Below are positions 1 to 64,000 of a stretch of DNA of 64,000 nt, piece by piece. A program made the translations under genes and the position numbers. Within the stretch, counting starts at the first letter, position 1, and each line of letters begins with the position of its first letter. Source of the stretch: Planctomycetota bacterium (lineage in GTDB: Bacteria > Planctomycetota > E44-bin39); the NCBI GenBank assembly GCA_004376375.1, contig SOJX01000009.1, positions 17,570 through 81,569 on the forward strand, read 5' to 3'. The notes below the pieces were generated by a model. The model worked only from the letters and a program-made list of their open reading frames with translations. It did not search any database and was not told where the DNA came from.

Positions 1-34
1 CAGTGCAATCGGCTTATCTGTAATACTAATCATT

Positions 35-268
35 GTGTTTGAAATAGTACTCTATAAGCTTCCTTGGACTTGGCTCAGGGACCATTCTAATAGTTATGCC
101 CTACAGGCCGGGGTTTCCTTTGGAGTTGTATCGTTCATGTTGGGTTTGTTTCGGCCTCGTTGGCGTAAGGTATGTTGGCTGATTTTTCTTTTCGGAATCA
201 TTGTTGTTATTATATCACTACTTGGTGGGCCAAATAGTGCTGTTACCCCCATACCCAAGGGTCCATAA
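35..268 (+). CDS. small hypothetical protein with two hydrophobic segments; stop overlaps hsdR start (TAAATG)
   Basis: 77-aa ORF with hydrophobic stretches VSFGVVSFMLGLF and WLIFLFGIIVVIISLL. No recognisable domain. Could be partial or spurious. Confidence 0.3.
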   Translation: MFEIVLYKLPWTWLRDHSNSYALQAGVSFGVVSFMLGLFRPRWRKVCWLIFLFGIIVVIISLLGGPNSAVTPIPKGP

Positions 269-3200
269 ATGACCTTCATCAACGAAAACACTGTCGAGCA
301 GGCGACGCTGGATTATTTCCGAGCGCTCGGTTACGAAATCCTGTACGGGCCTGATATCGGACCGGGCGAACTGCACGCGGAACGGAACGATTGGGGCGAG
401 GTCGTCCTTGCCGGACGTTTGCGGTCCGCGCTTGAGCGTATCAACCCGGACATACCAGCCGATGCAATCGAGGACGCTATACGGAAGCTGCTTCGTACTG
501 AAAGCCCAAGCCTGTATGAGAACAACCACGCATTCCACAAGTTCCTGACCAATGGCGTGCCGGTCGAGTTCCACGCGGACGGCAGAATCAAGCACGATGA
601 TGTCAAGCTGGTAGATTTCAAGGATACTGGTAACAACGACTGGCTGGCCGTCAACCAGTTTACTGTCATCGAGGACAAGAGGAACCGCCGCCCCGATGTG
701 GTGGTATTTGTGAACGGTCTGCCGCTTGCCGTAATCGAACTCAAGAACCCGGCCGACGAGGAAGCCACGATAGAAAAGGCATACAACCAGCTTCAGACAT
801 ACAAAAACGACATACCGGGCCTCTTCCACTTCAACGAATGCCTTATTCTATCCGATGGCATGGAAGCCAGAGCGGGAACATTGACCTCCAACTGGGAATG
901 GTTTATGCCGTGGCGGACCGTCGAGGGCGACGACGTAGCGCCGAAAGGCTCGGTCGAGCTTTCCGTGCTGATAAACGGCATGTTCGAGAAGAGCCGCTTC
1001 CTCGACCTTGTGTGCAACTTCAACGTGTTCGAGGTGGATGGCTCCAGCATTGTCAAGAAAATGGCGGGCTATCACCAGTACCACGCCGTCAATAAGGCTA
1101 TCGAATGCACGGTAAAGGCGTCGTCGCCGAAAGGTGATAAACGTATAGGCGTTGTATGGCATACACAGGGGAGCGGCAAAAGCCTGTCAATGGCGTTCTA
1201 CGCGGGCAAGATTATCCAGCATCCCGCAATGGAGAACCCGACGCTGGTAGTAATAACGGACAGGAACGACCTCGACGAGCAATTACACGGTACGTTCTGC
1301 GACTGCCACGAACTGCTGAGACAAGAGCCGGTGCAGGCGGAATCACGCGACCATGTACGCGAGCTTCTGAAAGTCGCCTCCGGTGGCGTCGTATTCACTA
1401 CGGCGCAGAAATTCTTCCCGGATGAGAAAGGCGACCCGCACCCGCTATTGTCCGACAGGCGGAATATTGTTGTCATCGCGGACGAAGCGCACCGCAGCCA
1501 GTACGGTTTCATAAAGGGTTTTGCAAAGCATATCCGGGAAGCGTTACCGAACGCCTCGTTTATCGGCTTCACGGGAACACCGATTGAATCCACGGACAGG
1601 AGCACCCCGGCTGTCTTTGGCGATTACATAGACATATACGATATCGAACGCGCGGTACTGGACGGGGCCACGGTCAAGATTTTCTACACGGGACGGCTTG
1701 CACGAATCGAGATTGACGAGGCGGAACGCCCGCATATCGACCCGGACTTCGAGGAAGTGACCGAAAGCGAAGAAGCGGAAAAGAAGGAGAAGCTGAAGTC
1801 CAAATGGTCACAGCTTGAGAAAGTCGTCGGTACGCAGAAGCGTATCAACCTGATTGCGGAAGATATTGTAAATCACTTCGACGACCGCCTGTCCGTCATG
1901 GACGGAAAGGGCATGATTGTCTGCATGAGCCGCCGGATATGCGTTGACTTGTATAATGCGATAATAAAACTGTGCCCGGAGTGGCATGACGGGGACGATA
2001 AGAAGGGTTATATCAAAGTCGTGATAACCGGCTCCGCGTCCGATCCGGCAGACTGGCAGCAACATGTCCGCAATAAGATGCGACGAAAAGCGCTGGCCAA
2101 GCGGTTCAAGGACGAGAAAGACTCGATGAAGCTGGTCATCGTCTGTGACATGTGGCTTACCGGCTTTGACGTGCCGTGCCTCCATACGATGTACGTTGAC
2201 AAACCGATGCGCGGTCATGGGCTAATGCAGGCTATAGCGAGAGTAAACCGCGTATTCAGGGACAAGCCGGGTGGCCTTGTCGTGGATTATATCGGCCTTG
2301 CCGACCAGTTGAAGAAGGCGATGCACGAGTACACCGAGAGCGGCGGCAAGGGTGAAACGACGATTGACCAGGAGCAGGTCGTCGCCGTGCTGCTGGAGAA
2401 ATACGAAATCATCAAGGCCATGTTCCACGGGTTCGACTACTCGGTATACTTCCGCGCAAAGGAAACCGCCCAGATGCAGGTTATGGCGAACGCGATACAG
2501 CACATACTGGAAATTGACGAAGGTAAGAACCGCCTCATATCTGCGGTGACTGATATGTCACATGCGTTTGCGCTTTCCGTTCCGCATGATAAAGCGCTTG
2601 CTATACGGGACGAGGTCGGATTCTTTCAGGCGGTAAAGGCCGCCATAATGAAGCGGCTTGTCACCGGCGGAACGCCGCAGGCAAAACTTGACGCAGCAAT
2701 TCGGCAGATAATATCAAAGGCCGTGGTGTCGGATGAGGTTGTGGATATCTTCGACGCCGTGGGGCTGAAGAAGCCAGACATTTCTATATTGTCCGACGAA
2801 TTCCTTGAGGAAGTAAAACATTTACCGCAGAAGACCCTTGCCGTAGAACTCCTGAACCGGTTGCTGAAGGACGAGGTGAAATCCCGGCGCAGGAAAAACG
2901 TCGTGCAGGCGCGGTCGTTTACCGAGCTTCTGGAAAAGACGATACTGCGCTACCAGAACCGGACGATAGAGACTGCCAAAGTCATCGAGGAGCTTATTGG
3001 TCTTGCAAAGGATATGCGGGAAGCGCACAAACGCGGTGGAAAGCTGGGCCTGAAAGAGGATGAGCTTGCGTTTTACGACGCGCTTGAGGTGAACGACAGC
3101 GCCGTCATGGAACTTGGGGACGATGTGCTGAAAACCATCGCCCGCGAACTTGTACAGACCATCCGCGATAACTGGGCGATTGACTGGACCATGAAGGAAA

Positions 3201-3334
3201 ACGTCCGCGCTAAGATGCGCTCGATGGTGAAACGCTTGCTCCGTAAATACAAATACCCGCCGGACAAGCAGGAGAAAGCGACGCAGACCGTGCTCGAACA
3301 GGCGGAACTCCTATGCAAAGACCTAGCGGCGTAA
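269..3334 (+). CDS. hsdR: Type I restriction enzyme R (restriction/translocase) subunit
   Basis: 1021 aa. N-terminal nuclease motif D-x-ELK ([20 protein letters not shown]). Walker A TQGSGKS and DEAH box [10 protein letters not shown]. Helicase motif VI region QAIARVNR. Long C-terminal helical region typical of HsdR. Confidence 0.9.
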
Positions 3335-3604
3335 ACAGGTAAAGTGGCTTGAAAGATTATCACGAGGAAAACTACATCTTCTGCGATAAACCAGTAGGCG
3401 AAAATCCTCCTGACGAACACACATTTCCACAGAATATCTATGGTGTATGGATTACGCATGATGTATACGGTTCATGTAACAGCCGGTTAGGCCACGAGAT
3501 TGATACCCAATTATTGAAGTATCCGCCGGTTACTGAACCGCCCTGGAGATCGGCTTTGGGCAATTGCGGTCTGCGTCCCTAGAATACCGTGGAAGGGAAA
3601 CGGC

Positions 3605-4792
3605 ATGGACTATGTCAATGGCGTCTTCAAAAAAGAAAGGGACTACATTGAGAATGGGACGACGCTTCTCATCTTTCAGTTAGCGTGTCGGGAGGCACTG
3701 CGCCACGATCTAGTAGGAACGGTCGCATTCAAGCAAGGACTATATAGGTTTGTTCCGGATTGGAAAGACAGAGGAGATAAAGCCTACGAGGCACGCAAGA
3801 ACCGCATACTAGGGCTTTTCCAAGCGTGTTTCGGGAGCGTCGACAAGAACGTGGTAAAGCGAGCCGCCAAGATGCTTGCGGATACAATTGGCTACTGCGG
3901 CGGCCACTTTGACGGATGGGCCTTGGCTGAAAGACTCATCAGCCCCAAAGCACTACGGGAATGCCTCGATGCCGTTTTCTCAGAGGAACCGATCTCCGAG
4001 GTAAAGATACTTCTTCGCAAGCATCGCGGAAAGGTAAGAGGATTCACCTTGGCCGGTTTTTCCGAGCTATGTTACCTGTGTCGCGACGACCTGTTTCCTG
4101 TCATCAACAGGCGTGTGACAATCCCGAAGGCATTGCTGAGGCAACTGAAAAGGAAGTGCTTTATCTCCCAAAACAATTATCAGGGCTATCCATACTTAGC
4201 TGAAGTATTGGAAGGATTCCTGGACGAACTCAGATTTCCCAAGGGACGCGACCAGCATAGGTTTGGATATGTTGACCGCTATTTCAGACACAGAGATAAT
4301 GACCGTACCGTAAGGGCATCTGCCAGGAAAGCGTTCTACAAAGAGCTCGCTAAATTCGTTGATAGCCTTCCTGATCGTCCGCCAGCCGTACGTATCGCCA
4401 GAACCATCTGCCCTACTGACCTAGAGATTGAAGGAGGTACAAACCTAGCCACGCATCGTAGGAAAGAGCGAAAATCAGCGAACCGTCAAGCATATCTGAA
4501 CGCCACAAGTAACCCATACCGCTGCAAGATCTGCCACGTTGACCTTGCCGAGGAATATAGCCTAGAAGACGACTACGGCGTGATTGAAGTGCACCACAAG
4601 AGGTTGTTGAAATCTGTTCACAAACCGAATCTTGATGAACTAGTCGGGCTGTGTCCGAATTGCCATGTAATGCTACACAGACACATAGCTGCGTACCTGA
4701 GAAAGAAAGGGCGCAAGGATTTCGCGAGCAAGAAAGAGGCGTTCAAGGTGCACGATGAATTCGTAGGTCACTGTCAGAGGCTATGGCGATGA
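3605..4792 (+). CDS. HNH endonuclease domain protein (unknown N-terminal region, C-terminal HNH)
   Basis: 395 aa. C-terminus CKICHVDL...VIEVHHKRLLKS...CPNCHVMLH matches the CxxC...HH...N...CxxC...H HNH zinc-finger nuclease signature. Confidence 0.7.
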   Translation: MDYVNGVFKKERDYIENGTTLLIFQLACREALRHDLVGTVAFKQGLYRFVPDWKDRGDKAYEARKNRILGLFQACFGSVDKNVVKRAAKMLADTIGYCGGHFDGWALAERLISPKALRECLDAVFSEEPISEVKILLRKHRGKVRGFTLAGFSELCYLCRDDLFPVINRRVTIPKALLRQLKRKCFISQNNYQGYPYLAEVLEGFLDELRFPKGRDQHRFGYVDRYFRHRDNDRTVRASARKAFYKELAKFVDSLPDRPPAVRIARTICPTDLEIEGGTNLATHRRKERKSANRQAYLNATSNPYRCKICHVDLAEEYSLEDDYGVIEVHHKRLLKSVHKPNLDELVGLCPNCHVMLHRHIAAYLRKKGRKDFASKKEAFKVHDEFVGHCQRLWR

Positions 4793-4815
4793 CTCCAGGT
4801 TTATTCCGGATTTCG

Positions 4816-4842
4816 GGGCACCGACCGCAATATGCGGTGCCC
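4816..4842 (+). terminator. GC-rich hairpin downstream of the HNH gene (8-bp stem GGGCACCG / CGGTGCCC, 11-nt loop) with no clear U-tract
   Basis: Inverted repeat seen directly after the stop at 4792. The absent T-run weakens a terminator assignment. Confidence 0.3.
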
Positions 4843-5191
4843 TATCGCCTTCCGTTCCCCCCTCCCGGGCGGCTTGCTCTCTGCCTTCGGTTAGAGCCGT
4901 TGCGGATAAACATTTTCAGGCCTTAGCCGTCTGGACTGAAACTGACTGACCAGACCATATCTCCGTGCCAGCGGAGTGTGGGCAACTCATTTCCTGTTTG
5001 ACATCGTCCTGTGCCAGTGGTTGGCTGCATCGCTAAGAACTTAAGCGACCTTGAAAATATTTACGTTCCACGTAAAAAAGGCTGGACGTTAGTTTAAAAT
5101 CAACATATGATAGAAGGTTGATAACATGTAGTTTTCCTGGAAGAAACGGGGAAGACCTTTCTTTTATATCCAATAAAGTCTGTAGGAGACG

Positions 5192-7555
5192 ATGATGGGC
5201 GATTTATTCGTGCTTATCATTATCATCGTATTTATTGTTGGTATAGTAAAAATTATACAATTTGTACTGGCATTAAAAGAAAAAGCCAAATCTGTCTTTA
5301 CCAAATCACGACATCGTCACCGTTCAGGAATATCAATCGAATTAGGCTCTGGCAGTACACGGGCCAGATTCAGGAATAGACAAGTCAGTCGCCCAATTAA
5401 GTCCGACATGAGATGGATTGGGCTAAATGACGAAATCACTATTCGAACATACAAGATTAACGACCCGCTTACTTATGTTTCTAAATCAAAACCACCGTCC
5501 TCTCACGAATGGATTTCATATGGCGATTTTGAAGAAGATGAAGCATCGTGCATATATACTTCCCTTAAAGTGGGCAGACCTGTTTATGAACCTCCAGGTG
5601 CACTAGGATACTGGCCCAAATACGCCCAGATTTCAGCGGACCAACGGGCAAACTACCTGAGATGGCTAGCCAATGGCAGAAATGACGAACTTGAAGACAT
5701 CGGTTATGCTTTTATATTCTTCTATGGCCTTGAACGGCGTTTATTGGTTGAGAAAAAAGATTTTAGAATCATTATGGGTGAAGTTGTCAGACTGCTGGAT
5801 CGATATACCCATTCTGGTTCGTTCACCGGCTATTTGGCCAGATTTCTTACCTACGTTGCTGCTAAGTATGGACTTGACAAGATTGATGATCCGCTTTTCT
5901 GGATCATTTTTGAAAAATCTCCTGCGCGACGTACAGAAGAAGGTCTTTCGGTGGCGCTTGCATGGATGCATATACATGGTCATCCATTAAGCACAAGTTG
6001 GGCAATGGATGTTGCCCGCATGGACCCCCGGTCTCCGAGAAGCGTTGTAACAAAACGAATCCCAGGCGAATTTAAGAAACTTTTTGATATCAAGTACAAG
6101 GAAAAATATGGCAAAGGATTAGTATTAAAAGCTTCAAAGATTGAGAGGAAACTTGAATATCATCCGGCAAGTCCTTCCCTTGGGACTCTACATAGCGACT
6201 ACGACGATGAATCCGCTGTAATTCAACCTATTCGCATTCCGAATATTATGGGTATTCAAAGCCAATTTAAGGAGTTGGTAGAAATCTGGACTGAGTGTAT
6301 CGACGAGTTGAAACCTCTTGCTCGTAAAGTCGGCAAGGGGATGGATGTTGATACACGGGAAGCCTTTGAAGCCCTTCCAGATGACCTGAGAAAAGAATTG
6401 GATCACCCCGATCACGACAAATGGGAACACCTTGCTCAGGCTAACATGCGCGAGGATGGTGTGGTCTTATTGAGTGTTTCCGACTTGGCAAAGTTGAAAG
6501 AAATTGGCAAACGGGATCGATTGACCAAGAAGCAAGGTGAAAGTATTGCAGAAACAGCCGAGTACATTGGATATGTAATTGAACCTGATATTAGATTAAC
6601 TAATCGCACATATAAATGGGATGATAAAGTCTGCCTGTTGAGGCCGGATATACCTGATAAAATCCTGGATTGCCCTCGATATCTAGGTTCCGCTATAATA
6701 CTTGAATTGGGAATGGCAATTGCGGCGGCAGATGGCGTGATTGAAGATGAGGAGGTTTCACATATAGTAAGTTTTCTGGAAGGGCGGTTTATGCTGGATA
6801 CCAACGAGGAACAGAGAATAAAGGCGTTGAAAGAAGTACTGGTTGCGTCACCTCCTTCCATGAATGGTGTTGCGAGACGATTGCAGAAGGCACTGAAGCC
6901 GGATCAGCTGGAAAAGGTCGGGACATTCCTTGTTGGTGTCGCAGCTGCTGACGGTATTATTGACAAAAATGAGATAAATATACTTAAGAAAGCTTATAAG
7001 GCGTTAGGCCTAACCAATGACAAGCTGAATGAAGTTCTTGATTCCATTGTTATAGCTCCTGATGCACCTGTGGAGGTTCAGCGCGGCAGGAAACGTGACC
7101 GAAAGGGTGAGCTAATCCCTGCACGGAAGGAGAAAGAAGAATTTATAGAAGTAATATTGGATGAAAACAGGATACGTGAAATTCTTGAGGATACCAGAGA
7201 GGTATCGGATATATTGAGCGCTGTCTTCCAAGAAGAGGATTTTGGATTGCCAGAGGGGCAGGAAAATGCTGCTCAGGAACCGGCTCAATGTTTAGAACCA
7301 GCGACAGATCCTCGTTTTGAGGATCTTGATTCCAGATTCCACTCTTTCCTGTGTGAAGTACTTACGAAGGAAGAGTGGGATAGTGATGAATTCACAAATC
7401 TCGCCCGTTCTTATAATCTTATGCCTTCGGGAGCAATTGAGAAAATCAATGAATGGGCTGAGCAAAAATATGACGATCTTCTAATGGAAGAAAGCGATAA
7501 GATTTATATCAACAAGGATATTCTGCCGGAGCACGAAAATGTCAAACAAAATTAG
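5192..7555 (+). CDS. Membrane-anchored protein with two TerB-like repeats (TerB-N/TerB-C type architecture suspected)
   Basis: 787 aa. N-terminal TM helix LFVLIIIIVFIVGIVKIIQFVLAL. Two internal repeats with the TerB signature A(A)ADG-I-x-E (LGMAIAAADGVIEDEEVSHIV and LVGVAAADGIIDKNEINILKKAY). RBS GGAG 8 nt upstream. GC about 41%, lower than its flanks. Confidence 0.6.
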   Translation: MMGDLFVLIIIIVFIVGIVKIIQFVLALKEKAKSVFTKSRHRHRSGISIELGSGSTRARFRNRQVSRPIKSDMRWIGLNDEITIRTYKINDPLTYVSKSKPPSSHEWISYGDFEEDEASCIYTSLKVGRPVYEPPGALGYWPKYAQISADQRANYLRWLANGRNDELEDIGYAFIFFYGLERRLLVEKKDFRIIMGEVVRLLDRYTHSGSFTGYLARFLTYVAAKYGLDKIDDPLFWIIFEKSPARRTEEGLSVALAWMHIHGHPLSTSWAMDVARMDPRSPRSVVTKRIPGEFKKLFDIKYKEKYGKGLVLKASKIERKLEYHPASPSLGTLHSDYDDESAVIQPIRIPNIMGIQSQFKELVEIWTECIDELKPLARKVGKGMDVDTREAFEALPDDLRKELDHPDHDKWEHLAQANMREDGVVLLSVSDLAKLKEIGKRDRLTKKQGESIAETAEYIGYVIEPDIRLTNRTYKWDDKVCLLRPDIPDKILDCPRYLGSAIILELGMAIAAADGVIEDEEVSHIVSFLEGRFMLDTNEEQRIKALKEVLVASPPSMNGVARRLQKALKPDQLEKVGTFLVGVAAADGIIDKNEINILKKAYKALGLTNDKLNEVLDSIVIAPDAPVEVQRGRKRDRKGELIPARKEKEEFIEVILDENRIREILEDTREVSDILSAVFQEEDFGLPEGQENAAQEPAQCLEPATDPRFEDLDSRFHSFLCEVLTKEEWDSDEFTNLARSYNLMPSGAIEKINEWAEQKYDDLLMEESDKIYINKDILPEHENVKQN

Positions 7556-8861
7556 GCGCAGAGAGCGCACCGCTATTATCCAATCGCTGCAGGCCGGTGT
7601 CGTACCGAGGGTCGGGCTGCAACACATCCAGGTCGGGAGGCTAGAGGAAGTTGAAGCAGTATTGCGCGATCTTGAAAACATAAAGGAAGGCGGAGCTTCT
7701 ATAAGATTTATAATCGGACGTTTTGGATCGGGTAAAAGCTTTTTTCTGAACCTTGCAAGAATCGTTGCCCTTGAGCAGAAATTCGTTGTCGTTCAGGCAG
7801 ATATCACACTTGAGCGCAGACTTCATGCTTCCGATGGCAAAGCCAGGAATCTTTACTCTGAGCTAATGCAGAATATGGCAACCCGCTCTAAACCAGCTGG
7901 AGGAGCACTGGCAAGTGTAATTGAAAGATGGGTTTCAGATATTGATTATTCTGTTAGGGACTCTGGAGGAGATGAAGAAGATGTTTCTGATGCTATTCAT
8001 GAGAAGCTGAAGCCGCTTCAGGAGTATGTCAGTGGCTACGATTTTGCTGAGGTTATCTCAAGATATGTTGAAGGATTCCATAAAAGTGACGATCAACTGG
8101 TAAGTTCCGCGATTCGCTGGCTTAAAGGTGAATATGGGACTAAAACCGAGGCCAGGCAAGATTTGGGTGTCCGATCAGTAATTACGGATAAGAATATCTA
8201 TGATTACTTAAAGCTTATGGGCAGATTTATCCAGCTTGCTGGATATAACGGCCTGCTTGTGAACATTGATGAAATGGGGGTCTTGTCACACAGGCTAAAT
8301 CATTCAACCTCAAGAAATAACAACTACGAAAAGCTACTGGCTATTGTGAATGATTGTCTTCAGGGTAACGTAACAGGCATTGGATTTATTTTTGCCGGGA
8401 CGGATGCTTTCCTTGAAGACAAAAGACGCGGTCTTTACTCCTATGAAGCTCTGGCAACCAGACTTGCCGAAAATACTTTTGCCGTAGATGGATTGAAGGA
8501 TTTCTCCAGCCCCATTATAAGACTTGAAAACCTTTCACCTGAAGACTTATTTGTGCTGCTCTGTAATATTCGAAGTGTTTTTGCATCTGATGATTCCGGG
8601 AAACACATAGTTCCTGATGATGCATTAAAAGCCTTTATGCAGCATTGCTCAAATACTTTGGGAGCGGCTTTTTATAGAACTCCAAGGGACACCGTCAAAT
8701 CATTTGTCGGACTGCTTTCTGTACTTGAGCAGAATCCTGGAGCTGACTGGAGAAACCTTCTCAAAGGAGTAACGATCAAAAGTGATCCGACCCCTGAGTC
8801 CGGGGAAAATACTTGTCCAACCGACGGTGATTCCGACGATTTGGCAAAATTCCAACTGTAA
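7539..8861 (+). CDS. P-loop ATPase, BrxD/DUF2791-like
   Basis: 440 aa. Walker A GRFGSGKS and Walker B LLVNIDEMG. Overlaps the upstream gene by 17 nt. Size and partnership with an Lhr-like helicase resemble BREX BrxD. Confidence 0.6.
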   Translation: MSNKIRRRERTAIIQSLQAGVVPRVGLQHIQVGRLEEVEAVLRDLENIKEGGASIRFIIGRFGSGKSFFLNLARIVALEQKFVVVQADITLERRLHASDGKARNLYSELMQNMATRSKPAGGALASVIERWVSDIDYSVRDSGGDEEDVSDAIHEKLKPLQEYVSGYDFAEVISRYVEGFHKSDDQLVSSAIRWLKGEYGTKTEARQDLGVRSVITDKNIYDYLKLMGRFIQLAGYNGLLVNIDEMGVLSHRLNHSTSRNNNYEKLLAIVNDCLQGNVTGIGFIFAGTDAFLEDKRRGLYSYEALATRLAENTFAVDGLKDFSSPIIRLENLSPEDLFVLLCNIRSVFASDDSGKHIVPDDALKAFMQHCSNTLGAAFYRTPRDTVKSFVGLLSVLEQNPGADWRNLLKGVTIKSDPTPESGENTCPTDGDSDDLAKFQL

Positions 8862-8870
8862 ATCACAATA

Positions 8871-11078
8871 ATGGACCATAACGAGGACATTCCGGCTTTC
8901 GAACTTCTCAATCCTAAGATACAGGAACAGCTCTATAAAATGAGATGGGAGGAGTTGCACCCCATCCAGGTCGATGCGATTAAGGAAGTTATTCTCGGCA
9001 ACAATCACATTGTAATCTCCTCGCGGACGGCAGGAGGAAAAACCGAAGCAGCGTTTCTTCCCATTCTCTCAAAATTAATTGACAGGAAAGAATCGGGAAT
9101 TGGCGCGGTTTATGTCGGTCCGCTTAAGGCATTGATTAACGACCAGTTCATGAGGCTTGAAGAACTTTGCAGAAGAACTGAAATCGCGGTTCATAAATGG
9201 CACGGTGATGTAACGGCATCCAAGAAGCGAGCACTGTTAAAGAATCCGTCGGGAGTCCTTCTCATAACTCCTGAATCTATCGAATCCATTTTTATCAATA
9301 AATCCCAGCACCTTCATAAGTTTTTTTCAAACTTGCCGTATATTGTTATTGATGAATTGCATTCTTTTATCGGAACCGAAAGAGGCGCTCATCTTCAGAG
9401 CCTATTGGCCAGAATAAACCAGGTAAATAAGAAACAGCCAAAACTGATCGGGCTCTCCGCGACTCTCGGTGATGTTGAGTTGGCTGGAAAGTGGATGTGC
9501 AAGCCGGTTGAAGGTTGCGCAATCTCAATTTCCGACGCAAGTGAAACTAAAACAGTTCATTATCTTGTCCAGGGTTATCTCAGGATCAAGGAGAAATTGA
9601 CGAAACTTGGGCACAATGAATATGCGAATCATGAAGGCACGGGAAATGCGGCTGATATGAATCTGACGGAAGATATTATTAAATCTTTCGCCAATCGAAC
9701 ATCACTTATTTTCGGAAACAGTAAGTCTTACCTAGAGGAAAAAGCTGACCTGGTCAACCGGATAATGCAAAGAAGGAAGCTTCCGAATTCCTTTGGAATA
9801 CATCACGGCTCACTCGGCAAGATTCAGAGGGAAGAAACTGAAGAAGAACTCAAGTCGAACAGACCGATCAGCGTTTTTTGCTCAAGTACGCTTGAAATGG
9901 GAATAGATGTCGGTGATGTTTCCATTGTAGGGCAACTCGGGCCTCCCTGGTCCGTGAACTCGCTGATTCAGAGACTTGGCCGGAGCGGTCGCAAAGATGA
10001 TGATCCCCAGGTAATGAGGGTATTTATTGAAGAGCTTGAAGCTAGGGATAGCTCATCGATATTACAACGCCTTCATCGTGGCCTGCTTCAAACGGTCGCA
10101 ATGAGTGAACTCATGCTGCAAAAATGGTGCGAACCTCCAGAAATTGATCGTCTGCACCTGTCAACAATGGTTCATCAGATATTGAGCATCATTGCTGAGA
10201 AAGGAGGCACTTATGCAAACCAGCTGTTCGAATCTCTAATTGCCAGAGGAACTTTTTCCAATGTTGACAAGAAAAGCTACAAATCAGTTTTGAAATCACT
10301 CGGAGAAAAAGACGTTATCGAACAAACACCTGAAAAATTACTAATATTGGGACTAAACGGTGAGAGAATTGTCAGAAACTTTGAATTCTATGCCGCCTTT
10401 AAGACTCCCGAAGAATTTAGTGTAATACACAGAGAAAAGACAATAGGTACAATCGTACCAGACCCTTCATTGGAAATAGGCAGCTACCTCATTCTTGCCG
10501 CCAGACGTTGGCAAGTTACAGACATTATTCCAAAACGGAAACAAGTTTTTGTAATGCCCGCAAAAGGTAAAAAATTGCCAATATTTGGAGGAGGATTAGG
10601 ACCTGACGTGCACCCATTTGTTCGAATGAAGATGTATGATATGTTGTTCGATGATAACGTACCCAGATACCTGAACCAAAAAGCAGCGGAACTCCTATTA
10701 GCTTCAAGAGTTTCCGCCAATGAAGCTATGCTTGACGTCGAACAATTCATAAAAGAAGGCAAAGATACGATCTGGTTCACCTGGACGGGAAGTAGAATAA
10801 ACAGAACATTAATGGCTCTCGGCAGTTATTTTTCTGGAATGAATGTTGATGATGAAGGCATTGCTTTGGTTTTTAAAGGGGTATCAGAAAGCGAAATAAA
10901 GGCAGCATATAAATCGTTTTTGCATCAGCATCCGACTCGATTTGAAATAGCAATGAAGTTTCCTGTTCTTGATTTTGAAAAATTTGACGAACTGCTTTCT
11001 AAAGAACTAACGGCAAAAGCCTTTGCTAAAAACTATCTCAACCTTTCTGGTGCTTTAGAGGTAATCAAGAAACTATAA
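8871..11078 (+). CDS. Lhr-like DEAD/DEAH-box SF2 helicase
   Basis: 735 aa. Q motif LHPIQ, motif I SSRTAGGKTEAAF, motif II VIDELHSF, motif III SATLG, motif VI QRLGRSGRKD. Starts 10 nt after the ATPase gene. Confidence 0.8.
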   Translation: MDHNEDIPAFELLNPKIQEQLYKMRWEELHPIQVDAIKEVILGNNHIVISSRTAGGKTEAAFLPILSKLIDRKESGIGAVYVGPLKALINDQFMRLEELCRRTEIAVHKWHGDVTASKKRALLKNPSGVLLITPESIESIFINKSQHLHKFFSNLPYIVIDELHSFIGTERGAHLQSLLARINQVNKKQPKLIGLSATLGDVELAGKWMCKPVEGCAISISDASETKTVHYLVQGYLRIKEKLTKLGHNEYANHEGTGNAADMNLTEDIIKSFANRTSLIFGNSKSYLEEKADLVNRIMQRRKLPNSFGIHHGSLGKIQREETEEELKSNRPISVFCSSTLEMGIDVGDVSIVGQLGPPWSVNSLIQRLGRSGRKDDDPQVMRVFIEELEARDSSSILQRLHRGLLQTVAMSELMLQKWCEPPEIDRLHLSTMVHQILSIIAEKGGTYANQLFESLIARGTFSNVDKKSYKSVLKSLGEKDVIEQTPEKLLILGLNGERIVRNFEFYAAFKTPEEFSVIHREKTIGTIVPDPSLEIGSYLILAARRWQVTDIIPKRKQVFVMPAKGKKLPIFGGGLGPDVHPFVRMKMYDMLFDDNVPRYLNQKAAELLLASRVSANEAMLDVEQFIKEGKDTIWFTWTGSRINRTLMALGSYFSGMNVDDEGIALVFKGVSESEIKAAYKSFLHQHPTRFEIAMKFPVLDFEKFDELLSKELTAKAFAKNYLNLSGALEVIKKL

Positions 11079-11518
11079 GCTATTCTGAAGTATATTAACG
11101 CCAAATGAATCCTAAAATGGTACTCTTAACCTATGCTGCAGGTCTAATGGCTCCATCAATATCCCAGGCCTTCGAGGCCAATGATTCCTTGAGTTTTATT
11201 ATCATATTGCCATCATAGTATCACGTCAATATCTCGGCTGCGGCTCGGAGTTGCCCCCATGTCAGCGGCCTTCTCAGGTAATTCATAACCGAGCTTTCAT
11301 TGCCCAAGCCAAGGTCATAGGACTTCAAAAAATCATACCATTGTCGCAATGTTTCCAGGGCTTGATGTTGCGGCAATATTGGACATGGTTCCGGAGAGCA
11401 GTGGGCGGCCTTTTCGGTGCTTGCGAGCATGACACGGTCAAGTAGAGTCCACCAGGAGTCCGCAGCTACCCGCCTCCAGTGTCTTTCCGCTACACCGTGA
11501 TTCCTTCCTTGCGGTCAA

Positions 11519-12775
11519 CTATGTAGGAAGCAGGAACACCTCGGTGCTTGCTCCCATCGTCGCCACAATCGGAGGACGTTCGTCCTCAATAGACTCTTCA
11601 CTAGGCTTGCTTATGTGAACGTTTAGCAGACGCAACCGTTGATCTGGATGCAGATCAAATCGGAGATTTAAGGTTCGCAACAGAATGGGGCCGCCGGCCT
11701 TCAAGTCTGATGGGGATTGCACCACACCGTCCCAACTGCTGGGTCCGTGTTGACCTGAAAGCTTGATCTGAAGGTCGGCAAACCGACCCTTCGAGGGGTC
11801 TCTGTCTTCGCCCTGGCGGCGGGCATTCCACTGCCAATACTCCTCGCACAGGTGTCGTACGGCGCAGTACTTACAGTTCTCTGCACTTGGTCGCGCCTCA
11901 GGCGGATCAGCCCGGAGATCAGCAAGTGCTGCCGCGGTTCGCTCCTTGAGTTCATCCTCCAGAGAGCGAAGTGCACTGGCCCCTGGGACCGGCACCTCGA
12001 CGTCGCTCTCGTCGTATGAAAGCACGAGTTTGTCTGCAAGTCGGCCCGAGGGGTTCAGATCGCGATCCCGGGCCCAGAGCAGTGCGTACGTCCGAAGTTG
12101 GAACTTGTGCTCCTCCTTCGGAGTCCCAGTCTTGAAGTCTCGGATCTCGCACCAGGTTGGTGAAAGCGTGAGCAAGTCCGCGACACCAAGCCACCCCAAT
12201 TCGGATGCCTGGAGTTCGACCTCTGTATGAGAGCCATGCTGTAGCTCATACCGGAATTCCGCCTCCGGGTGCGTGGTGGGACACCCGGGCCTAGCAACAC
12301 GAGACTCGGGATGAATGCGAGACAAGAACCTCTGAACCCGTGAACGAAGTTCTGGAACTCGGGCAGCAAGCTGATGGCGAATCCCGTCAAGGACTGGAGC
12401 CGCTCGTGGATTTCCGTCGTATGATCGAAGCGCACGTTCCAGGCTACTCCGAATGATTGCCGTATAGCCGCCGAGTTCTCTTAGCGTGCAGATCGCGCTT
12501 TCGTCTACCAACGAGGTGCATCCGCATTCTACAAGAGCCTTCGTGATTTTCTGTAGGGCCAAATGAACGACCGTTCCTTCAAGCGCTGCTGATTGTGGTG
12601 GACGAGGGTACCCGCGGTGTTTCCATACGTCTGGATACACCGCGGTGCTCAGCGCCCACCGTCTCGGACAAGCCTCCAAATCCGAAAGCGTGGAGAAGGA
12701 CATCCACAGCGGTGCTTCGGACCACGCCGATGGGCATGACACGTGCCAAATACTCGTGCTGCTGTTTCCAGACAT
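11519..12775 (-). CDS. Cas4/RecB-family PD-(D/E)xK nuclease with predicted Fe-S cluster
   Basis: 418 aa. RecB-nuclease motifs GVADLL (motif II) and EIRDFKTG (motif III), plus QLRTYALL (QxxxY). N-terminal Cys (EACPRRW) plus C-terminal CKYCAVRHLC (CxxCx5C) gives the four-Cys Cas4 pattern. Starts 5 nt after the upstream helicase gene. Confidence 0.8.
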   Translation of the reverse strand: MSGNSSTSIWHVSCPSAWSEAPLWMSFSTLSDLEACPRRWALSTAVYPDVWKHRGYPRPPQSAALEGTVVHLALQKITKALVECGCTSLVDESAICTLRELGGYTAIIRSSLERALRSYDGNPRAAPVLDGIRHQLAARVPELRSRVQRFLSRIHPESRVARPGCPTTHPEAEFRYELQHGSHTEVELQASELGWLGVADLLTLSPTWCEIRDFKTGTPKEEHKFQLRTYALLWARDRDLNPSGRLADKLVLSYDESDVEVPVPGASALRSLEDELKERTAAALADLRADPPEARPSAENCKYCAVRHLCEEYWQWNARRQGEDRDPSKGRFADLQIKLSGQHGPSSWDGVVQSPSDLKAGGPILLRTLNLRFDLHPDQRLRLLNVHISKPSEESIEDERPPIVATMGASTEVFLLPT

Positions 12776-12780
12776 CGCAC

Positions 12781-15700
12781 CTACCCGATCTGCGAGATAA
12801 GATCGCTCGTTGCCTTCGGCAGGTTTCTCCGTATGACTAATTCGTCACAGAGTAACACTGGGATTGAAAGACAGAACTCTTTGAGGTTTCTGAGTGCATC
12901 GTCAGGAGGATCGTCAGGCGTGAGGGGTCCATAGATGCCGATGATGAATTCGGAGTTGTCGGCTCGCTTCACATAGATGGGAGCGGTTACTGTGCCAAAC
13001 CCAGACAACGTGAGAACCCGATTCCGTTCAATAGTCACTCCTTCAAGGTTCTGCCGACGGAGGTCCTGAAAGAGCAATTCGGTAGACGCGGTAAGCCGCG
13101 CGGAATCCAGGGTGGGATAGGCCCCATGAATTAGGAATCGCAGAAGACTCGCGCCAACGTGGCGATCCAGCAGATCGTGCTCGAACTTGTTTTTGTAACT
13201 CCGCAAGCAACGATAGCAGGAGCGATCACAATTCTCTAGGCAATTTTCGAGAATACGTAGAGCTTCCTCAAAAACCGCTTCGCCCAAGTCACCGACACGG
13301 CGCACGAAACCGGCACCACCTGGGAGCGTGTCGTAGATGTAGATCTCCGCCTCGCGTCCCTCCCGGCCTGCCTCCGTCAGCGCTGGCCGGTATTCGGCCT
13401 GCAGTTCTTGCGCTTCCAGCCCAAGCAGACCGCACCCCGCCTTCGTCAGCGCCTCAGCGACCGTTCTCAACGCCACGTCGGTAGCGAGAAGGCCAGATGC
13501 CAGCATCACGGGCGCTTCGACCCGAAGAGAAATCAGCAGCACATCGGTGATGAAGTCCGTGCCAAGCACGAGGCCTTTGGTCGCCCGACCCCCTGCACAG
13601 TTCGGATCTCGATCATCTGGGTACGGCTTCGGGTGGGCTGCAGCGACGGTTCCCTTCGGTGCCGCCGTAGGCTCGATGCGGCCGCAGCGCGTGCAGTAGG
13701 TGTAGCCTTCCTGACGCGGCCCTCGGTTGGTTACGAGCAGGTGCTGCCGCATGTGGTGGAGACGTATCCTGTCGTTGATATCGCTCCACTCGTCTGGGTC
13801 AGCCGGGGTCGACGCCGTTAGCTTGGCGCGAGTAGCGTAGCTTCGCGCTGGCTGGTCGTCGGGGGTTGTGCCCTCGTCGCGATCCACTGGGTGCGCGAAC
13901 CCGGGTGGACGCATCCAATAGCGCGCCGGACCGAAGGTACCCTCGCTCCCGCACGCCTCGCAGTCACGGGACTCCCCGCGAGTGCCTTCGCCGAGCGGCA
14001 AAGTGCGTGCGTACCTGCAATAATTGCACTCATAATAGAGGCGACGGCGCTGCCACGCGTTGAAACGGTCGTCTTTCATCGGGGAATAGATAGCGCCCGA
14101 TGTCCACAGCTTGCTTGCGATCCACACCTCCTTCCCCGGCGCGTACTGCGACAACGCTACGGGCAGCCCTTGGGACGGCGTGAAACGGAAAGCGGGGCGG
14201 GACCACTTGCTCGCATCGGGGTCGAAGACGTGGAAGGTTGCCACATCGGTCGGAAAGGCATACCGTGGAAGCACTCCCTTGTAGAGGAGACGGTCCAACA
14301 GATTTCCTGACGCAGGATTTCGCCCTGGCCGCTCCTCTCCCACTTCGTCGCTAATCTCCAGGGCCGTTGCCTCCTCACCTTTGGAACTGTCATCAGCCTT
14401 GTCATTCTCGGAGGCCCCTGCATCATCGAGATTTGTTCCTTCCGCGGGCTGGTAGTCGATGGCGGCATCGATTGCCGCCATCGTGTCGTCGACGATTCCA
14501 TCGAGCAGCAAGTCGCGATCCTTTGAAGTGATCTCGGATGGGAGCCACCCAGACACGTCCGCCTTCAGCGCTTCGGCGTTAGACGCAAGCCACTTCGCGA
14601 GGCCCTGCCTGTTCAGAATTGTATCTTCCCTCTTGAAGTCGGACACCGTACCTAACACGGCGAAGAGATGAAGTTGATCTTCCGGAGCGATGTCCGGCAA
14701 TCTCCACTGATGGTAGCGCTGGAGGAGGTACGCCGTGAGGTGGCGACGGATAATATCCAGGTTGTCGAGCGTTAACCTGGGATCAACAACATCTCCGCTG
14801 ATCATTTCATCCGGGTGCGTGAAGTAATGTTCATCATGGCTGTCGGCACTGCCAAACGCGGTGACGGTCGCGACTGCGTTCCCCCGCCGTCCAGCTCGAC
14901 CTGCTCGTTGCTGGTAGTTCGCTCGCGCCGGTGGCATGTTACGTAGCGAAACACCGGTCAATGAGCCAATGTCGATGCCCACTTCCATCGTTGTGGTACA
15001 CGAGAGTACGTCGATAGCCGGGCGATCCTGACCCTTCTCATCGGGACCAAGGTCGATGTCCTGGAACAGCAATTCATGCTCCTCGGCTTTCGAGAAAACC
15101 TCCTCGGCTTGGGCCGCATTGAGTTGAGCAGTATGCTCTGCTGCAATCAAGGCCATCGGAGGCGTCGGCGGGTCCTCCAAAGCGCAAATCGTGCTCGCCC
15201 GGTAATACCCTTTGCGAGCTGCGAATACGGAGTCCGTATCGGGGTCGATTAATATAGCGGAGTCATGTCCGCAGTTCACACAGCGATTGCTGCCAGGGAA
15301 TGGCCGCTGCGTTGTTCGACAGGCCTGACAGTACGCCCAGTCATCGCCAATTAGAAGGGAGAGTTCCCCGCCCTTGAGGCGGCGCTTGTTGGCAGGCATC
15401 GGCTCGGTGAAGAGTTGCAGCAGAGTCGGAAGCCAACTCTTTTCGAAGACCTTCCGGGCGGCCTTCTCGACCAAGCGCCGCTCCATCTTACGGAAACTGC
15501 CTGAACGTGACTTGACTTCATTCAGCCACCAGCCATGGGGCATCCGGCTGAGCCAGAAGCCTGCGCGCTGCCAGCACCGCAGCCATGCGCGGGCAAGCGC
15601 GAGCTTCTGCTCCGTCGTGGTAGCTACATCAGGTACGTCGGGAAGGGCTTGGATCGCGGGCGAGTGTGCAACTCGCTCGACGATTGATGCGAGCGCGAGA

Positions 15701-18339
15701 GACTCCAAGCCGTAAAACCTGTCCGTGAGGCATTTCGTGATGCCGCGAAGCAGTGCCTCGGGCGGTGGCTCATTGCGGACAGTCATGAACAGTTCGAAGA
15801 GCCCGGCGTCAGTACCGAGGGCACCATTTTGGATTTTCTGTTCGACAATCTCTTCGGCGTGAAAGCTCTCGCCGACCTTGAGTTCTGGACGCAGCCTCAC
15901 GCCGAGTTCCTTCGCCGCGATGAGGACCGCCAAGTATAACTCCTCCAGAGAGATGTGTTGGGCGAGGAGAGCAGACTGCTGCAGACGGGCGAATCCAGCG
16001 ACAACCAGAGGGCGGAGGGCGTCCTGTGTAGAGTAGGTCTGCACGTTAGGCGCAAGGCGAGCAGCGGTCTGCCGAGAGTCAGAGAAGATCAGCACCTTCC
16101 GCCCACGAAGCGGTGCGAGCTTTGTCGGCGCGGTCGCGTTGGGAGGCTGAACCTGTAGCTGCCTTGCGATCAGCGCTTGGAAGGGTTGGTCGCCCTTGGT
16201 CTGGTGATCCTGGACGGACGAGCGGCCGAACGCCGCCGACTCATCACAGACAGCGCACGGAATGAACTCCCCACCACGAGTGGCAGACCCCGACGCGTCG
16301 GCGTTTGTGACTGGCGCTCGATTTCGGCGGATGAAAACCTGCCTCACGCGTTCGCCGAGCACCTGAGGGTTTAGACGCCCCGTGACGAGATCATAGTCGG
16401 CGGGCTCCACGTCCGCAATGACGGGCTGCTCTAGCAAAAGGTCCAGCGGTTCGAGTTCATCGAACAGCCCCAATAGCGTGCGAAATGCGCCACCCGCCTC
16501 GGCCCACAGAAAATCCGGCTCGTCCAGATCGTCCGTGTATGCCCGGCCATACGCACTGCCGCAGTTTCGGCAAGTGTAGAATTCCAATACCCGGGCTCCG
16601 CACTCACAGGCATCTCGAGGCTGGCTAAACAGCTTTCCACAGGGCCCACCGCGCTGTTCAGGCTCCAAAGCCGAACAATCCGCATCCATGCAGACCCACA
16701 GGCCTGCGAGTCCGCGGTAAAATGAGTGGACGCGGCATGGTAGGAGTCCAGGTGCTGTCAGGTCCGTGCGCGCGAGGCTGCCCAGCGCGATCAGTGTCGT
16801 CACGGCGCGAGCAGCGGTCGGAGCCTCCACGTCTTTGAAAAGTTTCTCCCCGAGCGTCTCAACCGGCTGCGCCGCCGTCATCGTGATGTTGATCAGGCGC
16901 GCCATTGGCGGGTAGTGTTCCAAAGCCGCGTACAGCGATGGCCCGAGGGTCCACGGTGGCTTCACGCCTCGATACTCCAGGAACACGGCTACCCTCTCAA
17001 GGCGCTCCTGGTCCGACTCGGCAGCGTAGAAGGCGTCCAAATTAACCGCGCACAATGCCTCGGCGTCCTGTCGAGTGCCCACACCCTCGGCTTCTCGGAG
17101 GTATAGTTGGCCTGGCACAGTCTCGAACTCGGCCGTCGCCTTGCCGGTAAGTTGGGCTCCGAAGACAGAGGCGTAAGCTTCGTCCTGAAAGCTCGCGCTG
17201 GTGCAGATCACCTGAAGGCGCTCAGGCGATATACCGAGCCTAGAACGGAGGCGACGGACCAAGAGCGCGACCTCCGCTCCGGCTGCCCCCCGATACAGGT
17301 GCGCCTCGTCGAGCACCAAGAGCAGCCGCTCGTCGGAGTTCGCGCGAAGCCACGCCCGGGTCTTGTCGAAGATCGGGCGCTCGAGCGGCCTCATGAGCAT
17401 GTACTCGAGCATCGAGTAGTTCGTAACCAAGATGTCCGGCGGTGTCTCATGGACTTCATGCCGCGTGAACAGTTCCGGATCGTCCGGTAGTGTCACGCAC
17501 CGCTTGAATTTTCCCGTCTTTCCGTCTCTCCACCTGGAACCCTTCTTCCCGTACCAAGCAAGAAGGTCGGGTTTCGCGGGCCACTTGCCCCGCTTCTTGA
17601 ATTCTTCCACGAGTTTCTCTGCGGCCCTCTGTTCTTCCGACGGGGGACCGGTTGCCTGCTCCAGGTAGCGGACGTAGTAGTGGCCGATGGCGCTGAGCCG
17701 AGTTTGATCCTTCTTTTCGCTCCGCACTCCAGGATATAGTGTGCGGCTCGTATATCGCGCAAATCTGGCGGGGCGACCTGACCACGCCATGAACTTGTGG
17801 ACGATTCGCTGATCTCCAAACAGAAGCCGCAGCCGCCCGAGTTGGTCGTTCACCAGCGCATTCATCGGGTAGAGTACAAGCGCTCGAACTGCTGGCGTGG
17901 ATTTGAACTGCTCGCCTTTTTCGCGCGCTTCCTTGGCCAGCTTGCCCAAGATCGGGAGCAGAAAGCACTCCGTCTTCCCAGAGCCGGTGCCCGTCATCAC
18001 CACGAGGCTACGTCCGTCAACAAGGCACTTCTTCACCGCCGCAGCCTGGTGCTGATAGGGCGGATCGTGGATGAGCTTCGGCAGATCCCCGGAGGACATG
18101 GTCACCGCGCTGAACATCTCCAACACTGAACCTGGGAGCCCGAGGTCCGCGAAGGCCGCGCCGGATCTGTACCGGAGCGTGCTCTCCAAGTAGGGACGCT
18201 GGGAAATGACACCAGGCTGGCTGAGCAATTCCCGACGCTGAGCGACAAGCGTGGGATGGCTCACATGGTACGTCGCTTCGATGTAGTCGCGCAACGCAGC
18301 GTGAAGCTGATCGACGGTCTCTCCTATGGTCAGGGGCAT
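12781..18339 (-). CDS. Giant SF2 DEAH helicase with multiple Zn-ribbons and a C-terminal DUF1998-like Cys cluster (DruE/DrmA-like)
   Basis: 1852 aa. Q motif PYQHQ, motif I MTGTGSGKTE, motif II LVLDEAHLY, motifs V/VI TTTMEVGIDIG...QQRAGRAGRRG. Several CxxC pairs in a roughly 750-aa insert and at the C-terminus (YYECNYC...CEAC, ENCLENCDRSCYRC). Confidence 0.75.
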   Translation of the reverse strand: MPLTIGETVDQLHAALRDYIEATYHVSHPTLVAQRRELLSQPGVISQRPYLESTLRYRSGAAFADLGLPGSVLEMFSAVTMSSGDLPKLIHDPPYQHQAAAVKKCLVDGRSLVVMTGTGSGKTECFLLPILGKLAKEAREKGEQFKSTPAVRALVLYPMNALVNDQLGRLRLLFGDQRIVHKFMAWSGRPARFARYTSRTLYPGVRSEKKDQTRLSAIGHYYVRYLEQATGPPSEEQRAAEKLVEEFKKRGKWPAKPDLLAWYGKKGSRWRDGKTGKFKRCVTLPDDPELFTRHEVHETPPDILVTNYSMLEYMLMRPLERPIFDKTRAWLRANSDERLLLVLDEAHLYRGAAGAEVALLVRRLRSRLGISPERLQVICTSASFQDEAYASVFGAQLTGKATAEFETVPGQLYLREAEGVGTRQDAEALCAVNLDAFYAAESDQERLERVAVFLEYRGVKPPWTLGPSLYAALEHYPPMARLINITMTAAQPVETLGEKLFKDVEAPTAARAVTTLIALGSLARTDLTAPGLLPCRVHSFYRGLAGLWVCMDADCSALEPEQRGGPCGKLFSQPRDACECGARVLEFYTCRNCGSAYGRAYTDDLDEPDFLWAEAGGAFRTLLGLFDELEPLDLLLEQPVIADVEPADYDLVTGRLNPQVLGERVRQVFIRRNRAPVTNADASGSATRGGEFIPCAVCDESAAFGRSSVQDHQTKGDQPFQALIARQLQVQPPNATAPTKLAPLRGRKVLIFSDSRQTAARLAPNVQTYSTQDALRPLVVAGFARLQQSALLAQHISLEELYLAVLIAAKELGVRLRPELKVGESFHAEEIVEQKIQNGALGTDAGLFELFMTVRNEPPPEALLRGITKCLTDRFYGLESLALASIVERVAHSPAIQALPDVPDVATTTEQKLALARAWLRCWQRAGFWLSRMPHGWWLNEVKSRSGSFRKMERRLVEKAARKVFEKSWLPTLLQLFTEPMPANKRRLKGGELSLLIGDDWAYCQACRTTQRPFPGSNRCVNCGHDSAILIDPDTDSVFAARKGYYRASTICALEDPPTPPMALIAAEHTAQLNAAQAEEVFSKAEEHELLFQDIDLGPDEKGQDRPAIDVLSCTTTMEVGIDIGSLTGVSLRNMPPARANYQQRAGRAGRRGNAVATVTAFGSADSHDEHYFTHPDEMISGDVVDPRLTLDNLDIIRRHLTAYLLQRYHQWRLPDIAPEDQLHLFAVLGTVSDFKREDTILNRQGLAKWLASNAEALKADVSGWLPSEITSKDRDLLLDGIVDDTMAAIDAAIDYQPAEGTNLDDAGASENDKADDSSKGEEATALEISDEVGEERPGRNPASGNLLDRLLYKGVLPRYAFPTDVATFHVFDPDASKWSRPAFRFTPSQGLPVALSQYAPGKEVWIASKLWTSGAIYSPMKDDRFNAWQRRRLYYECNYCRYARTLPLGEGTRGESRDCEACGSEGTFGPARYWMRPPGFAHPVDRDEGTTPDDQPARSYATRAKLTASTPADPDEWSDINDRIRLHHMRQHLLVTNRGPRQEGYTYCTRCGRIEPTAAPKGTVAAAHPKPYPDDRDPNCAGGRATKGLVLGTDFITDVLLISLRVEAPVMLASGLLATDVALRTVAEALTKAGCGLLGLEAQELQAEYRPALTEAGREGREAEIYIYDTLPGGAGFVRRVGDLGEAVFEEALRILENCLENCDRSCYRCLRSYKNKFEHDLLDRHVGASLLRFLIHGAYPTLDSARLTASTELLFQDLRRQNLEGVTIERNRVLTLSGFGTVTAPIYVKRADNSEFIIGIYGPLTPDDPPDDALRNLKEFCLSIPVLLCDELVIRRNLPKATSDLISQIG

Positions 18340-18373
18340 CCGAAACCTCCTTTTGACACTTCCGCTTCGCGCC

Positions 18374-19459
18374 TCAACTTATTTCCGTGAGCCATGCGTA
18401 TTCCTTAAGGAAGCGGACCTCCTCGTCAATCTCGTTTTCTCTAAGCCTATAGGAGAACAGGCATCCTGAAGACAAGATGGGGACTCCGACAACATTCCAT
18501 TTCCTCCTCACCCACATCGGAAGAGGTGAGAAGAAGTCGACTACCTCCGTGCCATTGGGCCCGGGCCGAACTCTGAAGATCTGGGGAGTTCCTTGCTCAT
18601 AGTCGATGGCTGCCTGTATTCTCCAGGCCTCGTCACATCCTCGCCAGGTATTGCTCTTCAGCGGAAGATCCACAAACCTGATGGGGTTACCGTCCTTGAC
18701 CTTAACATAACACCAGAGATCCGCCCCATAGGCTTGCGCACGACGGCCAACAAACCGCCCGGTATGGGTTGTCGATTCGACCCAGCGACCTCGGTAGTAT
18801 CGAACGGATCGTCCTGGGTCAAGCAGTACCAACCCTGGAACGTCTCCACCTACCGGTGCGGCATCCAGTAAGCGATTCATTCGCCCAAGATACTCGGCGG
18901 CGGCTTCCGCTTTCGGAGCTTTCAACCATGCGCTGCTCGACAGTTCAATCCAGCCCAACTCTCCCAATTGATCTGCGAACTTTGTTCCTGCGTTGGGTGG
19001 CAGTACTCGAATGTGGTTTATATACTCGACACATTCCACGACTTCGTCAGGGAGTAGAGATACGTCGTCGGGCAGGATCCCCAAGATGACAACCGCGCCA
19101 CTTTGACGTCGCACAAAAGCTGGTGGAGCGAGGTACAGGAGGGCTTTGCACCCGCTACTTTCCTCCTGGCTCGTGTCCGTCAGCTCGAGGAGGTCTCCAT
19201 GCCCGACAAGTGCTTCAAGCGTATCCTCGACCGTCCGTTGTAACTCGTCCAGGTCATCGACCAAGCTCCGAAGAGGTTCAACGACCGCATGGATGAGGGT
19301 ACGAGCAGAACACGGGCACAGGAACCCTGCGGCACGCCGGAGGCAACACGAAACTGCTTCCACGCTGCTGAGATCCAAAGCACTAGGATCGAGGCCCAAC
19401 GCCTCAACCGATGCCTGGTGAACCTCCGCTGTCGATAGAGCTTTCATTCCCATGCCCAC
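18374..19459 (-). CDS. hypothetical protein (third gene of the five-gene operon; DruD-like by position and size only)
   Basis: 361-aa ORF. Tight operon spacing: 16-nt overlap upstream and 34-nt gap downstream. No recognisable motif. Confidence 0.5.
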   Translation of the reverse strand: MGMGMKALSTAEVHQASVEALGLDPSALDLSSVEAVSCCLRRAAGFLCPCSARTLIHAVVEPLRSLVDDLDELQRTVEDTLEALVGHGDLLELTDTSQEESSGCKALLYLAPPAFVRRQSGAVVILGILPDDVSLLPDEVVECVEYINHIRVLPPNAGTKFADQLGELGWIELSSSAWLKAPKAEAAAEYLGRMNRLLDAAPVGGDVPGLVLLDPGRSVRYYRGRWVESTTHTGRFVGRRAQAYGADLWCYVKVKDGNPIRFVDLPLKSNTWRGCDEAWRIQAAIDYEQGTPQIFRVRPGPNGTEVVDFFSPLPMWVRRKWNVVGVPILSSGCLFSYRLRENEIDEEVRFLKEYAWLTEIS

Positions 19460-29178: not shown

Positions 29179-29353
29179 AATAGCTGCGGAATTTCGCCCA
29201 GCGCTATATCACATTTCGGAATAGCTGTTCCTACGCCGGAATGCAGGAAATCATCTGCGCAGAAAAGCAATAGACGTGTATAATAAATAAACTGATCACC
29301 CTCTCCCTTTTATTATGCGTGATAACCTTGCAGCCTTTTGCAGCGGACGAAAT

Positions 29354-29602
29354 CTAAATTTCCGAGCCCGCCCCGTTACGGATAAATGAAATGATTCTTT
29401 TTACCTGTCTTATTGAAAGCCCTACTTCGCGGGCGATTTGTGCATCCGTCAGACCGCTTTGCTTTAACTGCATAATCCTCCGGTTCCTGTCTTCGTAGTA
29501 TTTCGGCTGCGTCTTCGGAACCCAGAGCATGCCTGTATGGAAATTCTGGACACGGCTCAACAAATCGGGCGGTAGAATGCTAGCGGCGTTCTTGTAACCC
29601 AT
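29354..29602 (-). CDS. Mor-family-like small transcription activator (HTH), paralog 2
   Basis: 82 aa. Central G-x-L-W/Y-V/I-P-K motif (HTGMLWVPK) and C-terminal HTH GLTDAQIAREVGLSIRQVKRII. RBS AGGAGG. Confidence 0.5.
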   Translation of the reverse strand: MGYKNAASILPPDLLSRVQNFHTGMLWVPKTQPKYYEDRNRRIMQLKQSGLTDAQIAREVGLSIRQVKRIISFIRNGAGSEI

Positions 29603-29627
29603 CGCGACCTCCTTCTATAAATTTGAC

Positions 29628-29861
29628 TCAAGTCTTTTGCGCCTGCCTGGCTTCGTGGAGTATCTGCTGAACCCTGCGAGCAGAGAGGTAAACGATTTCT
29701 GCGATTTGGGAAGGCTTCAGCCCTTGCTGGCTGAGTTTCATGATTTCCTTGTCGCGCTCCTTACCTTCAGCAGGCGGAATGTAAAGCAGGCCCACGTGGT
29801 ATTCCCGGACTCGCATTAATAATTCAGGTGGTAGAACAATTGCCGCATTTTTATAAGCCAT
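29628..29861 (-). CDS. Mor-family-like small transcription activator (HTH), paralog 1
   Basis: Start moved to MAYKNAA (aligned with the paralog MGYKNAA), with RBS GGAGG 6 nt upstream. HVGLLYIPP motif and HTH LKPSQIAEIVYLSARRVQQIL. The ORF track gives 29628..29894. Confidence 0.5.
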   Translation of the reverse strand: MAYKNAAIVLPPELLMRVREYHVGLLYIPPAEGKERDKEIMKLSQQGLKPSQIAEIVYLSARRVQQILHEARQAQKT

Positions 29862-29994
29862 AACGACCTCCTTCCAAAACAAAAGTCGAAGCATTTTTAC
29901 CGTGGAGGTCTCGTGGAATTCTCGTGTGGGTCCCGGCTTCTTTTGAAAGCGCAGGTAGTGAACGTTCTGGTCTCGATAGGTTCTCGTCGAAAAT

Positions 29995-30783
29995 CTATCC
30001 GTCGCAAGGACGTGGTTTCTTGTTGCGAACTTTCATGATGTTGGCCGAGCGGTCAATATTAGCGCTGACCTTGAAGCCTCGCTTCTTGGCCGCGCCTTTG
30101 AGTACACCGGTCACGGCTTGAATCATCTCGGTCGAAGCATTGATGTTTCGGGCAAGCTGCTGGATGTCGCGGGTTTCGTAAAACTCGCCGTCGTCGTGGA
30201 CACGCTTTAGTATTCCAGAGTCCTGGCAAAGGTCCAGCATCTCAGCCACGGCCAAGTGACATGTGAGGAAGTGAACCGCGTACTGCGTCTTTGTGAATCC
30301 TTGGCCGCGCCAGAGGTTACCATTGCCAAGCCGCCCGAGCATGATGTCAAAGGACTCGCATCCTTCACCCACGTCAACGGCAAGCAGTATGCCATTGCCC
30401 AATTTCTTTATCCTGTCAGCGCGCCGCTGTGAGACTTCTCCTGTCTTGATGCGCAAGCGATGGTAGCGCCGCCTGTCACGCGGCGAAAGCTTGCCAACAT
30501 TTCCTGTGCCGCCGATGCGCATGACAATCTCCATCAGCGCTTTGTCCGCTTTCGTTTGGCGGAAGTATGATAACATCATCGTCAGCCCCAGCATGTTCTC
30601 GAGGGCACGCTTCTCGCTTTGCCGCGCGAACCCTCTCTCCAGCCTGGCACGCTTGATTTCGACGATTTCCCCGACCGATTCCACGGGAAAATCCCCGAAT
30701 CGGCTTCTTAGCCATTCCAGTTTCTTCAGGAGCGCGGTCTTTGTGCCCCTGAACTCGAACGTGTAGAATATGCTCAGTCCCAT
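29995..30783 (-). CDS. hypothetical protein
   Basis: 262-aa ORF in the same orientation as, and upstream of, the Mor-like pair. No recognisable domain. Confidence 0.5.
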   Translation of the reverse strand: MGLSIFYTFEFRGTKTALLKKLEWLRSRFGDFPVESVGEIVEIKRARLERGFARQSEKRALENMLGLTMMLSYFRQTKADKALMEIVMRIGGTGNVGKLSPRDRRRYHRLRIKTGEVSQRRADRIKKLGNGILLAVDVGEGCESFDIMLGRLGNGNLWRGQGFTKTQYAVHFLTCHLAVAEMLDLCQDSGILKRVHDDGEFYETRDIQQLARNINASTEMIQAVTGVLKGAAKKRGFKVSANIDRSANIMKVRNKKPRPCDG

Positions 30784-30812
30784 TCCGCCTCCCTACGGTC
30801 ATCTCCATTAGC

Positions 30813-31259
30813 TTATTCGTCGAATTTCCAGATTCTCATGTGCTCGAAGCGCGGCGCAAGTGTCTCCATGCGCTTCTGGACTTCCCCGGCGCTACGGCAC
30901 TCGGTAAATGTCTGCGCAAGCGCAAGGCGGCCCTCTACAATGTTCGTCAGCTTTTTTTCTGCATAAACGTCATCGAGCAGGCGAGTATCGAACCGCTTCG
31001 GCTCCTCATCGCGGTCGAGAAACAGGAACTCCTCCAGCGCGTTCCGAAGGCCGAGCTTTATGGTCCAGTTCCCATCTGCACGGCGCAACGTCAGCACCGG
31101 ATTCACTATGCCGTCCTCGTAACGTTCCACTGTTTTTTCGACAACCTCGAATCCCATAGCCTGTACTCCGGCCTCAAACCGCTTTGCCAACTCCGGCAGC
31201 CAGCAGGTAAGAATGAGCATTGCACCGGTCGTTTCCTCGGAATTTCCGAATTTGAGCAT
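30813..31259 (-). CDS. hypothetical protein (start chosen at MLKFGN, translationally coupled to the upstream small ORF; the ORF track offers 31295)
   Basis: ATG lies 1 nt after the TAA of the 50-aa ORF. No RBS for the 31295 start. Confidence 0.45.
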   Translation of the reverse strand: MLKFGNSEETTGAMLILTCWLPELAKRFEAGVQAMGFEVVEKTVERYEDGIVNPVLTLRRADGNWTIKLGLRNALEEFLFLDRDEEPKRFDTRLLDDVYAEKKLTNIVEGRLALAQTFTECRSAGEVQKRMETLAPRFEHMRIWKFDE

Positions 31260-31260
31260 G

Positions 31261-31413
31261 TTAAACCTCGAGCATGTCCGCGACGAAGCGTACAACTTCG
31301 GGTCGGTCGCAGTACTCGCGCAGAAGCTCCACGACCTCGTTGACTAAATAATAGCCTTCTTCTATTCCCAACTCGTTGTTGGGTATGTACAAGGTGCCCG
31401 AAAACTCACTCAT
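31261..31413 (-). CDS. small 50-aa protein (below the ORF-track cutoff)
   Basis: Reverse-strand ORF MSEFSGTLYIPNNELGIEEGYYLVNEVVELLREYCDRPEVVRFVADMLEV. RBS AAAGGAGG 9 nt upstream. Acidic. Confidence 0.4.
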   Translation of the reverse strand: MSEFSGTLYIPNNELGIEEGYYLVNEVVELLREYCDRPEVVRFVADMLEV

Positions 31414-31725
31414 TGCCTCAACCTCCTTTGATATAACAGGTTACGCACATATGGGCATTATCCGACGACGAAGTCAAGATATTTACATCATTTGGGTTTT
31501 GGGTCGATCTAACTCGTTTTTCCGGATTTTAACGCTTAAAAACCTCCCAACGCATTCATCTTTGTCAAGTAATGCACTCGGCCTCGAAAAAACAAGCCAA
31601 AGCATTATCGATTATTCTATGCGCAGGCTATGACTCGCGAAATCCTCCGTTATTCACCGGCAAAACACTCTAACCAGTTTTGCATAAACCGGTTACGACG
31701 ATTCAAAGCGGCGTCCGTCATAATT

Positions 31726-32469
31726 TCAGTGTAGCCAAGAAGTTATGCTTATGTCGGGCCAGCGCAAACAAAGGTGTTGGCTTTTCGGCAGGTACGACAT
31801 AACGGGCACACGAAAACGGCTTCGACGTAACTGTTCCATATGCATACATTTACGCCTCTCCGACCCCATGGGTTTTGGCGCGGCGGTCGGGCCGTGCGCA
31901 TAACCGCCGTTACTGAGCTGGTGCGTTTCGAGCATCCCTATCCCGCTTTCGAGCTCGCTCTTGTAGCCTCCCGTATGGAGGGCCATCTCGGAAAGGAACC
32001 ACGAGCCGATTGAAAAACCCCAGTTGTCGAAATCGTTCCCGCCGCCGCCGCGGTCGGTGATGTGTGCGGCCACGTAATCGGCAGCGTCTTTCAAAGCACC
32101 GGACTTGGGATCGTCGCCGGCCGCGAGCATGGCGAGCCCGCAATAACTCGCCGATACAATCGGTCCCGCCGGCGGCGGATATCCGCTGTTCTTCCAGTTG
32201 CTGCGGATGTAATCCAGTCCTTTGCTCGATGCCCCGGACCAGCTCGCGGGCTTGTTGGGTGAATTGGAGATTTTCCCGTTTATAGTCCCCGGTCCGGTAC
32301 CGGTGCCGGTCCCGGTTCCCGAGCCTGTTCCTCCACCGCCGCCACCGCCGGAACGGGAAGATTTATGCCCGTCAGAGCAGGACGGGATTAACGTCAAACC
32401 GATAGCCGCTATCAATATTATTATGAAGTGTGTTATGCTTACGGCGTTGAATGAATGTTTGTGTTTCAT
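31726..32469 (-). CDS. secreted lipoprotein with Gly/Thr-rich linker; possibly 3'-truncated
   Basis: Start set at MKHKHSF, with RBS GGGAG upstream. Signal peptide plus LIPSC. Linker (G)7TGSGTGTGTGTGPGT. Repeat-like GGYAHG / NWGFS segments. The last 45 or so codons look non-protein-like and run into a lower-GC region. Confidence 0.45.
   Translation of the reverse strand: MKHKHSFNAVSITHFIIILIAAIGLTLIPSCSDGHKSSRSGGGGGGGTGSGTGTGTGTGPGTINGKISNSPNKPASWSGASSKGLDYIRSNWKNSGYPPPAGPIVSASYCGLAMLAAGDDPKSGALKDAADYVAAHITDRGGGGNDFDNWGFSIGSWFLSEMALHTGGYKSELESGIGMLETHQLSNGGYAHGPTAAPKPMGSERRKCMHMEQLRRSRFRVPVMSYLPKSQHLCLRWPDISITSWLH
32285..32345. repeat. GGN/ACN-type hexanucleotide low-complexity coding repeat (Gly-Thr linker)
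   Basis: ccggtaccggtgccggtcccggttcc... encodes the TGSGTGTGTG linker. Confidence 0.7.
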
Positions 32470-32529
32470 TCCCTTTTCTCCCTTCCGTGCTTGCGTATGT
32501 GTCATGGACAGCCTCGTTACACTCTGATG

Positions 32530-35028
32530 TTATTTCTTCTTTGACAGGACCACCGTGAGCGCGACAACCTTCGTAGTTGCAACGCAGTCCTCGTTAGAAA
32601 GAATGACAAACCAGTCATCGTTGGATGGGATAATGAAATCCCCCGACTTTGAAGATATGTTATGAGAGATTTCATGGGCATCGAACGAGGCGCCGCCGGC
32701 GTAGGCCATGAAGTTTGCGGAATCGCAGATGAAGAAATCCGCGTGCGCGTTACTGCGGACGTAGCTGAAAGTTTTGGCGTGCAGTGGCTCCGGAACGCTG
32801 TCGACGGGGCAGGTTCCGTGCATCATTTCCGACGGCACCTCAACCGCGAAATCGAGTTTGTAGTTGTCGAGAGGACTTGGCAGCTGACCCGCCGCGCCCG
32901 GCTTCGGCACGGGTATGCTCCCGCTGAGGGTCGCCGAGCGGGATACCGTCCCCTTGTCTTCGACTTTTACCGATTCGGTCGTGCCGTCTCCAACGATGCT
33001 GTTGATTTTGATTCCGAAACTTTTCGCTGATGCAAGCGCAACGTTGCATTTGCCGGAAGTGTCGGTATAGCCGATTCCGGCGTACTGCGGCCTCGGGTGC
33101 CCCGCGCTGGAAATCTTCAGCTGCACGCCGTCGACCGGGTTGCCGTCCGCGTCCGTGACGGTCATGTCGAGCCTTTTGACGCTGGTGTATCTTTCGGTGA
33201 TGGTCTCCGAATACCCGTCGCCGCGCCACGACAGGACGGCCGAGATCGGCATCCACTCCCAGCCCCAGTCGTCGTAAGCGCGGGGGTCGTCAATCATAAA
33301 ACCGTTCCACTCCGACTTCGAGGGCTCCCACTGGACCCATCTTCTATCGTAGAACTCGTTCCACTTGTGGTTGTTCGCGTGACTGCCCGTCGCGGCCCCC
33401 GGGATAAGCGCGGTTCTTGTCGCCGCGGCCGTGACAATTGCATGCGGCGTGCAGGAGCCGCTGTGCGTGTGATGTATCGAAAGAGGCTGAGTGGGATCAG
33501 GTTTGCCGCCGCCGCCAACGAAACTGATGTTTATCCATTCGGCAACCGCGGCGATAGCGTCGTTATCGTCACTGTTTTTCTTGCACTTCCATACGCTTTG
33601 ACATCCGATAAGCACGTCTTTCAGCGGGAAATAAGTAACCCTGTCCGGCGGATCGCAGAGATTGAAGAAAAAGTCGCGCCAGAAATAGCCGTCGATATAC
33701 TGCGGCTCTTCCACCATGACGACGGGATGCACAATGTAGTAGTAGTATATATCTCTCGGAAGCTCTACCTGTTTGCGGACTCCCCCCTCTTCGACCCAGT
33801 ACCTTGTGGTGGAGTAGTAATTCGGATCGCTGCCCGAAGTTCCGTAATCGATAACATCGACATAATCAAGCACGTCATCGGCCGAGTAGATATGCTCGGC
33901 ATTCTCCCTGATAATCGCGAGGTCCATTACGGCGAGGTCTTCATGCGCGATGTGGGCCACGCAGAAAACTATCTCGTCGAGGTATGGGTCGGACGCGTCC
34001 AGTATCAGCCGGGCGCACGAATCCTGAATGCTGCTGCCCAGGAATGAGAAATTCTCCGCCAGCTCGTGTGCAAGCCATTTTGGCGCTTTCTCAACCGCGT
34101 CTTTCGCAAGCGAAGTCAGGTTCTCCTGCGGGCGCAGGACCTCGAGGGCCGAACTGCTGCTGTTGAAACGGACGCAGACGCGCTCGCCGGCCGGTATCCT
34201 TACTTCCAGGCTTACCGAGTCCAGTTTCTCCCACGCGGGGTCGGTTACGGTTATCGAAAACTCCTCGCCCGCGGTCTTTTGCGGCGAGCTTGAATCCTCG
34301 ACCCGGACCGCGAAATCGAAAATACCGGCCGTGCCGGGCGTACCGGAGATTTCGCCGGTCGACGGGCTGAGGCTGAGGCCGTCGGGAAGCGAGCCGCTAA
34401 GGATCGACCATGCATAAGGAGTCGTACCTCCTGCCGCACTTAGCGTTCCGCTGTACGCGACTCCAAGTACGGCGTCCGGGAGCGATTCGGTCTCGAGCGT
34501 CAGCGCGCTTCCGGGCTCCTCAATAATTATGGAAAACTCCTTCGTCGCCTCCTGCAACGGCGCACTGCCGTCAGTAACTTTTACGGTGAAATCGAAACTA
34601 CCCGCTGCGGTGGGGGTACCTGAAATTCTTCCTGTCGATGGTGTAAGGTTAAGACCGCTCGGCAGAAAGCCGCTTGAGATGGACCATGTGAAGGGAGAAG
34701 TACCCCCTGCCGCAGTGAGAATTCTGCTGTATGGAATTCCAACCGTACCGCCCCAGAGCGAATCAGTCGCTATCCAGAGCGGATTCGCACCTGTTCCGGT
34801 TCCGGATCCTGTGCCGCTGCCCGTTCCTGTGCCTGTTCCCGTGCCGGTGCCTGTTCCCGTTCCTGTTCCTGTTCCCGTGCCGGGGCCCGTCCCTGTGCCA
34901 GGCCCGGTTCCCGTACCGGGTGGGTTCTGGCTGCTGCCTGATTTCTTGTTACTGCCGCACCCCGGCAGGCAAAATGTCAAGCCGAATACGGTTACGATTA
35001 CGATGAGAATAAAATAGACCCGTTTCAT
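32530..35028 (-). CDS. transglutaminase-like lipoprotein with two putative Ig-like repeats and a long (GT)n linker
   Basis: 832 aa. Signal peptide with lipobox LPGC. Linker of about 45 residues of GTG/PGT. Two repeats P(F/Y)(T/A)WSI(S/L)SG(F/S)LP(S/D)GL(N/S)L(T/S)PSTG(R/E)ISGTP. Transglutaminase core GSCTPHAIVTAAATRTALIPGAATGSHANNHKWNEFYDRRW (Cys...His...Asp). ATGA overlap with the STAS gene. Confidence 0.7.
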   Translation of the reverse strand: MKRVYFILIVIVTVFGLTFCLPGCGSNKKSGSSQNPPGTGTGPGTGTGPGTGTGTGTGTGTGTGTGTGTGSGTGSGTGTGANPLWIATDSLWGGTVGIPYSRILTAAGGTSPFTWSISSGFLPSGLNLTPSTGRISGTPTAAGSFDFTVKVTDGSAPLQEATKEFSIIIEEPGSALTLETESLPDAVLGVAYSGTLSAAGGTTPYAWSILSGSLPDGLSLSPSTGEISGTPGTAGIFDFAVRVEDSSSPQKTAGEEFSITVTDPAWEKLDSVSLEVRIPAGERVCVRFNSSSSALEVLRPQENLTSLAKDAVEKAPKWLAHELAENFSFLGSSIQDSCARLILDASDPYLDEIVFCVAHIAHEDLAVMDLAIIRENAEHIYSADDVLDYVDVIDYGTSGSDPNYYSTTRYWVEEGGVRKQVELPRDIYYYYIVHPVVMVEEPQYIDGYFWRDFFFNLCDPPDRVTYFPLKDVLIGCQSVWKCKKNSDDNDAIAAVAEWINISFVGGGGKPDPTQPLSIHHTHSGSCTPHAIVTAAATRTALIPGAATGSHANNHKWNEFYDRRWVQWEPSKSEWNGFMIDDPRAYDDWGWEWMPISAVLSWRGDGYSETITERYTSVKRLDMTVTDADGNPVDGVQLKISSAGHPRPQYAGIGYTDTSGKCNVALASAKSFGIKINSIVGDGTTESVKVEDKGTVSRSATLSGSIPVPKPGAAGQLPSPLDNYKLDFAVEVPSEMMHGTCPVDSVPEPLHAKTFSYVRSNAHADFFICDSANFMAYAGGASFDAHEISHNISSKSGDFIIPSNDDWFVILSNEDCVATTKVVALTVVLSKKK
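34786..34925. repeat. long hexanucleotide low-complexity coding repeat encoding the (GT)n linker
   Basis: About 23 tandem degenerate copies of ccnGTn; the opposite frame reads PVPVPVPV. Confidence 0.75.
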
Positions 35029-35387
35029 GCTGTATTCTCCTTTTGTGATTCTGGACGACGATAACTATGTGCATTTTCGGAAAATTTGCCCAGCGCAGCA
35101 GAGGCGAGCCACTCGACGCCGAGGCTCCGGACAGGTGGAAAGATATCGACGCTCAGGTTTCCGTTTTGACACTTAACCCAGTCGAGAACCGTAACGCCGA
35201 TAGAGTCAATCGATGTTATTTTACGAAGGTCGAGCATGATTTCCCGACTCTGGAATTCTACCGCGGACTGCAGAAGCTCCAGAATCCTCCTGGCAGTATG
35301 GCCGGTGAACTTGCCTGCAACCTGCAACCGTAACTTTCCGTTTTCGTAACAGAATAGGGTAAATGCGACTTTCATGATAATTTCCAT
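35025..35387 (-). CDS. STAS-domain protein (anti-sigma-factor antagonist, SpoIIAA-like)
   Basis: 120 aa. LDLRKITSIDSIGVTVLDWVKC fits the STAS signature. Directly downstream of a sigma-54 promoter. Confidence 0.6.
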   Translation of the reverse strand: MEIIMKVAFTLFCYENGKLRLQVAGKFTGHTARRILELLQSAVEFQSREIMLDLRKITSIDSIGVTVLDWVKCQNGNLSVDIFPPVRSLGVEWLASAALGKFSENAHSYRRPESQKENTA

Positions 35388-35427
35388 ATTTTAGAGCAAA
35401 AATTATTGGAATCGCTACTATTGATTT

Positions 35428-35443
35428 AGCAAGATTTGAGCCA
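35428..35443 (-). promoter_or_regulatory. sigma-54 (-24/-12) promoter TGGCTC-N5-TTGCT driving the STAS / transglutaminase-lipoprotein operon
   Basis: Minus-strand read TGGCTCAAATCTTGCT against the consensus TGGCACGnnnnTTGCW: two mismatches, exact GG-GC spacing. About 40 nt upstream of the STAS start codon. Confidence 0.55.
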
Positions 35444-35540
35444 AATGGTTTTTAGATGGCCGAGATTCGTATAACTAGTGTGTGTTCAATGTGTTAGGTG
35501 GTGTGCAAGTGATAGTTCATGGAGATTGCCAGGAAGGGGA

Positions 35541-35588
35541 GTGTCAACTGTATTGACACATTACGGTCTGTGTCAATGTAGTTTACAC
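35541..35588. promoter_or_regulatory. two tandem palindromic candidate enhancer (UAS) sites GTGTCAA-N5-TTGACAC and GTGTCAA-N5-TTTACAC
   Basis: Perfect 7-bp IR at 35541-35559 and a one-mismatch copy at 35570-35588. Centres 29 bp apart. 100-150 bp upstream of the sigma-54 promoter and directly beside the sigma-54 activator gene. Confidence 0.45.
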
Positions 35589-38500
35589 TATCTTGGGCGT
35601 TGGATTCCCCACTCTTTTCTCTTCTTGAAAATCTGCTGTCGGCTGACACCGAGCAGTTTTGCCAGTTGGGTTTCATTGTGATTATGCTGGTGAGCGAGAA
35701 TGAATTCTTTCATATAATTTTCAAGTGAAAGTTTACGGCTGATTATGCTTTCCGGTTCAGGCTGATGTTCCCGGCTGCTCATTACTTTCACAATGTCACC
35801 GGTAGTAATGCGGTTGCCGGCCATTACGAACGCCTGCTGGAGTATGTTTCGCAGTTGTCGCACATTGCCGGGATAATTGTAGCCGGACATTTTCGCAAGC
35901 GCCTCCGATTCAAGCGGTTTTTCAGGCACGTCCAGATCACCGGCAAGTTCATTGAGAATGTGCTTTACAAGAAGCGGGATATCTTCGCGCCGCTCGCGAA
36001 GAGGCGGCAGCTCGATGCGGACAACGTTTAATCTGTAGAAAAGATCTTCACGGAACGCGCCCTGCTCCACAAGCTTTTCGAGCGGCATGTTGGTCGAGCA
36101 CACCAGGCGGATGTCAATGGGAATCGGCATCGCGGTGCCTATCCGCCTGACCTCCCGTTCTTCGATGACGCGGAGAAGCTTAACCTGCATTCCGAGCGGC
36201 ATGGAGGCTATTTCGTCCAGGAACAGAGTACCGCCGTCCGCCGACTCAATAAGTCCTGTTTTATCGGAGCCCGCGCCCGTGAAGGCGCCTTTAACGTGCC
36301 CGAAAAGCTCGCCTTCAAGCAGCGATTCCGTCATGGCGCCGCAATTGATCGAAACGAACGGCCCTTCCTTCCGGCTGCTGTTGTAGTGGAGCGCTTTTGC
36401 GACAAGCTCCTTCCCCGTCCCCGTTTCGCCGTAGATGTAGGCGGTCAGGTCGGTATCGGTAACGGAATCGAGGAGGCTGAAGAGTTCGCGCATCGGTTTC
36501 GACTGCCCTACGATGCTGGTGTAGGCGTACCGTGTCCGCACCTCTTTCTGAAGGGAGCTAAGCCTTGTCCGCATCTTTTCCTGCTCGACGGCGTTGGAGA
36601 TAATAGGCGCGATACGCTCGGCGAGTGCTTCGACGAAATGGAGATCGGCTTCGGTGAAACTGCGGGCGAGCGACGTGGTATCGAGATAGACCACCCCCAT
36701 CGTCCGGCCTTCGCTTTTAATCGGCACGCAGAGCACCGAGCAGAGGCTGAGGTCTACCACGCTTTTCGCGTCGCGAAGCGATTCGTCCATGTTAACGTTG
36801 GCGACAAGCCTTGACTGGCCGCTATTGATGACTTCTCCAACCATGGTGTGGCTTGTCTGGTATTCGGGCGAAGTGATTTCCCTGTCGCGAATGTTACGCA
36901 CCGACAGGTGTTTGAGGCCGGCACCCTCATCGACAAGGATGATAAAACCGCGCTCGGCCTGGATAGTGTCAAGCACCATAGCGAGTGCGAGGTCAAGCAG
37001 CTTTTCAACGTCAAGCTCGGTCGCGGCGAGGCGCGCGATCATCTCGAGGAGCGCCATCTCCCGCCGCGCTACATGACTATCGTATACGCCGTGGATATCC
37101 AGGACCTGTTGATCGAGTGTAAAATCCTCTTCGGGGAACTCGGTTATTTTTTCTTTTCCAGGCGGTCCTTTCCGGAAGGGGTCAACGTCATCCAACGGGC
37201 TGAAGAACGGAGATTCCCTCAGCTGCTGCCTGTCGTACCCTTCGGGCAGCACATCGGCAATGAGTTTATAGGCATTTTCCGCTTCATTGAAATGCCCGGC
37301 CGCGAGCTCGAGATTATCCTGAGTGGAGGCGGCGAGCGCGGCGGTGAGCGCGGCCTCGAAGACGAGTGCGATGTTATCGGTCCGGTATGCGGTTTTCAGG
37401 GCCTCGGCTGCGATTTCCCGGGCCTTTCCAGCCTTGCCGATTCTCAGGCTGCATCGCGCTTTCAGGATAGTGGTTTCGATTCCGGCAGCCATGCTGAGTT
37501 TTTCATTTTCAAGCCGTGCAAGGATTTTTTGCGCTGCCGGGATTCTTCCGGTTGTTATGAGTACCCCGGCCCCGGCCAGTTCGATGCCCCACCCGACCTG
37601 TCCGGTGATTTTCAATTCCTGCGCCTGTTCTATCAGACGGCGGGCGCGTTTGATATCTCCCGTGATCATGGCGTGCCTCGCGGAGAGGGCCAGCGCTTCG
37701 CCGAGCCTTGCAGGGCTCTGCGGCCCGGCAAGCTCCCGGGATTCGGACAGGTCCCGCTCGGCGGCTTCGAAATCACCGCAGAGGAACGCGAGCGCTTCCG
37801 CCCTGAGATTCAGGACCGTTGTTTCCAGCGGCGTTATGCCGGCTTTACGGGCAATCTGAAGGGCCTCTTCGAAGTATGCGAGCGCGTCGGCGGTCCTTCC
37901 GAGTACGGTGCACACCGTTCCGAGAGAGATGGGGCAATGCCGCTTGAGAGTAGAGCTTGCTGTTTTCCCCGCCACTTCACTGGCCTGCTCGAATGAGGAA
38001 AGGGCTTCCCTTGTTCGTCCCGAGGCGAGGTGGACGTCACCTATGTTTATCATCACGGCGCCGATACTTACTTCATCACCCGAAATCTCGAAGAACCGCT
38101 TGGCCGCGGTGTAGGCGTCGAGTGCTTCGTCGTACTGCCCGAAATCCTTGAGCACGTTGCCGATATTTCCCTGGGTGTATGCAACACCCATGAGGTTGCC
38201 TCTTTTTTCATAAGCATCGAGGGCGATATAGTAATGCACAAGCGCTTTTTCCGGTTTCCCTTTTTCCAGATCGATACCGGCCAGCAGGACGTGCATGCGC
38301 TCGAAATGGTCTTTCGCGGATTTCCGCCGCAGTATCCGGTTGGCGCGCTTCACGGCATCGGCATATTTTCCGCGCCCGTAATCAGAACTTGCGAGATGAC
38401 TGTCTATGGTATTAATTTTTTCCTTGTCTTTGAGAGACTTGAAGATGTCCCTTGCCTCGGACAATAACTTTCGTGCTTTCTCAGGCTCGCCTTTGTGCCC

Positions 38501-40921
38501 CGCGACGCGCCCCAGATGAATAAGCAACTCTCCCTTCAGGGGTTTTGAGTTTTTCACCCCCGGTCTGTCCTGCGCTTCCTGAAGGAAGAGTTCGGCTTCG
38601 TCCGCTTTTCCCGACCGCAGGCGAAGAGTAGTATGAAACCACGCAACGGTGGCGGCGTACTCCGGATATTTCCACAGCTCGTCGCTTGAAGCGGCGGTAA
38701 TGCAGTCAAAGACTCTCTCGAGCCTCGCGCGGCGCCAGTAACACTTGGCCAACCAGTCAAGCGCCTCGAACCATCCTTCCGTTCGGCCGGGCAGGCGTTT
38801 CTTGAGCGCTTCGAAAAGCCGGACAGCGGACGATATCACTCCGGTCACCGCTGCATGCTTCGCCCCATCCCAGAGCAGTGGCAGCAGTTCGTCTTCACCG
38901 ACGCCGGCTTTCTCCGCGTGTATCGCGCGCTCTATGAGCTCGGTATTTTTCTTTTTCAGATAAGAATATATCTGTCCGTGCATTGCGCGGCACTGCTCAC
39001 GAGGTATAATACGCAGGACAACTTCACCCAGACGACCGCTCGCGAATGCGTAGTTACCTTCTTCATCGGCCCAGAGCAGTCCACGCGAAAGCAGATGCTT
39101 AACCGCGGCGGCGCATGCGTCGGGCGGTATCGCGGACGCTTCCTGCAGCAGGTCGAATTCGGCGGGGCGTTCGACGCATGCGAGCGCGTCAACGACGACA
39201 CGCTCATCTTCGACCAGCGATTTGATTCTGCGCTGGAGCGCTTCTTCACCTTTTGCCGGCGGTTTCAGGCCGGCAAATGCCGCGGTTGTACGCCATTTCC
39301 CCGCCTCAAAGAAAAGGAGCCCGGTCTCAAAAAGCTGCTGAACGGTCTGCTCTATGATAAGCGGGTTCCCCCCGGCCGCATCAAGCACGGTAGACAGCAC
39401 ATTCGCGGGCAATTCGGAGCCGCCCAGCATGGCGGAAAGCAGTCCTGCCGCGGCTTCCCTGGTAAGCGGAGACAGCGAAACCTGCCCGGCGATTCCCTGT
39501 GCGCTCGAGCGGTCCATATACCCGATCACGGTTTTGGCGGTTTCCACCTCGGTATTGCACGCGCACAGAACAAGCAGAGGCACGTGCTTACCTTCCTGCA
39601 ATCCGAGCCAGAGCACCCGTGCGAGATGTTCGAGAAAGGAAAGGGTGTCTTCGTCAGCATTTTCCAGGTCGTCAATCGAAATAACCAGCGGCCGCAGGGC
39701 CGCTGTTTCCATGAGCAGGAGCGCAATATCGTGCATGACTCTGCCGTGCTTTACCATATCCGGGTCCCGCTCTTCCCCGGCAAGCATGCCCAGAGTTTCC
39801 TCGAACTCATCCAGAGTTTCTTTCGGAAGTGCCTGGATAATATTGCCGATAACTTCCGCAAAGGGACCGTAAGGCCGACGGCGCGAGGCCGAGCATCTGC
39901 ATTTTATGAGCAGGTTGCCTTTCAGTTGGGCAAAGTAGCCTGCTTCGCGCAGAAGGCGGCTTTTTCCGATTCCGGTCTCACCGGTAATAAACCATAGCGA
40001 AGGTTTGCCCGGACCCTCCCTGAGTGAATCCATCAGGGCCCTGAAATGGTCCAGCTCTTCCTCTCTTCCGATAAAACCGCCGCCGAGAAGATATGCAAGC
40101 GCTGTCTCGACCGTCTCCTCTTCCAGTGAAATATCCATGGCCTGGGAGAGCGCGCGATTGACCTCGTTGGCCGTATAATATCTCAAGCCGGGCTCGCGCT
40201 CGAGGAGGCGCAGGACAATACGCTCCAGCTCGACCGGGACATCTATTTTGAATTTACGCGGCGGCTCGGGCTCCGTCGCGGCCTGCAATCTGAGCACCTC
40301 GAGAATTGAATCGTCCTCGTACGGGCGCTTGCCCGCAATGGCTTCATAAAAGACGACGCCCAGCGAATACAGATCGGAGCGCGGATCGCCGAGCTCTCCG
40401 CGGACGACTTCAGGTGCGGCATAGCCTATCGTCCCGCGCATCGAGCCCGATATCGGCGTTTCGGTAGTCGCAAGGCCGAAGTCGATCAGCCTCGCGACCC
40501 GGTTCGTATCGACTATGATGTTGCCGGGCTTGACATCGTAATGAATTATTCCGCGGGAATGTATATGCTGAAGTGCGCGAAAGACCTGAGCGAAAAGACG
40601 GGACCCGTCTGCGAAGTCGAGACCTTTGCACATCTCAACGATATTACTTCCTTCGATGTACTCGGAAGTGTAGAACCACAGGCCGGATTTCTCGTCAAGG
40701 CCGAAATCGTAAACCCGCGCGATATTCGGGTGACGGATTTTGGTGAGGGTCGAAAACTCGTGCCGCATGAGCTCGAGGTGCCGCGTGCCCGGCGTCTCGA
40801 GCAGCTTCAGCGCAAGAAGTCTTTTGTCTTCAAGCCTGTCCCTTACCAGATAAACCTTCCCCGCAGCTCCCTTGCCGAGAAGCTTTTCAACTTTATAACG
40901 GTTTGCGACAACTTTTGGCAA
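35588..40921 (-). CDS. Multidomain regulator: Ser/Thr protein kinase / STAND-type P-loop NTPase / TPR repeats / GAF / sigma-54-interaction AAA+ / Fis-type HTH
   Basis: 1777 aa. Kinase motifs GKGAAGKVY, LALKLL, HYDVKPGNI, DFGLA, GTIGYAAPE. P-loop GETGIGKSRLL. Long TPR-like region. Sigma-54 AAA+ motifs GETGTGKELVAKALH, ELFGHVKGAFTGA, GGTLFLDEI. C-terminal HTH LAKLLGVSRQQIFKKRKEWGI. Confidence 0.85.
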   Translation of the reverse strand: MPKVVANRYKVEKLLGKGAAGKVYLVRDRLEDKRLLALKLLETPGTRHLELMRHEFSTLTKIRHPNIARVYDFGLDEKSGLWFYTSEYIEGSNIVEMCKGLDFADGSRLFAQVFRALQHIHSRGIIHYDVKPGNIIVDTNRVARLIDFGLATTETPISGSMRGTIGYAAPEVVRGELGDPRSDLYSLGVVFYEAIAGKRPYEDDSILEVLRLQAATEPEPPRKFKIDVPVELERIVLRLLEREPGLRYYTANEVNRALSQAMDISLEEETVETALAYLLGGGFIGREEELDHFRALMDSLREGPGKPSLWFITGETGIGKSRLLREAGYFAQLKGNLLIKCRCSASRRRPYGPFAEVIGNIIQALPKETLDEFEETLGMLAGEERDPDMVKHGRVMHDIALLLMETAALRPLVISIDDLENADEDTLSFLEHLARVLWLGLQEGKHVPLLVLCACNTEVETAKTVIGYMDRSSAQGIAGQVSLSPLTREAAAGLLSAMLGGSELPANVLSTVLDAAGGNPLIIEQTVQQLFETGLLFFEAGKWRTTAAFAGLKPPAKGEEALQRRIKSLVEDERVVVDALACVERPAEFDLLQEASAIPPDACAAAVKHLLSRGLLWADEEGNYAFASGRLGEVVLRIIPREQCRAMHGQIYSYLKKKNTELIERAIHAEKAGVGEDELLPLLWDGAKHAAVTGVISSAVRLFEALKKRLPGRTEGWFEALDWLAKCYWRRARLERVFDCITAASSDELWKYPEYAATVAWFHTTLRLRSGKADEAELFLQEAQDRPGVKNSKPLKGELLIHLGRVAGHKGEPEKARKLLSEARDIFKSLKDKEKINTIDSHLASSDYGRGKYADAVKRANRILRRKSAKDHFERMHVLLAGIDLEKGKPEKALVHYYIALDAYEKRGNLMGVAYTQGNIGNVLKDFGQYDEALDAYTAAKRFFEISGDEVSIGAVMINIGDVHLASGRTREALSSFEQASEVAGKTASSTLKRHCPISLGTVCTVLGRTADALAYFEEALQIARKAGITPLETTVLNLRAEALAFLCGDFEAAERDLSESRELAGPQSPARLGEALALSARHAMITGDIKRARRLIEQAQELKITGQVGWGIELAGAGVLITTGRIPAAQKILARLENEKLSMAAGIETTILKARCSLRIGKAGKAREIAAEALKTAYRTDNIALVFEAALTAALAASTQDNLELAAGHFNEAENAYKLIADVLPEGYDRQQLRESPFFSPLDDVDPFRKGPPGKEKITEFPEEDFTLDQQVLDIHGVYDSHVARREMALLEMIARLAATELDVEKLLDLALAMVLDTIQAERGFIILVDEGAGLKHLSVRNIRDREITSPEYQTSHTMVGEVINSGQSRLVANVNMDESLRDAKSVVDLSLCSVLCVPIKSEGRTMGVVYLDTTSLARSFTEADLHFVEALAERIAPIISNAVEQEKMRTRLSSLQKEVRTRYAYTSIVGQSKPMRELFSLLDSVTDTDLTAYIYGETGTGKELVAKALHYNSSRKEGPFVSINCGAMTESLLEGELFGHVKGAFTGAGSDKTGLIESADGGTLFLDEIASMPLGMQVKLLRVIEEREVRRIGTAMPIPIDIRLVCSTNMPLEKLVEQGAFREDLFYRLNVVRIELPPLRERREDIPLLVKHILNELAGDLDVPEKPLESEALAKMSGYNYPGNVRQLRNILQQAFVMAGNRITTGDIVKVMSSREHQPEPESIISRKLSLENYMKEFILAHQHNHNETQLAKLLGVSRQQIFKKRKEWGIQRPR

Positions 40922-41242
40922 AGTAACCTCACAGGCTCCAAAGCAAAGTACATTCTATCATCACCAGATTCAAGCCAAAAAATTCTCGCGTACTGGGGGG
41001 GGTCTTTCTTTCCGCGTAGATGTGTTTCGGGAAAAACTATTTCTGATAACTATAAACCATGTTGTGTGATAACAAACGTAACATCCCGCCTGCATTATCG
41101 CCTTGTTACCCCGGCCATCGCAGGGGTTCTCTCTTGCGTCACCCTTGCGCACACAGGTTTCTCTGAACTGCTTCGGATTGCTTTGAACTGCATATTCGAG
41201 GAGGGTGGGTGAAAAATAAAAGGAACAGCCTGTTACAGAGCA

Positions 41243-41328
41243 CTGCATAAACAGGTTGACATCCGGCCCCACCGAACCCCGGGAAAATGGAAGGGCGTTT
41301 TTAACCGCGTGTCAACCTGTTTATGCAG
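41243..41328. repeat. perfect 19-bp inverted repeat pair (CTGCATAAACAGGTTGACA ... TGTCAACCTGTTTATGCAG) separated by 48 bp
   Basis: Seen directly, about 320-400 bp upstream of the sigma-54 activator start. Contains the GTCAAC/TGTTTAT core shared with the 35.5-kb UAS sites. Confidence 0.6.
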
Positions 41329-41457
41329 GATTCTTTAGTTGCCGTGTCTATGCGTTTTCTTTTCCCTTCGAGCCGTATCTCCCATTTTCATTTGAATTTC
41401 CCCAATCCTCGCATATAATTCATCTATAAGGAAGTAAACCTAGAAATTATCCTTACT

Positions 41458-41520
41458 ATGTCCCCGAAATACAATGTCCCCGAAATACACATGTCCCCGA
41501 AATACACCCCGGAATACACC
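41458..41520. repeat. tandem direct repeat, about 3.7 copies of a 16-17-bp unit ATGTCCCCGAAATACA(C)
   Basis: Seen directly. Sits exactly where homology between the two GT-like paralog loci ends. Confidence 0.75.
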
Positions 41521-41710
41521 GTTCTTCAAAGGTATTTCTCAATTTTTCTCATTATTTTTTTGAAATGTTTTTCGAACCGGAGATGCTCTTCGAATGTTTT
41601 ATAAGCCATTTCAGAATATTGCCCGTAATTGCTTTCGATTTTCCGTAAAGCACTTCCTGTTTCGGATGCGGTCTCGACACAAACGCCACATCCCGTTTTT
41701 TGCACAAACT
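41519..41710. repeat. about 190-bp segment roughly 93-95% identical to 46065..46260 (3' ends of paralogous genes, same orientation)
   Basis: Direct comparison of the two loci: near-identity through the last 60 or so codons, then decay to about 70%. Confidence 0.7.
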
Positions 41711-42824
41711 CTCCCAGCGTCGTTTCGTTGTTAACAATCACAGGCAGCCCTGACCTCAGGGCATAAGCGACTTTGCCGGAAGACAAGCCGATTACCTTGA
41801 TATTACTCCATCCACTGCGTCTTGAGCGGACAGGCTTATAAAAAGCTATAATCGCATCCGCGCTTGAAATAAGCTGATCAAATAATTTTCTGGAAGCCGG
41901 TTTTTCAGAAAAGATTACTCTTGAATTTCCTTCAGCAATATCTTTAAGATATTCCCATCGATATTTGTTTTCCTCTCCCATTTTATTAGCATGAAAGTGT
42001 GTATGGATTACCAGGACCCAATTGGCGGGCCATTTCCTCGAAGCCGGAATGATATCCTCAAGCATCGTCCATTCGCTTAAACCCCCGGCATGAAGCAGGA
42101 TTTTTTTTCTTTTGTCAATGTCAAGCATTTCGTGCCAGAAATTGAATCTTTTCTTCATCAAAGGCCCGCCAGGCGAGTTGGGGAGGTATTGGAGCTTATG
42201 GATGGGGATTAAATTATCCTGCGCAAACAGATCACCTCTTTCCTTGTCCTGTATAATTACAAAACGCGCTCTCCTGCTGTAGGTTTTTTCGATATTTTTA
42301 AATAGCTTCTCTCTCGGCTCCGTGATTTCTCCAGACAGCAGCAATTCCAGGGAAATATATATAAAGGGTATGCCAAGAATGCGATACAGCGCCGAAGACC
42401 TGTATGCTATATCTTTCATTGGCAAAATTCCTTCAGGTTCAATAACGATAAATAAAGAATATGGCTTTTTCTTCCAAAGCCTATACAAGCACATTTGCTC
42501 AGAATTTCTGCTGATAAAATCCTGGATTTTTATTAGCCACCGTTTGAGCTTGTTGGAAAATGGTATTGCAGGTTCCTTATTTGTTTTTGTCAGCTTTTTC
42601 TTATCATTATTCTGTCGAATTTCAAAATATCGCACCTTATTTGCATCGAAATCGGGAGATACTGCAAAAGGCGTTTTAATTGAATATATGTCAACAGAAT
42701 ATCCTTCTTTTGCCAGATAATCAATCATGCAATGAAGCGTAGGTACCGAATCAAGGTAAGCATGTGGACATATAATACATATTTGTCTTATACTCAACGG
42801 TATATCCTCAGCAAATATTTTCAA
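41526..42824 (-). CDS. putative GT-B-fold glycosyltransferase-like protein, paralog A
   Basis: 432 aa. C-terminal GLSSGKVAYALRSGLPVIVNNETTLGEFV resembles GT1/GT4 nucleotide-sugar binding regions. C-terminal 60 aa nearly identical to the protein at 46072..47343. Confidence 0.45.
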   Translation of the reverse strand: MKIFAEDIPLSIRQICIICPHAYLDSVPTLHCMIDYLAKEGYSVDIYSIKTPFAVSPDFDANKVRYFEIRQNNDKKKLTKTNKEPAIPFSNKLKRWLIKIQDFISRNSEQMCLYRLWKKKPYSLFIVIEPEGILPMKDIAYRSSALYRILGIPFIYISLELLLSGEITEPREKLFKNIEKTYSRRARFVIIQDKERGDLFAQDNLIPIHKLQYLPNSPGGPLMKKRFNFWHEMLDIDKRKKILLHAGGLSEWTMLEDIIPASRKWPANWVLVIHTHFHANKMGEENKYRWEYLKDIAEGNSRVIFSEKPASRKLFDQLISSADAIIAFYKPVRSRRSGWSNIKVIGLSSGKVAYALRSGLPVIVNNETTLGEFVQKTGCGVCVETASETGSALRKIESNYGQYSEMAYKTFEEHLRFEKHFKKIMRKIEKYL

Positions 42825-43178
42825 CCGTTTTTAAAATCTAGCAATATATAATGAAATTGTCAATAGATATTCCCCGGAGGCATTTGCGCTGTAGGGTTTG
42901 GCGGCCGTGGCGAGCGGCAGGAGTTTACCGCTGGAGGCGCCAAGACCTCTGTAAAAACCACGAATTCATGTGCCGGGCATCTCAATCCGCTGATTGTACC
43001 GTCAATTGCCTCCGTAGATGAACGAATTGAGAAATGTCCTTGCCAAACGCGGGTTGGAAAGTTAAAATCATACACGCCAGAAGATTACAGGAAGCTGCTG
43101 TTTGCCATGATTGATGAAGCAAAGGAATTGGTGCTGCATAAGTAGAAGGGCAATTCCTCGGAACACGGAGAGCCAGGC

Positions 43179-43586
43179 ATGGATCATGTGGAAAAAATAA
43201 CCCACGACGAAAAAGTATTGGCCCTTATAGTCCGGAAGGAGTTCCGCCCGGAAAAAACCACCTTCCTCACTCCGGAAAGTTTCAACATACAATTGGGGTT
43301 TGTGATATATCCTGAAAACGGCGAGATCACGCCCCATGCACATAAGCCCCTCAAGAGAGAAATCATCGGCACTGCAGAAGTTCTAATCGTCCAGAAGGGT
43401 AAGTGCATTGTCGACATTTACACTAACCAGGGCGAACCGGTAGCCAGCAGCACCCTGGCTCAGGGAGACATACTTTTTCTGGTTGACGGCGGCCATGGTT
43501 TCAGGATGTTAGAGGATACCGTTCTCCTTGAAGTTAAACAGGGGCCGTACATCGGCCTGGACGAGAAAGAGCGATTCCGGAAATGA
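43179..43586 (+). CDS. cupin-fold protein, candidate NDP-hexose 3,4-ketoisomerase (Tyl1a/FdtA-like)
   Basis: 135 aa, beta-rich, with His residues (HAHKP). Sits immediately before a DegT aminotransferase and a TylM1-like methyltransferase; 4-nt overlap. Confidence 0.45.
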   Translation: MDHVEKITHDEKVLALIVRKEFRPEKTTFLTPESFNIQLGFVIYPENGEITPHAHKPLKREIIGTAEVLIVQKGKCIVDIYTNQGEPVASSTLAQGDILFLVDGGHGFRMLEDTVLLEVKQGPYIGLDEKERFRK

Positions 43587-44713
43587 TTCCCGTAAACGAA
43601 CCGCTTTTCGGAGAGAAAGAACTTGCGTACGTGACAGATTGCGTCCGTACGGGCTGGGTTTCTTCTGCCGGGAAGTACATCAACGAGTTTGAGGAAAAGT
43701 GGTCTGCCTATTGCGGAAGAAAATACGGAGTTGCAGTGGCAAACGGCACGGTAGCGCTTCAGCTTGCAGTGGCTGCGCTTGAACTGGAGTCGGGGAGCGA
43801 GATTATTATGCCGAGCTTTACGATAATCTCCTGCGCTGCCGCAGCCATCTACAACAATTGCATTCCCGTGTTTGCCGACTGTGATCCTGAGACATGGTGC
43901 ATAACGGTCGATGAAATAGTGCCTGGAATAACAGAAAAAACGCGTGCAATAATGCCTGTTCATATTTACGGCCACCCGGCTGAAATGGACCCGATAATTA
44001 ACGTAGCCAAAAAGCACGGACTGGCCGTGATAGAAGATGCGGCAGAAGCACACGGTGCGGAATATCTATCGAATTGCGGCGGTAAGGAAACCTGGAAACG
44101 GTGCGGCAGCTTTGGAGATGTTAGCTGTTTCAGTTTCTACGCCAATAAGCTCGTTACAACCGGCGAAGGCGGAATGTTAGTCACAGATAACGGGCAACTT
44201 GCAGAGCGAGCAAGGCTATTACGTAATCTTGCTTTCGAGCCTGACCGCAGGTTTCATCACGCTGAATTGGGATTCAATTTCCGCTTTACAAATATTCAGG
44301 CTGCTCTCGGCCTTGCACAGGTAGAGCGGATGGATGAAATTATTGAGCGGAAACGCCGAATGGCAAATTATTACTCCAACAACCTGGCCGGGATCGATGG
44401 CCTTCAACTCCCTGTCGAAAGGGATTGGGCAAGAAGCGTTTACTGGATGTATGGGATCGTTATCCATGAAGATACCGGAATGAACGCTGCTCAATTTGCG
44501 GCAAAACTGAAGGAGCGCGAAGTCGATACTCGCCCATTCTTTCTGGGGTTGCATGCCCAGCCTGCCTTGAAAAGTTATATGAATTTTACTGAAAACGACT
44601 TTCCAGTTACAAACCGAATTGCCCGCCAGGGTCTTTACCTGCCTTCGGGGCTCGCCCTCACCGAAGAGCAGCAGGCAGTCGTCTGCAAAGCTGTCCGAGA
44701 GGTTCTGAGTTGA
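43583..44713 (+). CDS. DegT/DnrJ/EryC1/StrS-family PLP-dependent sugar aminotransferase
   Basis: 376 aa. GRKYGVAVANGTVALQLA, and SFYANKLVTTGEGGMLVTDN carrying the PLP Lys. Confidence 0.8.
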   Translation: MIPVNEPLFGEKELAYVTDCVRTGWVSSAGKYINEFEEKWSAYCGRKYGVAVANGTVALQLAVAALELESGSEIIMPSFTIISCAAAAIYNNCIPVFADCDPETWCITVDEIVPGITEKTRAIMPVHIYGHPAEMDPIINVAKKHGLAVIEDAAEAHGAEYLSNCGGKETWKRCGSFGDVSCFSFYANKLVTTGEGGMLVTDNGQLAERARLLRNLAFEPDRRFHHAELGFNFRFTNIQAALGLAQVERMDEIIERKRRMANYYSNNLAGIDGLQLPVERDWARSVYWMYGIVIHEDTGMNAAQFAAKLKEREVDTRPFFLGLHAQPALKSYMNFTENDFPVTNRIARQGLYLPSGLALTEEQQAVVCKAVREVLS

Positions 44714-45483
44714 AAGAAGCCTTTGGAAAAACATATTCAGAGGCATACGACGCTTTTTACAGAGAAAAGGATTACGGTGCCGAATGCGACCTTATTCAAC
44801 TGATTTTCAATAAATATGGTCAGGGCAAAATCACACGAGTTCTTGACCTGGGGTCCGGCACGGGAAATCACGCCTGTCACCTGGCAGCACGAGGATACAG
44901 GGTAACCGGGGTAGATGCCTCCGAGCACATGCTGAATTATGCCCGGGAAAAATGTGCCGCTACCGATCAGAAAAACCCGCCGGAGTTTCACCAGGGCGAC
45001 ATACGGTCAGTCAAACTCGGGGAAAAGTATGGCGCCGTTTTGATGATGTTTGCCGTGCTTGGTTACCAGGTTACCGACGCGGATGTCCTTGCCGCTTTAA
45101 AAACTGCAAGAAATCATACGGATGCAGGCGGACTTCTCGTTTTTGACACATGGTATGGTCCGGCCGTCCTCAATGAAAAGCCGGGCAGGCGCGTATTAAA
45201 GATCCCGACCGGCGATGGTTATTGTTTGAGAACGGGTGAAGGTACTTTGAATGTCGAGCAGCATATTTGCACGGTAAATTATCATTTGCAGTATTTTACC
45301 GAAGACAAGATGATTTCCGAATCCCGGGAAACGCATCTGATGCGCTATTTTTTCGGGGATGAGGTCAAGTTATTCCTCCGGGAAGCAGGTTTCTCGTTTT
45401 TGCGGATGGGCGCATTTCCGGATTTTGACAAGGAACCAAGTGAGGATACCTGGAATGTAATTACTGTTGCGAAAGCCGAATAA
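44710..45483 (+). CDS. SAM-dependent methyltransferase resembling TylM1/DesVI NDP-3-amino-sugar N,N-dimethyltransferases
   Basis: 257 aa. AYDAFYREKDYGAECDLI, VLDLGSGTGNHA, HQGDIRSVKLGEKYGAVLMMFAVLGY parallel the TylM1 pattern YDLFY..KDYAAEA / LDVACGTG / HQGDMRDF.LGRKFSAV..MFSS.GY as I recall it. Confidence 0.6.
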   Translation: MKEAFGKTYSEAYDAFYREKDYGAECDLIQLIFNKYGQGKITRVLDLGSGTGNHACHLAARGYRVTGVDASEHMLNYAREKCAATDQKNPPEFHQGDIRSVKLGEKYGAVLMMFAVLGYQVTDADVLAALKTARNHTDAGGLLVFDTWYGPAVLNEKPGRRVLKIPTGDGYCLRTGEGTLNVEQHICTVNYHLQYFTEDKMISESRETHLMRYFFGDEVKLFLREAGFSFLRMGAFPDFDKEPSEDTWNVITVAKAE

Positions 45484-46071
45484 AATGGCAGATCAGAATG
45501 CCCGTTGCCGTTATTTATTATGCACTCTTGGCAGGCAAATTGGGAGCGAAGTACGAAACGATTACCGAAGTTGAAGAGCACGCCGCGGACACATACGTCG
45601 CATAGGTTCCGCCACATAACGATAAAAAAAGGAGCGGCCGCGCTCTCACGGCTGGGCCTGTTTCCCGGCCGGCAGCGAAGGGTTTGTTGGCAAGTTGGAG
45701 AAGCTTTTCAGCACAAGACTCCGTCCCGAATGCGCGCGTACGGGCCGGTCCTAGAGACTGGCGGTTATGCGGTTTGAAAGAATCGCATCTTTTGCCGCGA
45801 TTATGTATGGGCGGCGGGCACGCGAATTATACAATGCACGGGCCGATTGAGGAGTAATTCGGTCACGGTGCGAATGGGTGTCTGTATCGTCAGTAAGCTT
45901 CCACCCTTTTTTGCTTCTGGCCATCTTTCACCCCCTCCTGACAGCCAGTTAAGCAAATCTAACTCCTGATTAAAAGCCAATTTATAAAAATTCTTAGGTT
46001 ATGAAATGGTTTCTAGTATTCAAAAGGTGATCTATTAAAAAATGACTGGGCTCTCTAACCGTTATTGTTCT

Positions 46072-47343
46072 TCAAAGGTATTTCTCAATTCTTCTCAGTA
46101 TTTTTTTGAAATGTTTTTCGAACTGGAGATGCTCTTCGAATGTTTTATAAGCCATTTCAGAATATTGCTTGTAATTGCTTTCGATTTTCCGTAAAGCGCT
46201 TCCTATTTCGGATGCGGTCTCGACACTAACGCCACACCCCGTTTCTGTTACAAACTTCCCCAGTGTCGTCTTATTGTTCACTATTACAGGCAACCCTGAC
46301 CTTAAAGCATAAGAAGCTTTACCAGAAGACAAACCAATTACTCTCATATTAGTTAGTAAATGACGCGCATTGCCTGTGGGAGTTGGAAAAGCAATTATTA
46401 CATCAGCGCTCGAAACAAGCTTGTCATATTTCTGTCTGCTTGCAGGGTGTTGAGAAAAAACTACCTTTGGATTACCTGAAGCAAGTTTTTTAAGAAATTC
46501 CCAACGAATAAGCTTAGCCTCAGGCATTTTGTCATTGATTAATGTTGTATGAATAACCAATATCCAACCTGTTGGCCATAATTGAGTAGATGAAATGACA
46601 TCTTCAAGCGTAGTCCATTCCGCGAAGTCTCCTGGATGAAGTACAACTTTAATATTATCCTCTAAGCCAAATTCCTGATGCCAATATCTAGATTTCGATT
46701 TTTCCGCTAACATAAGAGGCGAGTTCGGAAGGTATTCAAGCTTATGCATAGGAATAAAGTTATCTTGCGCAAACAATTTTCCCCTATCTTTATCCTGGAT
46801 AATATTAAAAAAACTTCTTTTACTATAAACACGTTCCAGTTTTTTAAATACGGATTCTCTCGGGTTGAATAATTCATAGGACAATATAAGCTCAAGAGAC
46901 AAATAAATAAAAGGGATACCTAAAAATCGATATAGGATTGACGATTTATAGGCGATATGCTTCAAAAAGGGAATTCCTTCCGGTTCTACAACTATAAAAA
47001 AAGAATATGGGCGAGTAGTCCATATTTTATATAAACGATTTATTTCCGCGAATCCCCCGATAAAATTAAAAAGTTTCCTGATTGCTCGCTTAAATAGAAT
47101 CCAAAGGCGCGATATTTTCAAGTTGTTCTTTTTTAATCCGGCAGACTCCTCTATTATGTTAGTAATATCGATGAATCTTACGTTTCTAGATTCAAACTTA
47201 GGGGTTGTAGTATGAGGAGACAAAAATGAAAAGACGTCTATAGAATATCCGTTTCTTGTCATTAAATCAATTAACCCGTGCAGAGTTGGCACGGAATCCA
47301 AATAAGCGCTCCGGAAAATTAGGCAAACGGATTTTTTTTTCAT
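46072..47343 (-). CDS. putative GT-B-fold glycosyltransferase-like protein, paralog B
   Basis: 423 aa. Same architecture as 41526..42824. N-termini diverged; C-termini nearly identical. Confidence 0.45.
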   Translation of the reverse strand: MKKKSVCLIFRSAYLDSVPTLHGLIDLMTRNGYSIDVFSFLSPHTTTPKFESRNVRFIDITNIIEESAGLKKNNLKISRLWILFKRAIRKLFNFIGGFAEINRLYKIWTTRPYSFFIVVEPEGIPFLKHIAYKSSILYRFLGIPFIYLSLELILSYELFNPRESVFKKLERVYSKRSFFNIIQDKDRGKLFAQDNFIPMHKLEYLPNSPLMLAEKSKSRYWHQEFGLEDNIKVVLHPGDFAEWTTLEDVISSTQLWPTGWILVIHTTLINDKMPEAKLIRWEFLKKLASGNPKVVFSQHPASRQKYDKLVSSADVIIAFPTPTGNARHLLTNMRVIGLSSGKASYALRSGLPVIVNNKTTLGKFVTETGCGVSVETASEIGSALRKIESNYKQYSEMAYKTFEEHLQFEKHFKKILRRIEKYL

Positions 47344-47667
47344 TCAAAAAGATCCATAGCTACCCGCCGGCATGTACAACGGAGATCTGAATGAGTTACT
47401 CCTAATCCAGCAAATACTGTTTTATTATACTTGAAGTCAGGATATTTGTCCAGCTAGTGAAACGGATTACCCCCGAAGATCGTGAAACCATTGAAACCAT
47501 GAGACCTCTCGAGGTCAACCGTCAGGAGTTCAGTGGGGCGCTTGTTATTAAACTGGCCCGAGGAATCTCCCTGGCATCAGTTATTTATTCTGCTCTATGC
47601 TGTTTTACCGCGTAGTCAAATATAATCGACAAATAGAACGTAGTTGCATAAATTATATAATAATCTG

Positions 47668-47699
47668 GACGATAAGATTCCAAGACGATAAGATTCCAA
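47668..47699. repeat. perfect 16-bp tandem duplication GACGATAAGATTCCAA x2 in a divergent AT-rich promoter region
   Basis: Seen directly between the divergently transcribed genes at 47343 and 47803. Confidence 0.7.
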
Positions 47700-47802
47700 T
47701 ATCAATAGCCTCTAGATGCAGATAATCGGGAATGACTTAATAAACGCGCTTACTTCCACAGTATGGAAAAGTTGTACGTTATCCTGAAGAGAGATATTTC
47801 TG

Positions 47803-48708
47803 ATGACAGTGGGGTCTGCAGCTGTGAGTAATTTTGTCGAGAGCAATGGGAAAGACATGAGAAAACTTGAGTTAGCCATTGTAATGGGCATAACCGACAA
47901 TTGGGCCTTCGCTGTAGCGACTATTCTATTCGCCCTGCGGAAAGATGCGAAGAGAATCAATTTTGACGTCATCGTATTTCATGACGGCTTGTCCCGGCGC
48001 TCTAAGAACCTTTTATCTGGGATTCATCCTTGTATGTTTTTGGACTATGAACTCGATCTAATAGACGCTGACAAGTTTGCTCGTGTATCTAAGATGGCTT
48101 TTGCGCGTTACGAATGCTTTGCATTGCTTGAAAAGTATTGCCAGGTATTGTGGATTGATGCCGATGCGCTTCTCAAAAGCAGTATTTTACCACAGGTGAA
48201 TAGTGAAAACTCAGGCATATCAATGTATTGCCACAAGGATACACCTATTAGCGTAAGCTTTACGGATGTCGTTGCAGGTTATAACATGGAAAAAGAATGT
48301 TACAACGATGGCATATTGTTATTGTCCGATAAATTGCCGAAATACGAGCAGCTCAGGCAGTGGTGTTACGAAAAAACAAACGAATGGGCAACCAAAATAA
48401 GTTCAGACCAGGCGATAATCAACCTGATGCTCCAGGAATTCGATCTGGATGTTACGGAGCTCGATATCAAGTTCAACTGCCCTCCGGAGAAGGAAACCAA
48501 CAGTACGGTCATAATCCATCCCTGGGGAGAAAGAAAATTCTGGAACAGGCTTGTTCACCCTCTTTGGGACAAGTATTATTACAAGTGGAGAAAGATGGGG
48601 GGGGATGGTCCTGAAATCAAACGCGGGCGCCGATCGAGATACGTGAACCTGAGACTGGTGAAACACCGGCTCCGCCTTTTCTGGAAAGAATTCAAGTCTT
48701 CGGACTAA
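47803..48708 (+). CDS. putative GT8-like glycosyltransferase
   Basis: 301 aa. N-terminal ITDNWAFAVATILFAL, DxD-like WIDADALL, and general GT-A layout. A weak call. Confidence 0.4.
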   Translation: MTVGSAAVSNFVESNGKDMRKLELAIVMGITDNWAFAVATILFALRKDAKRINFDVIVFHDGLSRRSKNLLSGIHPCMFLDYELDLIDADKFARVSKMAFARYECFALLEKYCQVLWIDADALLKSSILPQVNSENSGISMYCHKDTPISVSFTDVVAGYNMEKECYNDGILLLSDKLPKYEQLRQWCYEKTNEWATKISSDQAIINLMLQEFDLDVTELDIKFNCPPEKETNSTVIIHPWGERKFWNRLVHPLWDKYYYKWRKMGGDGPEIKRGRRSRYVNLRLVKHRLRLFWKEFKSSD

Positions 48709-48733
48709 TTACCCGAGGGCCAAAGGCTCTGGT

Positions 48734-49630
48734 ATGACTGTAAATCAAACACGCTACGACTACTTCCTCATCTGGGGCAACGGCCTCAAGTATACAAGGA
48801 ATATTATTGATTTTATCCGCGGCAGGCCGGAGTTCGATATCCTGAAGATAATCCGGCATAAACCTGAGAGCATAGACGAATTTGTAAAGAGAGTATATGA
48901 AAACGATGCTGTTCCATGGCGTCACCTCGTCGCCAAAACGGAATACCTCCTCGAATCCGAGTCGGACGTGCTGGTTATTTTCGTTAAGAACCTTCAGCCG
49001 CGGGAGGAAATCGTAGGAGACGAGGATTTCCGCCACCCTCAATGCATGCTCATGAAAGAGATGAAGGATGAGATAAGGAATAAATATAACCCCCGCGTGG
49101 ACGGCCGCCGAACCGAGGAACACGTAATTCACGGCTCCGATTTCGAGTCTCAGACCAACCACATGCTGAAACTGCTTGGGTGCGAAGAAGGGCTGGAGTA
49201 TTTGGCAAAAGTTCCCAATCCCGTAATTGAAGTGCCGCACCATATCTTCACGTTTGACCGGTTCAGGATACGGTCCGTGAAGACTTCCGAAGTATACTGC
49301 AACATCCTCCGCGGAGATGCCGAAGAGTGGTCAAAAGACCGCCTGCCGATTAAGGAAACCCCCCACTACGGATATTTGAAGGGCGTTCGTGAACCTTACC
49401 GGCTCTATTGGAAAAAATTTGGGGGGAAACTGCTTCTCGACGACCATACCCCTGAGGGATTTGACCAGCTTGCAGGCGATTTCGACTACCTTATGCCGCC
49501 ATACGAGACTTCCTACATTCTTGTTGAAAAAAGCAGTCTGGGTGGTTATACAATACTTGACGGAGTACACAGGGCCAGTATATTGGCGGCATCAGGCGTG
49601 GAAATGTGGATCGCGGCAGTGGTAGGTTAA
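48734..49630 (+). CDS. hypothetical protein in glycan operon
   Basis: 298-aa ORF, co-directional with a 25-nt gap. No motif recognised. Confidence 0.45.
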   Translation: MTVNQTRYDYFLIWGNGLKYTRNIIDFIRGRPEFDILKIIRHKPESIDEFVKRVYENDAVPWRHLVAKTEYLLESESDVLVIFVKNLQPREEIVGDEDFRHPQCMLMKEMKDEIRNKYNPRVDGRRTEEHVIHGSDFESQTNHMLKLLGCEEGLEYLAKVPNPVIEVPHHIFTFDRFRIRSVKTSEVYCNILRGDAEEWSKDRLPIKETPHYGYLKGVREPYRLYWKKFGGKLLLDDHTPEGFDQLAGDFDYLMPPYETSYILVEKSSLGGYTILDGVHRASILAASGVEMWIAAVVG

Positions 49631-49631
49631 A

Positions 49632-50366
49632 ATGCCCCCCCTTGATCTTCATAACTTCTTTCTCGAGTTCCAAGATGAGGATTATGTAATCATTAAGTTT
49701 CCGAGCTGGTTCCCGGATTACAGCCCGGGCTCGGATATAGATATATTCTGCAAGGACGCGGGAAGCGTCGCACGCAAGATATTACGACTTGGCAACGCCT
49801 GTGTTGCTGACGGATTTGAAATAGAAGTAACTATCCAGGAAAGCGAGAGCCATACTTTCATTGACTTTTACAGTGGAGAGATATTAAATTTCAGGTTCGA
49901 CCTCTACCAGAAGATACCACGCTATGCGAAGCTAAGAATAAAAAGTACGTATTTCGACAGCATCCTCAAAAATCGGAAGCCACGGGGAGCCGGACATGCT
50001 AGAGCGGACTATCCGTTGTATGTGCCGGACCAGTCGGATGACCTTGTGCTCAGATATATTGAGTACTACGAATGGCGCCACCGCCGGCCCGAGAAGATCA
50101 GGCATCTTGAATACGTGCGCAGGGCAGTATCAGATAACCAAGTCAGGCAGAGATTCGTTGAACGACTGAACGAATTCGTATCACGCATCCCGAGGAAAGA
50201 GCTGCGAAAACATACGAGGCTGTCCGCGGGCCTGAGGAAAATCGTGCGCAGACTTAAAAGAGCGATAAAGCACAGTGGTCTTCTGCCCGGCTTCCTGATA
50301 CGCTCACATTTAGCTGGACGGGCCTATGGAATATTTGTAACATCTATCCGTAAGGTTCTCGGCTGA
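49632..50366 (+). CDS. hypothetical protein in glycan operon
   Basis: 244-aa ORF starting 2 nt after the previous stop. Basic C-terminus. Confidence 0.45.
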   Translation: MPPLDLHNFFLEFQDEDYVIIKFPSWFPDYSPGSDIDIFCKDAGSVARKILRLGNACVADGFEIEVTIQESESHTFIDFYSGEILNFRFDLYQKIPRYAKLRIKSTYFDSILKNRKPRGAGHARADYPLYVPDQSDDLVLRYIEYYEWRHRRPEKIRHLEYVRRAVSDNQVRQRFVERLNEFVSRIPRKELRKHTRLSAGLRKIVRRLKRAIKHSGLLPGFLIRSHLAGRAYGIFVTSIRKVLG

Positions 50367-50398
50367 TATCCCTGAATGTATTTTATGAAAGCACTCCC

Positions 50399-51559
50399 GT
50401 GAGGCTTTTTTACGCATCGGAAAGCTCGGCGAACGCCGCTCTTGGGTGGTCGAGCGTCTGGTATAACAATTTATACCTTTCGCTTGCAGACCTTGGCATT
50501 GAAATCGTGGATTTCGATTTTGACCTCGAGCCATTTTCCGTCCACATGGACCCCGCTTTCCCTGAAAATGAAGAGTTTATAGAAAAAAACCGGCCGCGGC
50601 TGGAAGAGAAGTTGCTGGAACAGATTCGGGCCTCGCATGAGAAAAAACCCATCGATGTCTTCTTCAGCTACTTTTACGGGGCGCACTGCAGACCAGAGGT
50701 CATAAGACAGGTAAGCGATATGGGCATTTGTACCGTCAACTGGTACTGCAATGCATCATACCAGTTTCACCTCGTCAAAGAGATTGCTCCCGCGTACGAC
50801 TACTGCCTCGTGCCCGAGAAATTCCGGCTCGACGATTACCGGGCGGTCGGCGCGAACCCTCTTTATGTGCAGGAGGCCGCGAATCCGAATATTTACAAAC
50901 CGTACGACCTCGAGCGCGAATATGATGTTACGTTCGTGGGCCAGAAGTACGGCAACCGGGAAGAATACCTGAACGATATCTGCAAAGCCGGTGTAAGGGT
51001 AAATGTCTGGGGCCCGGGGTGGAAACCCGCGGGAAAACAGGGGCCGCAGGCCTCGTTTCTAAAAAAAACCGCCCGGACGCTAAAAGGAGGCAGACTGCTG
51101 GACGCCGCGAAGCGACGAATACGGAATATCTTTGGGAGCAGGAAGCAGGAAAGTGATTCCCGCCTGCCACCGGAGGCGCTTGGAGGGCCGCTCTCGGATG
51201 AAGAAATGATAAAAATGTATTCGCGCAGCAGGATAAGCCTCGGCTTTTCCGCCTGCGGCGAAACGCATAAAACAGACAACCCAATACTTCAGGTGCGGCT
51301 GAGGGATTTCGAGGCGCCGATGAGCGGCGCTTTTTACATGGTCGAATATATGCATGAGCTGGAAGAGTTTTTTGATATCGGCAAAGAAATAGTCTGCTAC
51401 CATGATGGAAACGACCTTGCTGAAAAGGCGAAGTATTATCTTTCGCACGAAAGTGAAAGGGAAAAAATCAGACAAGCGGGATATAGACGCGCCGTAAATG
51501 AGCACACATGGCAAAAAAGATTCAGCGAGGCATTTAAAAAAATGGGTATAGCTATATAG
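50399..51559 (+). CDS. CgeB-like glycosyltransferase family protein
   Basis: 386 aa. C-terminal RDFEAPMSGAFYMVEY...YYLSHESEREKIRQAGYRRAVNEHTWQKRF resembles CgeB / GT1-like C-terminal domains. Confidence 0.5.
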   Translation: MRLFYASESSANAALGWSSVWYNNLYLSLADLGIEIVDFDFDLEPFSVHMDPAFPENEEFIEKNRPRLEEKLLEQIRASHEKKPIDVFFSYFYGAHCRPEVIRQVSDMGICTVNWYCNASYQFHLVKEIAPAYDYCLVPEKFRLDDYRAVGANPLYVQEAANPNIYKPYDLEREYDVTFVGQKYGNREEYLNDICKAGVRVNVWGPGWKPAGKQGPQASFLKKTARTLKGGRLLDAAKRRIRNIFGSRKQESDSRLPPEALGGPLSDEEMIKMYSRSRISLGFSACGETHKTDNPILQVRLRDFEAPMSGAFYMVEYMHELEEFFDIGKEIVCYHDGNDLAEKAKYYLSHESEREKIRQAGYRRAVNEHTWQKRFSEAFKKMGIAI

Positions 51560-51576
51560 AGTCATCACGAGTTCAT

Positions 51577-52413
51577 TTGGAGGGACAGATGCTGCGAAGG
51601 TTGATTAGGCGATATATAGGGCGTATTGCACGACGACAAGCCCCTCAAGATTTTTTTGAGGAACTCCAATTGCTTGCGCTAAAAGGTTTGAATATAGGAG
51701 AAGCCTTTTCAATACACAACAGTGGTGAATTTAATGATAAAATTGTTAACCTCCTGCGGGAAAGCAGATCTAACATTATTTTCGATGTTGGAGCCAATGT
51801 TGGCGAGTATTCTCGCCAAATGCACCTTATAACAGGTGGCAAATATAAAATTTATGCCTTTGAACCTGCAGCGGAAACTTTTATTAAACTTTCTGAAAAC
51901 CTTAAAAATATAAATGTCCATTTGTATAATATTGGATTCGGGCTGAATGATGAAAAGCTGACTCTCTATTCTGACAATCCGACCTCTGGCCTTGCATCGC
52001 TTTATAACAGAAGGCTCAACCATTTTGGGATTTCGATGAAGCATCCACAGGAAGTTCAAATCAGGAGGCTCGATGGTTTTTGCTCTGAAATGGGAATTGA
52101 TCATATAGGATTCCTGAAATTGGATGTAGAGGGGCATGAGTTGGCCGTTCTCCGGGGCAGCTCCAGCTTGCTTAAAAACAACAAGATTGATTTAATCCAA
52201 TTTGAATTTGGAGGCTGCAATATTGATTCAAGAACATTCTTCCAGGATTTTTTCTATTTGCTTGACTCTAATTATGAAATATTCAGGATTACCAGAAACG
52301 GCCTTCAATACATTCGCAAATACAAGGAAACACATGAGGTTTTCATAACCACCAACTATCTGGCAGTTACACGAGACATGGCGGACAAGAGTGACATTAA
52401 ATGTAATATATAA
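51577..52413 (+). CDS. FkbM-family methyltransferase
   Basis: 278 aa. IFDVGANVGEYS and KIYAFEP motifs are typical of FkbM-domain methyltransferases. Confidence 0.6.
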   Translation: MEGQMLRRLIRRYIGRIARRQAPQDFFEELQLLALKGLNIGEAFSIHNSGEFNDKIVNLLRESRSNIIFDVGANVGEYSRQMHLITGGKYKIYAFEPAAETFIKLSENLKNINVHLYNIGFGLNDEKLTLYSDNPTSGLASLYNRRLNHFGISMKHPQEVQIRRLDGFCSEMGIDHIGFLKLDVEGHELAVLRGSSSLLKNNKIDLIQFEFGGCNIDSRTFFQDFFYLLDSNYEIFRITRNGLQYIRKYKETHEVFITTNYLAVTRDMADKSDIKCNI

Positions 52414-52659
52414 ATCGGTTGATACGACGTTTAACCACCGTTGGGGATTTCCTACAAAGCTACTCTTTTCAGAATTTAAAAAGGCGAAATAGTCAGGACA
52501 ACTTAAACTGACATTCACAAAATATCAGGAGGTTGACCGAGTTGAGCCCTGTAAAGCTCAAGCAAGACAAGGCCGGCCAACGAAAGGAAAAATGTCAGCA
52601 TCCTGCTCTCAGGCAGACGGTAATTCAACTTTTCTAAATCAAGTTCTGGACAGAAATAT

Positions 52660-53610
52660 TTGGCAATGAAACCTGAAACCGCCGACATTTCGGTAATCAT
52701 CCCGGCATATAATGCAGAAAAGCATATCTCAAGGGCGCTGAACAGCATTGCCCTTCAAACGCGGGTACCCGACGAAGTTATTGTAGTTGATGATGGATCA
52801 AGTGACGGTACTGCAGATGCTGTCCGGTGTTGGGCGCGCGAAACCGGCATCACGACAAAATTGCTGTGCCAACGCAACAAGGGCGCCGCAGCCGCGCGCA
52901 ATGCGGGTATTTCCGTCGCCGGCGGAAGATACATTGCCTTCCTTGATGCGGATGATTCCTGGCGTCCCGAGAAATTAGCGCGCCAGGCGGAATTTATGAA
53001 CAGCCATCCCGAGTGTGATATTCTGTTTTCCGATTTTGAATTCTTCGATGAGTCTGGTGCAAGCCGCAGCTATCACGATACGGTTGTTTCTCCCGCGCGC
53101 GGCGATATATTCCTCCCGCTTTATACTACGGATTGCTTCTGTTGGAGCAGCACCGTGTTTGCCCGCCGACGTGTTTTTGATAATAGTTTTCGCTTTGATA
53201 CGCGATATACCGTTGCCGAGGACTACGACCTTTGGCTGCGATTGAGCCTCCATTACCGTTTTGACTATCTTCCAGACATTCTTGCCAGATATCACTGGGT
53301 ATCGGACAGCCTGTCCCGGCGTACTGCAACAATTTTTATTGCACAAGCTTCCGTTTTCCGCCGCATCGCCGATCTGGCCGGGGCGCGGTTGTCAAGTAGT
53401 GTAATAGCGAAACGGCTTCGGAAATCTTATACAAGAGCGTTCACATCATTATGGCAATCCAAATGTAAAGTTGGCGCTTTAGCCTACTTCATCCGCGTGC
53501 TCACGATAGACGGTTGGCAGTTGCGTATTTCGCTACCGTTTTCTCGGTACGTATTCGTAACCATCGTCAGGAGCATTATCGGTGGGAGGAAACATACGCG
53601 GAATAAGTGA
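52660..53610 (+). CDS. family 2 glycosyltransferase
   Basis: 316 aa. ISVIIPAYNAEKHI, VIVVDDGSSDGT, FLDADD (DxD) indicate a GT-A fold. Confidence 0.75.
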   Translation: MAMKPETADISVIIPAYNAEKHISRALNSIALQTRVPDEVIVVDDGSSDGTADAVRCWARETGITTKLLCQRNKGAAAARNAGISVAGGRYIAFLDADDSWRPEKLARQAEFMNSHPECDILFSDFEFFDESGASRSYHDTVVSPARGDIFLPLYTTDCFCWSSTVFARRRVFDNSFRFDTRYTVAEDYDLWLRLSLHYRFDYLPDILARYHWVSDSLSRRTATIFIAQASVFRRIADLAGARLSSSVIAKRLRKSYTRAFTSLWQSKCKVGALAYFIRVLTIDGWQLRISLPFSRYVFVTIVRSIIGGRKHTRNK

Positions 53611-53680
53611 TCATGCCCTTATATTGATATGCGCAGGAGGGTTTATTCCTGCGATTCTAATATTTATACATATGCCTCGA

Positions 53681-53950
53681 TCACATCGGGATCGTTAACG
53701 GATCAATTGGCAGGTCAAATCTGGTAAAGGGTAAATCTGTTCTGAATATATCTCGATCCTCCCGAAACTTATCCCAATAATTGTCATATTCACTATAGGA
53801 TGGCTTAGGGGTTCTTTTGTTCTTGTTGAAAAAATATCTGGTAAACAATTTCGGCAACACAAAAAATGCTCTTACGTATATCTGTCTGAGATTGTGTAAT
53901 ATTTCATATTCTAGCTGCTTCTTAGCCAGTCTATCCCTGGAGTTCATAGC
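53681..53950 (-). CDS. small Lys-rich hypothetical ORF starting 4 nt after the ABC ATPase stop
   Basis: 89 aa from the internal Met of the 173-aa ORF-track entry. No RBS evaluated. Low confidence. Confidence 0.2.
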   Translation of the reverse strand, partial: AMNSRDRLAKKQLEYEILHNLRQIYVRAFFVLPKLFTRYFFNKNKRTPKPSYSEYDNYWDKFREDRDIFRTDLPFTRFDLPIDPLTIPM

Positions 53951-53951
53951 T

Positions 53952-55223
53952 TTAGTCTTCCTTGATGGGAACGGGCATCTTGGCTTCCATGGGCACACCA
54001 AGCGGTCCGCCTCCGGCACTAAAAAAACGAGCGGCTTGTCCCCAGTATCCAGCAGTGCTGATTTCAAAAGGACACAGGGATGGGTGGTGAAAATACTGAC
54101 TGCCTGTTCCGGCCCCCAGCGCGAGCAGATAGTTTCTCGGCTTAAGCACGTTTGCCGGAGCGATGCATTCATAGACCCAGGTTCCTGCAAGACGTTTTTC
54201 ATAGAGTTCCGGAAAAAGATCCAAATCGCTCATGCCCCACAAGGATTGGCCTAACGCATCCGTAATATTTGTTACAACCGAAAGGCCGCTAATGTCCTTT
54301 TCTATACGATAGGTGATTCGAAATTTGATTGGTTCATCTGCCCTGAAAACACTTGTTGGTTCATCTTTGCTATTAAGCATCTCCAGCCGCAGGAATTGAA
54401 CTGCATGCTCCGCACCATCGTCGAACGTATATGCACCCGATTTAACCCCCATACCCATAAATAAATACTTCTCACAAATTGACTCCGAGTCACCGATTTT
54501 ATTAACTTTTCCTTCTTCAAGCCAGATCGTTTTCGGGCAAAGCCTTGTTATTGCGGACATGTTATGACTCACAAAAAGAATAGTCCTGCCTTCTTCGGCA
54601 ACAGAGTCCATTCTCCCCAAACACTTTTTCTGAAACTCCACATCACCAACGGCAAGAACTTCGTCAATAAGCAATATTTCCGGCTGCAGGTGTGCGGCAA
54701 CCGCGAACGCGAGCCGAACGTACATACCGCTCGAATAGCGCTTGACCGGCGTGTCGATGAACTTCTCGATGCCGCTGAAATCCACTATCTCGTCGAAATT
54801 TGCCTTGATCTCTGCTCGCTTCATGCCGAGTATCGCGCCGTTGAGAAATATATTCTCCCTGCCCGTTAGCTCGGGGTGGAAACCGGTACCCACTTCGAGC
54901 AGGCTAGCCACTCGACCATTTATTTCCGCGCGCCCTTTCGTCGGCTCGGTTATGCGGGATAGTATCTTGAGGAGTGTGCTTTTCCCGGAGCCATTTTTTC
55001 CTATTATGCCGAGAATCTCGCCGCGCTTCATCTCGAACGATACATCCTTCAGCGCCCATATCGTGTCCTTGGCGTCTTCATCGAGCAGGCTCTTGCCGGT
55101 AAGCCGCCTGAAGCGGGAAAATAACCAGTCCGAGGCCATTTCACGGAATGAATCGTGTTTTTTCCGCATACCGATCCGGTACACTTTGGAAAGGTCTTCG
55201 ACTTTAATAACGATGTCCGACAA
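53952..55223 (-). CDS. polysaccharide-export ABC transporter ATP-binding protein (Wzt/KpsT/TagH-like) with C-terminal extension
   Basis: 423 aa. Walker A GKNGSGKSTLLK, signature YSSGMYVRLAFA, Walker B LLIDEVLAVGD, H-loop SHNM. Extra C-terminal domain of about 150 aa, as in O-antigen-binding Wzt. Confidence 0.85.
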   Translation of the reverse strand: MSDIVIKVEDLSKVYRIGMRKKHDSFREMASDWLFSRFRRLTGKSLLDEDAKDTIWALKDVSFEMKRGEILGIIGKNGSGKSTLLKILSRITEPTKGRAEINGRVASLLEVGTGFHPELTGRENIFLNGAILGMKRAEIKANFDEIVDFSGIEKFIDTPVKRYSSGMYVRLAFAVAAHLQPEILLIDEVLAVGDVEFQKKCLGRMDSVAEEGRTILFVSHNMSAITRLCPKTIWLEEGKVNKIGDSESICEKYLFMGMGVKSGAYTFDDGAEHAVQFLRLEMLNSKDEPTSVFRADEPIKFRITYRIEKDISGLSVVTNITDALGQSLWGMSDLDLFPELYEKRLAGTWVYECIAPANVLKPRNYLLALGAGTGSQYFHHPSLCPFEISTAGYWGQAARFFSAGGGPLGVPMEAKMPVPIKED

Positions 55224-55243
55224 ACGATACCTCGGAAATGAGA

Positions 55244-56260
55244 TTAAATAACGTCCGCGAAAGTCCGTTCAACCTTCATGAAGTACTTGTACCCGGCAAC
55301 CATCATGACGAGCGTGAAGGCCAAAGTGATGAGAAGCGGGATGGCCGGGAACTTTCCTCCCACCAGCGACCAGCGGAATCCTTCCATCATCCCGACAAAC
55401 GGGTTGCATGCGACAAGCAGGCGGTACTTCTCAGGAATTTTGGCAAGCGGCCACCACACGGCGCTGGCGTGCATACCCATCGACATAAGGTAGCCGAGTA
55501 TAACGTTTGCGTCACGATAACGCACGTTTACCGCTCCGAAAAAAAGCCCAATGCTTACCGCCAAAATAAAACTTAAAACGACAAATGGTGCAAACAAAAG
55601 TATCTGCCAGCCGGGGTTAATACCGGATGCCGGCAGGAAAGCTCCATATATTAAGAATGCAATGACGATGAGCATTCCGATAGCGAAATCGACCAGTCCC
55701 GCCAGTGCAGACGCCAACGGAATTATGATTCGGGGGAAATACACTTTTGTAATCAAGGCGCTGCTTCCGGTAAGGCTGCTGCTCGCCCTGCTGAGCGACT
55801 TGGAAAAAAACGCCCAGGGAACCATGCCGCAGAGAACAATTATGAAAACTTCTGGACCCTTTTCAGTGCCGGTGTCCCTTCCGAGCATCAGACGGATAAG
55901 TGTGAAAAGCCCGGCCGACATGAGGGGCGTTACAATGATCCATAAGACCCCGAATATTGTCTGCTTGTACCTTACCGATATGTCACGCCAGAAGAGAAAA
56001 AAGAAAAGCTCCTTGTAGCGTCGGGCTTCGGATAATGTGCTGAGCAGGCCGAGCCCACCGGGCTTAATTTCGGTTTTTTGGGAAACCGAATTATGGAGAT
56101 TTTTCGGGGTCAACTGGTCCAAACCGAGCGGCCTTTCACGTAGAGAAGCTCTTTCCAGACATTTCAACCGAGATTTCCCAGACAGAATTCCCCGCGACCG
56201 CCGCGATGTAATTTTATTGTATTTTACCTCTGCTTGCAGGCACTCAGCAAGTAAAATCAA
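55244..56260 (-). CDS. ABC-2 type polysaccharide export permease (Wzm-like); true start probably downstream of the annotated Met
   Basis: Six or more hydrophobic helices. KELFFFLFWRDISVRYKQTIFGVLW fits the ABC-2 N-terminal motif. The first 80 or so residues look non-native. Confidence 0.7.
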   Translation of the reverse strand: MILLAECLQAEVKYNKITSRRSRGILSGKSRLKCLERASLRERPLGLDQLTPKNLHNSVSQKTEIKPGGLGLLSTLSEARRYKELFFFLFWRDISVRYKQTIFGVLWIIVTPLMSAGLFTLIRLMLGRDTGTEKGPEVFIIVLCGMVPWAFFSKSLSRASSSLTGSSALITKVYFPRIIIPLASALAGLVDFAIGMLIVIAFLIYGAFLPASGINPGWQILLFAPFVVLSFILAVSIGLFFGAVNVRYRDANVILGYLMSMGMHASAVWWPLAKIPEKYRLLVACNPFVGMMEGFRWSLVGGKFPAIPLLITLAFTLVMMVAGYKYFMKVERTFADVI

Positions 56261-56411
56261 AGCCGAAATGCCGTTTCTGGCTCCAAGCCGCTTCGAATTT
56301 CCCCTGTTGAGCCGTCATAACCTCTTTTTCAGCAAGCTCATTACATACAGTCTCTGCCGATCCCGAATATTGAACAAGGTTTTACCTTCTCTTTTCGTCA
56401 ACCTGTTTCCG

Positions 56412-57620
56412 CTATTGCTCCATGAAGGCAATAATTTCTTCGATCACTCTAATCTGATCAATCGAGTTCAAGCCAATAGAACAGGGAATGCTGACAGCCT
56501 TCCGCCAGATGCTCTCGGCAATAGGGCACTGTGTCTGATTGTGCAAGTCCGCATGCGCGGGACTCAGGTGTATCGGTTGCCACAAAGGGCGCGTCTGAAT
56601 GCCCCTCTCGTTCATCCTCTTAATCATATTCCGCGGAGATTTGCCGGGCTCTTCACTTTCAAGCAAGAAGGTGTACATCCAGAAGGTGCTCCCGGCCCAA
56701 TCCGCTTCCTTCATTATGCTGATGCCGTCTACATCCCGAAAAGCTTCATCATACTTACGGGCAATCTCTCTTTTTCCCGATACGTGCTCGTTCAGGATTT
56801 CAAGTTGGGCGCATCCAATGGCGGCCGACACGTTGCTTAATCTGTAGTTGTACCCTATCTCCCTGTGAATATATTCGAGCGGGTCGTCCTTGGCCTGCGT
56901 TGTCAGGTACCCGGCCTTTTTTGCCCATGCCTCATTGTCTGTGAGTATAGCGCCACCGCCGCCACAGGTGATAATTTTATTTCCATTAAAACTCAGGCAC
57001 GCGATACCGCCGAATAACCCAACGGGTTTCTCCCTGTAGCGTGCGCCAAGGCTCTCCGATGCATCGTCAATAACAGGCAGGTTAAATCGTCCGGCCAGTT
57101 CTGCGATGCGATCATGGTCGACCGGATGCCCGAGAATATCGACCGGCATCACCGCCTTAACGGTCCGTCCCGTAGACTTGTTCACGGTCTCACCGCTTCT
57201 GTTCTCGCATTGATTCTCCAGGAAATCCCTCAGGCTGTCCGGACCCATCTGCCAGTAATCCGGCTCGGCGTCGATGAAAACCGGCCATGCGCCGACATAC
57301 CTGATAGCGTTCACGGGAGCGATAAACGTAAGGTCACTGACCAGGACTTCGTCATCAGGTCTGATGCCGGCAACGAGTAGCGCAATATGCAGAGCAGCAG
57401 TACCGTTTATAGTAGCCACGGCATACTTGCGTCCGGCGTAATCCGCAAGCATGCTTTCAAATTTATCAACATACTGGCCGACGGACGAAACCCAGCCCGT
57501 ATCGAGACATTCTTTTACATATTTCCATTCGTTACCATGGATATATGGGACGGCAAGAGGAATGAAACCTTCCGGAGATGCTCCCGGTTCCAGGTTGGAG
57601 TGATTTACGAGTTGGCCCAT
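56412..57620 (-). CDS. DegT-family PLP-dependent aminotransferase (PseC/LegC-type candidate)
   Basis: 402 aa. LSFNGNKIITCGGGGAILTDN with Lys. Typical DegT N-terminal region. Confidence 0.8.
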   Translation of the reverse strand: MGQLVNHSNLEPGASPEGFIPLAVPYIHGNEWKYVKECLDTGWVSSVGQYVDKFESMLADYAGRKYAVATINGTAALHIALLVAGIRPDDEVLVSDLTFIAPVNAIRYVGAWPVFIDAEPDYWQMGPDSLRDFLENQCENRSGETVNKSTGRTVKAVMPVDILGHPVDHDRIAELAGRFNLPVIDDASESLGARYREKPVGLFGGIACLSFNGNKIITCGGGGAILTDNEAWAKKAGYLTTQAKDDPLEYIHREIGYNYRLSNVSAAIGCAQLEILNEHVSGKREIARKYDEAFRDVDGISIMKEADWAGSTFWMYTFLLESEEPGKSPRNMIKRMNERGIQTRPLWQPIHLSPAHADLHNQTQCPIAESIWRKAVSIPCSIGLNSIDQIRVIEEIIAFMEQ

Positions 57621-57625
57621 TTCAT

Positions 57626-58621
57626 TTACACCATGTACTTACCGGGATCATATAAGGAAATGTTGCTCTCGAACCATTTAATTGTCTTTTTGAGTCCGTC
57701 TTCAAAAGAGGTGCAAGGCTCCCACGAAAGAATTTTCTTAGCCTTGTCATTGGACGCGCAAAGCCGGTCAACTTCGCTCTTATCCGGCCTTGTCCGCTCG
57801 CCTTCGGAGATAATTTCAACCTTTTTACACATTATTGACGAAATCAATTCAGCCAGTTCCTTTATGGAAATTTCTTTGCCGGAACCCAGATTGATTACTT
57901 CACCGACTGCGTGATCGGCTTTTGCGGCGCAAAGGAAACCGCTGACCGTGTCATCAACGAATGTGAAATCCCGGGTCGGTTCGAGATTCCCCAGTTTCAC
58001 GATCTTACCGTTTCTGCACTGCGTAATAATTGTCGGGATAATGGCTCTTGCGGACTGGCGCGGCCCATACGTATTAAATGGTCGAACAGTAACCACGTTC
58101 AATCCGAAAGACCGGTAGAAGGATTCAGCCAGCTTATCGGCCCCTATCTTGGATGCAGAGTAAGGGCTTTGCCCCTTCAGAGGGTGCTTCTCATCAATTG
58201 GGATATACTCCGCAGTCCCGTATGTCTCGCTGGTGGAGGTGTGGATCAGACGCCCGACTCCCGCCGACAATGCCGCCTGCATAACATTCAACGTGCCTTC
58301 TATATTGGTTCTAATATAGGAAATCGGTGCATGGTATGAATAGGGTATTCCGATCAATGCGGCAAGATGGAATACTATATCCACACCATCCGCAGCTTTC
58401 AGCATGCAATCCGGATCGCAGATATCACCATGAATAATCTGTAATTCACTTTTTGTATCAGAAAAATCCAGCCAGCCGCAGCGGCCCATTGAATTATAGT
58501 GAAACAGAGCGCGGGTTTCTGCTCCGCACTCAACCAGCGCCTCAGCAAGATGGCTTCCAACAAAACCACCGGCGCCGGTTACGAGAACTTTCTTCCCGTC
58601 GAAATTGGGCCCGTCAGCCAT
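57626..58621 (-). CDS. NAD-dependent sugar-nucleotide 4,6-dehydratase/epimerase (extended SDR; PseB/LegB-size)
   Basis: 331 aa. VLVTGAGGFVGSHL Rossmann motif and YSASK catalytic YxxxK. Confidence 0.8.
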   Translation of the reverse strand: MADGPNFDGKKVLVTGAGGFVGSHLAEALVECGAETRALFHYNSMGRCGWLDFSDTKSELQIIHGDICDPDCMLKAADGVDIVFHLAALIGIPYSYHAPISYIRTNIEGTLNVMQAALSAGVGRLIHTSTSETYGTAEYIPIDEKHPLKGQSPYSASKIGADKLAESFYRSFGLNVVTVRPFNTYGPRQSARAIIPTIITQCRNGKIVKLGNLEPTRDFTFVDDTVSGFLCAAKADHAVGEVINLGSGKEISIKELAELISSIMCKKVEIISEGERTRPDKSEVDRLCASNDKAKKILSWEPCTSFEDGLKKTIKWFESNISLYDPGKYMV

Positions 58622-58705
58622 TTCTAGCCCCTTAGTCTGCTATTGCATCTCTAATTATCGGGTACGCTACGACAACAGGTTCAATAGATTATCGTTACCA
58701 TGCGA

Positions 58706-59767
58706 TTAACCGTCATTAAAATCATCCTGTGCGCGCCTGTAATCTTCAAACCCGCCAATATCAAGCCAGTACTCATATATGGGAAAGTTAATTACATTCT
58801 TTCCATCGTTTACCAGCCGCTGAATCAGGTCCGGCATATCGTGAGGCTCACCCGCAGGTACGTAACTACAGACCGCAGGATTCAACAGATAGATGCCGGC
58901 CAATATGAAATGATGGATCTCCGGTTTCTCTCTAACGCTCGAAATCTTCATGCCATCCGTATCCACAACACCGAAGGGCATTTTGAAATCGTACCCCCGC
59001 GTTGCCACGGTCATATCCGCATTGTGCTTGCGGTGAAAACCAAGCATCGCGGAGAAGTCAACATTCGTAACTATATCGCCGTTAATAACGAGTATCGGCT
59101 CAGTAGATGAATCTATCAGACCCAGAGCCCCGGCTGTTCCCAGGGGTTTGGTCTCTTCGACGTACTGAATACTGACACCGAACTCCTCGCCGTCGCCGAA
59201 ATGTTCCTTGATTTTTTCTTTAAGGTAATGGGTAGCGATATTTATCTGTTGAATTCCGGAATGGCGAAGATTTTCAACAGTCTTCTCCAGGAGCGGGCTA
59301 ACACCTACAGGCAACATCGGCTTGGGCATATCTTCGGTCAGGGGCCGCAGACGCGTGCCCTTTCCGCCTGCCATTATCATTGCACGAAGATTAAGTGACT
59401 CTTCCGAGATCAGGTCCTTGCGAAGAATAAGATCAATAACACGGTTTTCCTCATCGACAACGGGAAGATGGTTTACAGGGAAACTTTTCCCCGTGTCCAT
59501 CAGATGTAGGGCCTGCATTTCCGATAGACCTTTTTTCGCAAAGAGAAGCTTTTTATTTGCGATATCAATGCACGGCTTGTCGAACGACACTCGATTGATT
59601 ATTGCCCGGCGAATATCGCCATCGGTCATTAATGCAAGGAGCTTCCGGTCTCCATCACAAATCAAGAGAACCCCAAGCCCCGCATCATTGAGAACCGGGA
59701 CAGCATCCTGGATCGTGGTGGCCGGACTTATAATGGTTTTTTTAAGGCGGCCCTCAATTTCGTACAT
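58706..59767 (-). CDS. sugar-phosphate nucleotidyltransferase with N-terminal CBS pair (PtmE-like)
   Basis: 353 aa. CBS-like repeats, then MIMAGGKGTRLRPLTEDMPKPMLPV nucleotidyltransferase G-x-G-T-R motif. Confidence 0.75.
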   Translation of the reverse strand: MYEIEGRLKKTIISPATTIQDAVPVLNDAGLGVLLICDGDRKLLALMTDGDIRRAIINRVSFDKPCIDIANKKLLFAKKGLSEMQALHLMDTGKSFPVNHLPVVDEENRVIDLILRKDLISEESLNLRAMIMAGGKGTRLRPLTEDMPKPMLPVGVSPLLEKTVENLRHSGIQQINIATHYLKEKIKEHFGDGEEFGVSIQYVEETKPLGTAGALGLIDSSTEPILVINGDIVTNVDFSAMLGFHRKHNADMTVATRGYDFKMPFGVVDTDGMKISSVREKPEIHHFILAGIYLLNPAVCSYVPAGEPHDMPDLIQRLVNDGKNVINFPIYEYWLDIGGFEDYRRAQDDFNDG

Positions 59768-59796
59768 GGCTGCAGGCTCTTTCCATTTCTCGTCCC

Positions 59797-60432
59797 TTAA
59801 TCCACAACTCCCGCGGGAACTCCAACAACGGTCGCTCCGGGTGAAACATCTTTCGTTACGACTGCGCCTGCGCCAACGACGGCACCATCGGCAATCTTTC
59901 TGTAATTAAGTATTGTTGCTCCAGTGCCAATCAGGCATTCGTTTTCAATTTCAACTCCACCGGAGATATTTAATCCCGGGTTGAGTACATTGTAGTTGCC
60001 GATTCTGACATCATGGCCGTAAGTGCAATTCAGATTAAATATATTGAACGAACCTATTTCTATGTCAGTCGTAAATATGTTGCCGGCACATATAATATTG
60101 CCTTTTCCCATGCTGAATCTGTCCACGTCCATTATTGTATCGGGATGAATCAGATTCGGAAACATTAAATTGTCGTTTTGCTCAAAGCCTTTTATAATTC
60201 TGGAAATTAATTGAGGGTTGCCGATGCCCATCGCAACGGAAACCTGCATATCACGTAGTTCGTCATCAGTGCAATACACCGTATATTTACCTATTTCATT
60301 TCCGGTTTCTTTACCTGTGCTTTCGCAGAAACCCAAAATGCTCCATTTGTTTTGAGTTTTATTGATTTCCTCTATCAGGAAACAGACTTCTCTCGCAAAT
60401 CCTCCGGCACCTATTATGACGATGTCTTTCAT
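59797..60432 (-). CDS. NeuD/PglD-family hexapeptide-repeat sugar N-acetyltransferase
   Basis: 211 aa. N-terminal IVIIGAGGFAREV and C-terminal left-handed beta-helix repeats. Confidence 0.75.
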   Translation of the reverse strand: MKDIVIIGAGGFAREVCFLIEEINKTQNKWSILGFCESTGKETGNEIGKYTVYCTDDELRDMQVSVAMGIGNPQLISRIIKGFEQNDNLMFPNLIHPDTIMDVDRFSMGKGNIICAGNIFTTDIEIGSFNIFNLNCTYGHDVRIGNYNVLNPGLNISGGVEIENECLIGTGATILNYRKIADGAVVGAGAVVTKDVSPGATVVGVPAGVVD

Positions 60433-60433
60433 T

Positions 60434-61132
60434 CTACTTGCTTATTTCTCTAAGAAGGATAAAGGCTTCAGCATACTTACAGTTTATTGTCGCGCCTCGA
60501 TAGCGGGCCAGAGCCTTGATACCGGATTCCGATCTCGGCATCGGCTCTGGCTGGACTTCGGTCTGGTACATCCGAAACAGTTCGATTTTTCTATCAATCG
60601 TTGTGCTGATGTCTTCAAACACATTTGGCGTAAAGGTTGTTTCCCTAAATTGAAAAGATGCTTCTGTTTCTGATAACGTTTCATAAGCCAAAATCTTTCT
60701 TATGCCATATCGGCTCATATAGAAGGATTTGAAAGCCGAAGCAGACGCCTCCGCAACCAAGCGGTGATCCGAGTGAACGTCATGGGCCCAGGGAATAAAT
60801 ACGATTTCCGGCTTGACCTCATCAGCAATACTGCTGAATGCTTCAATCGGCGTCGTAATCGGTGTTTCTTCGAGCCGAGTAGTTGGATATTTTAACCAGT
60901 GTAGCTTTTTAAAAGGATAAGCTTCTTTCACCTGTTTAACCTGGGTTTCTTGCGTTCTTATTGCATCTGTTGAATACTCATTCTCATCGCAAGCTGTAAC
61001 CAGCAGCCAGTGAAGCTTCACGCCCTGCGATGCATACTTCAGTAGTGTACCTCCGCAGCCAAGCGTTTCGTCGTCCGGATGTGGGGAAATAACCAAGATG
61101 TTCCCTGTCTGGCCCTCGTATTCAATAGACAT
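60434..61132 (-). CDS. PIG-L/LmbE-family N-acetylglucosaminyl deacetylase
   Basis: 232 aa. LVISPHPDDETLGCGGTLLKY matches the HPDDE signature. Confidence 0.75.
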   Translation of the reverse strand: MSIEYEGQTGNILVISPHPDDETLGCGGTLLKYASQGVKLHWLLVTACDENEYSTDAIRTQETQVKQVKEAYPFKKLHWLKYPTTRLEETPITTPIEAFSSIADEVKPEIVFIPWAHDVHSDHRLVAEASASAFKSFYMSRYGIRKILAYETLSETEASFQFRETTFTPNVFEDISTTIDRKIELFRMYQTEVQPEPMPRSESGIKALARYRGATINCKYAEAFILLREISK

Positions 61133-62147
61133 CAGAGTCTCCCATAGTTAGATGCCAGTTCTTGAAGTTGTATATTTCTGACCCGTCCGGTTTTGATTGC
61201 AGAATCCTTCCACCAAAATACGTGATTGGCTCGCCGTTATAGAAGCCGAATCCTTCCAGTTTGCGATATAGAGGAGTCGTGAAGTTAAGCCACATGTTAA
61301 TGGCCTCGGCTTTCCTGGCTGTTGCCCACTTGGCCACACCACAAACCAGGTCAAAGCCGACCGCATCGTCCATACTCAGAATGTCTACTAAATCTATATC
61401 GTTCAGGTAGTGTTTGCAGATAGCATAACCCAACAATAGGTCGTCTGTTACATGGCCGAATAAAGTATATTCATGCATAGGATTCCTCTCGTAACGCCAG
61501 TTCAGATAAGACATGTCCCGTTTTGCAAGAATTCGATATTTACCTTTTGCCTGACTCCACAGCAGGTCAAATCTTGCGTCAACGTTTGCCAGTTCTATTA
61601 GATTATTGGTCGGTTCAGGAAAAGGTCTGCCTTCAGTCAAGAGCTTTCGGAAATTAGGTACCAGATGTATATCTTCCCATTCAAGGTCACGGACTATTCG
61701 TCGATGTGAAAAGGTGTTATTTGGAAAACCCCAAACCATGGCCATGCCTTCGCTGGCCATCCGAGCATAAGTGCGTTCTGCTAAAGTCGGAAACAATGCT
61801 CGTCTCCGGTAGTCTGGATGTGTCATTGTGGTCCCAGAAAGCCCCGTGGTATACTCCATCCCTTGCACAGATAAGATGACCGGCGAAACAGAATAATGAC
61901 TGGCCAATACATCGTTGTCCCACGCCATGTCGATTATAGCCTTACGAGTTGGATTACCCATAAATCGCCACTGCCAGTAATCCATAGACATCTGTTTACC
62001 GAAAGTATCTTCGAAAAGTTTCAAAATTGCATATTCATCACCTTGCTTATAGCTTTTGATTGCCAGATTCTCTGACACACCATTACTCCTTAAGCAGCGA
62101 TGCTTCAATAGCCCGAATAATTCGTTTTGCGCCGCCCCCATCAACAA
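61122..62147 (-). CDS. hypothetical protein (possible acyltransferase-fold); start may be internal
   Basis: 341-aa ORF overlapping the upstream gene by 65 nt. No confident motif. Confidence 0.35.
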   Translation of the reverse strand: MLMGAAQNELFGLLKHRCLRSNGVSENLAIKSYKQGDEYAILKLFEDTFGKQMSMDYWQWRFMGNPTRKAIIDMAWDNDVLASHYSVSPVILSVQGMEYTTGLSGTTMTHPDYRRRALFPTLAERTYARMASEGMAMVWGFPNNTFSHRRIVRDLEWEDIHLVPNFRKLLTEGRPFPEPTNNLIELANVDARFDLLWSQAKGKYRILAKRDMSYLNWRYERNPMHEYTLFGHVTDDLLLGYAICKHYLNDIDLVDILSMDDAVGFDLVCGVAKWATARKAEAINMWLNFTTPLYRKLEGFGFYNGEPITYFGGRILQSKPDGSEIYNFKNWHLTMGDSDVY

Positions 62148-63201
62148 GTTTCTTACCTTGCCGCCCCATCTGTTTGCGGCGGGCTACATCATCAACAAGG
62201 CTGCAAACTGCCCGACGAAGTTGATTCTCACTAACCTTCCTTCCTGATCCCATATTAACTGCCGTGCCGTTTTCCTCAAAATAAACGGCATATTCATGTT
62301 GTCTTTCGCGCAGGCACAACACGACACACGGCGTTCCTATGGCGGCTAATTCAAACAAGGTATTACCACCCGCTGTAATGGCCAAGTCAGTATCAAACAG
62401 GTATTCTGCCACGCTGGGCACCGCTTGATGCACCGTAACCCCTAATTCATTTAACTTGGTGGCAACATCTTCAGGCCTGTCTACTGCCGGTCCCAAGATT
62501 GCGAAAAGGTTAATATCATCGAGTTTTTGCAGCGCACGAGCCGTTTTTATCGAGCAACCAAACAGGTCCGAACCGCCGAACATCATTAACACTTGAATAT
62601 TTATCTGCCTATGACTTTTCTCCTTCGTAATATAGGGAATAAAGTCACGACCCACCAGGAAAAAGTCAGGTCCAAGTAGAAACTTAGTCTCGTTCACGGT
62701 TGCATAATCGGCGGATCGCTGATGGTGATGGCAATTAATAACGATATTGGGGCGTATTTCAATAGGAGTACCCTGGTCAGAGAAAGATATGACGGGAAAT
62801 CCCCAGGATCGAACCTCTGCAATGTAACGCACCGCAACGTCGGCAGAGAAATGTTCGGCCAGCAAGTCAGTATCAGACTCATCTGGTACGACCAAGTCCG
62901 TGACTACCCATCGGGCGGCAAGGTTATTGAGTAATCGGCGGGTAATACTCATATCTTCACGCTCGGCGTCAATTGCTGCCGAAACCACATGTGTTTCAAA
63001 GCCGTGTGCTTTAATGAAATCTGCTGCTCCATGCATCGCGCTATGTTGTAAATGTAAAAAATGTGGGGTAACGTCGAAATGTAACGCCATCTCTTCAGCT
63101 AGATTAACGCAACGGGAGAGATGGCCCATCCCAACCATTGGACCTGCGTCAACGCGAAAACCTATTGATTTACGTGTCATGGCTGTAAAAATGTTTCTCA
63201 A
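62083..63201 (-). CDS. PseG-like UDP-sugar hydrolase / GT28-fold protein (nonulosonic acid pathway)
   Basis: 372 aa. N-terminal IGFRVDAGPMVGMGHLSRCVNLAEEM resembles the PseG pattern RaDgs..iGmGH..R.l.LA. Confidence 0.5.
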   Translation of the reverse strand: MRNIFTAMTRKSIGFRVDAGPMVGMGHLSRCVNLAEEMALHFDVTPHFLHLQHSAMHGAADFIKAHGFETHVVSAAIDAEREDMSITRRLLNNLAARWVVTDLVVPDESDTDLLAEHFSADVAVRYIAEVRSWGFPVISFSDQGTPIEIRPNIVINCHHHQRSADYATVNETKFLLGPDFFLVGRDFIPYITKEKSHRQINIQVLMMFGGSDLFGCSIKTARALQKLDDINLFAILGPAVDRPEDVATKLNELGVTVHQAVPSVAEYLFDTDLAITAGGNTLFELAAIGTPCVVLCLRERQHEYAVYFEENGTAVNMGSGRKVSENQLRRAVCSLVDDVARRKQMGRQGKKLVDGGGAKRIIRAIEASLLKE

Positions 63202-64000
63202 GACTCAGCAATTCATCAACCTTGATATCTCGTTTAGCACAGCGTCCGATAACCAGCTTCAAGTCCGCAGGTGAGATGCCGGTTCCCGGTCGTTTGAAAG
63301 ATAGCATTTCCTGTGTAACAATTATGCCTGCCGGGATTCGTTGCTTTCCCACAATACTACGGCGCATGGCGCTTTTGCTCTCCAGCTCGGGCTTCATTGG
63401 AGTTTTTCGACCGGTTCCCAGAGCCTTTTCAACGTCTCGGATAGCATGTATTAATTCTACCAAATGAGCCGGATCAATCGAGCAAGAATGGTCCGGGCCA
63501 ACCATAGCCCTGTCGAGTGTGAAATGTTTCTCGATAACGCATGCGCCACGCGCCACTGCCGCAACTGCAATCGTATTTCCAATCGAATGATCCGAGAACC
63601 CCACAGGCAAGTTAAAAGCCACACGCATTGTATCGATTGCCCGTAGGTTGGCATACTGCGATTCAAGTGGATACAGAGACACGCAATGCATTAAAACAAT
63701 ATCATTTCCACCTGCACCATAAATTGCATCCAGGGCTCGATCAACTTCCGCCAATGTACTCATCCCTGTTGATAGCAATATAGGTAACTGCTTACCTGCA
63801 ACATGCTTCAGCAAAGGAATGTTGTCAAGGTCACCAGACGCGATTTTATATGCTGAAACGCCTATTTCTTCCAAAAAATCTACTTCTTCAGGAGTGCAGG
63901 CAGTTGAAAGAAAATGAATGTTCATCTCTTTGCACTCATTCTGTAAAATATAATGATCCTCCGGGCTTAATGCAACGCGATCAGCAAAACTGTACAAATC
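63170..64000 (-). CDS. NeuB-family nonulosonic acid synthase (PseI/LegI/NeuB-like), N-terminus outside window
   Basis: Partial ORF. TIM-barrel region GFSDHSIGNTIAVAAVARGACVIEKHFTLDR and C-terminal SAF-like domain RRSIVGKQRIPAGIIVTQEMLSFKRPGTG. Confidence 0.75.
   Translation of the reverse strand, partial: DLYSFADRVALSPEDHYILQNECKEMNIHFLSTACTPEEVDFLEEIGVSAYKIASGDLDNIPLLKHVAGKQLPILLSTGMSTLAEVDRALDAIYGAGGNDIVLMHCVSLYPLESQYANLRAIDTMRVAFNLPVGFSDHSIGNTIAVAAVARGACVIEKHFTLDRAMVGPDHSCSIDPAHLVELIHAIRDVEKALGTGRKTPMKPELESKSAMRRSIVGKQRIPAGIIVTQEMLSFKRPGTGISPADLKLVIGRCAKRDIKVDELLSLEKHFYSHDT

What the first reader, a model, noticed from the sequence alone, without database searches (positions are those of the whole stretch)
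5192..11078. Low-GC three-gene operon: TerB-repeat membrane protein + BrxD-like ATPase + Lhr-like helicase
Three tightly coupled genes (17-nt overlap, then 10-nt gap) at about 41% GC sit inside a roughly 55-60% GC background. The first encodes a TM-anchored protein with two TerB-type AADG(I/V)I repeats. The second is a 440-aa P-loop ATPase of BrxD size. The third is an Lhr/BrxHI-like DEAH helicase. TerB-N/TerB-C proteins partnered with DUF2791 ATPases and DUF1998/Lhr helicases have been proposed as a DNA-processing conflict system, and BrxD plus BrxHI are BREX accessory components. Seeing this triad in what looks like a defence island fits that picture. A membrane-tethered version is unusual. 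No role for such a triad has been demonstrated.
Basis: partly seen in the sequence, partly recalled or inferred. Interest (0 to 1): 0.7.

Follow-up and report, generated by a model that had tools for sequence, protein, structure and literature searches.

The report
Shango anti-phage defence operon (SngABC)
The three genes are a complete copy of Shango, an anti-phage defence system named and tested in 2022-2023, sitting in a defence island of a Planctomycetota genome, so the locus is real but ordinary.

Summary
The three ORFs exist exactly as described: 5192-7555, 7539-8861 and 8871-11078 on the + strand, with a 17-nt overlap and then a 9-nt gap. Their GC is 42-44%, against 54-60% in the neighbouring genes. 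Gene 1 has TerB_N, TerB and TerB_C. Gene 2 is a BrxC_BrxD/DUF2791 ATPase. Gene 3 is an Lhr/BrxHI-like DExH helicase.

PADLOC identifies the triad end to end as SngA, SngB and SngC (E 5e-67, 3e-169, 4e-231). This is the Shango system, shown to restrict phages in E. coli (Millman 2022) and Pseudomonas aeruginosa (Johnson 2023). The claim that no role has been demonstrated is therefore out of date.

The membrane anchor is not unusual. About two-thirds of SngA homologues carry an N-terminal hydrophobic helix, including copies on Klebsiella IncF plasmids. DUF1998 is absent from SngC and sits in the DruE gene next door. The A-B-C order is kept in every homologous locus long enough to judge, across bacterial phyla and methanogenic archaea. 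No fourth gene is conserved with it. The flanks hold a type I restriction subunit and a Druantia type I operon.

The mechanism of Shango is still unknown. This is a new, divergent member of a known kind, and interest is low.

The parts
5083..5111 (+). Candidate sigma-70-like promoter (TGGACG-17-TATGAT) in the AT-rich stretch upstream of sngA. Weak evidence only.
   Evidence: It matches 9 of 12 positions, and the scan as a whole found no more sites than in shuffled sequence. The sequence was read.
5192..7555 (+). sngA, 787 aa. A second in-frame ATG at 5195 has better spacing to the AGGAG at 5184-5188. The product is a TerB_N-TerB-TerB_C protein with an N-terminal membrane anchor.
   Evidence: ORF. 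Pfam TerB_N 2.4e-31, TerB 3e-15, TerB_C 7.4e-24. PADLOC SngA 5.2e-67 over residues 55-785. The AF2 model has mean pLDDT 81.
5195..5293 (+). Codons 2-34 of sngA: a single N-terminal hydrophobic helix followed by a K/R-rich flank (KEKAKSVFTKSRHRHR). Predicted to be a membrane anchor with the rest of the protein in the cytoplasm.
   Evidence: Kyte-Doolittle 19-residue mean of 3.08. AF2 helix 2-34, followed by a disordered linker at 36-70. The topology is inferred from the positive-inside rule.
5432..6040 (+). TerB_N domain (PF13208), residues 81-283. AF2 shows one continuous, confidently folded region from about residue 71 to 490.
6707..7027 (+). TerB domain (PF05099), residues 506-612. It holds the duplicated AADG(V/I)I motifs. 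D514/E521 and E594 are invariant among 30 homologues.
7148..7531 (+). TerB_C domain (PF15615), residues 653-780. The AF2 secondary-structure order at 714-773 is H-E-H-H-E-E, which resembles a winged helix.
   Evidence: The only structural support for a wHTH is a weak Foldseek hit (4pzj, probability 0.54), so this is a hint only.
7539..8861 (+). sngB, 440 aa. A BrxC_BrxD (DUF2791) AAA+ ATPase that overlaps the end of sngA by 17 nt.
   Evidence: Pfam PF10923 2.3e-148. PADLOC SngB 2.6e-169, against BrxD 9.2e-50. NCBIfam BrxD scores 167.5, below the 350 cutoff. Walker A has K66; Walker B is D244-E245.
8871..11078 (+). sngC, 735 aa. An SF2 DExH helicase of the SngC/BrxHI/Lhr kind.
   Evidence: Pfam DEAD 2.1e-33 and Helicase_C 8.1e-17. 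PADLOC SngC 4.1e-231 over residues 9-734, and BrxHI 1.9e-124. A profile search of the PDB gives Lhr 5v9x as best hit at 4.8e-60, then MrfA/YprA. Motifs K57, D161-E162-H164, SAT196 and QRLGRSGR367 are invariant in 30 homologues.

Best explanation
The locus is an intact Shango anti-phage defence operon, sngA-sngB-sngC, carried as a self-contained module of foreign composition inside a defence island of a Planctomycetota genome.

Shown here: the identity of all three proteins, their intact catalytic motifs, the conserved gene order, and the defence context.

Inferred mechanism, none of it tested:
1. SngA is held in the inner membrane by its single N-terminal helix. Its TerB_N, metal-binding-type TerB and TerB_C domains lie in the cytoplasm, where it acts as sensor or scaffold.
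2. SngB is an ORC/Cdc6-type AAA+ ATPase paralogous to BrxD. It uses ATP to load or activate SngC.
3. SngC is an Lhr/BrxHI-type DExH helicase or translocase. It engages phage DNA or replication intermediates near the membrane and blocks replication.
4. This is direct interference rather than cell suicide. In some lineages an AddAB-like nuclease-helicase is attached or adjacent.
For: Identity:
- PADLOC SngA, SngB and SngC score 5e-67, 3e-169 and 4e-231 with near full-length coverage, each above the BREX paralogue profiles.
- Pfam finds TerB_N, TerB and TerB_C; BrxC_BrxD; and DEAD plus Helicase_C.
- The ATPase and helicase motifs are intact and invariant across homologues.

Synteny: all 69 homologous genome loci with enough sequence keep the A-B-C order on one strand. 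They span Planctomycetota, Verrucomicrobiota, Armatimonadota, Myxococcota, Desulfobacterota, Bacteroidota, Firmicutes and Methanomicrobiales. No flanking gene family recurs in more than 4 loci.

Context:
- Type I HsdR lies upstream, and DruA, DruD and DruE lie downstream.
- Plasmid copies sit next to type I RM or AbiE.
- SngB homologues occur on 690 plasmids, mostly conjugative, and the three inspected carry the full triad.

Function:
- Experimental anti-phage activity has been published.

Mechanistic leads:
- BrxD has been described as an ORC/Cdc6 AAA+ ATPase proposed to load BrxHI, and the two form a tightly linked dyad.
- SngC, BrxHI, DruE and DpdJ form one SF2 clade.
- The membrane anchor is present in about two-thirds of homologues.
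- SngC is fused to an AddB-like PD-(D/E)XK part in two Kofleriaceae loci, and is followed by AddB-like and UvrD-like genes in a Sulfitobacter plasmid.
Against: - This copy has not been tested. Its nearest non-identical SngA relative is only 49% identical.
- No step of the mechanism has been demonstrated for any Shango system, and the literature up to 2025 calls the role of TerB unclear.
- No nuclease or other obvious effector domain is present in the three proteins.
- The AddB-like association occurs in only 3 of 85 loci.
- The transmembrane prediction rests on hydrophobicity and AF2, not on a dedicated topology predictor.
- About one-third of homologues show no such helix, although some of these are truncated or have wrongly called starts.
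Confidence: 0.9

Rival explanations
1. Shango acts by abortive infection. The membrane-anchored TerB protein perturbs the membrane or ion balance once the ATPase-helicase pair senses phage DNA, and this kills or arrests the cell.
For: - No nuclease effector is visible in the three proteins.
- TerB proteins have been linked to the membrane, and 'membrane surveillance' has been suggested for TerB-containing systems.
- The TerB-containing Dionysus system pairs TerB with a pore-forming toxin.
- SngA has a membrane anchor.
Against: [quoted passage not shown]
- SngA has one transmembrane helix and no pore-forming domain.
- The rare extra partners are AddB-like nuclease and UvrD-like helicase genes, which point to DNA as the target.
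Confidence: 0.12
2. The ATPase and helicase are the BrxD and BrxHI accessory pair of a BREX system, of type 2 or 6, or a remnant of one. The TerB gene is an unrelated neighbour.
For: BrxD and BrxHI profiles give significant hits (9e-50 and 2e-124). BrxD and BrxHI form a linked dyad in BREX.
Against: - The SngB and SngC profiles score far higher: 562 against 168 bits, and 768 against 414 bits.
- The NCBIfam BrxD equivalog scores 167.5, below its 350 cutoff.
- None of the ORFs scanned with Pfam or PADLOC matches PglZ, PglX, BrxC or PglW.
- The TerB gene overlaps the ATPase gene by 17 nt, and it precedes the ATPase and helicase genes in all 69 loci long enough to hold the full triad.
Confidence: 0.02
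3. The operon is a housekeeping stress-response or DNA-repair module, of the Ter-type metal stress or Lhr-type repair kind, and not an immune system.
For: The TerB domain comes from the tellurite-resistance family. The closest solved helicases are the repair helicases Lhr and MrfA.
Against: - There are no terZ/A/C/D/E genes or ligase/MPE partners nearby.
- All NCBIfam repair-helicase equivalogs fall far below cutoff, for example 196.7 against 850.
- GC is atypical of the flanks, the flanks vary between genomes, and many copies are on plasmids.
- Neighbours are RM, Druantia and AbiE.
- Anti-phage phenotypes have been published.
Confidence: 0.03

Closest known systems
Shango (SngA/SngB/SngC), as in Pseudomonas aeruginosa PA14 (PA14_RS11735-45) and E. 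coli; Millman et al. 2022 and Johnson et al. 2023
   Same: - Same three proteins, same order, and full-length matches to all three PADLOC profiles.
- Same domain set: TerB-like protein, ATPase and DEAD/DEAH helicase.
- Same defence-island habitat.
- The Klebsiella pKPN3 plasmid copy has the same architecture, including the N-terminal hydrophobic helix.
   Different: - It is divergent. Identity to the Klebsiella pKPN3 plasmid copy, the enterobacterial reference available here, is 26% for SngA, 52% for SngB and 37% for SngC.
- The host is an uncultured Planctomycetota bacterium.
- This copy is untested.
BrxD + BrxHI dyad of type 2 (Pgl) BREX
   Same: - The ATPase family is homologous (PF10923, ORC/Cdc6-type AAA+).
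- The helicase is homologous over its full length (BrxHI profile positions 4-689 of 698).
- The two genes are tightly linked.
- It probably works in the same way, as a loader or activator plus a DNA helicase.
   Different: - No PglZ, PglX, BrxC or PglW is present, so there is no methylation-based self/non-self module.
- The partner is instead a membrane-anchored TerB protein.
- The pair scores better with the Sng profiles, and the BrxD equivalog cutoff is not met.
Lhr-core / MrfA (YprA) DNA-repair helicases
   Same: These are the closest solved structures to the SngC helicase core: 5v9x at 4.8e-60 and 6znp at 3.5e-48. There is a weak match in the region after the core and a weak Pfam WH_Lhr hit.
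   Different: - SngC has no MZB/DUF1998 zinc domain.
- It lacks the long Lhr C-terminal half.
- All NCBIfam equivalog cutoffs are missed by a wide margin.
- The genomic partners are different.
Other TerB-containing defence systems (Bunzi BnzA, Dionysus DinB) and the ter tellurite-resistance operon
   Same: They share the TerB domain. They also share a link to the membrane that is either suspected or predicted.
   Different: Bunzi and Dionysus lack the ATPase-helicase pair, and Dionysus uses a pore-forming toxin. The ter operon has TerZ/A/C/D/E partners, which are absent here.

Membership tests
Shango defence system | SngA: a protein with TerB_N and TerB_C (plus TerB) that matches the SngA profile | tested here: met
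   Pfam TerB_N 2.4e-31, TerB 3e-15 and TerB_C 7.4e-24. PADLOC SngA 5.2e-67, residues 55-785 against profile positions 24-527 of 528.
Shango defence system | SngB: a DUF2791/BrxC_BrxD-type ATPase with an intact P-loop | tested here: met
   PF10923 2.3e-148. PADLOC SngB 2.6e-169, residues 2-439 against profile positions 3-438 of 439. Walker A GRFGSGKS and Walker B LLVNIDE are present.
Shango defence system | SngC: an SF2 DEAD/DEAH helicase that matches the SngC profile, with intact motifs | tested here: met
   PADLOC SngC 4.1e-231, residues 9-734 against profile positions 5-719 of 720. Motifs I, II (DELH), III (SAT) and VI are present and invariant in 30 homologues.
Shango defence system | The three genes are adjacent and co-oriented as one operon | tested here: met
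   There is a 17-nt overlap and a 9-nt gap. The same order is found in all 69 homologous loci long enough to show it.
Shango defence system | Protects against phage when expressed | not testable with these tools
   Shown for the P. aeruginosa PA14 and E. coli systems only. This copy is untested.
BREX (type 2/6) accessory pair BrxD-BrxHI | Presence of the BREX core genes (PglZ, PglX methyltransferase, BrxC; PglW in type 2) in the same locus | tested here: not met
   None of the ORFs scanned, which span 269-58621, gave such a hit in Pfam. PADLOC, run on the flanking ORFs up to 28.4 kb, gave none either.
BREX (type 2/6) accessory pair BrxD-BrxHI | The ATPase reaches the NCBIfam BrxD equivalog cutoff | tested here: not met
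   NF033438 scores 167.5 bits against a cutoff of 350. In PADLOC, BrxD scores 168 bits against 562 for SngB.
Lhr / ligase-associated DExH repair helicases | Reaches the family equivalog score, and has the Lhr winged-helix domain | tested here: not met
   TIGR04121 scores 196.7 against 850, PRK13767 184.5 against 849, and PRK09751 96.7 against 1496. Pfam WH_Lhr scores 14.5 against 27. The core helicase is nonetheless closest to Lhr among solved structures.
DUF1998/MZB helicases (MrfA, DruE type) | C-terminal MrfA Zn-binding domain, PF09369 | tested here: not met
   SngC gives no PF09369 hit at E up to 0.1. The domain is present in the neighbouring DruE at residues 1628-1712.
ter tellurite-resistance / Ter stress-response operon | TerB together with TerZ/TerA/TerC/TerD/TerE genes | tested here: not met
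   The TerB domain is present, but none of the ORFs scanned matches a TerC or TerD family.

The most novel reading that the evidence does not exclude
The N-terminal membrane anchor of SngA is a family-wide trait. It is found from Planctomycetota to Klebsiella IncF plasmids, yet the Shango papers read here do not discuss it. Shango would then be a membrane-sited DNA-surveillance machine. SngA would sit at the inner membrane and, on a signal tied to phage DNA entry, recruit the ORC-like SngB to load the Lhr-like SngC helicase onto incoming phage DNA. The DNA would then be handed to RecBCD/AddAB-type nucleases, as the rare SngC-AddB-like fusions hint.
Probability: 0.2. Interest if true: 0.55.

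Novelty: new member of a known kind. Interest (0 to 1): 0.15.

Why it matters
For a genome scan the result is mainly a correct label. GenBank annotates the proteins as 'hypothetical protein', 'ATP-binding protein' and 'DEAD/DEAH box helicase'. They are in fact a Shango system, sitting in an island that also holds a type I restriction subunit and a Druantia operon.

The mechanism of Shango is unsolved, and three by-products of this check could help whoever studies it:
- A single-pass membrane anchor on SngA is the majority state across phyla.
- The triad has no conserved fourth gene.
- In a few lineages SngC is fused to, or followed by, an AddAB-like nuclease-helicase.

None of these changes the verdict on this locus, which is an ordinary instance of a described system.

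Tried and rejected
- Near-identical DNA for 4800-11500 was sought in 5,426 E. coli genomes and 72,556 plasmids. Nothing was found.
- SngB was searched by tblastn against 50,697 phage genomes. Nothing was found, so there is no sign of phage carriage.
- Island boundaries were examined. The window has no tRNA. There are no convincing flanking direct or inverted repeats. No integrase is adjacent. The boundaries are therefore defined by composition only.
- Promoter and terminator scans gave no more sites than shuffled sequence, so they are not evidence.
- SngA and SngB gave no hits by sequence against the PDB.
- A conserved fourth gene was sought in the flanks of 65 loci. None was found.
- 112 flanking ORFs from homologous loci were scanned with PADLOC. 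Scattered Mokosh, Gabija-like, DRT and Hachiman-like hits appeared, but the output gives no per-locus rate, so no enrichment figure is claimed.
- The window's PD-(D/E)XK gene (11519-12775) was tested as a possible Shango partner and rejected. It is on the opposite strand, 5 nt after druE, and has no specific similarity to the AddB-like genes linked to Shango elsewhere.
- Anantharaman et al. 2012, the source of the TerB-N/TerB-C prediction, is not in the paper library. What is said about it comes from citations and from memory.
- The upstream orf395 was considered as a fourth component and rejected. It is absent from all other loci and has a different GC.

Full report
**Observation.** The first two overlap by 17 nt, and a GGAG lies 8 nt before the second ATG. 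The second and third are separated by 9 nt, not 10. Gene GC is 0.429, 0.442 and 0.424, with GC3 of 0.39-0.41. The neighbouring hsdR is 0.543 and druE is 0.603. The local contrast in composition is therefore real. The window as a whole is 50.5% GC and strongly mosaic, ranging from 38% to 62% in 2-kb bins. Other blocks, at 24-28 kb and 42-64 kb, are also at 43-50%. The '55-60% background' therefore describes the immediate neighbours, not the genome.

**What the proteins are.**
- Protein 1: Pfam gives TerB_N (residues 81-283, 2.4e-31), TerB (506-612, 3e-15) and TerB_C (653-780, 7.4e-24). The two AADG(V/I)I motifs, at residues 512 and 585, are the two halves of the one TerB domain.
- Protein 2: Pfam gives BrxC_BrxD/PF10923 over its whole length (2.3e-148). 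Walker A (GRFGSGKS) and Walker B (LLVNIDE) are intact.
- Protein 3: Pfam gives DEAD plus Helicase_C and a sub-threshold WH_Lhr hit. Helicase motifs I (TAGGKT), II (DELH), III (SAT) and VI (QRLGRSGR) are intact and invariant in an alignment of 30 homologues.
- PF09369 (DUF1998/MZB) is not found in protein 3. It is in the DruE protein next door.

PADLOC's defence-system profiles identify the three proteins as SngA (5.2e-67), SngB (2.6e-169) and SngC (4.1e-231). Each match is essentially end to end, and each is well above the BrxD (9.2e-50) and BrxHI (1.9e-124) profiles. That triad is the Shango system.

**What is known about Shango.** Millman et al. named Shango as one of 21 new defence systems and noted its TerB domain. 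Johnson et al. cloned the PA14 operon, which encodes a TerB-like protein, an ATPase and a DEAD/DEAH helicase, into PAO1. They saw 10-100-fold reductions in plating for many phages. The mechanism is still open. A 2025 preprint states that it is unclear how TerB proteins confer protection. A helicase phylogeny places SngC with BrxHI, DruE and DpdJ in a defence-specific SF2 clade. A 2026 analysis of BREX describes BrxD as an ORC/Cdc6-type AAA+ ATPase. It describes BrxHI as a Ski2-like helicase with a wHTH, a beta-barrel and an Lhr-like C-terminal domain. The authors propose that BrxD loads or activates BrxHI.

**Source and relatives.** The same proteins are on record from a Planctomycetota MAG. 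They carry accessions TET39230-32 and are annotated as hypothetical, ATP-binding and DEAD/DEAH helicase. The same DNA occurs in GCA_030588815.1 and in one Logan assembly. The next-best SngA homologue is only 49% identical. Nearly all of the 120 listed homologues carry all three of TerB_N, TerB and TerB_C, so this is the standard architecture. A scan of one genome per species found more than 580 related loci. In all 69 of the 80 retrieved loci that are long enough, SngA, SngB and SngC follow one another on the same strand. These loci come from Planctomycetota, Verrucomicrobiota, Armatimonadota, Hydrogenedentota, Myxococcota, Desulfobacterota, Bacteroidota, Firmicutes and Methanomicrobiales archaea. 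No flanking gene family recurs in more than four loci, so the triad is a self-contained module with variable surroundings. SngB homologues are on 690 PLSDB plasmids, mostly conjugative Klebsiella and Salmonella plasmids. Klebsiella pKPN3 and plasmids of Cetobacterium and Sulfitobacter carry the full triad, the last two next to type I RM or AbiE genes. None is found in the phage genome collection.

**The membrane anchor.** SngA begins with a strongly hydrophobic stretch at residues 5-28, with a Kyte-Doolittle mean of 3.08, followed by a K/R-rich segment. AlphaFold2 models a helix at 2-34, then a disordered linker at 36-70, then the folded domains. By the positive-inside rule the bulk of the protein should be cytoplasmic, which is an inference. 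The feature is not unusual. A comparable N-terminal hydrophobic segment is present in 72 of 120 protein homologues. It is also present in 56 of 82 genome loci when the reading frame upstream of TerB_N is examined. All three plasmid copies have one, including the Klebsiella copy. These counts use a crude hydropathy threshold and include some truncated or mis-started sequences.

**Context in the window.**
- Upstream lies a type I restriction R subunit (269-3334), followed by an ORF of 395 aa with no hit in any library.
- Downstream, on the other strand, lies a Druantia type I-like operon. Its genes are DruA, a 976-aa ORF with no hit, DruD, DruE and a Cas4-like PD-(D/E)XK gene.
- No tRNA, integrase or convincing terminal repeats mark the Shango block.
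- None of the ORFs scanned matches a BREX core family or a ter gene other than TerB.

**How it most likely works.**
- Shown here: identity, intact motifs, conserved operon structure and defence context.
- From the literature: the anti-phage phenotype, and protection at many phage doses.
- Inferred: SngA is a membrane-anchored cytoplasmic sensor or scaffold. SngB, by analogy with the proposal for BrxD, is an oligomeric AAA+ loader or activator. SngC, by homology to Lhr and BrxHI, is a DNA helicase or translocase that acts on phage DNA or its replication intermediates.

None of the three proteins has a nuclease domain. Two Kofleriaceae loci have SngC fused to an AddB-like PD-(D/E)XK part about 1000 residues long, followed by a UvrD-like helicase. 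A Sulfitobacter plasmid has separate AddB-like and UvrD-like genes starting 3 nt after sngC. This points to DNA degradation as a possible end-point, but it concerns 3 of 85 loci. The main mechanistic rival is abortive infection through the membrane-anchored TerB protein. The published liquid-culture data argue against it. I put identity as Shango at about 0.9-0.95, and the specific mechanism at roughly 0.3.

**Verdict.** The system is already named and validated. The membrane anchor is typical of the family. DUF1998 is not present, and the triad is not a BREX accessory. This is a new, divergent member of a known kind, and interest is low.

Noticed in passing
window 11519-23561, - strand: A Druantia type I-like operon with an odd middle. 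It has DruA (22368-23561), DruD (18374-19459) and DruE (12781-18339). The DruB/DruC position is filled by a single 976-aa ORF (19444-22374) with no Pfam, PADLOC or NCBIfam hit. A Cas4-like PD-(D/E)XK gene (11519-12775, weak DruK match) follows DruE by 5 nt.
   Followed up: partly
window 3605-4792, + strand: A 395-aa ORF between the type I HsdR gene and Shango has no hit in Pfam, PADLOC or NCBIfam. Its GC of 0.50 is intermediate. It accompanies Shango only in the identical contigs L001 and L002, and in none of the 80 related genome loci.
   Followed up: partly
window 24000-28500: A second low-GC block (43-46%) lies next to Druantia. Its ORFs (24870-26264, 26284-26934, 26958-28421, all on the - strand) have no family hits apart from a weak HSDR_N_2 match. 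They may be further uncharacterised defence genes.
   Followed up: no
window 35588-40921, - strand: A giant 1777-aa signalling protein combines a Ser/Thr kinase, an AAA_16 STAND-type ATPase, TPR repeats, GAF and a sigma-54 activator domain.
   Followed up: no
window 43500-64000: A polysaccharide or O-antigen-type biosynthesis cluster at 38-50% GC. It includes DegT aminotransferases, several glycosyltransferases, an FkbM methyltransferase, a Wzm/Wzt ABC exporter and an NDP-sugar dehydratase.
   Followed up: no
L042:12356-20016 and L078:12366-20035 (Kofleriaceae MAGs); L084:6311-11302 (Sulfitobacter faviae plasmid): A Shango variant. In the two Kofleriaceae loci SngC is fused to an AddB-like C-terminal part of about 1000 residues with a PD-(D/E)XK domain, followed by a UvrD-like helicase. 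On the Sulfitobacter plasmid, separate AddB-like (884 aa) and UvrD-like genes start 3 nt after sngC. This is seen in only 3 of 85 loci, but it is a possible clue to the missing effector.
   Followed up: partly
L085:3676-9497 (Klebsiella pneumoniae MGH 78578 plasmid pKPN3) and 689 other PLSDB plasmids: SngB homologues are on 690 plasmids (449 Klebsiella, 144 Salmonella; 541 predicted conjugative). On pKPN3 a full Shango triad lies about 1.4 kb from the IncFII repA gene. No SngB homologue was found in 50,697 phage genomes.
   Followed up: partly
L062 and L064 (Geobacteraceae / Trichlorobacter thiogenes), about 10893-11867: In these two loci about 970 nt separate sngA from sngB, where other loci show an overlap or a short gap. 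The stretch has stop codons in the frame tested, so it may hold an inserted small gene or a degenerate region.
   Followed up: no

Follow-up and report, generated by a model that had tools for sequence, protein, structure and literature searches.

The 64-kb window, by which we mean the whole stretch of DNA analysed, carries on its minus strand a five-gene operon in the order DruA, X976, DruD, DruE, nuclease. Its genes and the features discussed below, listed in the direction of transcription, are as follows.

22368..23561, minus strand: DruA (DUF4338; PF14236 1.3e-89, PADLOC DruA1 4.7e-143)
19444..22374, minus strand: X976, 976 aa, at the position taken by DruB/DruC in canonical type I
18374..19459, minus strand: DruD (PADLOC DruD1 4.8e-121)
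12781..18339, minus strand: DruE, 1852-aa YprA/MrfA-family SF2 helicase (Pfam DEAD, Helicase_C, MZB/DUF1998)
12784..13107, minus strand: C-terminal restriction-endonuclease-like domain of DruE, residues ~1745-1852 (AF2, Foldseek, column conservation)
12776..12783, minus strand: DruE stop codon (TAG, 12781-12783) and the 5-nt spacer before the nuclease ATG, a translationally coupled junction
11519..12775, minus strand: Cas4/AddB-like PD-(D/E)XK nuclease gene, 418 aa, ending in an OB-like barrel; last of the five genes of the Druantia variant
11801..12775, minus strand: nuclease module, residues 1-325 (PF12705 at residues 25-311; Foldseek Dna2, ACE1, Cas4, AdnA, AddB)
12668-12670, minus strand: C36, N-terminal Cys of the nuclease
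12563-12565, minus strand: motif I H71
Nuclease residues ~84-175: helical insertion
12176-12178, minus strand: motif II D200, in GVADLL
12131-12139, minus strand: motif III D213-x-K215, in EIRDFKTG
12086-12100, minus strand: motif IV Q226-x3-Y230, in QLRTYALL
11846-11875, minus strand: C301-x2-C304-x5-C310
11522..11788, minus strand: OB/HIN-200-like beta-barrel, nuclease residues ~330-418 (AF2 strands 331-416; Foldseek HIN-200/OB matches; conservation)

An earlier sequence-only reading of this DNA had placed the nuclease directly after a giant DUF1998 helicase, and this is borne out: the ATG start codon of the 418-aa ORF lies 5 nt past the TAG of the 1852-aa ORF, in which the DEAD, Helicase_C and MZB/DUF1998 domains are all found. 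What that reading had missed is the identity of the helicase, DruE, and the place of the nuclease gene as the last of a five-gene Druantia type I-like operon. The helicase matches PADLOC DruE1 at E = 0 (1958 bits), and its relatives in the PDB are 9tu7, 9wae and 6znp. With DruA (DUF4338), DruD and a DruE of the type I clade all encoded within one operon, the locus has the core of Druantia type I, of which it is a deep variant in which X976 stands in place of DruB and DruC. Relative to canonical type I systems, DruA of the variant is 45-47% identical and DruE is 32% identical across its entire length, the PADLOC DruD1 models pick up DruD, and the order A, middle gene(s), D, E is common to both. 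Canonical loci, however, have DruB and DruC where the variant has the single unrelated X976, and the variant adds a Cas4-like nuclease; no such gene was present in the five canonical DruABCDE loci that we inspected (E. coli, Ralstonia, Pseudomonas).

X976 matched no model in Pfam, PADLOC or NCBIfam, and a search of PDB sequences gave two chance-level matches only. The DruB and DruC models, which score 674-902 bits on canonical proteins, found nothing in X976 even at E <= 10. We also considered X976 as a fused DruB-DruC protein and rejected this, BLASTP and hhalign comparisons against the E. coli, Pseudomonas and Ralstonia proteins being null (hhalign probability < 1% for DruB and for DruC). 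In NCBIfam, we found no HMM that recognises DruA, DruD or DruE.

The nuclease exceeds the threshold of the Pfam PDDEXK_1 profile (PF12705; E = 4.2e-19, 69.9 bits against a cut-off of 22, residues 25-311), which places it in the RecB-like branch of the PD-(D/E)XK superfamily. Both signatures that the sequence-only reading had pointed to, namely the RecB nuclease motifs GVADLL, EIRDFKTG and QLRTYALL and the pattern of one N-terminal and three C-terminal cysteines, are present and conserved; the motif I histidine, H71, was not in its list of motifs. H71, D200, K215, Q226, Y230 and the four cysteines (C36, C301, C304, C310) are identical in 95/95 full-length homologues, and position 213 is D or E across the same set. 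Homologues at E <= 1e-3 numbered 470, and a profile search returned 1359 cluster representatives, of which 647 reached E <= 1e-30. One relative is a fusion with a staphylococcal nuclease in a non-Druantia context. Scans for terminators and promoters around the nuclease gene gave counts at chance level.

The AF2 model of the nuclease (pLDDT 85.8) shows a restriction-endonuclease-like fold, with a Foldseek probability of 1.00 against Dna2, ACE1, Cas4, Exo5, MGME1 and AdnA. AddB and OB/HIN barrels are also matched by the model, as are phage exonucleases of the RecB/Cas4 family. A search of PDB sequences with the nuclease profile gave no matches, the relationship being seen by fold comparison only. 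Within the C-terminal barrel, D334, R382 and E412 are invariant in the homologue alignment. Judged from its conserved residues, the protein is apparently an intact PD-(D/E)XK enzyme of the Cas4/AddB/Dna2 class, and the ligand pattern seen indicates that it probably carries a four-cysteine iron-sulfur ‘staple’.

DruE has a restriction-endonuclease-like domain of its own at the C-terminus, the AF2 model of which matches 3hrl, 4qbn and the R2 RLE in Foldseek. Its strand beta-2 carries an invariant triplet A-P-I, beta-3 is variable, and there is no conserved D...(D/E)xK. This domain is predicted to be inactive because the conserved acidic and lysine residues are missing, in agreement with the ‘inactivated Vsr’ described for type I and type II DruE (Bell et al., PMC12458937); type I has been described only with such a dead Vsr domain (PMC12458937). 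As this domain of DruE is without conserved catalytic residues, the nuclease is most likely a trans-acting ssDNA nuclease coupled to DruE.

The association of the two genes extends well beyond this genome. Gaps between DruE and the nuclease across homologous loci are mostly -4 to +28 nt. Among 49 loci collected by their nuclease, DruE sequence lies directly upstream in 42 (including three with truncated DruE), four have no DruE upstream, and three have no upstream DNA on the contig. An independent set of non-redundant metagenome loci was chosen by DruE alone, using a scan seeded with the DruE C-terminus, the DruD alignment being too divergent to seed; here the nuclease follows DruE in 57 loci and is missing or reduced to a remnant in 3-4. 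X976 and DruD are upstream in 68/68 nuclease-bearing loci, while the position of DruA varies. In all, adjacency to DruE is conserved in >100 loci from many phyla, and the two proteins share an evolutionary history, with a Mantel r of 0.83 that was reached in 0/2000 permutations. The G+C content of the nuclease gene (57.5%) is similar to that of the cassette, whereas the neighbouring Shango genes have 42-44%. The nuclease is co-translated and co-inherited with DruE, being retained in ~93% of variant loci.

Loss of the nuclease is seen in several variant lineages. It is absent, with the other genes apparently intact, from the Nitrosococcus watsonii plasmid pNWAT01 and from loci L054, L102 and L110-112, and it is reduced to a 40-codon remnant in L059 and L060. 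Two genes that follow DruE elsewhere were considered as members of the family and rejected: a 122-aa gene in Nitrosococcus, which has no PADLOC match, and a 367-aa gene in Ralstonia, which has no PADLOC or Pfam match. A tblastn search of plasmids with the nuclease and a blastn search of complete E. coli genomes with an Enterobacteriaceae homologous locus both gave no match, which means that neither collection contains the variant.

Taken together, the conserved adjacency and coupled translation of the two genes, their co-evolution and common G+C, and a nuclease-like domain of the helicase in which conserved catalytic residues are missing give strong comparative-genomic support to the partnership between nuclease and helicase that the sequence-only reading had suggested. 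On balance, we lean towards a picture in which the variant is a divergent, type I-like Druantia system against phages and has the nuclease as a dedicated subunit, one that cuts a single strand produced by DruE. In this mechanism the nuclease, docked on DruE or close by, would cleave one single strand that the helicase generates, most likely the displaced 5′-ended strand by analogy with AddB/AdnA beside AddA/AdnB, and the cleavage would make DruE unwinding destructive to the invading DNA. Its OB barrel may hold ssDNA or mediate docking. The reasoning is that nucleases of this class, which take ssDNA through a narrow channel, are unable to cut duplex and DruE-type helicases unwind phage DNA 3′→5′, so that a strand made by DruE would be the substrate; both the 3′→5′ polarity of type I DruE and the choice of strand are assumptions here. 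ACE1 has a channel through which ssDNA is threaded, and in unwound DNA it is the 5′ strand that AdnA and AddB cut (PMC12094033). According to one preprint, type III DruE degrades DNA via a fused nuclease during 3′→5′ translocation (10.64898/2026.05.13.724313), and another reports the absence of an active nuclease domain from an E. coli type III system (10.64898/2026.05.12.722862). We infer that nuclease and helicase together would carry out processive degradation of invading DNA, as the sequence-only reading had proposed. The effector activity could lie with X976, a point against the proposed mechanism.

The organisation fits that of other systems built on YprA-family helicases (DISARM DrmC, Dpd, BRIGADE, TALON, type III DruE), in which a nuclease is fused to the C-terminus of the helicase or encoded in the next gene (PMC12458937). 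The nucleases of those systems are PLD, NERD, Vsr or other PD-(D/E)xK enzymes, and a Cas4/AddB-type iron-sulfur nuclease with an OB barrel is not listed among them (PMC12458937).

The nuclease may nevertheless be a coupled accessory and not an indispensable effector, as canonical type I defends without it, loss has occurred in a few percent of variant loci whose other genes look intact, and the related ACE1 only boosts its partner. Canonical DruABCDE, which has no such nuclease, defends strongly (10.1101/2024.04.14.589459), so type I-like immunity in principle needs no Cas4-like nuclease. In the fuller form of this possibility, the core of DruA, X976, DruD and DruE would suffice for immunity, for example through unwinding or stalling of phage DNA or through recruitment of host nucleases, and the nuclease would only enhance clearance or widen the phage range. 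Repeated loss in scattered lineages and the lack of the nuclease in canonical type I are consistent with such a booster, and so is the case of ACE1, one of the closest structural matches, which boosts interference by a long-A Argonaute that works alone (PMC12094033). We nonetheless judge it unlikely, as retention in ~93% of loci, strict co-inheritance in many phyla and catalytic residues conserved without exception speak for strong selection, and DruE apparently has no nuclease of its own.

It is improbable to the same degree, in our estimate, that the nuclease licenses DruE without destroying DNA, trimming the ends or forks of phage DNA (e.g. 5′→3′) to leave a ssDNA tail on which DruE loads. 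The linkage of DruE and nuclease fits this equally well, and an OB barrel suits recognition of ends or ssDNA. Precedent comes from type III Druantia, where one preprint reports DruH to be an exonuclease that through its processing brings in and activates DruE (10.64898/2026.05.13.724313); according to a second, DruE requires a duplex with a single-stranded overhang (10.64898/2026.05.12.722862). Loss of a licensing nuclease should however inactivate the system, yet the nuclease-less operons look otherwise intact; moreover, canonical type I has no counterpart, and the position downstream of the helicase matches that of effector nucleases in related YprA systems (PMC12458937).

Two further explanations fare much worse. 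That the gene is a housekeeping repair nuclease or a part of Shango that lies next to DruE by chance in this genome could be argued from its convergence on Shango sngC, ~440 nt away, and from the staphylococcal-nuclease fusion outside a Druantia context. The Shango genes are however on the opposite strand and differ in G+C, and DruE adjacency with co-evolution across so many loci makes coincidence very improbable; barring assembly artefacts, the synteny and Mantel results refute it. Less probable still is a solo CRISPR-type Cas4 that trims prespacers or makes fragments (the latter an alternative raised in the sequence-only reading) for CRISPR adaptation elsewhere in the genome, which we reject: the 1+3 Cys pattern and weak matches to Cas4 models (PF01930, 19.9 bits; TIGR00372, 30.9 bits; PADLOC Cas4, ~5e-8) favour it, but the scores fall below the curated cut-offs of 22.7 (PF01930) and 65 bits (TIGR00372), two repeat scans of the window gave no repeat-spacer array, as that reading had also stated, no cas genes were found among the scanned ORFs, and DruE is the neighbour wherever an intact locus could be examined.

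Comparison with known systems places the proposed nuclease subunit close to several enzymes and apart from each. With Cas4 it has in common the RecB motifs, the C...Cx2Cx5C arrangement and the fold (8d3l, 4ic1, 7mi4, 4r5q). It is however about twice as long owing to the helical insertion and the barrel, is paired with DruE, and has no cas1, cas2 or array nearby, its neighbours in the 64 kb being Druantia, Shango and HsdR genes. AddB and AdnA share the PD-(D/E)XK core and the ‘staple’ of one N-terminal and three C-terminal cysteines, and their nuclease domains were matched by Foldseek (6ppr_A, 4e-4; 3u44_B, 8e-4). In those proteins a large helicase-like scaffold carries the nuclease as a fused domain and the motor is SF1 UvrD-like, whereas here it is a separate 418-aa polypeptide with an OB barrel next to an SF2 YprA-family helicase. 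Unlike for AddAB/AdnAB, we know of no Chi-like control for the DruE-nuclease variant.

Dna2 is the top Foldseek match (5ean, 3e-7) and an iron-sulfur PD-(D/E)XK nuclease that acts on ssDNA beside a helicase, as we propose for the present protein; OB and barrel domains likewise occur beside the nuclease of Dna2. It differs in being a eukaryotic single-chain nuclease-helicase with an SF1B motor, and has no detectable sequence relationship to the nuclease. ACE1 (PDB 9IAB/9IAC), again among the best structural matches (2.5e-6), is a Cas4-family ssDNA endonuclease that is encoded beside the central protein of an innate immunity system and forms a complex with it (PMC12094033). Its partner is however an Argonaute and not a helicase, and ACE1 itself is ~278 aa long, is without the OB barrel and trims guide DNAs.

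The best PADLOC match of the nuclease (2.5e-12) is to models named ‘DruK’ (PDLC00059/00060, ‘PD-(D/E)XK nuclease superfamily’). The match is partial, with nuclease residues 182-337 aligned to positions 113-259 of 326 in PDLC00059 at 44.6 bits, while PDLC00060 gives 22.2 bits. Homologues of the nuclease score 31-51 bits against DruK, similar to their Cas4 matches. As the name shows, a PD-(D/E)XK nuclease had already been associated with Druantia by the curators of PADLOC; ‘DruK’ is not in the PADLOC paper or its supplements, the ten matches listed by a full-text search for the name have nothing to do with Druantia, and a literature search found no paper combining Druantia with Cas4. In the literature searched, the PADLOC name was thus the only hint of a Cas4-like nuclease gene in a Druantia type I variant. 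The case also exposes a gap in annotation tools, X976 being without any model and the nuclease matching a weak one only.

Type I Druantia gave the broadest protection among 33 defence systems against 263 sewage phages in one study. The present collection reveals a sister lineage of considerable size, hundreds of clusters in many phyla, in which an intact and co-evolving nuclease almost always comes after the DruA/DruD/DruE core, and this suggests that the system acts through degradation of DNA coupled to its unwinding by DruE. As a tentative extension, which we hold with distinctly less confidence than the role of the nuclease itself, the X976-DruD-DruE-nuclease block could be a distinct, widespread and undescribed Druantia subtype, in which a DruE with a dead nuclease domain recruits a separate AddB/Dna2-like iron-sulfur nuclease via the OB barrel to form an AddAB-like shredder on an SF2 motor, and X976 and the nuclease take over the role of DruB and DruC. 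If this extension holds true, type I Druantia would gain a first concrete effector step. DruE and the 418-aa nuclease are a tractable pair of proteins, for which the natural four-gene operons without the nuclease offer controls. The finding extends the pattern of Cas4-family nucleases recruited outside CRISPR, as with ACE1 and Argonaute.

The 1852-aa helicase encoded immediately upstream of the nuclease is DruE, matching the PADLOC DruE1 model over its full length (E = 0, 1958 bits) and carrying the Pfam domains DEAD, Helicase_C and MZB/DUF1998. DruA, X976 (a 976-aa protein) and DruD are encoded further upstream on the same strand as the nuclease, and the genes overlap or nearly abut. With the helicase identified as DruE and DruD, X976 and DruA preceding it, the nuclease gene closes a five-gene operon resembling Druantia type I. 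The sequence-only reading had paired the nuclease with its helicase neighbour, and that part of the interpretation stands, though the Druantia identity of the operon had been overlooked.

Features of the window (coordinates, strand, description)
269-3334 (+): type I restriction R subunit HsdR (HSDR_N, SWI2_SNF2, T1RH-like_C), at the window edge
5192-11078 (+): complete Shango system (SngA, SngB, SngC), convergent with the nuclease gene
within 5192-11078 (+): SngA, TerB_N/TerB/TerB_C, 5.2e-67
within 5192-11078 (+): SngB, BrxD-like ATPase, 2.6e-169
within 5192-11078 (+): SngC, helicase, 4.1e-231
11519-12775 (-): nuclease, 418 aa, ATG start
12781-18339 (-): DruE (DruE1, E = 0)
18374-19459 (-): DruD (DruD1, 4.8e-121)
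19444-22374 (-): X976, 976 aa, between DruA and DruD
22368-23561 (-): DruA (PF14236, 1.3e-89)

Together, these genes form a mosaic defence island, with a G+C content of 54-60% in the Druantia cassette, 57.5% in the nuclease gene and 42-44% in the Shango genes; neither a CRISPR array nor a tRNA gene was found in the 64-kb window. The next ORF after HsdR (395 aa, 3605-4792) has no family match. Divergent from druA, a 324-aa ORF (23758-24732, (+)) likewise matches no family; its G+C of 55.7% is like that of the cassette, a 46-nt direct repeat lies within it (24364-24514), and it may be part of the same mobile module. Elsewhere in the window, a 1777-aa protein (35588-40921, (-)) combines a Ser/Thr kinase, an AAA_16 ATPase, TPR repeats, GAF and a sigma-54 activator domain, and adjoins an 832-aa Ig-domain/transglutaminase-like protein (32530-35028) whose gene holds a degenerate 6-36-nt tandem repeat (34790-34919).

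The nuclease ATG lies 5 nt past the TAG stop of the DruE ORF. Every motif quoted for the protein in the sequence-only reading was found in the 418-aa ORF, namely motif II GVADLL (D200), motif III EIRDFKTG (D213-x-K215) and QLRTYALL (Q226-x3-Y230), together with the one N-terminal and three C-terminal cysteines (C36 and C301-x2-C304-x5-C310); a motif-I histidine, H71, is present too, though missing from that list. Pfam PDDEXK_1 matches at 69.9 bits (cut-off 22; E = 4.2e-19). A large protein database yielded 470 homologues, typically ~417 aa long and aligned over their whole length, and scanning 1.84 billion cluster representatives with a profile gave 1359 matches, 647 of them at E <= 1e-30. Across 95 full-length homologues drawn from genomic loci, the catalytic and cysteine positions are invariant, with D or E at position 213; the features are far beyond chance. 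In a public contig that matches this region (L136), the automatic call for the same gene (P0001; 1210-2253, equal to window 11519-12562) starts at residue 72 and gives 347 aa, losing the invariant C36 and creating a false 218-nt gap behind DruE; shortened gene calls of this kind could hide the four-cysteine pattern in databases.

Profile, motifs and fold agree in placing the nuclease in the PD-(D/E)XK RecB-like branch. Its AlphaFold2 model (pLDDT 85.8, pTM 0.81) matches the Dna2 nuclease domain, ACE1 (an Argonaute-associated Cas4-family enzyme), several Cas4 structures, Exo5, MGME1, AdnA and AddB in the PDB, and phage RecB/Cas4-family exonucleases among viral proteins. Two elements of the model were absent from the earlier description, a helical insertion (residues ~84-175) and a conserved C-terminal beta-barrel (residues ~330-418) that resembles HIN-200 and OB domains and in which D334, R382 and E412 are invariant. 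The top PADLOC match is partial and weak, to the DruK model (‘PD-(D/E)XK nuclease superfamily’; 44.6 bits, positions 113-259 of 326). No description of DruK was found in the PADLOC paper, its supplements or the literature searched, nor did that literature link Druantia to Cas4. The nuclease module is found outside Druantia too: the 467-aa protein P0220, encoded at two loci (L137 4644-6047, L138 2133-3536), joins an SNase (PF00565) domain to the C-terminal two-thirds of the family, OB barrel included, and has non-Druantia neighbours (an HTH protein, UDG/SocA, a radical SAM protein and an Mrr-like nuclease among others).

Linkage between nuclease and DruE was assessed from both sides. Anchored on the nuclease, one genome per species, we collected 49 loci from Acidobacteriota, Actinomycetota, Chloroflexota, Planctomycetota, Nitrospirota, Desulfobacterota, Pseudomonadota, Bacteroidota and other phyla. 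DruE sequence lies directly upstream in 42 (truncated in 3), a truncated or orphan nuclease has no DruE upstream in 4, and the contig lacks upstream DNA in 3. Anchored on the DruE C-terminus, a probe independent of the nuclease, we obtained 80 metagenome loci (66 non-redundant), the best 80 of >563 matches and thus biased toward relatives of the window; the nuclease is present in 57 of the 66, 3-4 lineages lack it or keep a 40-codon remnant, and in 5-6 loci the contig ends too early to tell, which gives a presence of ~93%. Most often, -4 to +28 nt separate the DruE stop from the start of the nuclease, and pairwise identities of the two proteins (DruE C-terminus) are strongly correlated (Mantel r = 0.83, reached by 0 of 2000 permutations). 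The proposed pairing with the neighbouring DUF1998 helicase is strongly supported by this adjacency, co-presence and correlation. X976 and DruD homologues precede DruE in 68/68 nuclease-bearing loci with enough upstream DNA, while the DruA-like gene varies in position (in 36 loci it lies upstream and in 9 downstream, both on the same strand, and in 25 it lies downstream on the opposite one), so that X976-DruD-DruE-nuclease forms the invariant unit. In many of the homologous loci L001-L131 the DruA-like gene matches through its C-terminal half only. Decayed loci were also seen, with a truncated DruE (L001-L003) or an orphan truncated nuclease (L012, L014, L027, L043).

Canonical type I Druantia, compared here at five loci, has the order druA-druB-druC-druD-druE in annotated records. 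DruE probe matches occur in 63 of 5426 complete E. coli genomes, one E. coli locus of which was inspected, and the canonical system is also present on Ralstonia pUW163a and P. putida pKF715A. Downstream of druE, the canonical loci have a 93-aa ORF, a 367-aa protein without a nuclease signature, or nothing. The window operon holds three of the five defining type I genes and lacks DruB and DruC. Canonical DruE shares just 32% identity with that of the window and canonical DruA 45-47%, whereas canonical DruD has no BLAST match to the window's DruD, which the PADLOC DruD1 models do recognise. X976 matches no model in Pfam, PADLOC or NCBIfam, and its sequence matches in the PDB are at chance level; its N-terminal ~240 aa are very conserved. 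Relationship to DruB or DruC was rejected, as HMM and BLASTP searches returned nothing and profile-profile probability was <1%; the same models score canonical proteins at 674-902 bits. X976 is an uncharacterised family that defines the variant. The window thus carries a deeply branching sister of type I, with another middle gene and a nuclease added. A four-gene operon of DruA, X976, DruD and DruE without the nuclease is carried by Nitrosococcus watsonii pNWAT01.

According to Bell et al. (PMC12458937), the nuclease of a YprA-family defence helicase is either part of its C-terminal end or the product of the following gene, and DruE of types I and II has an inactivated Vsr-like C-terminal domain. 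Our model of the C-terminal 450 residues of DruE from the window (pLDDT 83.6) shows an MrfA-like DUF1998 module (6znp, 2.7e-6) followed by a small alpha-beta-beta-beta-alpha-beta domain (~1745-1852; window 12784-13107, (-)) with weak matches to DUF559/Vsr-like, VRR-NUC and R2 restriction-like endonuclease folds. In 32 homologues, A-P-I is invariant in its second strand, at the position of the PD-(D/E)xK catalytic aspartate, and no (D/E)xK is conserved in the third strand. This pattern agrees, short of proof, with an inactive domain and is an independent match to the ‘inactivated Vsr’ published for type I DruE.

The nuclease, intact, of the Cas4/AddB class and with an OB-like barrel, is operon-coupled and co-inherited with a DruE that lacks conserved nuclease residues. 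Nucleases of this class pass single-stranded DNA along a narrow channel and cannot cut duplex DNA. AdnA and AddB cleave the 5′ strand leaving their helicase partners, and the four cysteines hold an Fe4S4 ‘staple’ (PMC12094033). The nuclease may be likened to AddB/AdnA in mode of action, though it has no fused helicase scaffold. Type III DruE translocates 3′→5′ on DNA with single-stranded overhangs (10.64898/2026.05.13.724313; 10.64898/2026.05.12.722862); one preprint reports degradation through a fused nuclease (10.64898/2026.05.13.724313), the other that the E. coli type III system it studied has no nuclease domain that is active (10.64898/2026.05.12.722862). On balance we lean towards a nuclease that would supply in trans the cutting activity absent from DruE, cleaving one or both of the strands that DruE separates, the displaced 5′ strand being the likeliest target, with the OB barrel holding single-stranded DNA or docking on DruE. 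It seems rather unlikely that the enzyme would instead prepare a loading site for DruE, as the type III exonuclease DruH might suggest by analogy. Comparably doubtful is a dispensable booster, as ACE1 is for Argonaute, a reading favoured by the gene's recurrent loss and by the fact that canonical type I works without it (10.1101/2024.04.14.589459). Independent losses in otherwise similar operons were seen at L054, L102, L110-L112 and L050, and 40-codon remnants at L059 (6789-6908) and L060 (1907-2026). An unrelated neighbour is effectively excluded, as is a CRISPR Cas4, which is about half the size and has a cas context that the nuclease lacks, and whose models score below cut-off (PF01930, 19.9 bits vs 22.7; TIGR00372, 30.9 vs 65).

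Nucleases of this type are well known, and the pairing of a YprA helicase with a downstream nuclease is already published; its logic is unlikely to surprise specialists. What appears to be undescribed is a widespread Druantia type I variant in which X976 replaces DruB/DruC and the near-constant fifth gene encodes a Cas4/AddB-type, putatively iron-sulfur nuclease with an OB barrel. For this Druantia lineage, the nuclease would offer a testable effector step.

Follow-up and report, generated by a model that had tools for sequence, protein, structure and literature searches.

A gene cassette beside a truncated lipoprotein gene in a Planctomycetota genome, a probable relic of a temperate tailed phage

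Introduction

Serine integrases commonly target open reading frames, and the prophages SPbeta in spsM and A118 in comK both carry an integrase of this ORF-targeting kind. The locus described here lies in a 64-kb window, the whole stretch of Planctomycetota DNA that was analysed. It resembles these two prophages in that phage-derived genes abut a host gene broken mid-ORF, and in that its phage relatives encode an integrase of the large-serine-recombinase type. It differs from them in that no att sites can be defined, the integrase gene is deleted, and the host gene lacks its other half. The integrase of the phage relatives also departs from the large serine integrases, since it lacks their defining zinc-ribbon/coiled-coil half.

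Two small helix-turn-helix (HTH) proteins of the locus can be compared with the activators Mor and C of phage Mu. A tentative likeness is seen in the C-terminal half, where a G-x-x-(V/L)-(Y/W)-(I/V)-P strand is followed by R-(D/N)-x-x-I and an HTH, and a further one in the position of the gene in the phage relatives, directly upstream of late structural genes. However, the window proteins have 77–82 aa as compared to 129–140 aa, and they are without the N-terminal dimerisation domain of about 60 aa. They share more with NCBIfam CD3324_fam, itself an uncharacterised family of small HTH proteins, namely the N-terminal Y-x-N-A...LP-x-x-L, the G-x-L-(Y/W)-(I/V)-P strand and the C-terminal HTH, although their sub-threshold scores make them distant relatives rather than members.

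We conclude, with a probability of roughly 0.85, that the cassette at 29354–31775 was left behind by a temperate tailed phage of Planctomycetota and is a stranded piece of its genome, a decayed prophage.

Results

The cassette consists of five intact minus-strand ORFs (50, 148, 262, 77 and 82 aa) with Shine-Dalgarno sites. The features of the locus are as follows.

24704 to 24841, plus strand: phage large-terminase stub, the last 45 codons and the stop
29354 to 29602, minus strand: HTH-B, 82 aa, a CD3324-like or Mor-C-terminal-like small HTH protein
29628 to 29861, minus strand: HTH-A, 77 aa from MAYKNAA, paralogue of HTH-B
29995 to 30783, minus strand: orf262, of a large uncharacterised family
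30784 to 30812, minus strand: spacer between orf148 and orf262, 29 nt
30813 to 31259, minus strand: orf148, conserved partner gene of the module, with no family match
31261 to 31413, minus strand: orf50, a small acidic protein
31414 to 31775, minus strand: non-coding leader of phage origin, 5' of orf50, containing a conserved block of 21 nt (31716 to 31736)
31776 to 31864, minus strand: junction zone between the host lipoprotein gene and phage-derived DNA, a possible attL
31865 to 32505, minus strand: 5' fragment, about 214 codons, of a predicted lipoprotein gene of the DUF6288 type

The lengths and orientation given for the five ORFs in the preliminary description, and the ribosome-binding sites given there for the two small HTH genes, were confirmed. 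GAAGGAGGTCG stands 5' of both small HTH genes, and sites of the ribosome-binding type are also present at orf50 (AAAGGAGG) and orf262 (GGGAGG); orf50 and orf148 are separated by 1 nt, and orf148 and orf262 by 29 nt. An alternative upstream start would give HTH-A 88 aa, a start that its homologues do not use. For all of these ORFs, homologues with conserved lengths were found elsewhere, which shows them to be real genes.

The cassette is collinear with contigs of uncultured Planctomycetota phages, at 70–84% amino-acid identity. In the closest relative, L002, which carries a TerS-like gene, TerL, portal, Mu-F and Prim-Pol genes, the counterpart of the cassette is flanked by the large terminase gene on one side and by portal/Mu-F on the other, in the order TerL, non-coding leader, orf50, orf148, short serine integrase, orf262, HTH gene, portal and Mu-F. 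Amino-acid identity to L002 is 72% for orf50 (a 50-aa gene in L002 too), 82% for orf148 (a 155-aa gene in L002), 70% for orf262 and 79–84% for HTH-A. At the DNA level the identity is 75–80% over window positions 29643–31426, in two blocks (window 30817–31426 with L002 4593–5201, and window 29643–30783 with L002 6001–7128). The cassette has a GC content of 0.529, close to that of the L002 module (0.535), as compared to 0.57–0.59 for the host flanks. Since four genes and the leader are collinear with a contig that bears TerL, portal and Mu-F, the cassette is best read as a prophage remnant, which had been offered as one alternative in the preliminary description.

The surroundings of the module vary among the relatives. 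Portal and Mu-F genes follow directly downstream in L005, L009 (an IMG/VR viral contig) and L015 as they do in L002, while no portal is found downstream in L021, L023, L025, L003 and L022; in L002 and L021 a large terminase precedes the module. Downstream of the terminase gene the phages form a mosaic. For example, L002 and L009 share 90% identity beginning at the recombinase, whereas TerS-TerL is present in one and absent from the other, with the difference falling exactly at the terminase stop. Searches of IMG/VR with p464 and p487 returned no relatives.

Homologues of orf50 are also found in L015 and L016, and a 20-codon remnant of it in L009. For orf148 they occur in L015, L021, L022 and L003 (39% identity in the last), and no match was found for it in Pfam, NCBIfam, PHROG or PADLOC; its single-sequence AF2 model was unusable (pLDDT 51). 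In the leader, GGCTACACTNAAATTATGACG occurs exactly in the window (31716–31736), L002 (4452–4472) and L009 (6720–6740), against a chance expectation of 0.01. Local alignment extends this similarity to window 31702–31775 with L002 4411–4485, and a promoter-proximal block at 31413–31478 aligns weakly with L002 4526–4604. A metagenome scan for the 21-nt motif found nothing. A structured RNA in the leader was considered and rejected, as Rfam had no match in the window, L002, L009, L015 or L005, nor in the L002 leader at E ≤ 1.

A serine recombinase gene stands immediately upstream of the orf262 homologue in eight independent loci. In L002 and L009 it overlaps the start of that homologue by 1 nt, and the other six have a gap of 8–14 nt. 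This integrase has Resolvase and Recombinase domains and ends exactly where the zinc-ribbon/coiled-coil half of a large serine integrase would start. In the eight relatives the recombinase has 260–311 aa and the orf262 protein 219–264 aa; the two combined come to about the length of a typical large serine integrase. In the window, only 33 nt (the 29-nt spacer and the last four bases of orf148, 30813–30816) occupy the position of a gene of about 800 nt in the relatives, and L002 5202–6000, which encodes the Resolvase and Recombinase domains, is absent. A retained TAG-GGAGG-spacer-ATG resembles the recombinase stop and ribosome-binding site of L016 and L003. The 33-nt stretch thus looks like the deletion scar of a serine recombinase gene that was excised almost precisely. 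At orf262 in L003 a 56-aa recombinase remnant is left, and in L022, as in the window, none; orf148 and orf262 are intact in all three of these loci.

Among 20 homologues of orf262 (209–271 aa), 16 have 260–271 aa, and the family comprises at least 957 cluster representatives at E ≤ 1e-3 (50% identity clusters). The protein has no match in Pfam, NCBIfam, PHROG or PADLOC, nor in INPHARED by tblastn. At E ≤ 10, a sequence-profile search of the PDB was likewise without a match. Its AF2 model is confident (pLDDT 87.9, pTM 0.80), and Foldseek against PDB and BFVD returned nothing at E < 0.07, so that the predicted structure appears to resemble no known fold. The idea that orf262 is the missing zinc-ribbon domain was rejected at the level of the fold: the PDB sequences searched contain several full-length serine integrases (SPbeta YokA, phiC31), yet there was no serine integrase among the 50 best Foldseek matches and none below E = 0.15. 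Beyond the recombinase loci, the family is scattered over phage early regions and unrelated chromosomal contexts; ten distant members include only one fusion, to DUF2958, and their neighbours have no common theme.

The two small HTH proteins had been described as paralogues, and this holds: they are 44% identical (phmmer E = 6e-18) and share M-x-Y-K-N-A-A...LPP-x-LL...G-x-L-(Y/W)-(I/V)-P, followed by a C-terminal HTH. HTH-A corresponds to the 78-aa gene between orf262 and the portal genes of L002, whereas HTH-B shares 54% identity with the single-copy HTH gene that precedes the portal gene of L005; a separate homologue search with HTH-B returned only itself. With 44% identity between them and each resembling the single copy of a different phage, they are not the product of a recent, local tandem duplication.

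The best family label for both proteins appears to be NCBIfam CD3324_fam (NF040785), which HTH-B matches at E = 3.4e-10 and 39.9 bits and HTH-A at E = 5.6e-9 and 36.0 bits, both below the curated cut-off of 65 bits. The whole model (1–82 of 82) is covered by residues 3–71 of HTH-B and 3–68 of HTH-A, and all five family members (the two window proteins and three phage homologues) match it end to end. In the literature library searched, no paper dealt with CD3324 in a bacterial context.

The name “Mor-like”, given to the pair in the preliminary description, is only partly supported, by a tentative resemblance to the C-terminal half. Both proteins match PHROG 836, “late transcriptional activator” (8.6e-9 for HTH-B, 1.2e-4 for HTH-A), over the same region (positions 65–118) that Mu Mor and C match, and hhalign places them in register with Mor 65–118, at E = 0.017 and a probability of 2.7%. 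The alignments cover only Mor 65–118 and C 74–121, with the dimerisation half absent; Mor and C themselves fall in PHROG 532, to which neither window protein has a match. The Pfam Mor search that had been suggested (PF08765, gathering cut-off 24.9 bits) failed, with 12.8 bits and E = 0.12 for HTH-B and no match for HTH-A; this is the single match at E ≤ 1 among the five family members. A PDB sequence-profile search returned LuxR/GerE, sigma region 4 and resolvase HTHs, and no chain named Mor was among the 60 best of 66 matches at E ≤ 10.

The lipoprotein ORF spans 31726–32505 and has 247 aa counted from the second Met. Apart from itself it has just two homologues, P0002 (390 aa, 45% identical) and P0003 (385 aa, Pfam DUF6288, PF19805). 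Their alignments stop near residue 214 (nt ~31864) and cover only 74% of the query, whereas both homologues run on for about another 175 aa. The window protein therefore falls short of the DUF6288-type full length of about 385–390 aa, with only residues 1–214 homologous, and past codon 214 the ORF reads through the junction into DNA of phage origin, where it meets its stop at 31726. These alignments bear out the earlier proposal that the gene is truncated where the GC content falls, from 0.59 to 0.43–0.45 at the breakpoint. The fall alone would not count as evidence, because GC is patchy across the whole window (0.36–0.63). A simple insertion that split the gene, as first suggested, is not supported: a tblastn search of all 64 kb did not recover the 3' half of the lipoprotein, and a deletion or rearrangement must have followed.

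Between the end of lipoprotein homology at 31864 and the start of detectable phage homology at 31775, the junction zone is no more similar to the phage leader than shuffled controls are. An attB/attP-like similarity across the 31864 junction was discarded (score 25 against a shuffled mean of 23). No direct or inverted repeats or att sites were found flanking 24.3–32.2 kb, and the “P-arm” sequence of the phage does not occur in the window. A GTDB scan for an empty site with the adjacent 832-aa lipoprotein found nothing; with the best non-self homologue of the truncated protein 45% identical, no close host relative is available for such a comparison.

When all L002 proteins were compared with the window by tblastn, only the cassette and a 45-codon stub of TerL were found. 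The stub matches L002 TerL residues 442–485 of 485 at 64% identity (E = 2e-12), its translation being YARFNTAKNEHHHADRMWALALAVHAVG...SASIV and stop as compared to YARYDTEKNETHHADKMWALALALHAAG...DASIV and stop in L002, and it lies 4.5 kb away from the cassette on the opposite strand. To a distance of about 29 kb from the cassette there is neither a portal gene nor any other virion gene, and the window also lacks a conserved element that directly precedes the portal gene in L002 and L005. The strand of the stub is wrong for a prophage that was integrated and then simply deleted, so one or more inversions or a second phage must be invoked. A simple inversion, with the stub once contiguous with the leader, was set aside as an explanation, the similarity of the leader lengths (451 versus 441 nt) being a coincidence of indels, and is at most a possibility.

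The surrounding region is a defence island with type I R-M, Shango and Druantia systems, and the cassette lies at its edge. Decayed mobile elements typically accumulate in such islands. The suggestion that the cassette itself is a defence module found no support in PADLOC-DB v2, which has nothing for orf50, orf148, orf262 or HTH-B and one spurious match for HTH-A (E = 0.023).

Discussion

The unit of leader, orf50, orf148, integrase, orf262 and HTH gene is an integration and regulation module of these phages. From gene position and weak homology, the HTH protein of an intact phage would most likely be a transcription factor of the Mor/C-like late-activator type acting on the downstream portal and structural operon, and orf262 would most likely be a functional partner of the zinc-ribbon-less integrase. 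A phage of this kind would have integrated into the lipoprotein gene, or recombined at it. Its prophage would then have decayed through deletion, rearrangement and recombination with a second, related phage, leaving the 3' terminase stub 4.5 kb off and inverted. Compared with the phages, the window has lost the integrase gene in an almost precise excision, as well as the portal gene and everything beyond it, and has gained a second, diverged HTH allele in tandem. As the HTH protein and orf262 have no target or partner here, it is probable that the cassette is inert; at most it has been co-opted.

It is quite unlikely that the leader, orf50, orf148, recombinase and orf262, with or without the HTH gene, form a small recombinase-driven mobile element of their own, one that inserts between phage terminase and portal genes and also into bacterial genes. 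The window copy would then have inserted directly into the lipoprotein gene and lost its recombinase later, and no whole prophage would have been involved. The varied contexts of the module, downstream of which a portal is found in some loci and not in others, the switch at the terminase stop between the otherwise 90% identical L002 and L009, and the lipoprotein breakpoint less than 90 nt from the leader are all in line with such an element. But neither terminal repeats nor a target duplication was found, the 3' half of the lipoprotein has been lost and not simply moved, HTH-B comes from a phage lineage other than that of the rest of the cassette, and the nearby terminase stub implies that more phage DNA than this unit was once present. 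A native, vertically inherited host operon next to a naturally short lipoprotein is very improbable: only the intactness of the ORFs speaks for it, whereas the closest relatives of every cassette gene sit in phage contigs, the GC content is unlike that of the flanks, and the lipoprotein homologues are about 175 aa longer than a window ORF whose tail is unrelated.

Selection raises a different question, since the intact ORFs, and the retention of orf148 and orf262 without an integrase in L003 and L022, could reflect selection rather than neutral decay. Domestication of the cassette as a still functional module, kept by the host for its benefit, is nonetheless unlikely. The HTH pair would in that case regulate orf50, orf148 and orf262 or host genes, and orf148 and orf262 might confer a benefit such as superinfection exclusion. 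Five intact ORFs with good ribosome-binding sites, the three recombinase-less loci in which orf148 and orf262 persist, and the location in a defence island are in line with such a module. However, PADLOC has no match for the cassette proteins, the orf262 family is scattered over phage early regions and unrelated chromosomal contexts, and its intact state elsewhere reflects ascertainment, as predicted proteins were the means of finding those other loci.

With decay of a prophage as the preferred reading, an ordinary process on the border of a defence island explains the GC drop, the truncated lipoprotein and the orphan regulators. There is no need to invoke a novel defence or regulatory function for the cassette, which is an ordinary kind of genomic relic.

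An incidental yield of the comparison is a recurrent two-gene unit in phages and elements of Planctomycetota, in which a short serine integrase is followed by a 260-aa protein of a large unannotated family with no recognisable fold. Tentatively, and with considerable doubt, orf262 may be a separately encoded second integrase subunit of unseen fold, used for att-site recognition or for control of directionality. The recombinase and orf262 would then constitute a two-component serine integrase, and orf262 in the window would be an orphan subunit, kept together with orf148 after loss of the catalytic one. Serine integrases are of practical interest for genome engineering, and if the two proteins act together, they would represent a new serine integrase architecture.

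Phage origin of the cassette

The window belongs to a contig of a Planctomycetota MAG (locus tags E3J72_00960 to _00980), and five minus-strand ORFs are present at the positions given in the preliminary description:

29354-29602, minus: HTH-B, 82 aa
29628-29861, minus: HTH-A, 77 aa
29995-30783, minus: orf262
30813-31259, minus: orf148
31261-31413, minus: orf50

A Shine-Dalgarno sequence stands ahead of all five. The HTH-A and HTH-B genes have GAAGGAGGTCG in common 5' of the start codon, and the phage homologues of both carry a similar AGGAGGT core.

The protein collection yielded 20 homologues of orf262, and 16 of these are 260-271 aa long; the contigs of the homologues were retrieved. The JGI contig L002 encodes, in order, a TerS-like HTH protein, the large terminase (TerL), a non-coding leader of ~440 nt, genes for 50-aa and 155-aa products, a serine recombinase of 263 aa, a 262-aa gene, a 78-aa HTH gene, the portal, a Mu-F-like protein and then a methyltransferase, with a Prim-Pol upstream. 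Amino-acid identity to L002 is 72% for orf50, 82% for orf148, 70% for orf262, and 79-84% for HTH-A, while the DNA is 75-80% identical across window positions 29643-30783 and 30817-31426. The succession of recombinase, orf262, a single HTH gene, and then portal and Mu-F was also found in contigs L005/L006, in L009, which is a viral contig of IMG/VR, and, without the HTH gene, in the Planctomycetota MAG contig L015. A 21-nt block 5' of orf50, GGCTACACTNAAATTATGACG (chance expectation 0.01), is collinear in the window (31716-31736), L002, and L009, and local alignment extends the phage homology to nt 31775, at most 90 nt from the end of the lipoprotein homology.

The portal, Mu-F, Prim-Pol, methyltransferase, and remaining L002 proteins have no match in the 64-kb window, with the exception of the end of TerL: a large-terminase stub at 24704-24841 (plus strand) encodes the last 45 codons at 64% identity to L002 (E = 2e-12) and keeps the native stop. 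Because the homology to L002 is collinear and the other L002 proteins, bar this stub, are lacking, the cassette is a fragment of a phage genome, and both an intact prophage and a host operon are rejected. Judging by homology and gene order, the cassette is a decayed prophage fragment, so that the prophage remnant offered as one alternative in the preliminary description is upheld.

L002 and L009 share 90% DNA identity over the stretch that starts with the recombinase and includes the methyltransferase, but TerS and TerL are found at that position in L002 only (L002 1867-4153 versus L009 6419/6420). The mosaic breakpoint between them falls no more than ~10 nt from the stop codon of the terminase, at the boundary where the terminase stub of the window also ends. 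Between the terminase and the orf148-recombinase-orf262 unit is a variable slot, which in contig L021 (804-1803) holds a glutaredoxin gene together with a HEPN/nucleotidyltransferase pair; this suggests that the slot is a cargo hotspot in the phage group of L021.

A truncated lipoprotein gene adjoins the cassette

The host gene beside the cassette is

31726-32505, minus: predicted lipoprotein ORF

Its only non-self homologues are P0002, a 390-aa protein with 45% identity, and P0003, a 385-aa protein of Pfam DUF6288. Alignment to both stops at residue ~214 (nt 31864), beyond which the homologues extend for ~175 residues and the window ORF consists of unrelated sequence. The GC content falls where the homology stops, and the preliminary observation is confirmed; as GC is uneven over the whole window (0.36-0.63), composition alone is little proof. 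The 3' half of the gene was not found anywhere in the 64-kb window, which indicates that a deletion or rearrangement at the locus followed the gene-breaking event.

The neighbourhood around the truncated gene is loosely conserved. It includes

within 32530-40921, minus: 832-aa He_PIG/transglutaminase-like lipoprotein
within 32530-40921, minus: STAS-domain protein
within 32530-40921, minus: 1777-aa Ser/Thr-kinase/TPR/GAF/sigma-54-activator protein

and in the comparison contig L001, a full-length lipoprotein homologue is flanked by counterparts of the STAS protein and the 1777-aa protein.

Probable loss of the serine recombinase

In 8 independent loci (L002, L005, L009, L015, L016, L021, L023, and L025), the gene directly 5' of the orf262 homologue encodes a serine recombinase of 260-311 aa that contains the Pfam domains Resolvase and Recombinase, and the two genes are joined by a 1-base start-codon overlap or by an 8-14-nt spacer holding the ribosome-binding site. 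The recombinase is reduced to a 56-aa remnant in L003/L004, and no recombinase gene precedes orf262 in L022 or in the window, where 33 nt (30784-30816) replace 799 nt of L002. The final 15 nt ahead of the orf262 start (TAG GGAGGCGGA ATG) are similar to the stop codon and spacer that end the recombinase gene in L016 and L003. This remnant points to loss of the recombinase from the window by deletion and disfavours a recombinase-less ancestral state.

The small HTH proteins

HTH-A and HTH-B, which are 44% identical (phmmer E = 6e-18), had been described as tandem Mor-like activators, and the likeness holds for the C-terminal half only. In Pfam, they matched generic HTH_23, Sigma70_r4, and GerE only, all sub-threshold; the Mor HMM, which had been proposed as a check, gave E = 0.12 for HTH-B and no match for HTH-A. 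NCBIfam CD3324_fam aligned end to end with HTH-B (39.9 bits) and HTH-A (36.0 bits; cut-off 65), and also with all three phage HTH homologues. PHROG 836 "late transcriptional activator" was matched by HTH-B at 8.6e-9 and by HTH-A at 1.2e-4; Mu Mor and C are members of PHROG 532, yet they match PHROG 836 in the same C-terminal profile region. By hhalign, G-x-L-W-V-P and the HTH were placed opposite GGGQVYIP and the HTH of Mu Mor (E = 0.017, low probability), and the comparison with Mu C gave E = 0.091. A PDB profile search returned LuxR/GerE, sigma region 4, and resolvase HTHs, with no Mor-named chain in the best 60 of 66 matches. The Mor/C N-terminal dimerisation domain is missing in both proteins, and on this ground, together with the Pfam result, membership of the Mor family is rejected. 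In our reading of the profiles, HTH-A and HTH-B are distant CD3324-like proteins, the C-terminal half of which is plausibly related by descent to the DNA-binding domain of Mor/C.

L002, L005, and L009 have one HTH copy each, directly 5' of the portal operon. Since the phage copies are single, and HTH-A is an L002-type allele while HTH-B is nearest to the L005-type allele (54%), the tandem pair represents two diverged alleles in juxtaposition, most simply explained by recombination between two phages; local duplication is rejected because the two resemble alleles of different phages. A 20-nt element, CTGCCCTGCNGCNATAAGGG, found ~40-70 nt 5' of the portal start in L002 (7249-7268) and L005 (2002-2021), is kept between these otherwise diverged phages and could be the late promoter or activator site used by the small HTH protein. 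The element is not present in the window, so the presumed target of HTH-A and HTH-B would be gone.

Defence island and flanking genes

A dense defence island takes up the first 24 kb (269-23561), and regions of this kind often contain decayed mobile elements. The island comprises:

269-3334, plus: type I restriction HsdR
5192-11078, plus: Shango SngA, SngB, SngC, low GC (0.40-0.45)
11519-12775: DruK-like PD-(D/E)XK nuclease
12781-18339, minus: DruE, type I Druantia
18374-19459, minus: DruD, type I Druantia
19444-22374, minus: unassigned 976-aa gene in DruB/C position
22368-23561, minus: DruA, type I Druantia

The interval from the terminase stub to the cassette holds a TPR lipoprotein gene and

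24870-28421, minus: low-GC trio (GC 0.425)

Within the trio, the 464-aa protein has an HSDR_N_2/NucS-like nuclease region (phrog_30092 at 2e-8), the 216-aa protein is a multi-pass membrane protein, and the C-terminus of the 487-aa protein has two transmembrane segments with a weak likeness to SLATT_4 (NCBIfam, E = 0.0034; PADLOC "Effector 2TM" at E = 0.0012). No relatives were found in IMG/VR. The genes may constitute an uncharacterised abortive-infection or defence trio.

A 186-aa protein encoded at 23998-24558 (minus), the N-terminus of which is Lys/Ala-rich and histone-H1-like, is 53% identical to the product of L003 8521-9087, ~1.7 kb downstream of the L003 orf262 homologue, and the relative order and orientation are the same in both. 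The gene may be a host gene, conserved next to an integration hotspot that both loci share, or it may belong to the element; the longer plus-strand ORF that overlaps it (23758-24732) is probably spurious. Low-GC patches (0.36-0.43) at 41000-43000 and 46000-48000 contain minus-strand ORFs of 432 aa (no Pfam match at E <= 0.001) and 423 aa, and may be further foreign insertions.

History of the locus

A phage-derived cassette without integrase and virion genes adjoins a host gene broken mid-ORF, and close by is a second phage stub of opposite orientation. The lipoprotein gene would have been the site where a temperate phage integrated, or its partner in a recombination event; the serine integrase of the phage, with attP in the leader, may have mediated this step, in which case nt 31776-31864 would be attL. 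Later, in one order or another, the integrase gene would have been lost, as would the portal-to-terminase body together with the 3' half of the lipoprotein gene; HTH-B, and perhaps the terminase stub, would have come from another related phage by recombination, and the low-GC trio would have been acquired. No att sites could be defined, and no empty site was found.

orf262 and its partner recombinase

orf262 has no match in Pfam, NCBIfam, PHROGs, or PADLOC, or in a PDB sequence-profile search. An exhaustive profile search retrieved 957 cluster representatives at E <= 1e-3 (451 at E <= 1e-10), and the distant members occur in unrelated genomic contexts. The conserved core spans residues ~125-255 and includes TKTQYA-x-HF, and a central helical insertion varies. 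With 19 homologues as input, AF2 gave a high-confidence model (pLDDT 87.9, pTM 0.80), for which Foldseek against PDB and BFVD gave nothing below E = 0.07. orf148 and orf50 accompany the unit across L002, L003, L015, L016, L021, and L022; relatives of known function were not detected for either, and modelling orf148 from its sequence alone gave a structure of too low quality for use.

The short recombinase resembles the N-terminal half of large serine integrases, matching the N-terminal domain of TP901-1 integrase (E = 3.6e-19), residues 12-254 of 545 in SPbeta YokA, and positions 83-352 of 651 in the PHROG 95 "integrase" profile. Because the matches are confined to this half, the recombinase lacks the zinc-ribbon/coiled-coil half, the position of which is occupied by orf262, although the fold differs. 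It is conceivable, if rather unlikely, that the short serine recombinase and orf262 make up an integrase of two components, the second subunit being of a new fold, a possibility that would concern the relatives of this element rather than the window itself.

Follow-up and report, generated by a model that had tools for sequence, protein, structure and literature searches.

The DNA around the gene for a giant sigma-54 activator raises the question of whether this gene, the neighbouring STAS operon and a small 'Mor' cassette are coupled by a common cis-element. A preliminary description of the window (the whole 64,000-nt stretch of a Planctomycetota contig analysed here) had listed six sequences at five sites as copies of one motif of roughly 17 nt with an AAC(C/A)(T/G)GTT core, linking the sigma-54 regulator locus to the Mor cassette, perhaps through a shared regulator. 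All six sequences are present. Those at 35541, 35570 and 41243/41310 lie where they were placed, while '31425' is in fact 31432-31448 and '31681' is 31683-31699 (7 and 2 nt off). However, they do not form one motif family and, judged by their sequences, only 35541 and 35570 appear related to each other. The list probably brings together three unrelated things: a sigma-54 enhancer pair, a stand-alone hairpin and look-alikes.

A predicted sigma-54 promoter and its upstream palindromes

Four elements occupy the DNA between the activator gene and the STAS operon:

35428..35443, minus strand: predicted sigma-54 -24/-12 promoter TGGCTCAAATCTTGCT (GG 35442-35441, GC 35430-35429; predicted transcription start ~35417)
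35484..35496, minus strand: IHF-like block TAACACATTGAAC, between the palindromes and the promoter
35541..35559, no strand assigned: promoter-proximal putative UAS palindrome GTGTCAACTGTATTGACAC, perfect 7-5-7, TGT-N11-ACA, centre at about -133 from the predicted start
35570..35588, no strand assigned: promoter-distal putative UAS palindrome GTGTCAATGTAGTTTACAC, 6/7 arm pairs, centre at about -162 from the predicted start

The promoter reads TGGCTC-N5-TTGCT and fits 10 of the 11 specified positions of TGGCAC-N5-TTGCW, including the GG at -24 and the GC at -12. It is the only intergenic match to TGGC-N8-TGCW in the 64-kb window, lies on the correct strand and precedes the annotated STAS start by 41 nt (53 nt for the probable start at 35375). 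The promoter-block model R1 gives it 44.6 bits and has no other match in the window. The sigma-54 gene itself, rpoN, is absent from the window, and scans of the region for sigma-70 promoters and terminators remain at chance level. In the IHF-like block, TAA..C is invariant in six paralog regions, as is a GTT downstream of it (35475-35473), and the copy at paralogous locus L005 fits YAANNNNTTGATW exactly; the block may be an IHF site.

The two upstream sites are 19-nt GTGT-N11-ACAC palindromes separated by 10 nt. The one at 35541 had correctly been described as palindromic. GTGTCAATGTAGTTTACAC departs from the palindrome pattern by a single mismatch. This pattern has 2 matches at one mismatch or fewer in the 64-kb window (0.02 expected), and the composite GTGT-N11-ACAC-N10-GTGT-N11-ACAC occurs once (0.00 expected). 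No further match exists in the window at up to 2 mismatches; the single one at 3 mismatches falls in coding DNA. With one promoter-model match and no palindrome elsewhere, the cis-motif proposed to join the regulator locus to the Mor cassette is not borne out. Among 116 retrieved loci the composite frame is found only at L002 (20003-20050), with the same 19+10+19 geometry and about 95 nt upstream of a paralogous promoter.

The palindromes do stand upstream of the STAS operon, as first reported, ahead of its predicted sigma-54 promoter. Measured from the -24 GG, their centres lie 108 and 137 bp upstream, and the pair as a whole is about 100-145 nt upstream of the -24/-12 match. Being dyad-symmetric, commoner than chance and within the range of about 80-200 bp expected of enhancers, the pair is predicted to be a classical enhancer-binding-protein site (UAS) which, with the sigma-54 promoter, makes up an ordinary arrangement. 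It very probably serves as the binding site for the Fis-type HTH of the adjacently encoded 1777-aa sigma-54 activator. To this extent the shared regulator of the preliminary description is retained; its extension to all sites is unsupported.

The final base of the distal palindrome is also the final base of the TAG stop codon of the activator gene. The palindromes could instead act mainly as an RNA hairpin which terminates or stabilises the activator mRNA: they start at its stop codon and, as 19-mers, are 86% complementary to one another, and the RNA of the minus strand has a folding energy of -28 kcal/mol (z = -3.9). However, there is no U-tract after the hairpin (the sequence goes on UCCCCUUCC), and the 7-5-7 symmetry within each 19-mer would be superfluous in a terminator. 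Moreover, at loci L001 and L002 a pair of the same kind stands before a second promoter that is not located at the 3' end of an activator gene, and where a region opens at the stop codon the pair keeps a conserved spacing to the -24 element. It is unlikely that the hairpin is the main function, although a terminator role may coexist with protein binding.

The activator and the STAS operon

The genes on either side of these elements are all on the minus strand:

35588..40921, minus strand: cognate activator, 1777 aa, TTG start; Ser/Thr kinase, AAA_16/STAND, TPR, GAF, sigma-54 AAA+ (GAFTGA) and Fis-type HTH
40945..40973, minus strand: proximal sigma-70-like promoter of the activator gene (TTGAAT-N17-TACTTT), conserved among paralogs
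35025..35387, minus strand: STAS-domain (anti-sigma-antagonist-like) protein, first operon gene (Pfam STAS, NCBIfam)
32530..35028, minus strand: 832-aa protein, second operon gene; He_PIG, Big_1 and transglutaminase-like domains
31726..32505, minus strand: 259-aa protein, third operon gene; lipobox-like N-terminus, Gly/Thr-rich linker

The 1777-aa protein has the features expected of a cognate activator, an AAA+ domain with GAFTGA and a C-terminal HTH. Pfam identifies Sigma54_activat (E = 2e-69) together with GAF, Pkinase and AAA_16. GAFTGA occupies residues 1545-1550, both Walker motifs (A and B) are intact, and the C-terminus scores 22.7 bits with HTH_8 (Pfam cut-off 22). The best NCBIfam model is NifA at 353 bits, below its cut-off of 529. 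A metagenome scan with the protein gave no confirmed relatives, and a profile search of the genome contigs with the activator family alignment was swamped by generic bEBPs.

The STAS protein is 41-55% identical to the STAS gene product of all 8 paralog modules. The alignments begin at residue 5, and its true start is probably the ATG at 35375. The N-terminal 25-35 residues of the 832-aa protein resemble those of proteins from the paralog operons. A PEP-CTERM domain was found in none of the operon proteins.

Paralogous modules

Modules paralogous to this one occur on related Planctomycetota contigs. In six intergenic regions downstream of paralogous activator genes, whose proteins are 48-57% identical, the GG, TTG and TAA..C/GTT elements are invariant while the rest of the DNA is 46% identical. 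The GG/TTG promoter and the IHF-like block recur at two further paralogous STAS operons, and the STAS gene is conserved in 8/8 modules. A layout in which the stop codon is followed by a palindrome pair, then the IHF-like block and then the -24/-12 promoter recurs in the paralogous modules. The stop codon is separated from the -24 element by about 140-150 nt in 5/6 regions and by about 200 nt in L005. Most of the six regions carry a locus-specific palindrome pair directly after the stop codon; L005 has no clear pair and the first site of L003 is unclear. An independent copy of the promoter block was found by the model at L001 (19731-19802), preceded by a second copy of that locus's own palindromes.

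The HTH recognition helices vary among the paralogs, as do the palindromes, for example GTGTCAA in the window against GTGTGC at L001. Each giant kinase-STAND-bEBP paralog appears to have a private enhancer, in most modules at its own stop codon. If so, the Planctomycetota would possess a self-contained family of signalling modules, each built around one protein. The 1750-1790-aa Ser/Thr-kinase-bEBP paralogs, each with a conserved promoter block and a STAS operon and most with private palindromes, form a mildly useful collection in their own right. They provide ready HTH/operator pairs with which to study how the specificity of Fis-type HTHs has diverged.

Proposed mechanism and known systems

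The elements read from the sequence and the distances between them, together with intact bEBP motifs and an architecture conserved in the paralogs, are compatible with the following scheme, in which binding, the role of IHF and activation are predictions. The 1777-aa NifA-like bEBP would bind both GTGT-N11-ACAC palindromes through dimers of its C-terminal Fis-type HTH and would assemble an active AAA+ ring under the control of its own kinase, STAND, TPR and GAF sensor modules. A bend at the IHF-like block (35496-35484) would then allow it to contact the sigma-54 holoenzyme closed on the 35443-35428 promoter. ATP hydrolysis would open the promoter and switch on the operon of the STAS, 832-aa and 259-aa genes. 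The scheme offers a testable hypothesis in which a bEBP carries a Hanks-type kinase domain and its first target gene encodes a STAS protein. For annotation, it supplies the regulatory logic of one operon (enhancer pair, IHF-like block, sigma-54 promoter and adjacent giant kinase/STAND/GAF activator) and does away with a regulon link, spurious on this reading, to the small-HTH cassette and to the DNA upstream of the activator gene.

NifA-type UAS have the sequence TGT-N10-ACA and precede -24/-12 promoters, in many cases with an intervening IHF site. The C-terminal module of the 1777-aa protein (GAF, AAA+ with GAFTGA, Fis-HTH) is of this type. Likewise, the window palindromes begin with TGT and finish with ACA, and more than 100 bp, including an IHF-like block, separate them from a GG-N10-GC promoter downstream. 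However, they are TGT-N11-ACA rather than N10 and so are not NifA UAS proper. The two sites are 29 bp apart and the distal one overlaps the activator's own stop codon. The protein falls under the NifA cut-off and carries a 1290-aa N-terminal extension with Ser/Thr kinase, STAND ATPase and TPR regions, and its predicted target is a STAS/secreted-protein operon instead of nif genes.

At glnAp2, NtrC binds tandem dyad enhancer sites at about -108 and -140 from a sigma-54 promoter. The window similarly has two dyad sites whose separation is about three helical turns and whose distance from the promoter is comparable; they would nucleate an oligomeric AAA+ activator. Here the activator lacks a receiver domain and a partner histidine kinase, the half-site sequence is different, and the centre-to-centre distance is 29 bp compared with 32 bp.

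A third comparison is the upstream element of PrsR/PEP-CTERM systems, in which PEP-CTERM genes are preceded by an activator-binding 'motif 1' and, about 63 nt further on, a sigma-54 'motif 2' (Haft et al. 2006, PMC1569441). Both cases concern a two-part cis architecture found purely by comparative genomics and an NtrC-like activator with a Fis-HTH, and the targets are exported proteins encoded beside polysaccharide loci (PMC1569441). However, PrsR is a response regulator and one motif is common to many promoters per genome (PMC1569441), whereas paralogs of the window type each appear to have private palindromes serving one or two promoters.

The remaining sites

The other listed sequences correspond to the following features:

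31432..31448, no strand assigned: site reported at '31425', TATAACAGGTTACGCAC; from its end, 19 nt remain to the ATG (31413, minus strand) of a 50-aa ORF
31671..31695, minus strand: small hairpin with a 9-10 bp stem and a 5-7-nt loop, then GUGUUUUG; 31 nt past the stop of the 259-aa gene
41243..41261, no strand assigned: left arm, CTGCATAAACAGGTTGACA, of a 19-bp perfect inverted repeat, unrelated to the UAS
41310..41328, no strand assigned: right arm, TGTCAACCTGTTTATGCAG; with G41309 it holds one UAS-like half-site, GTGTCAAC

The site at 31432 reaches at best 10/19 with any other site (p ~0.06 per pair), a background level, and seems to be a chance resemblance. Most of the 31683-31699 site is contained in the hairpin 31671-31695 (z = -2.5; 5/200 shuffles fold equally well), which is possibly a weak terminator of the STAS operon.

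A single motif of about 17 nt at all five or six sites, read by one regulator (the Fis-HTH or a Mor-like protein) and coupling the activator, the STAS operon and the 'Mor' cassette, is very improbable. It is true that every site is intergenic, that the right arm with G41309 gives GTGTCAAC, the same as the first 8 nt of the 35541 site, and that the repeat arm and 31683 have TGCATAAAC[A/C]GGTT in common. However, the AACMKGTT core said to be in every site is missing from both 35541 and 35570. The core occurs at 8 places in the 64-kb window against about 4 expected (an estimate). The palindromes agree with any other listed site at only 8-9/19, a background level that 22%-57% of random 19-mer pairs equal; with the repeat arm they reach a Smith-Waterman score of 18, where chance alone gives a mean best score of 21. 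GTGTCAAC occurs in the window at its expected frequency (2 against about 2). The window holds no second promoter of the conserved type, and nothing comparable is found upstream of the activator gene in the paralog modules.

The Mor-like proteins had been suggested as alternative binders. These are 82-aa and 88-aa ORFs (29354-29894) which match phrog_836 'late transcriptional activator' (E = 8.6e-9 and 1.7e-4) in their C-terminal HTH only. They have no Pfam Mor match at E <= 0.01, and NCBIfam CD3324_fam stays under its cut-off. Nothing connects these small Mor/C-like HTH proteins with any of the sites.

The inverted repeat

The arms at 41243-41328 are 19/19 complementary around a 48-nt spacer and form the sole hairpin-type inverted repeat in the 64 kb. 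The repeat is 270-350 bp upstream of the activator's proximal promoter and about 200 nt downstream of a glycosyltransferase-like gene. It has no counterpart upstream of eight paralog genes, where only the proximal promoter and leader are conserved. RNA folding is significant on both strands (z = -5.7 and -6.1), and it is possible, as a tentative reading, that the repeat acts at the RNA level by ending or insulating the upstream transcript. The repeat does not have the form of an intrinsic terminator (a G+C-rich stem, a short loop and a U-tract directly behind it), the loop region being 48 nt and the minus-strand U-run starting about 22 nt past the 19-bp stem; the terminator scan flags a trivial sub-hairpin alone. 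On inspection of the sequence, an integron attC site (no RYYYAAC/GTTRRRY cores) and an invertible promoter switch (a 48-bp segment, no recombinase nearby) were also discarded. Rfam gives nothing in the whole window at the gathering threshold, a tRNA-like reading being dismissed for want of a tRNA match, and yields only meaningless microRNA and lncRNA matches in 40900-41560 at E <= 10.

Alternatively, the repeat could be the remnant of a small mobile or recombination element, with MITE-like TIRs or as the boundary of a duplicating activator-plus-operon cassette. Its perfect 19/19 arms suggest a recent origin, activator-operon modules have multiplied in related genomes, and a 14-mer with 1 mismatch is common to the intergenic regions on either side of the module (~0.06 expected, an estimate). 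Such an origin is nevertheless quite unlikely: no target-site duplication is seen, further copies are lacking in the window and in the metagenome and viral collections, the annotated ORFs of the window include no transposase or recombinase, and 0/6 paralog modules have flanking repeats of this kind. The repeat-arm 19-mer has 3 single matches in metagenome contigs, without flank similarity and treated as chance; in viral contigs, the arm and a 16-nt tandem-repeat unit give single matches only.

The shared 14-mer brings back the site at 31683, which agrees with the repeat arm at 13/14 bases of TGCATAAAC[A/C]GGTT and at 14/19 overall, a similarity equalled by an unlisted intergenic site at 56397. 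A first Smith-Waterman test placed the likeness of 31683 at chance level, whereas better nulls make it somewhat unusual. Chance is not proven for 31683 because the repeat arm has two intergenic look-alikes (31681 and 56397; empirical p ~0.01), and the comparison gives at most a weak hint of relatedness. The sites at 31681-31698 and 56397-56413 could, with the repeat arm, represent a real second family of short intergenic elements, TGCATAAAC[A/C]GGTT(G)AC (41244, 41327 on the minus strand, 31681, and 56397 on the minus strand). They would have no connection with the palindromes and might serve as sites for a DNA-binding protein or as 3'-end elements. The two non-self matches with SW >= 23 are both intergenic and both directly 3' of a minus-strand gene stop. 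Segment-wise shuffles produce 0.013 intergenic matches per window and two matches in 0/150 cases, and only 1.0% of 500 random intergenic 19-mers from the window have two intergenic relatives as good, in a comparison made post hoc. However, motif and threshold were likewise picked post hoc, the flanks fail to align, and words such as GCATAAACAG reach about 3 times their expected number in the window, largely within coding DNA. Moreover, the motif is not enriched in 143 kb of paralog loci, the hairpin at 56397 is not significant (z = -0.5), and orientation relative to transcription is inconsistent across sites. Such a family is rather unlikely. If real, its members would be sites of a further regulator or boundaries of a duplicating sigma-54 'plug-in' cassette; the copies at 41244-41327 and 31681 bracket the 9.6-kb module of activator and STAS operon.

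A palindrome pair ahead of a sigma-54 promoter

The preliminary description had united five sites under one motif of about 17 nt, possibly bound by one shared regulator, linking the activator locus and a "Mor cassette". The listed sequences all exist, four where described and two offset (given as 31425 and 31681, actually 31432-31448 and 31683-31699), and two sub-features are real, a palindrome pair and an inverted repeat (IR). However, the listed sites are not one motif. Sites and neighbouring features are as follows (window positions).

35541-35559: GTGTCAACTGTATTGACAC, perfect 7-5-7 palindrome
35570-35588: GTGTCAATGTAGTTTACAC, palindrome with one arm mismatch
41243-41261: CTGCATAAACAGGTTGACA, IR left arm, exact reverse complement of the right arm
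41310-41328: TGTCAACCTGTTTATGCAG, IR right arm, 48 nt from the left arm
31432-31448: TATAACAGGTTACGCAC, background similarity to all other sites
31683-31699: CATAAACCGGTTACGAC, mostly within a small hairpin (31671-31695)
56397-56413, minus strand: AGCGGAAACAGGTTGACG, intergenic, previously unlisted, 2 nt 3' of the stop of a DegT-like gene
35443-35428, minus strand: TGGCTCAAATCTTGCT, -24/-12 promoter match (10/11 specified positions of TGGCAC-N5-TTGCW)
35387-35025, minus strand: STAS protein (120 aa), directly downstream of the activator gene
downstream of the STAS gene, minus strand: 832-aa protein, He_PIG/Big_1/transglutaminase-like
same downstream gene group, minus strand: 259-aa protein, lipoprotein-like
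35588-40921, minus strand: activator (1777 aa) with Pkinase, AAA_16 (STAND-like), TPR, GAF and Sigma54_activat (E = 2e-69) domains

At the best offset in both orientations, the two palindromes have 16/19 bases in common but either one shares just 8-9/19 with any other listed site, a value that 22%-57% of 19-mer pairs drawn at random from the window also reach. Searching the whole window with each site by Smith-Waterman alignment leads to the same separation. The proposed common core AAC(C/A)(T/G)GTT is missing from both palindromes and has 8 occurrences in the window, against an estimated 4 or so expected. An 8-mer common to the 35541 site and the IR right arm, GTGTCAAC, occurs twice, which is the chance expectation. 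A window scan with GTGTCAA-N5-TTGACAC at no more than one mismatch returns exactly two matches against 0.02 expected; at three mismatches a single extra match appears, in coding DNA.

On the minus strand the palindromes lie 100-145 nt upstream of TGGCTCAAATCTTGCT, the only intergenic TGGCAC-N5-TTGCW-type match in the window, which is 41 nt ahead of the annotated STAS start; the ATG at 35375 is the likelier conserved STAS start. R1, a model of the promoter block built from sequence alone, has one match in the window (35426-35498, 44.6 bits) and no second one below E = 0.2 with filters off. The activator carries Walker A and B motifs, GAFTGA at residues 1545-1550 and a C-terminal HTH above the Pfam HTH_8 (Fis family) cut-off. 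Its best NCBIfam model is NifA, with a score below cut-off. Degenerate periodic repeats of 6-18 nt (34790-34930 and 32270-32355) encode Gly/Thr/Pro-rich linkers of the 832-aa and 259-aa operon proteins.

Paralogous activator modules

Full-length relatives of the activator (48-57% identity) are found in Planctomycetota MAGs, often several on one contig, and eight of their loci (L001-L005, L089-L091) were taken for comparison. The window protein and these relatives make up one family, 1750-1790 aa long, in which Ser/Thr kinase, STAND, TPR, GAF and enhancer-binding protein (bEBP) domains are joined. A co-directional operon lies 3' of the activator gene in most loci, and a STAS gene, 41-55% identical to that of the window at the protein level, in 8/8 modules. 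Each member is paired with a sigma-54 operon that encodes a conserved STAS protein together with signal-peptide proteins (some with CAP, PDZ or He_PIG domains). A feedback loop from kinase to STAS is conceivable.

The intergenic regions of the six loci whose operon begins directly 3' of the activator gene were aligned. Few positions are invariant in DNA that is otherwise 46% identical: GG in the -24 element, TTG in the -12 element and, about 30-55 nt 5' of that GG, a block reading TAA..C/GTT. This block resembles an IHF site, and in L005 it fits YAANNNNTTGATW exactly. Immediately 3' of the stop codon, a palindrome pair particular to the locus is present in most loci; no clear pair was found there in L005.

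Palindromes 3' of the stop codon in related loci
L001: GTGTGC-N5-GCACA
L003: ATGTTTC-N5-GAAACGT
L089: TGTCTTG-N4-CAAGACA, two copies
L090: CGTTTCC-N3-GAAAACA and TGTTACC-N3-GGTAACG

HTH recognition helices vary between paralogs, as do their palindromes. R1 also finds an independent copy ahead of the STAS operon of L001 (19731-19802), preceded by a second, about 88% identical copy of that locus's own palindrome pair. Ahead of a weaker match in L002 stand GTGTGATAAAAAGTAACAC and then GTGTTACGTTTTATCACAC, with 10 nt between them, reproducing the 19+10+19 geometry and GTGT-N11-ACAC frame of the window; this is the only composite of its kind among 116 fetched loci.

Taken together, the promoter match, paralog conservation, palindromes and HTH divergence argue that the pair, the IHF-like block and the -24/-12 element are, as read from sequence, a classical enhancer/IHF/-24/-12 layout. 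The adjacent activator is the obvious candidate binder, and would activate from these sites. The shared-regulator interpretation holds for this pair and for none of the other sites. A bEBP enhancer preceding a sigma-54 promoter is an ordinary, well-understood kind of element; its setting here is a family of giant kinase-STAND-bEBP modules that has received little study. The palindromes can also pair with each other as an RNA hairpin at the activator 3' end; a secondary terminator role is possible.

Upstream of the paralogs only cTTGAATc-N17-TAcTTT/TATGTT, a GAGGT Shine-Dalgarno and a TTG start are conserved. The activator's own promoter is therefore predicted at about 40973-40945 (minus strand). 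The promoter-like block is seen at L001 9941-10000, L002, L003, L089 and others. A tRNA gene or fragment upstream of two paralogs (L089 4560-4640; L003 about 5680-5730) hints that some modules occupy tRNA-associated insertion sites. GC-rich REP-like palindromes (GCGCCGCTTGCGGCGC, GTAGGGGC and others) recur in intergenic regions of related MAGs (L002 15400-15700, L091 10390-10480, L090 4800-4850, L005 5640-5720); none is present in the window.

The inverted repeat and its look-alikes

The IR, whose arms agree at 19/19 bases, is the sole hairpin-type inverted repeat of the 64 kb and is highly non-random (RNA folding z-scores -5.7 and -6.1). It lies 270-350 bp from the activator's predicted promoter. 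No Rfam family matched it, no copies were found in metagenome or viral collections, and no counterpart lies upstream of the eight paralogous activator genes. Neither a target-site duplication nor a nearby recombinase gene was found. A canonical terminator is ruled out (48-nt loop, U-run about 22 nt away). The IR may, weakly, be an RNA-level hairpin ending or insulating the transcript of a glycosyltransferase-like gene.

The IR arm, the 31683 site and the 56397 site might constitute a real element family independent of the enhancer, an unproven hint. The arm matches 13/14 positions from 31681 and shares the 12-mer AAACAGGTTGAC with 56397-56413 (minus strand); two intergenic matches as good arose in 0/150 segment-wise shuffles, and 1.0% of real intergenic 19-mers used as queries (n=500) equalled them. 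However, this comparison is post hoc, flanking DNA is not alignable, and related words are about 3-fold over-represented across the window, coding DNA included. Nor is the motif enriched in related loci, and paralog modules lack flanking repeats of this kind. The 31671-31695 hairpin, 31 nt past the last operon gene's stop codon and with GUGUUUUG following it, folds with z = -2.5 alone and -1.65 in an 81-nt context; that at 56397-56413 is not significant (z = -0.5).

Directly 3' of the 432-aa glycosyltransferase-like gene, whose stop is at 41526, the stretch 41458-41520 holds tandem ATGTCCCCGAAATACA(C), three full copies and one degenerate with a period of 16-17 nt, every unit reading TGT-N9-ACA on the minus strand. 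In viral contigs the unit gave single, chance-like matches only.

Neighbouring genes

41526 onward, minus strand: polysaccharide cluster, upstream of the activator gene
downstream of 31413, minus strand: small-ORF set, including two HTH proteins matching phrog_836 "late transcriptional activator"

The two HTH proteins (82 and 88 aa) lie side by side at 29354-29894 (minus strand). The name "Mor cassette" is only loosely justified, because their phrog_836 (Mor/C-like) match is confined to the C-terminal HTH, no Pfam Mor model matched and NCBIfam CD3324 scored under cut-off. Left of the small-ORF set is a defence island (269-24000) with genes for a type I restriction R subunit, a TerB_N/TerB/TerB_C protein, a BrxC/D-like ATPase, a DEAD helicase, a PD-(D/E)XK nuclease, a 1852-aa ORF and DruA (Druantia-like).

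Follow-up and report, generated by a model that had tools for sequence, protein, structure and literature searches.

The segment at 35428-35588 of the 64,000-nt stretch of DNA analyzed here (the window) is probably the control region of a three-gene operon, a sigma-54 system switched by the activator encoded next to it. As judged from sequence, this giant kinase-fused activator of an uncultured planctomycete very probably switches on the adjacent operon via two private sites and a sigma-54 promoter. The operon runs from a STAS-like gene through a transglutaminase-like lipoprotein gene and a third lipoprotein gene (247 aa) to a terminator-like hairpin, and all control elements and operon genes lie on the minus strand (Table 1). 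Verification of the positions confirms that the initial annotation of this region is real, with every feature where it had been placed. Its reading, in which a fusion of a Ser/Thr kinase and an enhancer-binding protein activates a STAS/lipoprotein operon, is supported computationally by the intact activator domains, the conserved layout, and out-of-sample cassettes, and it extends beyond this locus to a large paralogous cassette family with the same wiring. What the analysis shows directly are the sequence features, the domains and folds of the encoded proteins, and the conserved positions of the elements. No rpoN gene was found within the 64,000-nt window; sigma-54 regulation is already established in Planctomycetota (PMC12316311).

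Table 1. Coordinates of the predicted operon, its control elements, and the activator gene (positions in the window)
Feature	Position	Strand	Detail
Giant enhancer-binding protein gene	35588..40921	-	1777 aa; TAG stop 35590-35588
Distal UAS palindrome GTGTCAATGTAGTTTACAC	35570..35588	.	One mismatch; center 137 bp upstream of -24 GG
Proximal UAS palindrome GTGTCAACTGTATTGACAC	35541..35559	.	Perfect 7+5+7 repeat; center 108 bp upstream of -24 GG
Mid-spacer box TAACACATTGAA	35485..35496	-	[T/C]AAC core starts 54 bp upstream of GG
Sigma-54-type promoter TGGCTCAAATCTTGCT	35428..35443	-	-24 GG 35442-35441; -12 GC 35430-35429
STAS-like (SpoIIAA/RsbV-type) gene	35025..35375	-	116 aa; alternative start 35387 gives 120 aa
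Lipoprotein gene	32530..35028	-	832 aa; ATGA-coupled to STAS gene
Third gene, orphan lipoprotein	31726..32469	-	247 aa; start MKHKHSF; lipobox LIPSC
Terminator-like hairpin, then GAGTGTTTTG	31671..31695	-	10-pair stem; ~30 nt after third gene

The promoter element TGGCTC-N5-TTGCT is present with the exact -24/-12 spacing that had been described (35443-35428), which is the canonical GG-N10-GC, although the earlier label of "textbook-like" is slightly generous for a match at 12 of 14 consensus positions. It does lie upstream of the STAS start, but not by the ~40 nt proposed: the -12 GC is 54 nt from the likelier start at 35375. Transcription is predicted to begin near 35417, which would place the palindrome centers at about -132 and -161. 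Within the window, TGGC-N7-TTGCW has 3 matches versus 1.37 expected, and the classical consensus YTGGCACGRNNNTTGCW with up to 2 mismatches has 6 versus 2.95 expected; the promoter match by itself is not beyond chance, and its significance derives from its position and its conservation across paralogous cassettes. The palindromes have the form GTGTCAA-N5-TT(G/T)ACAC and are 29 bp apart, center to center. They had been reported to abut the activator stop codon, and the distal site in fact overlaps it, its last base being the G of the TAG. The pair is rare in the window (2 matches with up to 2 mismatches, 0.17 expected).

The comparative evidence is, as far as sequence goes, decisive for reading these elements as promoter and enhancer. 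The locus was compared with the regions downstream of ten other activators, taken from sister contigs of the same MAG and from two sister metagenomes; this planctomycete lineage holds at least 11 paralogous cassettes, of which this MAG has three or more, along with at least five giant activators. Each of nine activator-downstream regions contains exactly one operon-strand GG[CT][AT][CT]N5T[TC]G, where 0.67 are expected in total (Poisson 4e-8), and over all 11 regions GG-N8-TTG occurs once per region, with the first start codon 45-100 nt downstream. L015 and L016 served as out-of-sample cassettes, with criteria fixed before retrieval; each has a single promoter match (GGTATGGATGTTGC and GGCATGTGTGTTGC, respectively), and their palindromes lie upstream of the GG at center distances of 108.0 and 108.5 bp. 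Of the 11 cassettes, 8 have a palindrome centered 107-110 bp upstream of the GG, as do only 3 of the 127 motif matches taken as background (P = 1.5e-11); in 3 of 11 no clear palindrome was found at the expected place. Three cassettes (L008, L010b, and L011) also have a second site, 19 bp or 28-29 bp farther upstream than the proximal one, and L010a carries a half-site ~30 bp upstream. Positional conservation could be partly inherited rather than selected, because the paralogues share ancestry, although the divergence of the surrounding spacer counts against this.

Geometry and position are kept, and the half-sites themselves are paralogue-specific (GTGTCAA, GTGTTAA, ACGTTTC, TGCCGTA, TTGTCTTG, TGTTGCT, and GTTACC). 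The recognition helices of the activators also vary between paralogues; since each cassette has its own half-site and recognition helix, the circuits are probably insulated from one another. In the spacer, all 11 cassettes have [T/C]AAC at -52 to -55 (chance ~0.06 per cassette), and the remaining spacer sequence exhibits no conservation among the 11. Read in reverse orientation, the box is similar to an IHF site (YAA-N4-TTGA); AA-N4-TTGA occurs at this position in 5 of 11 cassettes, and the strict IHF consensus is matched in only one. The "C" of the -12 element, which is ~90% conserved among classical sigma-54 promoters, is found in 6 of 11 cassettes, the remainder having TTGA or TTGT, and an A/T-rich, TATATA-like stretch often lies 3' of the -12 element. 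Such a stretch might point to a different kind of promoter in these paralogues. An expanded family of cassettes comprising an activator of the Ser/Thr-kinase-STAND-GAF-sigma-54 type, a private enhancer, a STAS protein, and surface lipoproteins has apparently not been described before.

The gene upstream of the palindromes is predicted to encode a complete bacterial enhancer-binding protein to which an intact Hanks-type kinase is joined. Its domains are ordered as a Hanks Ser/Thr kinase, an AAA_16 STAND ATPase, TPRs, a GAF domain, a sigma-54 AAA+ domain, and a Fis-type helix-turn-helix (HTH), with Pfam matches to Sigma54_activat (1.9e-69), Pkinase (1.3e-41), and AAA_16 (9.8e-28), as well as to TPR_12, GAF_2, AAA_lid_14, and TPR_MalT; the C-terminal 80 aa match HTH_8 at 22.3 bits (gathering cut-off 22). 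The motifs GKGAAGKV, ALK, HYDVKPGN, DFG, AAPE, GETGIGKS, GETGTGKE, GAFTGA, LFLDEI, and REDLFYRL are intact, Walker A/B and the R-finger included. Among 11 full-length activator paralogues, the central region is 39-48% identical, and divergence is greatest in the HTH region (44% identity versus 73-74% for the kinase and AAA+ domains).

The first gene of the operon is predicted, from sequence profile and structure model, to encode a SpoIIAA-type STAS protein. The second ATG, at 35375, is the more likely start because the family alignment, the family representative, and the NCBI call all begin there. The protein matches Pfam STAS at 23.5 bits (cut-off 22.6), and the family profile matches SpoIIAA (1th8_B) with E = 8e-4, aligning SiDSlG on FMDSSG; D57-S58-x-G60, the phospho-serine motif of SpoIIAA, is invariant in the family. 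The best PDB matches of the AF2 model (pLDDT 76) are SpoIIAA, RsfB, and RsbV, with TM ~0.6. The family is very small: among 1.84 billion proteins it has only 20 representatives. A STAS-like gene is present in 9 of the 10 cassettes with a kinase-bearing activator and is absent from the single cassette headed by a kinase-less short activator. The divergence of STAS proteins and activators is uncorrelated (Mantel r ~0), and co-evolution thus offers no support for specific STAS-activator pairing.

The STAS gene and the second gene overlap stop to start at 35028-35025, in agreement with the ATGA coupling described earlier. Assignment of the second gene product as a transglutaminase-like lipoprotein is borne out by a conserved Cys/His/Glu triad and a fold match. 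The 832-aa protein begins with a signal peptide and the lipobox LPGC; a Gly/Thr/Pro linker leads to two He_PIG Ig domains, which are followed by a transglutaminase-like core and a Big_1-like domain. The homologue alignment shows Cys262 and His290 to be invariant and Glu304 nearly so. Its AF2 model (pLDDT 88.8, pTM 0.91) has TG2, TG3, and FXIII as best PDB matches (E = 6.6e-6, probability 0.99). A transglutaminase-like cargo is atypical for the cassette family. The open reading frame of the third gene reaches 32505 (259 aa), and the 60-nt distance claimed for the next lipoprotein gene holds with the second Met start at 32469, as in the 247-aa NCBI call. For this lipoprotein, no Pfam family and no relative among the proteins of the other cassettes were found. 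The hairpin that follows is the probable end of the operon.

Three other explanations of the control region were weighed. The palindromes might act as RNA, forming a 3'-end hairpin (terminator or stabilizer) of the activator mRNA rather than a DNA enhancer, which we consider improbable. RNA from 35605-35525 does fold into a long palindrome-to-palindrome hairpin that begins at the activator stop codon (-24.8 kcal/mol, z = -5.6, 0 of 200 shuffles as good), but such a hairpin is inevitable for any two copies of one palindrome. Moreover, it is followed by UCCCCUUCC, which has no U-tract, the terminator scan is blank there, and the sites of several paralogues are A/T-rich (e.g., GTGTTAATATATTTAACAC). 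In L008, L012, and L016, extra DNA separates the activator stop codon from the operon, and the palindromes, 0.7-4.6 kb from the stop, track the promoter (108.5-110 bp) and not the stop codon. The palindrome-GG distance is constant within 3 bp in 8 cassettes, which would be unnecessary for a terminator. The palindromes may nevertheless have a secondary RNA role.

It is equally improbable that the promoter is authentic while a different regulator, such as a repressor or global factor, occupies the palindromes and the adjacent activator works elsewhere or from solution. Certain sigma-54 activators do function without DNA binding, and both the uncorrelated STAS-activator divergence and the three cassettes without a clear palindrome would fit such an arrangement. 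The activator has, however, retained its Fis-type HTH, this domain diverges fastest among paralogues and in step with the half-sites, and no cassette encodes any other DNA-binding protein; the sites also lie in the classical enhancer range, at about -130 to -160 from the predicted start, and co-localization of an activator with palindromic sites is a documented pattern (PMC4641369). Least credible of all is a sigma-70-type promoter, either the palindrome TTGACA with TACAGT or an A/T-rich -10-like sequence near the start, with the GG and GC coincidental. TTGACA-18 nt-TACAGT (35576..35547) matches 10 of 12 sigma-70 consensus positions, the sigma-54 match taken alone is within chance, and several paralogues have the TATATA-like stretch right after the -12 element. 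Against this, TTGACA is simply the half-site of this paralogue, those of other cassettes being unlike a -35 element; sigma-70-like matches in the region are at chance level (4 versus 3.0 expected); and GG-N8-TTG is the only motif common to 11 of 11 cassettes at a fixed distance from the palindromes and first gene.

For the preferred reading, a sigma-54 promoter switched by the adjacent activator, we infer sigma-54 dependence, binding of the activator to the palindromes, looping, signal control, and a link between STAS protein and kinase. Sigma-54 RNA polymerase would sit on the -24/-12 element as a closed complex, and the 1777-aa activator would grip both palindromes via its C-terminal Fis-type HTH and oligomerize there. 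The DNA between enhancer and promoter would then loop, probably assisted by a bend at the TAAC...TTGA box, and ATP hydrolysis by the GAFTGA-bearing AAA+ domain would open the promoter. The kinase, the STAND ATPase with its TPRs, and the GAF domain may restrain the AAA+ domain until a signal is sensed, and the STAS-like protein could be a substrate or partner of the activator kinase, providing feedback.

The control region is reminiscent of NifA/NtrC-type systems (NifA-nifH, NorR-norVW, and those of Desulfovibrio; PMC4641369, PMC2831303), whose activators likewise have a GAF domain, a GAFTGA-bearing AAA+ domain, and a C-terminal Fis-type HTH. In Desulfovibrio, activator genes are co-localized with sigma-54-dependent target operons and palindromic sites (PMC4641369). 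Shared features are two palindromes ~100-150 bp upstream of GG-N10-GC, a possible bend site between, and an activator gene that adjoins its target operon. The present activator differs in its size (~1780 aa) and in having an N-terminal Hanks kinase and a STAND module (AAA_16 plus TPR) in place of a receiver or simple sensor. Further differences are an enhancer that starts at the stop codon of the activator itself, the multiplication of the unit into at least 11 paralogous cassettes that have private half-sites, and a -12 element that reads TTGA or TTGT in roughly half of the paralogues.

The STAND regulators include MalT, AfsR/SARP-NB-ARC-TPR, and GutR, and PknK of Mycobacterium tuberculosis is a STAND-bearing kinase. 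In these regulators a P-loop STAND ATPase and TPR sensor arm is likewise joined to a transcriptional output, and in PknK to a Hanks kinase. In the present protein a sigma-54 AAA+ activator serves as the output in place of a LuxR or SARP sigma-70-type DNA-binding domain, and kinase, STAND module, and activator are in one polypeptide. For the second gene product, the C-terminal 568 aa align full-length, at 29-44% identity, with secreted proteins of the transglutaminase-like type (Transglut_core, PF01841) from WOR-3, Wallbacteria, Aegiribacteria, and Cloacimonadota. Those proteins carry T9SS sorting tails, whereas this one is built as a lipoprotein, its LPGC lipobox being accompanied by a Gly/Thr linker and two He_PIG domains; activator and STAS genes were not found in the neighborhoods of the homologues.

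The STAS-like protein is closest in fold to SpoIIAA, RsbV, and RsfB, which are likewise single-domain STAS proteins of ~100-116 aa, and the Ser of its invariant D-S-x-G lies at the N terminus of helix 2, aligned to Ser58 of SpoIIAA. The Hanks kinase PknD phosphorylates the STAS homologue Rv0516c (PMC1847690), and the sole kinase encoded beside the STAS protein here is also of the Hanks type. In contrast to partner-switching STAS systems, no cassette encodes a SpoIIAB/RsbW-type anti-sigma kinase or a PP2C phosphatase, and the STAS gene instead resides within a predicted sigma-54-dependent operon beside an activator-kinase fusion.

The operon downstream of the giant activator gene is preceded by a sigma-54-type promoter, TGGCTCAAATCTTGCT, in which GG and GC lie exactly 10 bp apart and 12 of the 14 specified positions of the TGGCAC-N5-TTGCW consensus are matched. 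The −24/−12 element with exact spacing described in the initial annotation is therefore present, in the form GG-N10-GC. Taken alone, the match is not significant, as the window contains three matches to TGGC-N7-TTGCW against 1.37 expected and six to the classical consensus YTGGCACGRNNNTTGCW at up to two mismatches against 2.95 expected; of the other five matches checked, three sit within long ORFs. The case for a promoter thus had to rest on other evidence. The 64-kb window contains no rpoN gene, and the presence of RpoN in the genome is suggested by at least five activators with intact GAFTGA motifs in the same MAG. This MAG, labelled Planctomycetota bacterium (GCA_030588815.1), contains the window on contig JAUUWX010000016.1, and the window sequence also occurs in JGI metagenome 3300022538.

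The activator (1777 residues) comprises, by domain assignment, a Pkinase domain (E = 1e-41), followed by AAA_16 (1e-27), TPR_12/TPR_MalT, GAF, Sigma54_activat (1.9e-69), AAA_lid_14, and a Fis-type HTH. The motifs of the kinase (G-loop, ALK, HYDVKPGN, DFG, and AAPE), of the STAND ATPase (GETGIGKS), and of the AAA+ domain (GETGTGKE, GAFTGA, LFLDEI, and REDLFYRL) are intact. With Walker A/B, the arginine finger, the HTH, and the Pkinase domain all in place, the protein is, as had been proposed, a sigma-54 enhancer-binding protein fused to a Ser/Thr kinase. At 22.3 bits (E = 1.1e-4), its HTH_8 match just exceeds the gathering cut-off of 22; paralogues reach 36.5 and 61.6 bits. A search with the central region returned 11 full-length relatives of 1754–1785 residues (39–48% identity there), and the same MAG encodes at least five giant activators (one in the window and two each at loci L009 and L015). 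Paralogous activators are 73–74% identical in the kinase and AAA+ domains and only 44–45% identical in the central sensor region and HTH, and their recognition helices vary (e.g., SRQQIFKKR, TRTNLWQKR, GRKTLWLRR, DRDTLRRKL, and HRSWLYARC). Input sensing and DNA specificity thus appear to have diverged, with the catalytic engines retained. Shorter activators of 827 residues (L012, 6357–8840, minus strand) and 925 residues (L008, 2626–5403, plus strand) are also observed; these have the architecture TPR-(GAF)-sigma-54 AAA+-HTH_8, without the kinase and AAA_16 module. Downstream of the L012 short activator gene come a canonical GG-N10-GC promoter, GGCATAATCTTCGC, and an operon with CAP, lipoprotein, and C25-peptidase genes but no STAS gene.

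Two palindromes lie between the activator gene and the promoter. Measured from the promoter GG, their centers lie 108 and 137 bp upstream, 29 bp apart and within the 100–150-bp interval given in the initial annotation, and the distal palindrome adjoins the activator gene, whose TAG stop codon ends on the palindrome's first G. The pair is rare: at up to two mismatches, 0.17 matches would be expected in 64 kb, and two occur. As every element was found where it had been placed, the initial annotation describes the region accurately. The coordinates of these and the other features are collected in the table.

Features of the cassette and of the remainder of the window
Feature	Position	Strand	Remark
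Activator ORF, 1777 aa	40921..35588	minus	TAG stop 35590-35588
Distal palindrome GTGTAAACTACATTGACAC	35588..35570	minus-strand reading	overlaps the activator stop codon by one base
Proximal palindrome GTGTCAATACAGTTGACAC	35559..35541	minus-strand reading	perfect 7+5+7 repeat
Mid-spacer box TAACACATTGAA	35496-35485	minus-strand reading	window cassette
Sigma-54-type promoter TGGCTCAAATCTTGCT	35443..35428	minus	GG 35442-35441, GC 35430-35429
ATG codons, first operon gene	35387 and 35375	minus	
Third ORF	32505/32469..31726	minus	orphan lipoprotein, no family detected
Terminator-like hairpin with T-rich tail	31695-31671	minus	terminator scan
DruA	22368-23561	minus	E=5e-143
976-aa gene in Druantia block	19444-22374	minus	no PADLOC match
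DruD	18374-19459	minus	E=5e-121
DruE	12781-18339	minus	1958 bits
DruK-like PD-(D/E)XK nuclease	11519-12775	minus	
HsdR, type I restriction R subunit	269-3334	plus	
TerB_N/TerB/TerB_C protein	5192-7555	plus	
BrxC/BrxD-type ATPase	7539-8861	plus	E=2e-148
DEAD-box helicase	8871-11078	plus	
Wzm/Wzt-type ABC exporter genes	53952-56260		polysaccharide cluster

The control region was compared across 11 cassettes, comprising that of the window and paralogous cassettes on sister contigs of the same MAG and in two sister metagenomes. The pattern GG[CT][AT][CT]N5T[TC]G, defined post hoc after nine activator-downstream regions had been viewed, occurs exactly once in each of the nine, on the operon strand and 45–100 nt upstream of the first start codon. 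From a background of 3.0e-4 per nt, 0.67 matches would be expected in the 2240 nt examined. Because the pattern had been tuned post hoc, it was applied unchanged to two cassettes fetched later, L015 and L016. Each yields a single match: GGTATGGATGTTGC, 66 nt before the ATG, in L015, and GGCATGTGTGTTGC, 61 nt before the ATG, in the 905 nt of L016. One match per region at a fixed position in 11 of 11 cassettes argues for a sigma-54 promoter beyond chance expectation. Across the lineage, the consensus is GG(C/T)A(T/C)(G/A)-N4-TTG(C/A/T), and A/T-rich sequence comes next. Six of the 11 cassettes, including the window's, have the canonical −12 C, and about half of the paralogues deviate; in many paralogous cassettes TATATA follows straight after the −12 element.

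In 8 of the 11 cassettes, which are paralogues of shared ancestry, a palindrome (7-nt arms, at most one mismatch) is centered 107–110 bp upstream of the GG; the out-of-sample cassettes L015 and L016 have them at 108.0 and 108.5 bp. Among other promoter-pattern matches in the same loci, only 3 of 127 have such a palindrome (binomial P = 1.5e-11). In three of the 11 cassettes no clear palindrome stands at the expected position, and four of the other eight have a second palindromic site 19 or 28–29 bp further upstream. The half-sites are specific to each paralogue: GTGTCAA in the window, and GTGTTAA, ACGTTTC, TGCCGTA, TTGTCTTG, GTTACC, and TGTTGCT elsewhere. The conserved kind and position of the palindromes across cassettes, which fit the enhancer range of ~80–150 bp, are consistent with a putative UAS. 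The spacer between palindromes and promoter is unconserved apart from a [T/C]AAC box 52–55 bp upstream of the GG in all 11 cassettes. At this box, AA-N4-TTGA is found in five of the 11, including the window's, a likeness to half of the IHF consensus; the strict consensus WATCAA-N4-TTR occurs in the spacer of only one of the 11.

Three cassettes carry extra DNA between the activator stop codon and the palindromes: L008 (15334–18370, three reverse-strand genes), L012 (15352–20040, a 1267-aa gene and REP-like G+C-rich palindromes), and L016 (15343–16050, a 130-aa membrane-protein gene and REP-like palindromes). In L008, a 10-bp sequence containing the activator stop, GCCGGAGTAG, is repeated at both ends of the extra DNA in the manner of a target-site duplication. 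No insertion is found within the ~100-bp enhancer–promoter spacer. This arrangement bears on the reading of the palindromes as an RNA hairpin or terminator of the activator mRNA. As RNA, the two copies would pair with each other (−24.8 kcal/mol, z = −5.6); such pairing, however, is inevitable for any two copies of one palindrome, the hairpin is followed by UCCCCUUCC without a U-tract, and the terminator scan is silent at this place. In L008, L012, and L016 the palindromes moreover keep their distance of 108.5–110 bp to the promoter and do not stay with the activator stop codon. We regard an RNA function in place of an enhancer function as improbable; a secondary RNA role may exist. An Rfam scan of 31000–41500 returned no known RNA family.

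That the operon is driven instead by a sigma-70 promoter, for which a TTGACA-18-TACAGT match in the region could speak, is highly improbable: this match is the half-site of the window paralogue and is not common to the other cassettes, and sigma-70 scan matches occur at chance level, the palindrome half-site being the sole strong one. Binding of the palindromes by a protein other than the activator also seems unlikely, since no cassette contains another DNA-binding protein gene and the activator HTH and the half-sites have diverged in parallel. The classical sigma-54 enhancer mechanism is the best-supported account of the window operon, as judged from sequence comparison. In this mechanism, the cis-encoded activator would bind its two private palindromes, a DNA loop would form, possibly aided by a bend at the mid-spacer box, and the AAA+ ring would remodel the closed sigma-54 holoenzyme complex at 35443–35428, with transcription predicted to start near 35417.

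Several further elements are visible in the control regions of this lineage. A 5′-leader motif, ATTGACAATCAAC(T)ATCC, lies ~25–40 nt downstream of the −12 element at L009 15575–15590, L009 ~2950 (minus strand), and L011 15530–15550; the window leader has only AAATCAATAG. Extra −24/−12-like sites with canonical TTGC, GGTATGTATTTTGC and GGCACATATATTGC, are found at L011 24848 and L009 737 (both minus strand), just upstream of further lipoprotein genes (311 and 380 aa); the L011 site and the next giant activator gene are divergently oriented. Both sites may be additional sigma-54 promoters of the same system. Tandem heptanucleotide repeats that recall the STRR repeats of cyanobacteria abound in intergenic regions of the lineage (e.g., GGGATAA, GTACCGA x7, GTAACGA x8, CCTGACA-type, and CCTCAGG/TCTCAGG); they are located at L008 5400–5560, L009 ~3100–3220 (minus strand), L012 15343–15400 and 19700–19960, and L016 ~15960–16030. 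Downstream of the paralogous L009 activator P0165, a (C)CTGACA array stands where the palindromes usually do.

The first gene of the operon encodes a 116-aa STAS-like protein (Pfam STAS, 23.5 bits versus a cut-off of 22.6). The family appears to be very narrow, as only 20 relatives turned up when 1.84 billion representative proteins were searched exhaustively. Scans of genome contigs with the lipoprotein and the STAS alignment, and of metagenome contigs with the STAS alignment, gave nothing or generic STAS segments in larger proteins (L013 and L014). The motif D57-S58-x-G60 is invariant across the 20 family members, and comparison of the family profile with solved structures gives SpoIIAA as the best match (E = 8e-4), with SiDSlG aligned on the phosphorylation motif FMDSSG. 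The AlphaFold model (pLDDT 76, core >85) has the topology β-β-α-β-α-β-α and places Ser58 at the start of helix 2, as is the serine of the SpoIIAA D-S-S-G motif; its closest PDB structures are SpoIIAA, RsfB, RsbV, and TM1442 (TM ~0.6). The assignment to the STAS domain of the anti-sigma-antagonist type is thus upheld by the Pfam match, the profile, the modeled fold, and the invariant motif. Neither an HATPase_c kinase of the SpoIIAB/RsbW type nor a PP2C phosphatase gene is present in the window's or the ten other cassettes, and for this reason the protein would work like a STAS switch but is at most a candidate member of a classical partner-switching module.

The stop codon of the STAS gene overlaps the start of an 832-aa ORF at 35028–35025, in agreement with the proposed ATGA coupling. 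The 832-aa product comprises a signal peptide and lipobox (MKRVYFILIVIVTVFGLTFCLPGC-GS; both assigned by inspection), a Gly/Thr/Pro linker, two He_PIG domains, and a transglutaminase-like C-terminal part. With the whole lipoprotein as query, He_PIG Ig repeats dominated the homologues returned (coverage of only ~22%), and the C-terminal 568 residues were used instead; these have full-length homologues at 29–44% identity, many with T9SS tails and PF01841. The window lipoprotein itself scores 22.0 for Transglut_core, just below the cut-off of 23. Cys262 and His290 do not vary in the family alignment; as third residue of the triad, Asp is replaced by Glu304, which is nearly invariant. The model (pLDDT 88.8, pTM 0.91) finds TG2, TG3, and factor XIII as its best PDB structures with a probability of 0.99, at a global TM of only ~0.2 because the domain arrangements differ. 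Lipobox, Cys/His/Glu triad, PF01841 homologues, and structural matches together corroborate the transglutaminase-like lipoprotein of the initial annotation. Neighborhoods of the transglutaminase homologues contain neither an activator nor a STAS gene, and therefore could not be used for testing the promoter. Past the operon terminator, at 29354–31413 (minus strand), lie small unannotated genes for products of 50, 148, 262, 88, and 82 aa, none of which has a Pfam family; the 88- and 82-aa products are mutual paralogues (M..YKNAA.(V/I)LPP(E/D)LL.RV...).

The cassettes form a recurring module, in which an operon for one STAS-like protein of ~100–115 aa and 2–7 lipoproteins lies downstream of a giant kinase-activator gene. 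Public annotation names these genes 'tetratricopeptide repeat protein' and 'hypothetical protein'. The STAS-like proteins are 41–55% identical to that of the window over the aligned parts; the gene is found in nine of ten cassettes with a kinase-bearing activator and is missing from the L012 cassette, which has the kinase-less 827-aa activator. Most of the lipoproteins belong to four recurrent families, one with CAP domains, and the cargo of the window cassette is atypical. Their N-termini are alike (window 34790–34960, minus strand, and >30 proteins in L008–L016), comprising a signal peptide, the lipobox (L/A)PGC, and G(S)SxKSSR, followed by a Gly/Thr low-complexity linker (GTGTGT or GGGG). 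The C-terminal domains, in contrast, are unrelated (CAP, transglutaminase-like, M10-like, Kelch, or unknown). The stereotyped N-terminus with varied C-terminal domains suggests a common export/tethering module with exchangeable heads.

The kinase, STAND, and GAF modules of the activator would, judging from their domain families, be signal-dependent gates. Feedback between the activator kinase and the STAS-like protein is proposed with low confidence from the co-occurrence of STAS genes with kinase-bearing activators, the phospho-serine motif, the absence of SpoIIAB/RsbW-type kinase and PP2C genes, and the precedent of the Mycobacterium tuberculosis Hanks kinase PknD, which phosphorylates the STAS protein Rv0516c (PMC1847690). 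Co-divergence of STAS and activator domains gave Mantel r values of −0.10 to 0.11 (p 0.3–0.5), and specific co-evolution is unsupported. A more speculative notion, which we consider rather unlikely, is that each cassette is a self-contained signaling unit: a sensor of the STAND/NLR type, joined in one protein to a Hanks kinase and a sigma-54 activator, would detect a cassette-specific ligand, turn on its own surface lipoproteins through the private enhancer, and phosphorylate the co-induced STAS-like protein at the invariant Ser58, which would then act back on the activator. If true, the cassettes would be the first link of STAS partner-switching to sigma-54 enhancer-binding proteins, and their many insulated copies would be a bank of orthogonal inducible surface programs, e.g., for recognizing prey, phage, or neighbors.

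In terms of its surroundings, a type I Druantia anti-phage system lies at 11519–23561 (minus strand); its GC content of 0.57–0.62 versus 0.43–0.50 in the flanks suggests horizontal acquisition. Further defense-type genes occupy 269–11078 (plus strand), and the cassette therefore borders a defense island. A surface-polysaccharide (O-antigen-like) biosynthesis cluster at 41526–64000 includes several glycosyltransferases, two DegT aminotransferases, an epimerase/dehydratase, a nucleotidyltransferase, and methyltransferases.

The activator unites three signaling types in one polypeptide (eukaryote-like kinase, STAND sensor ATPase, and sigma-54 activator), and a single uncultured planctomycete lineage carries many copies of the whole unit, from activator and private enhancer to STAS switch and lipoprotein cargo. 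Since the paralogues have a common geometry with differing half-sites and recognition helices, they make the DNA-recognition rules of Fis-type HTHs testable, and synthetic biology could draw on them for orthogonal sigma-54 switches. The cassettes also offer a concrete setting for how Hanks kinases and STAS proteins communicate with sigma-54 transcription, and the lineage-specific −24/−12 consensus could improve promoter prediction in Planctomycetota. Sigma-54 regulation is present in this phylum (PMC12316311), its kinase expansions have been described (PMC11032199), and there are documented cases of activators with palindromic sites that adjoin their target operons (PMC4641369); the literature, which was covered incompletely, yielded no account of cassettes that combine a kinase-STAND-sigma-54 activator with STAS and lipoprotein genes. 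The promoter and enhancer are thus of a known type and the mechanism is classical; it is the packaging of the cassette that appears to be new.
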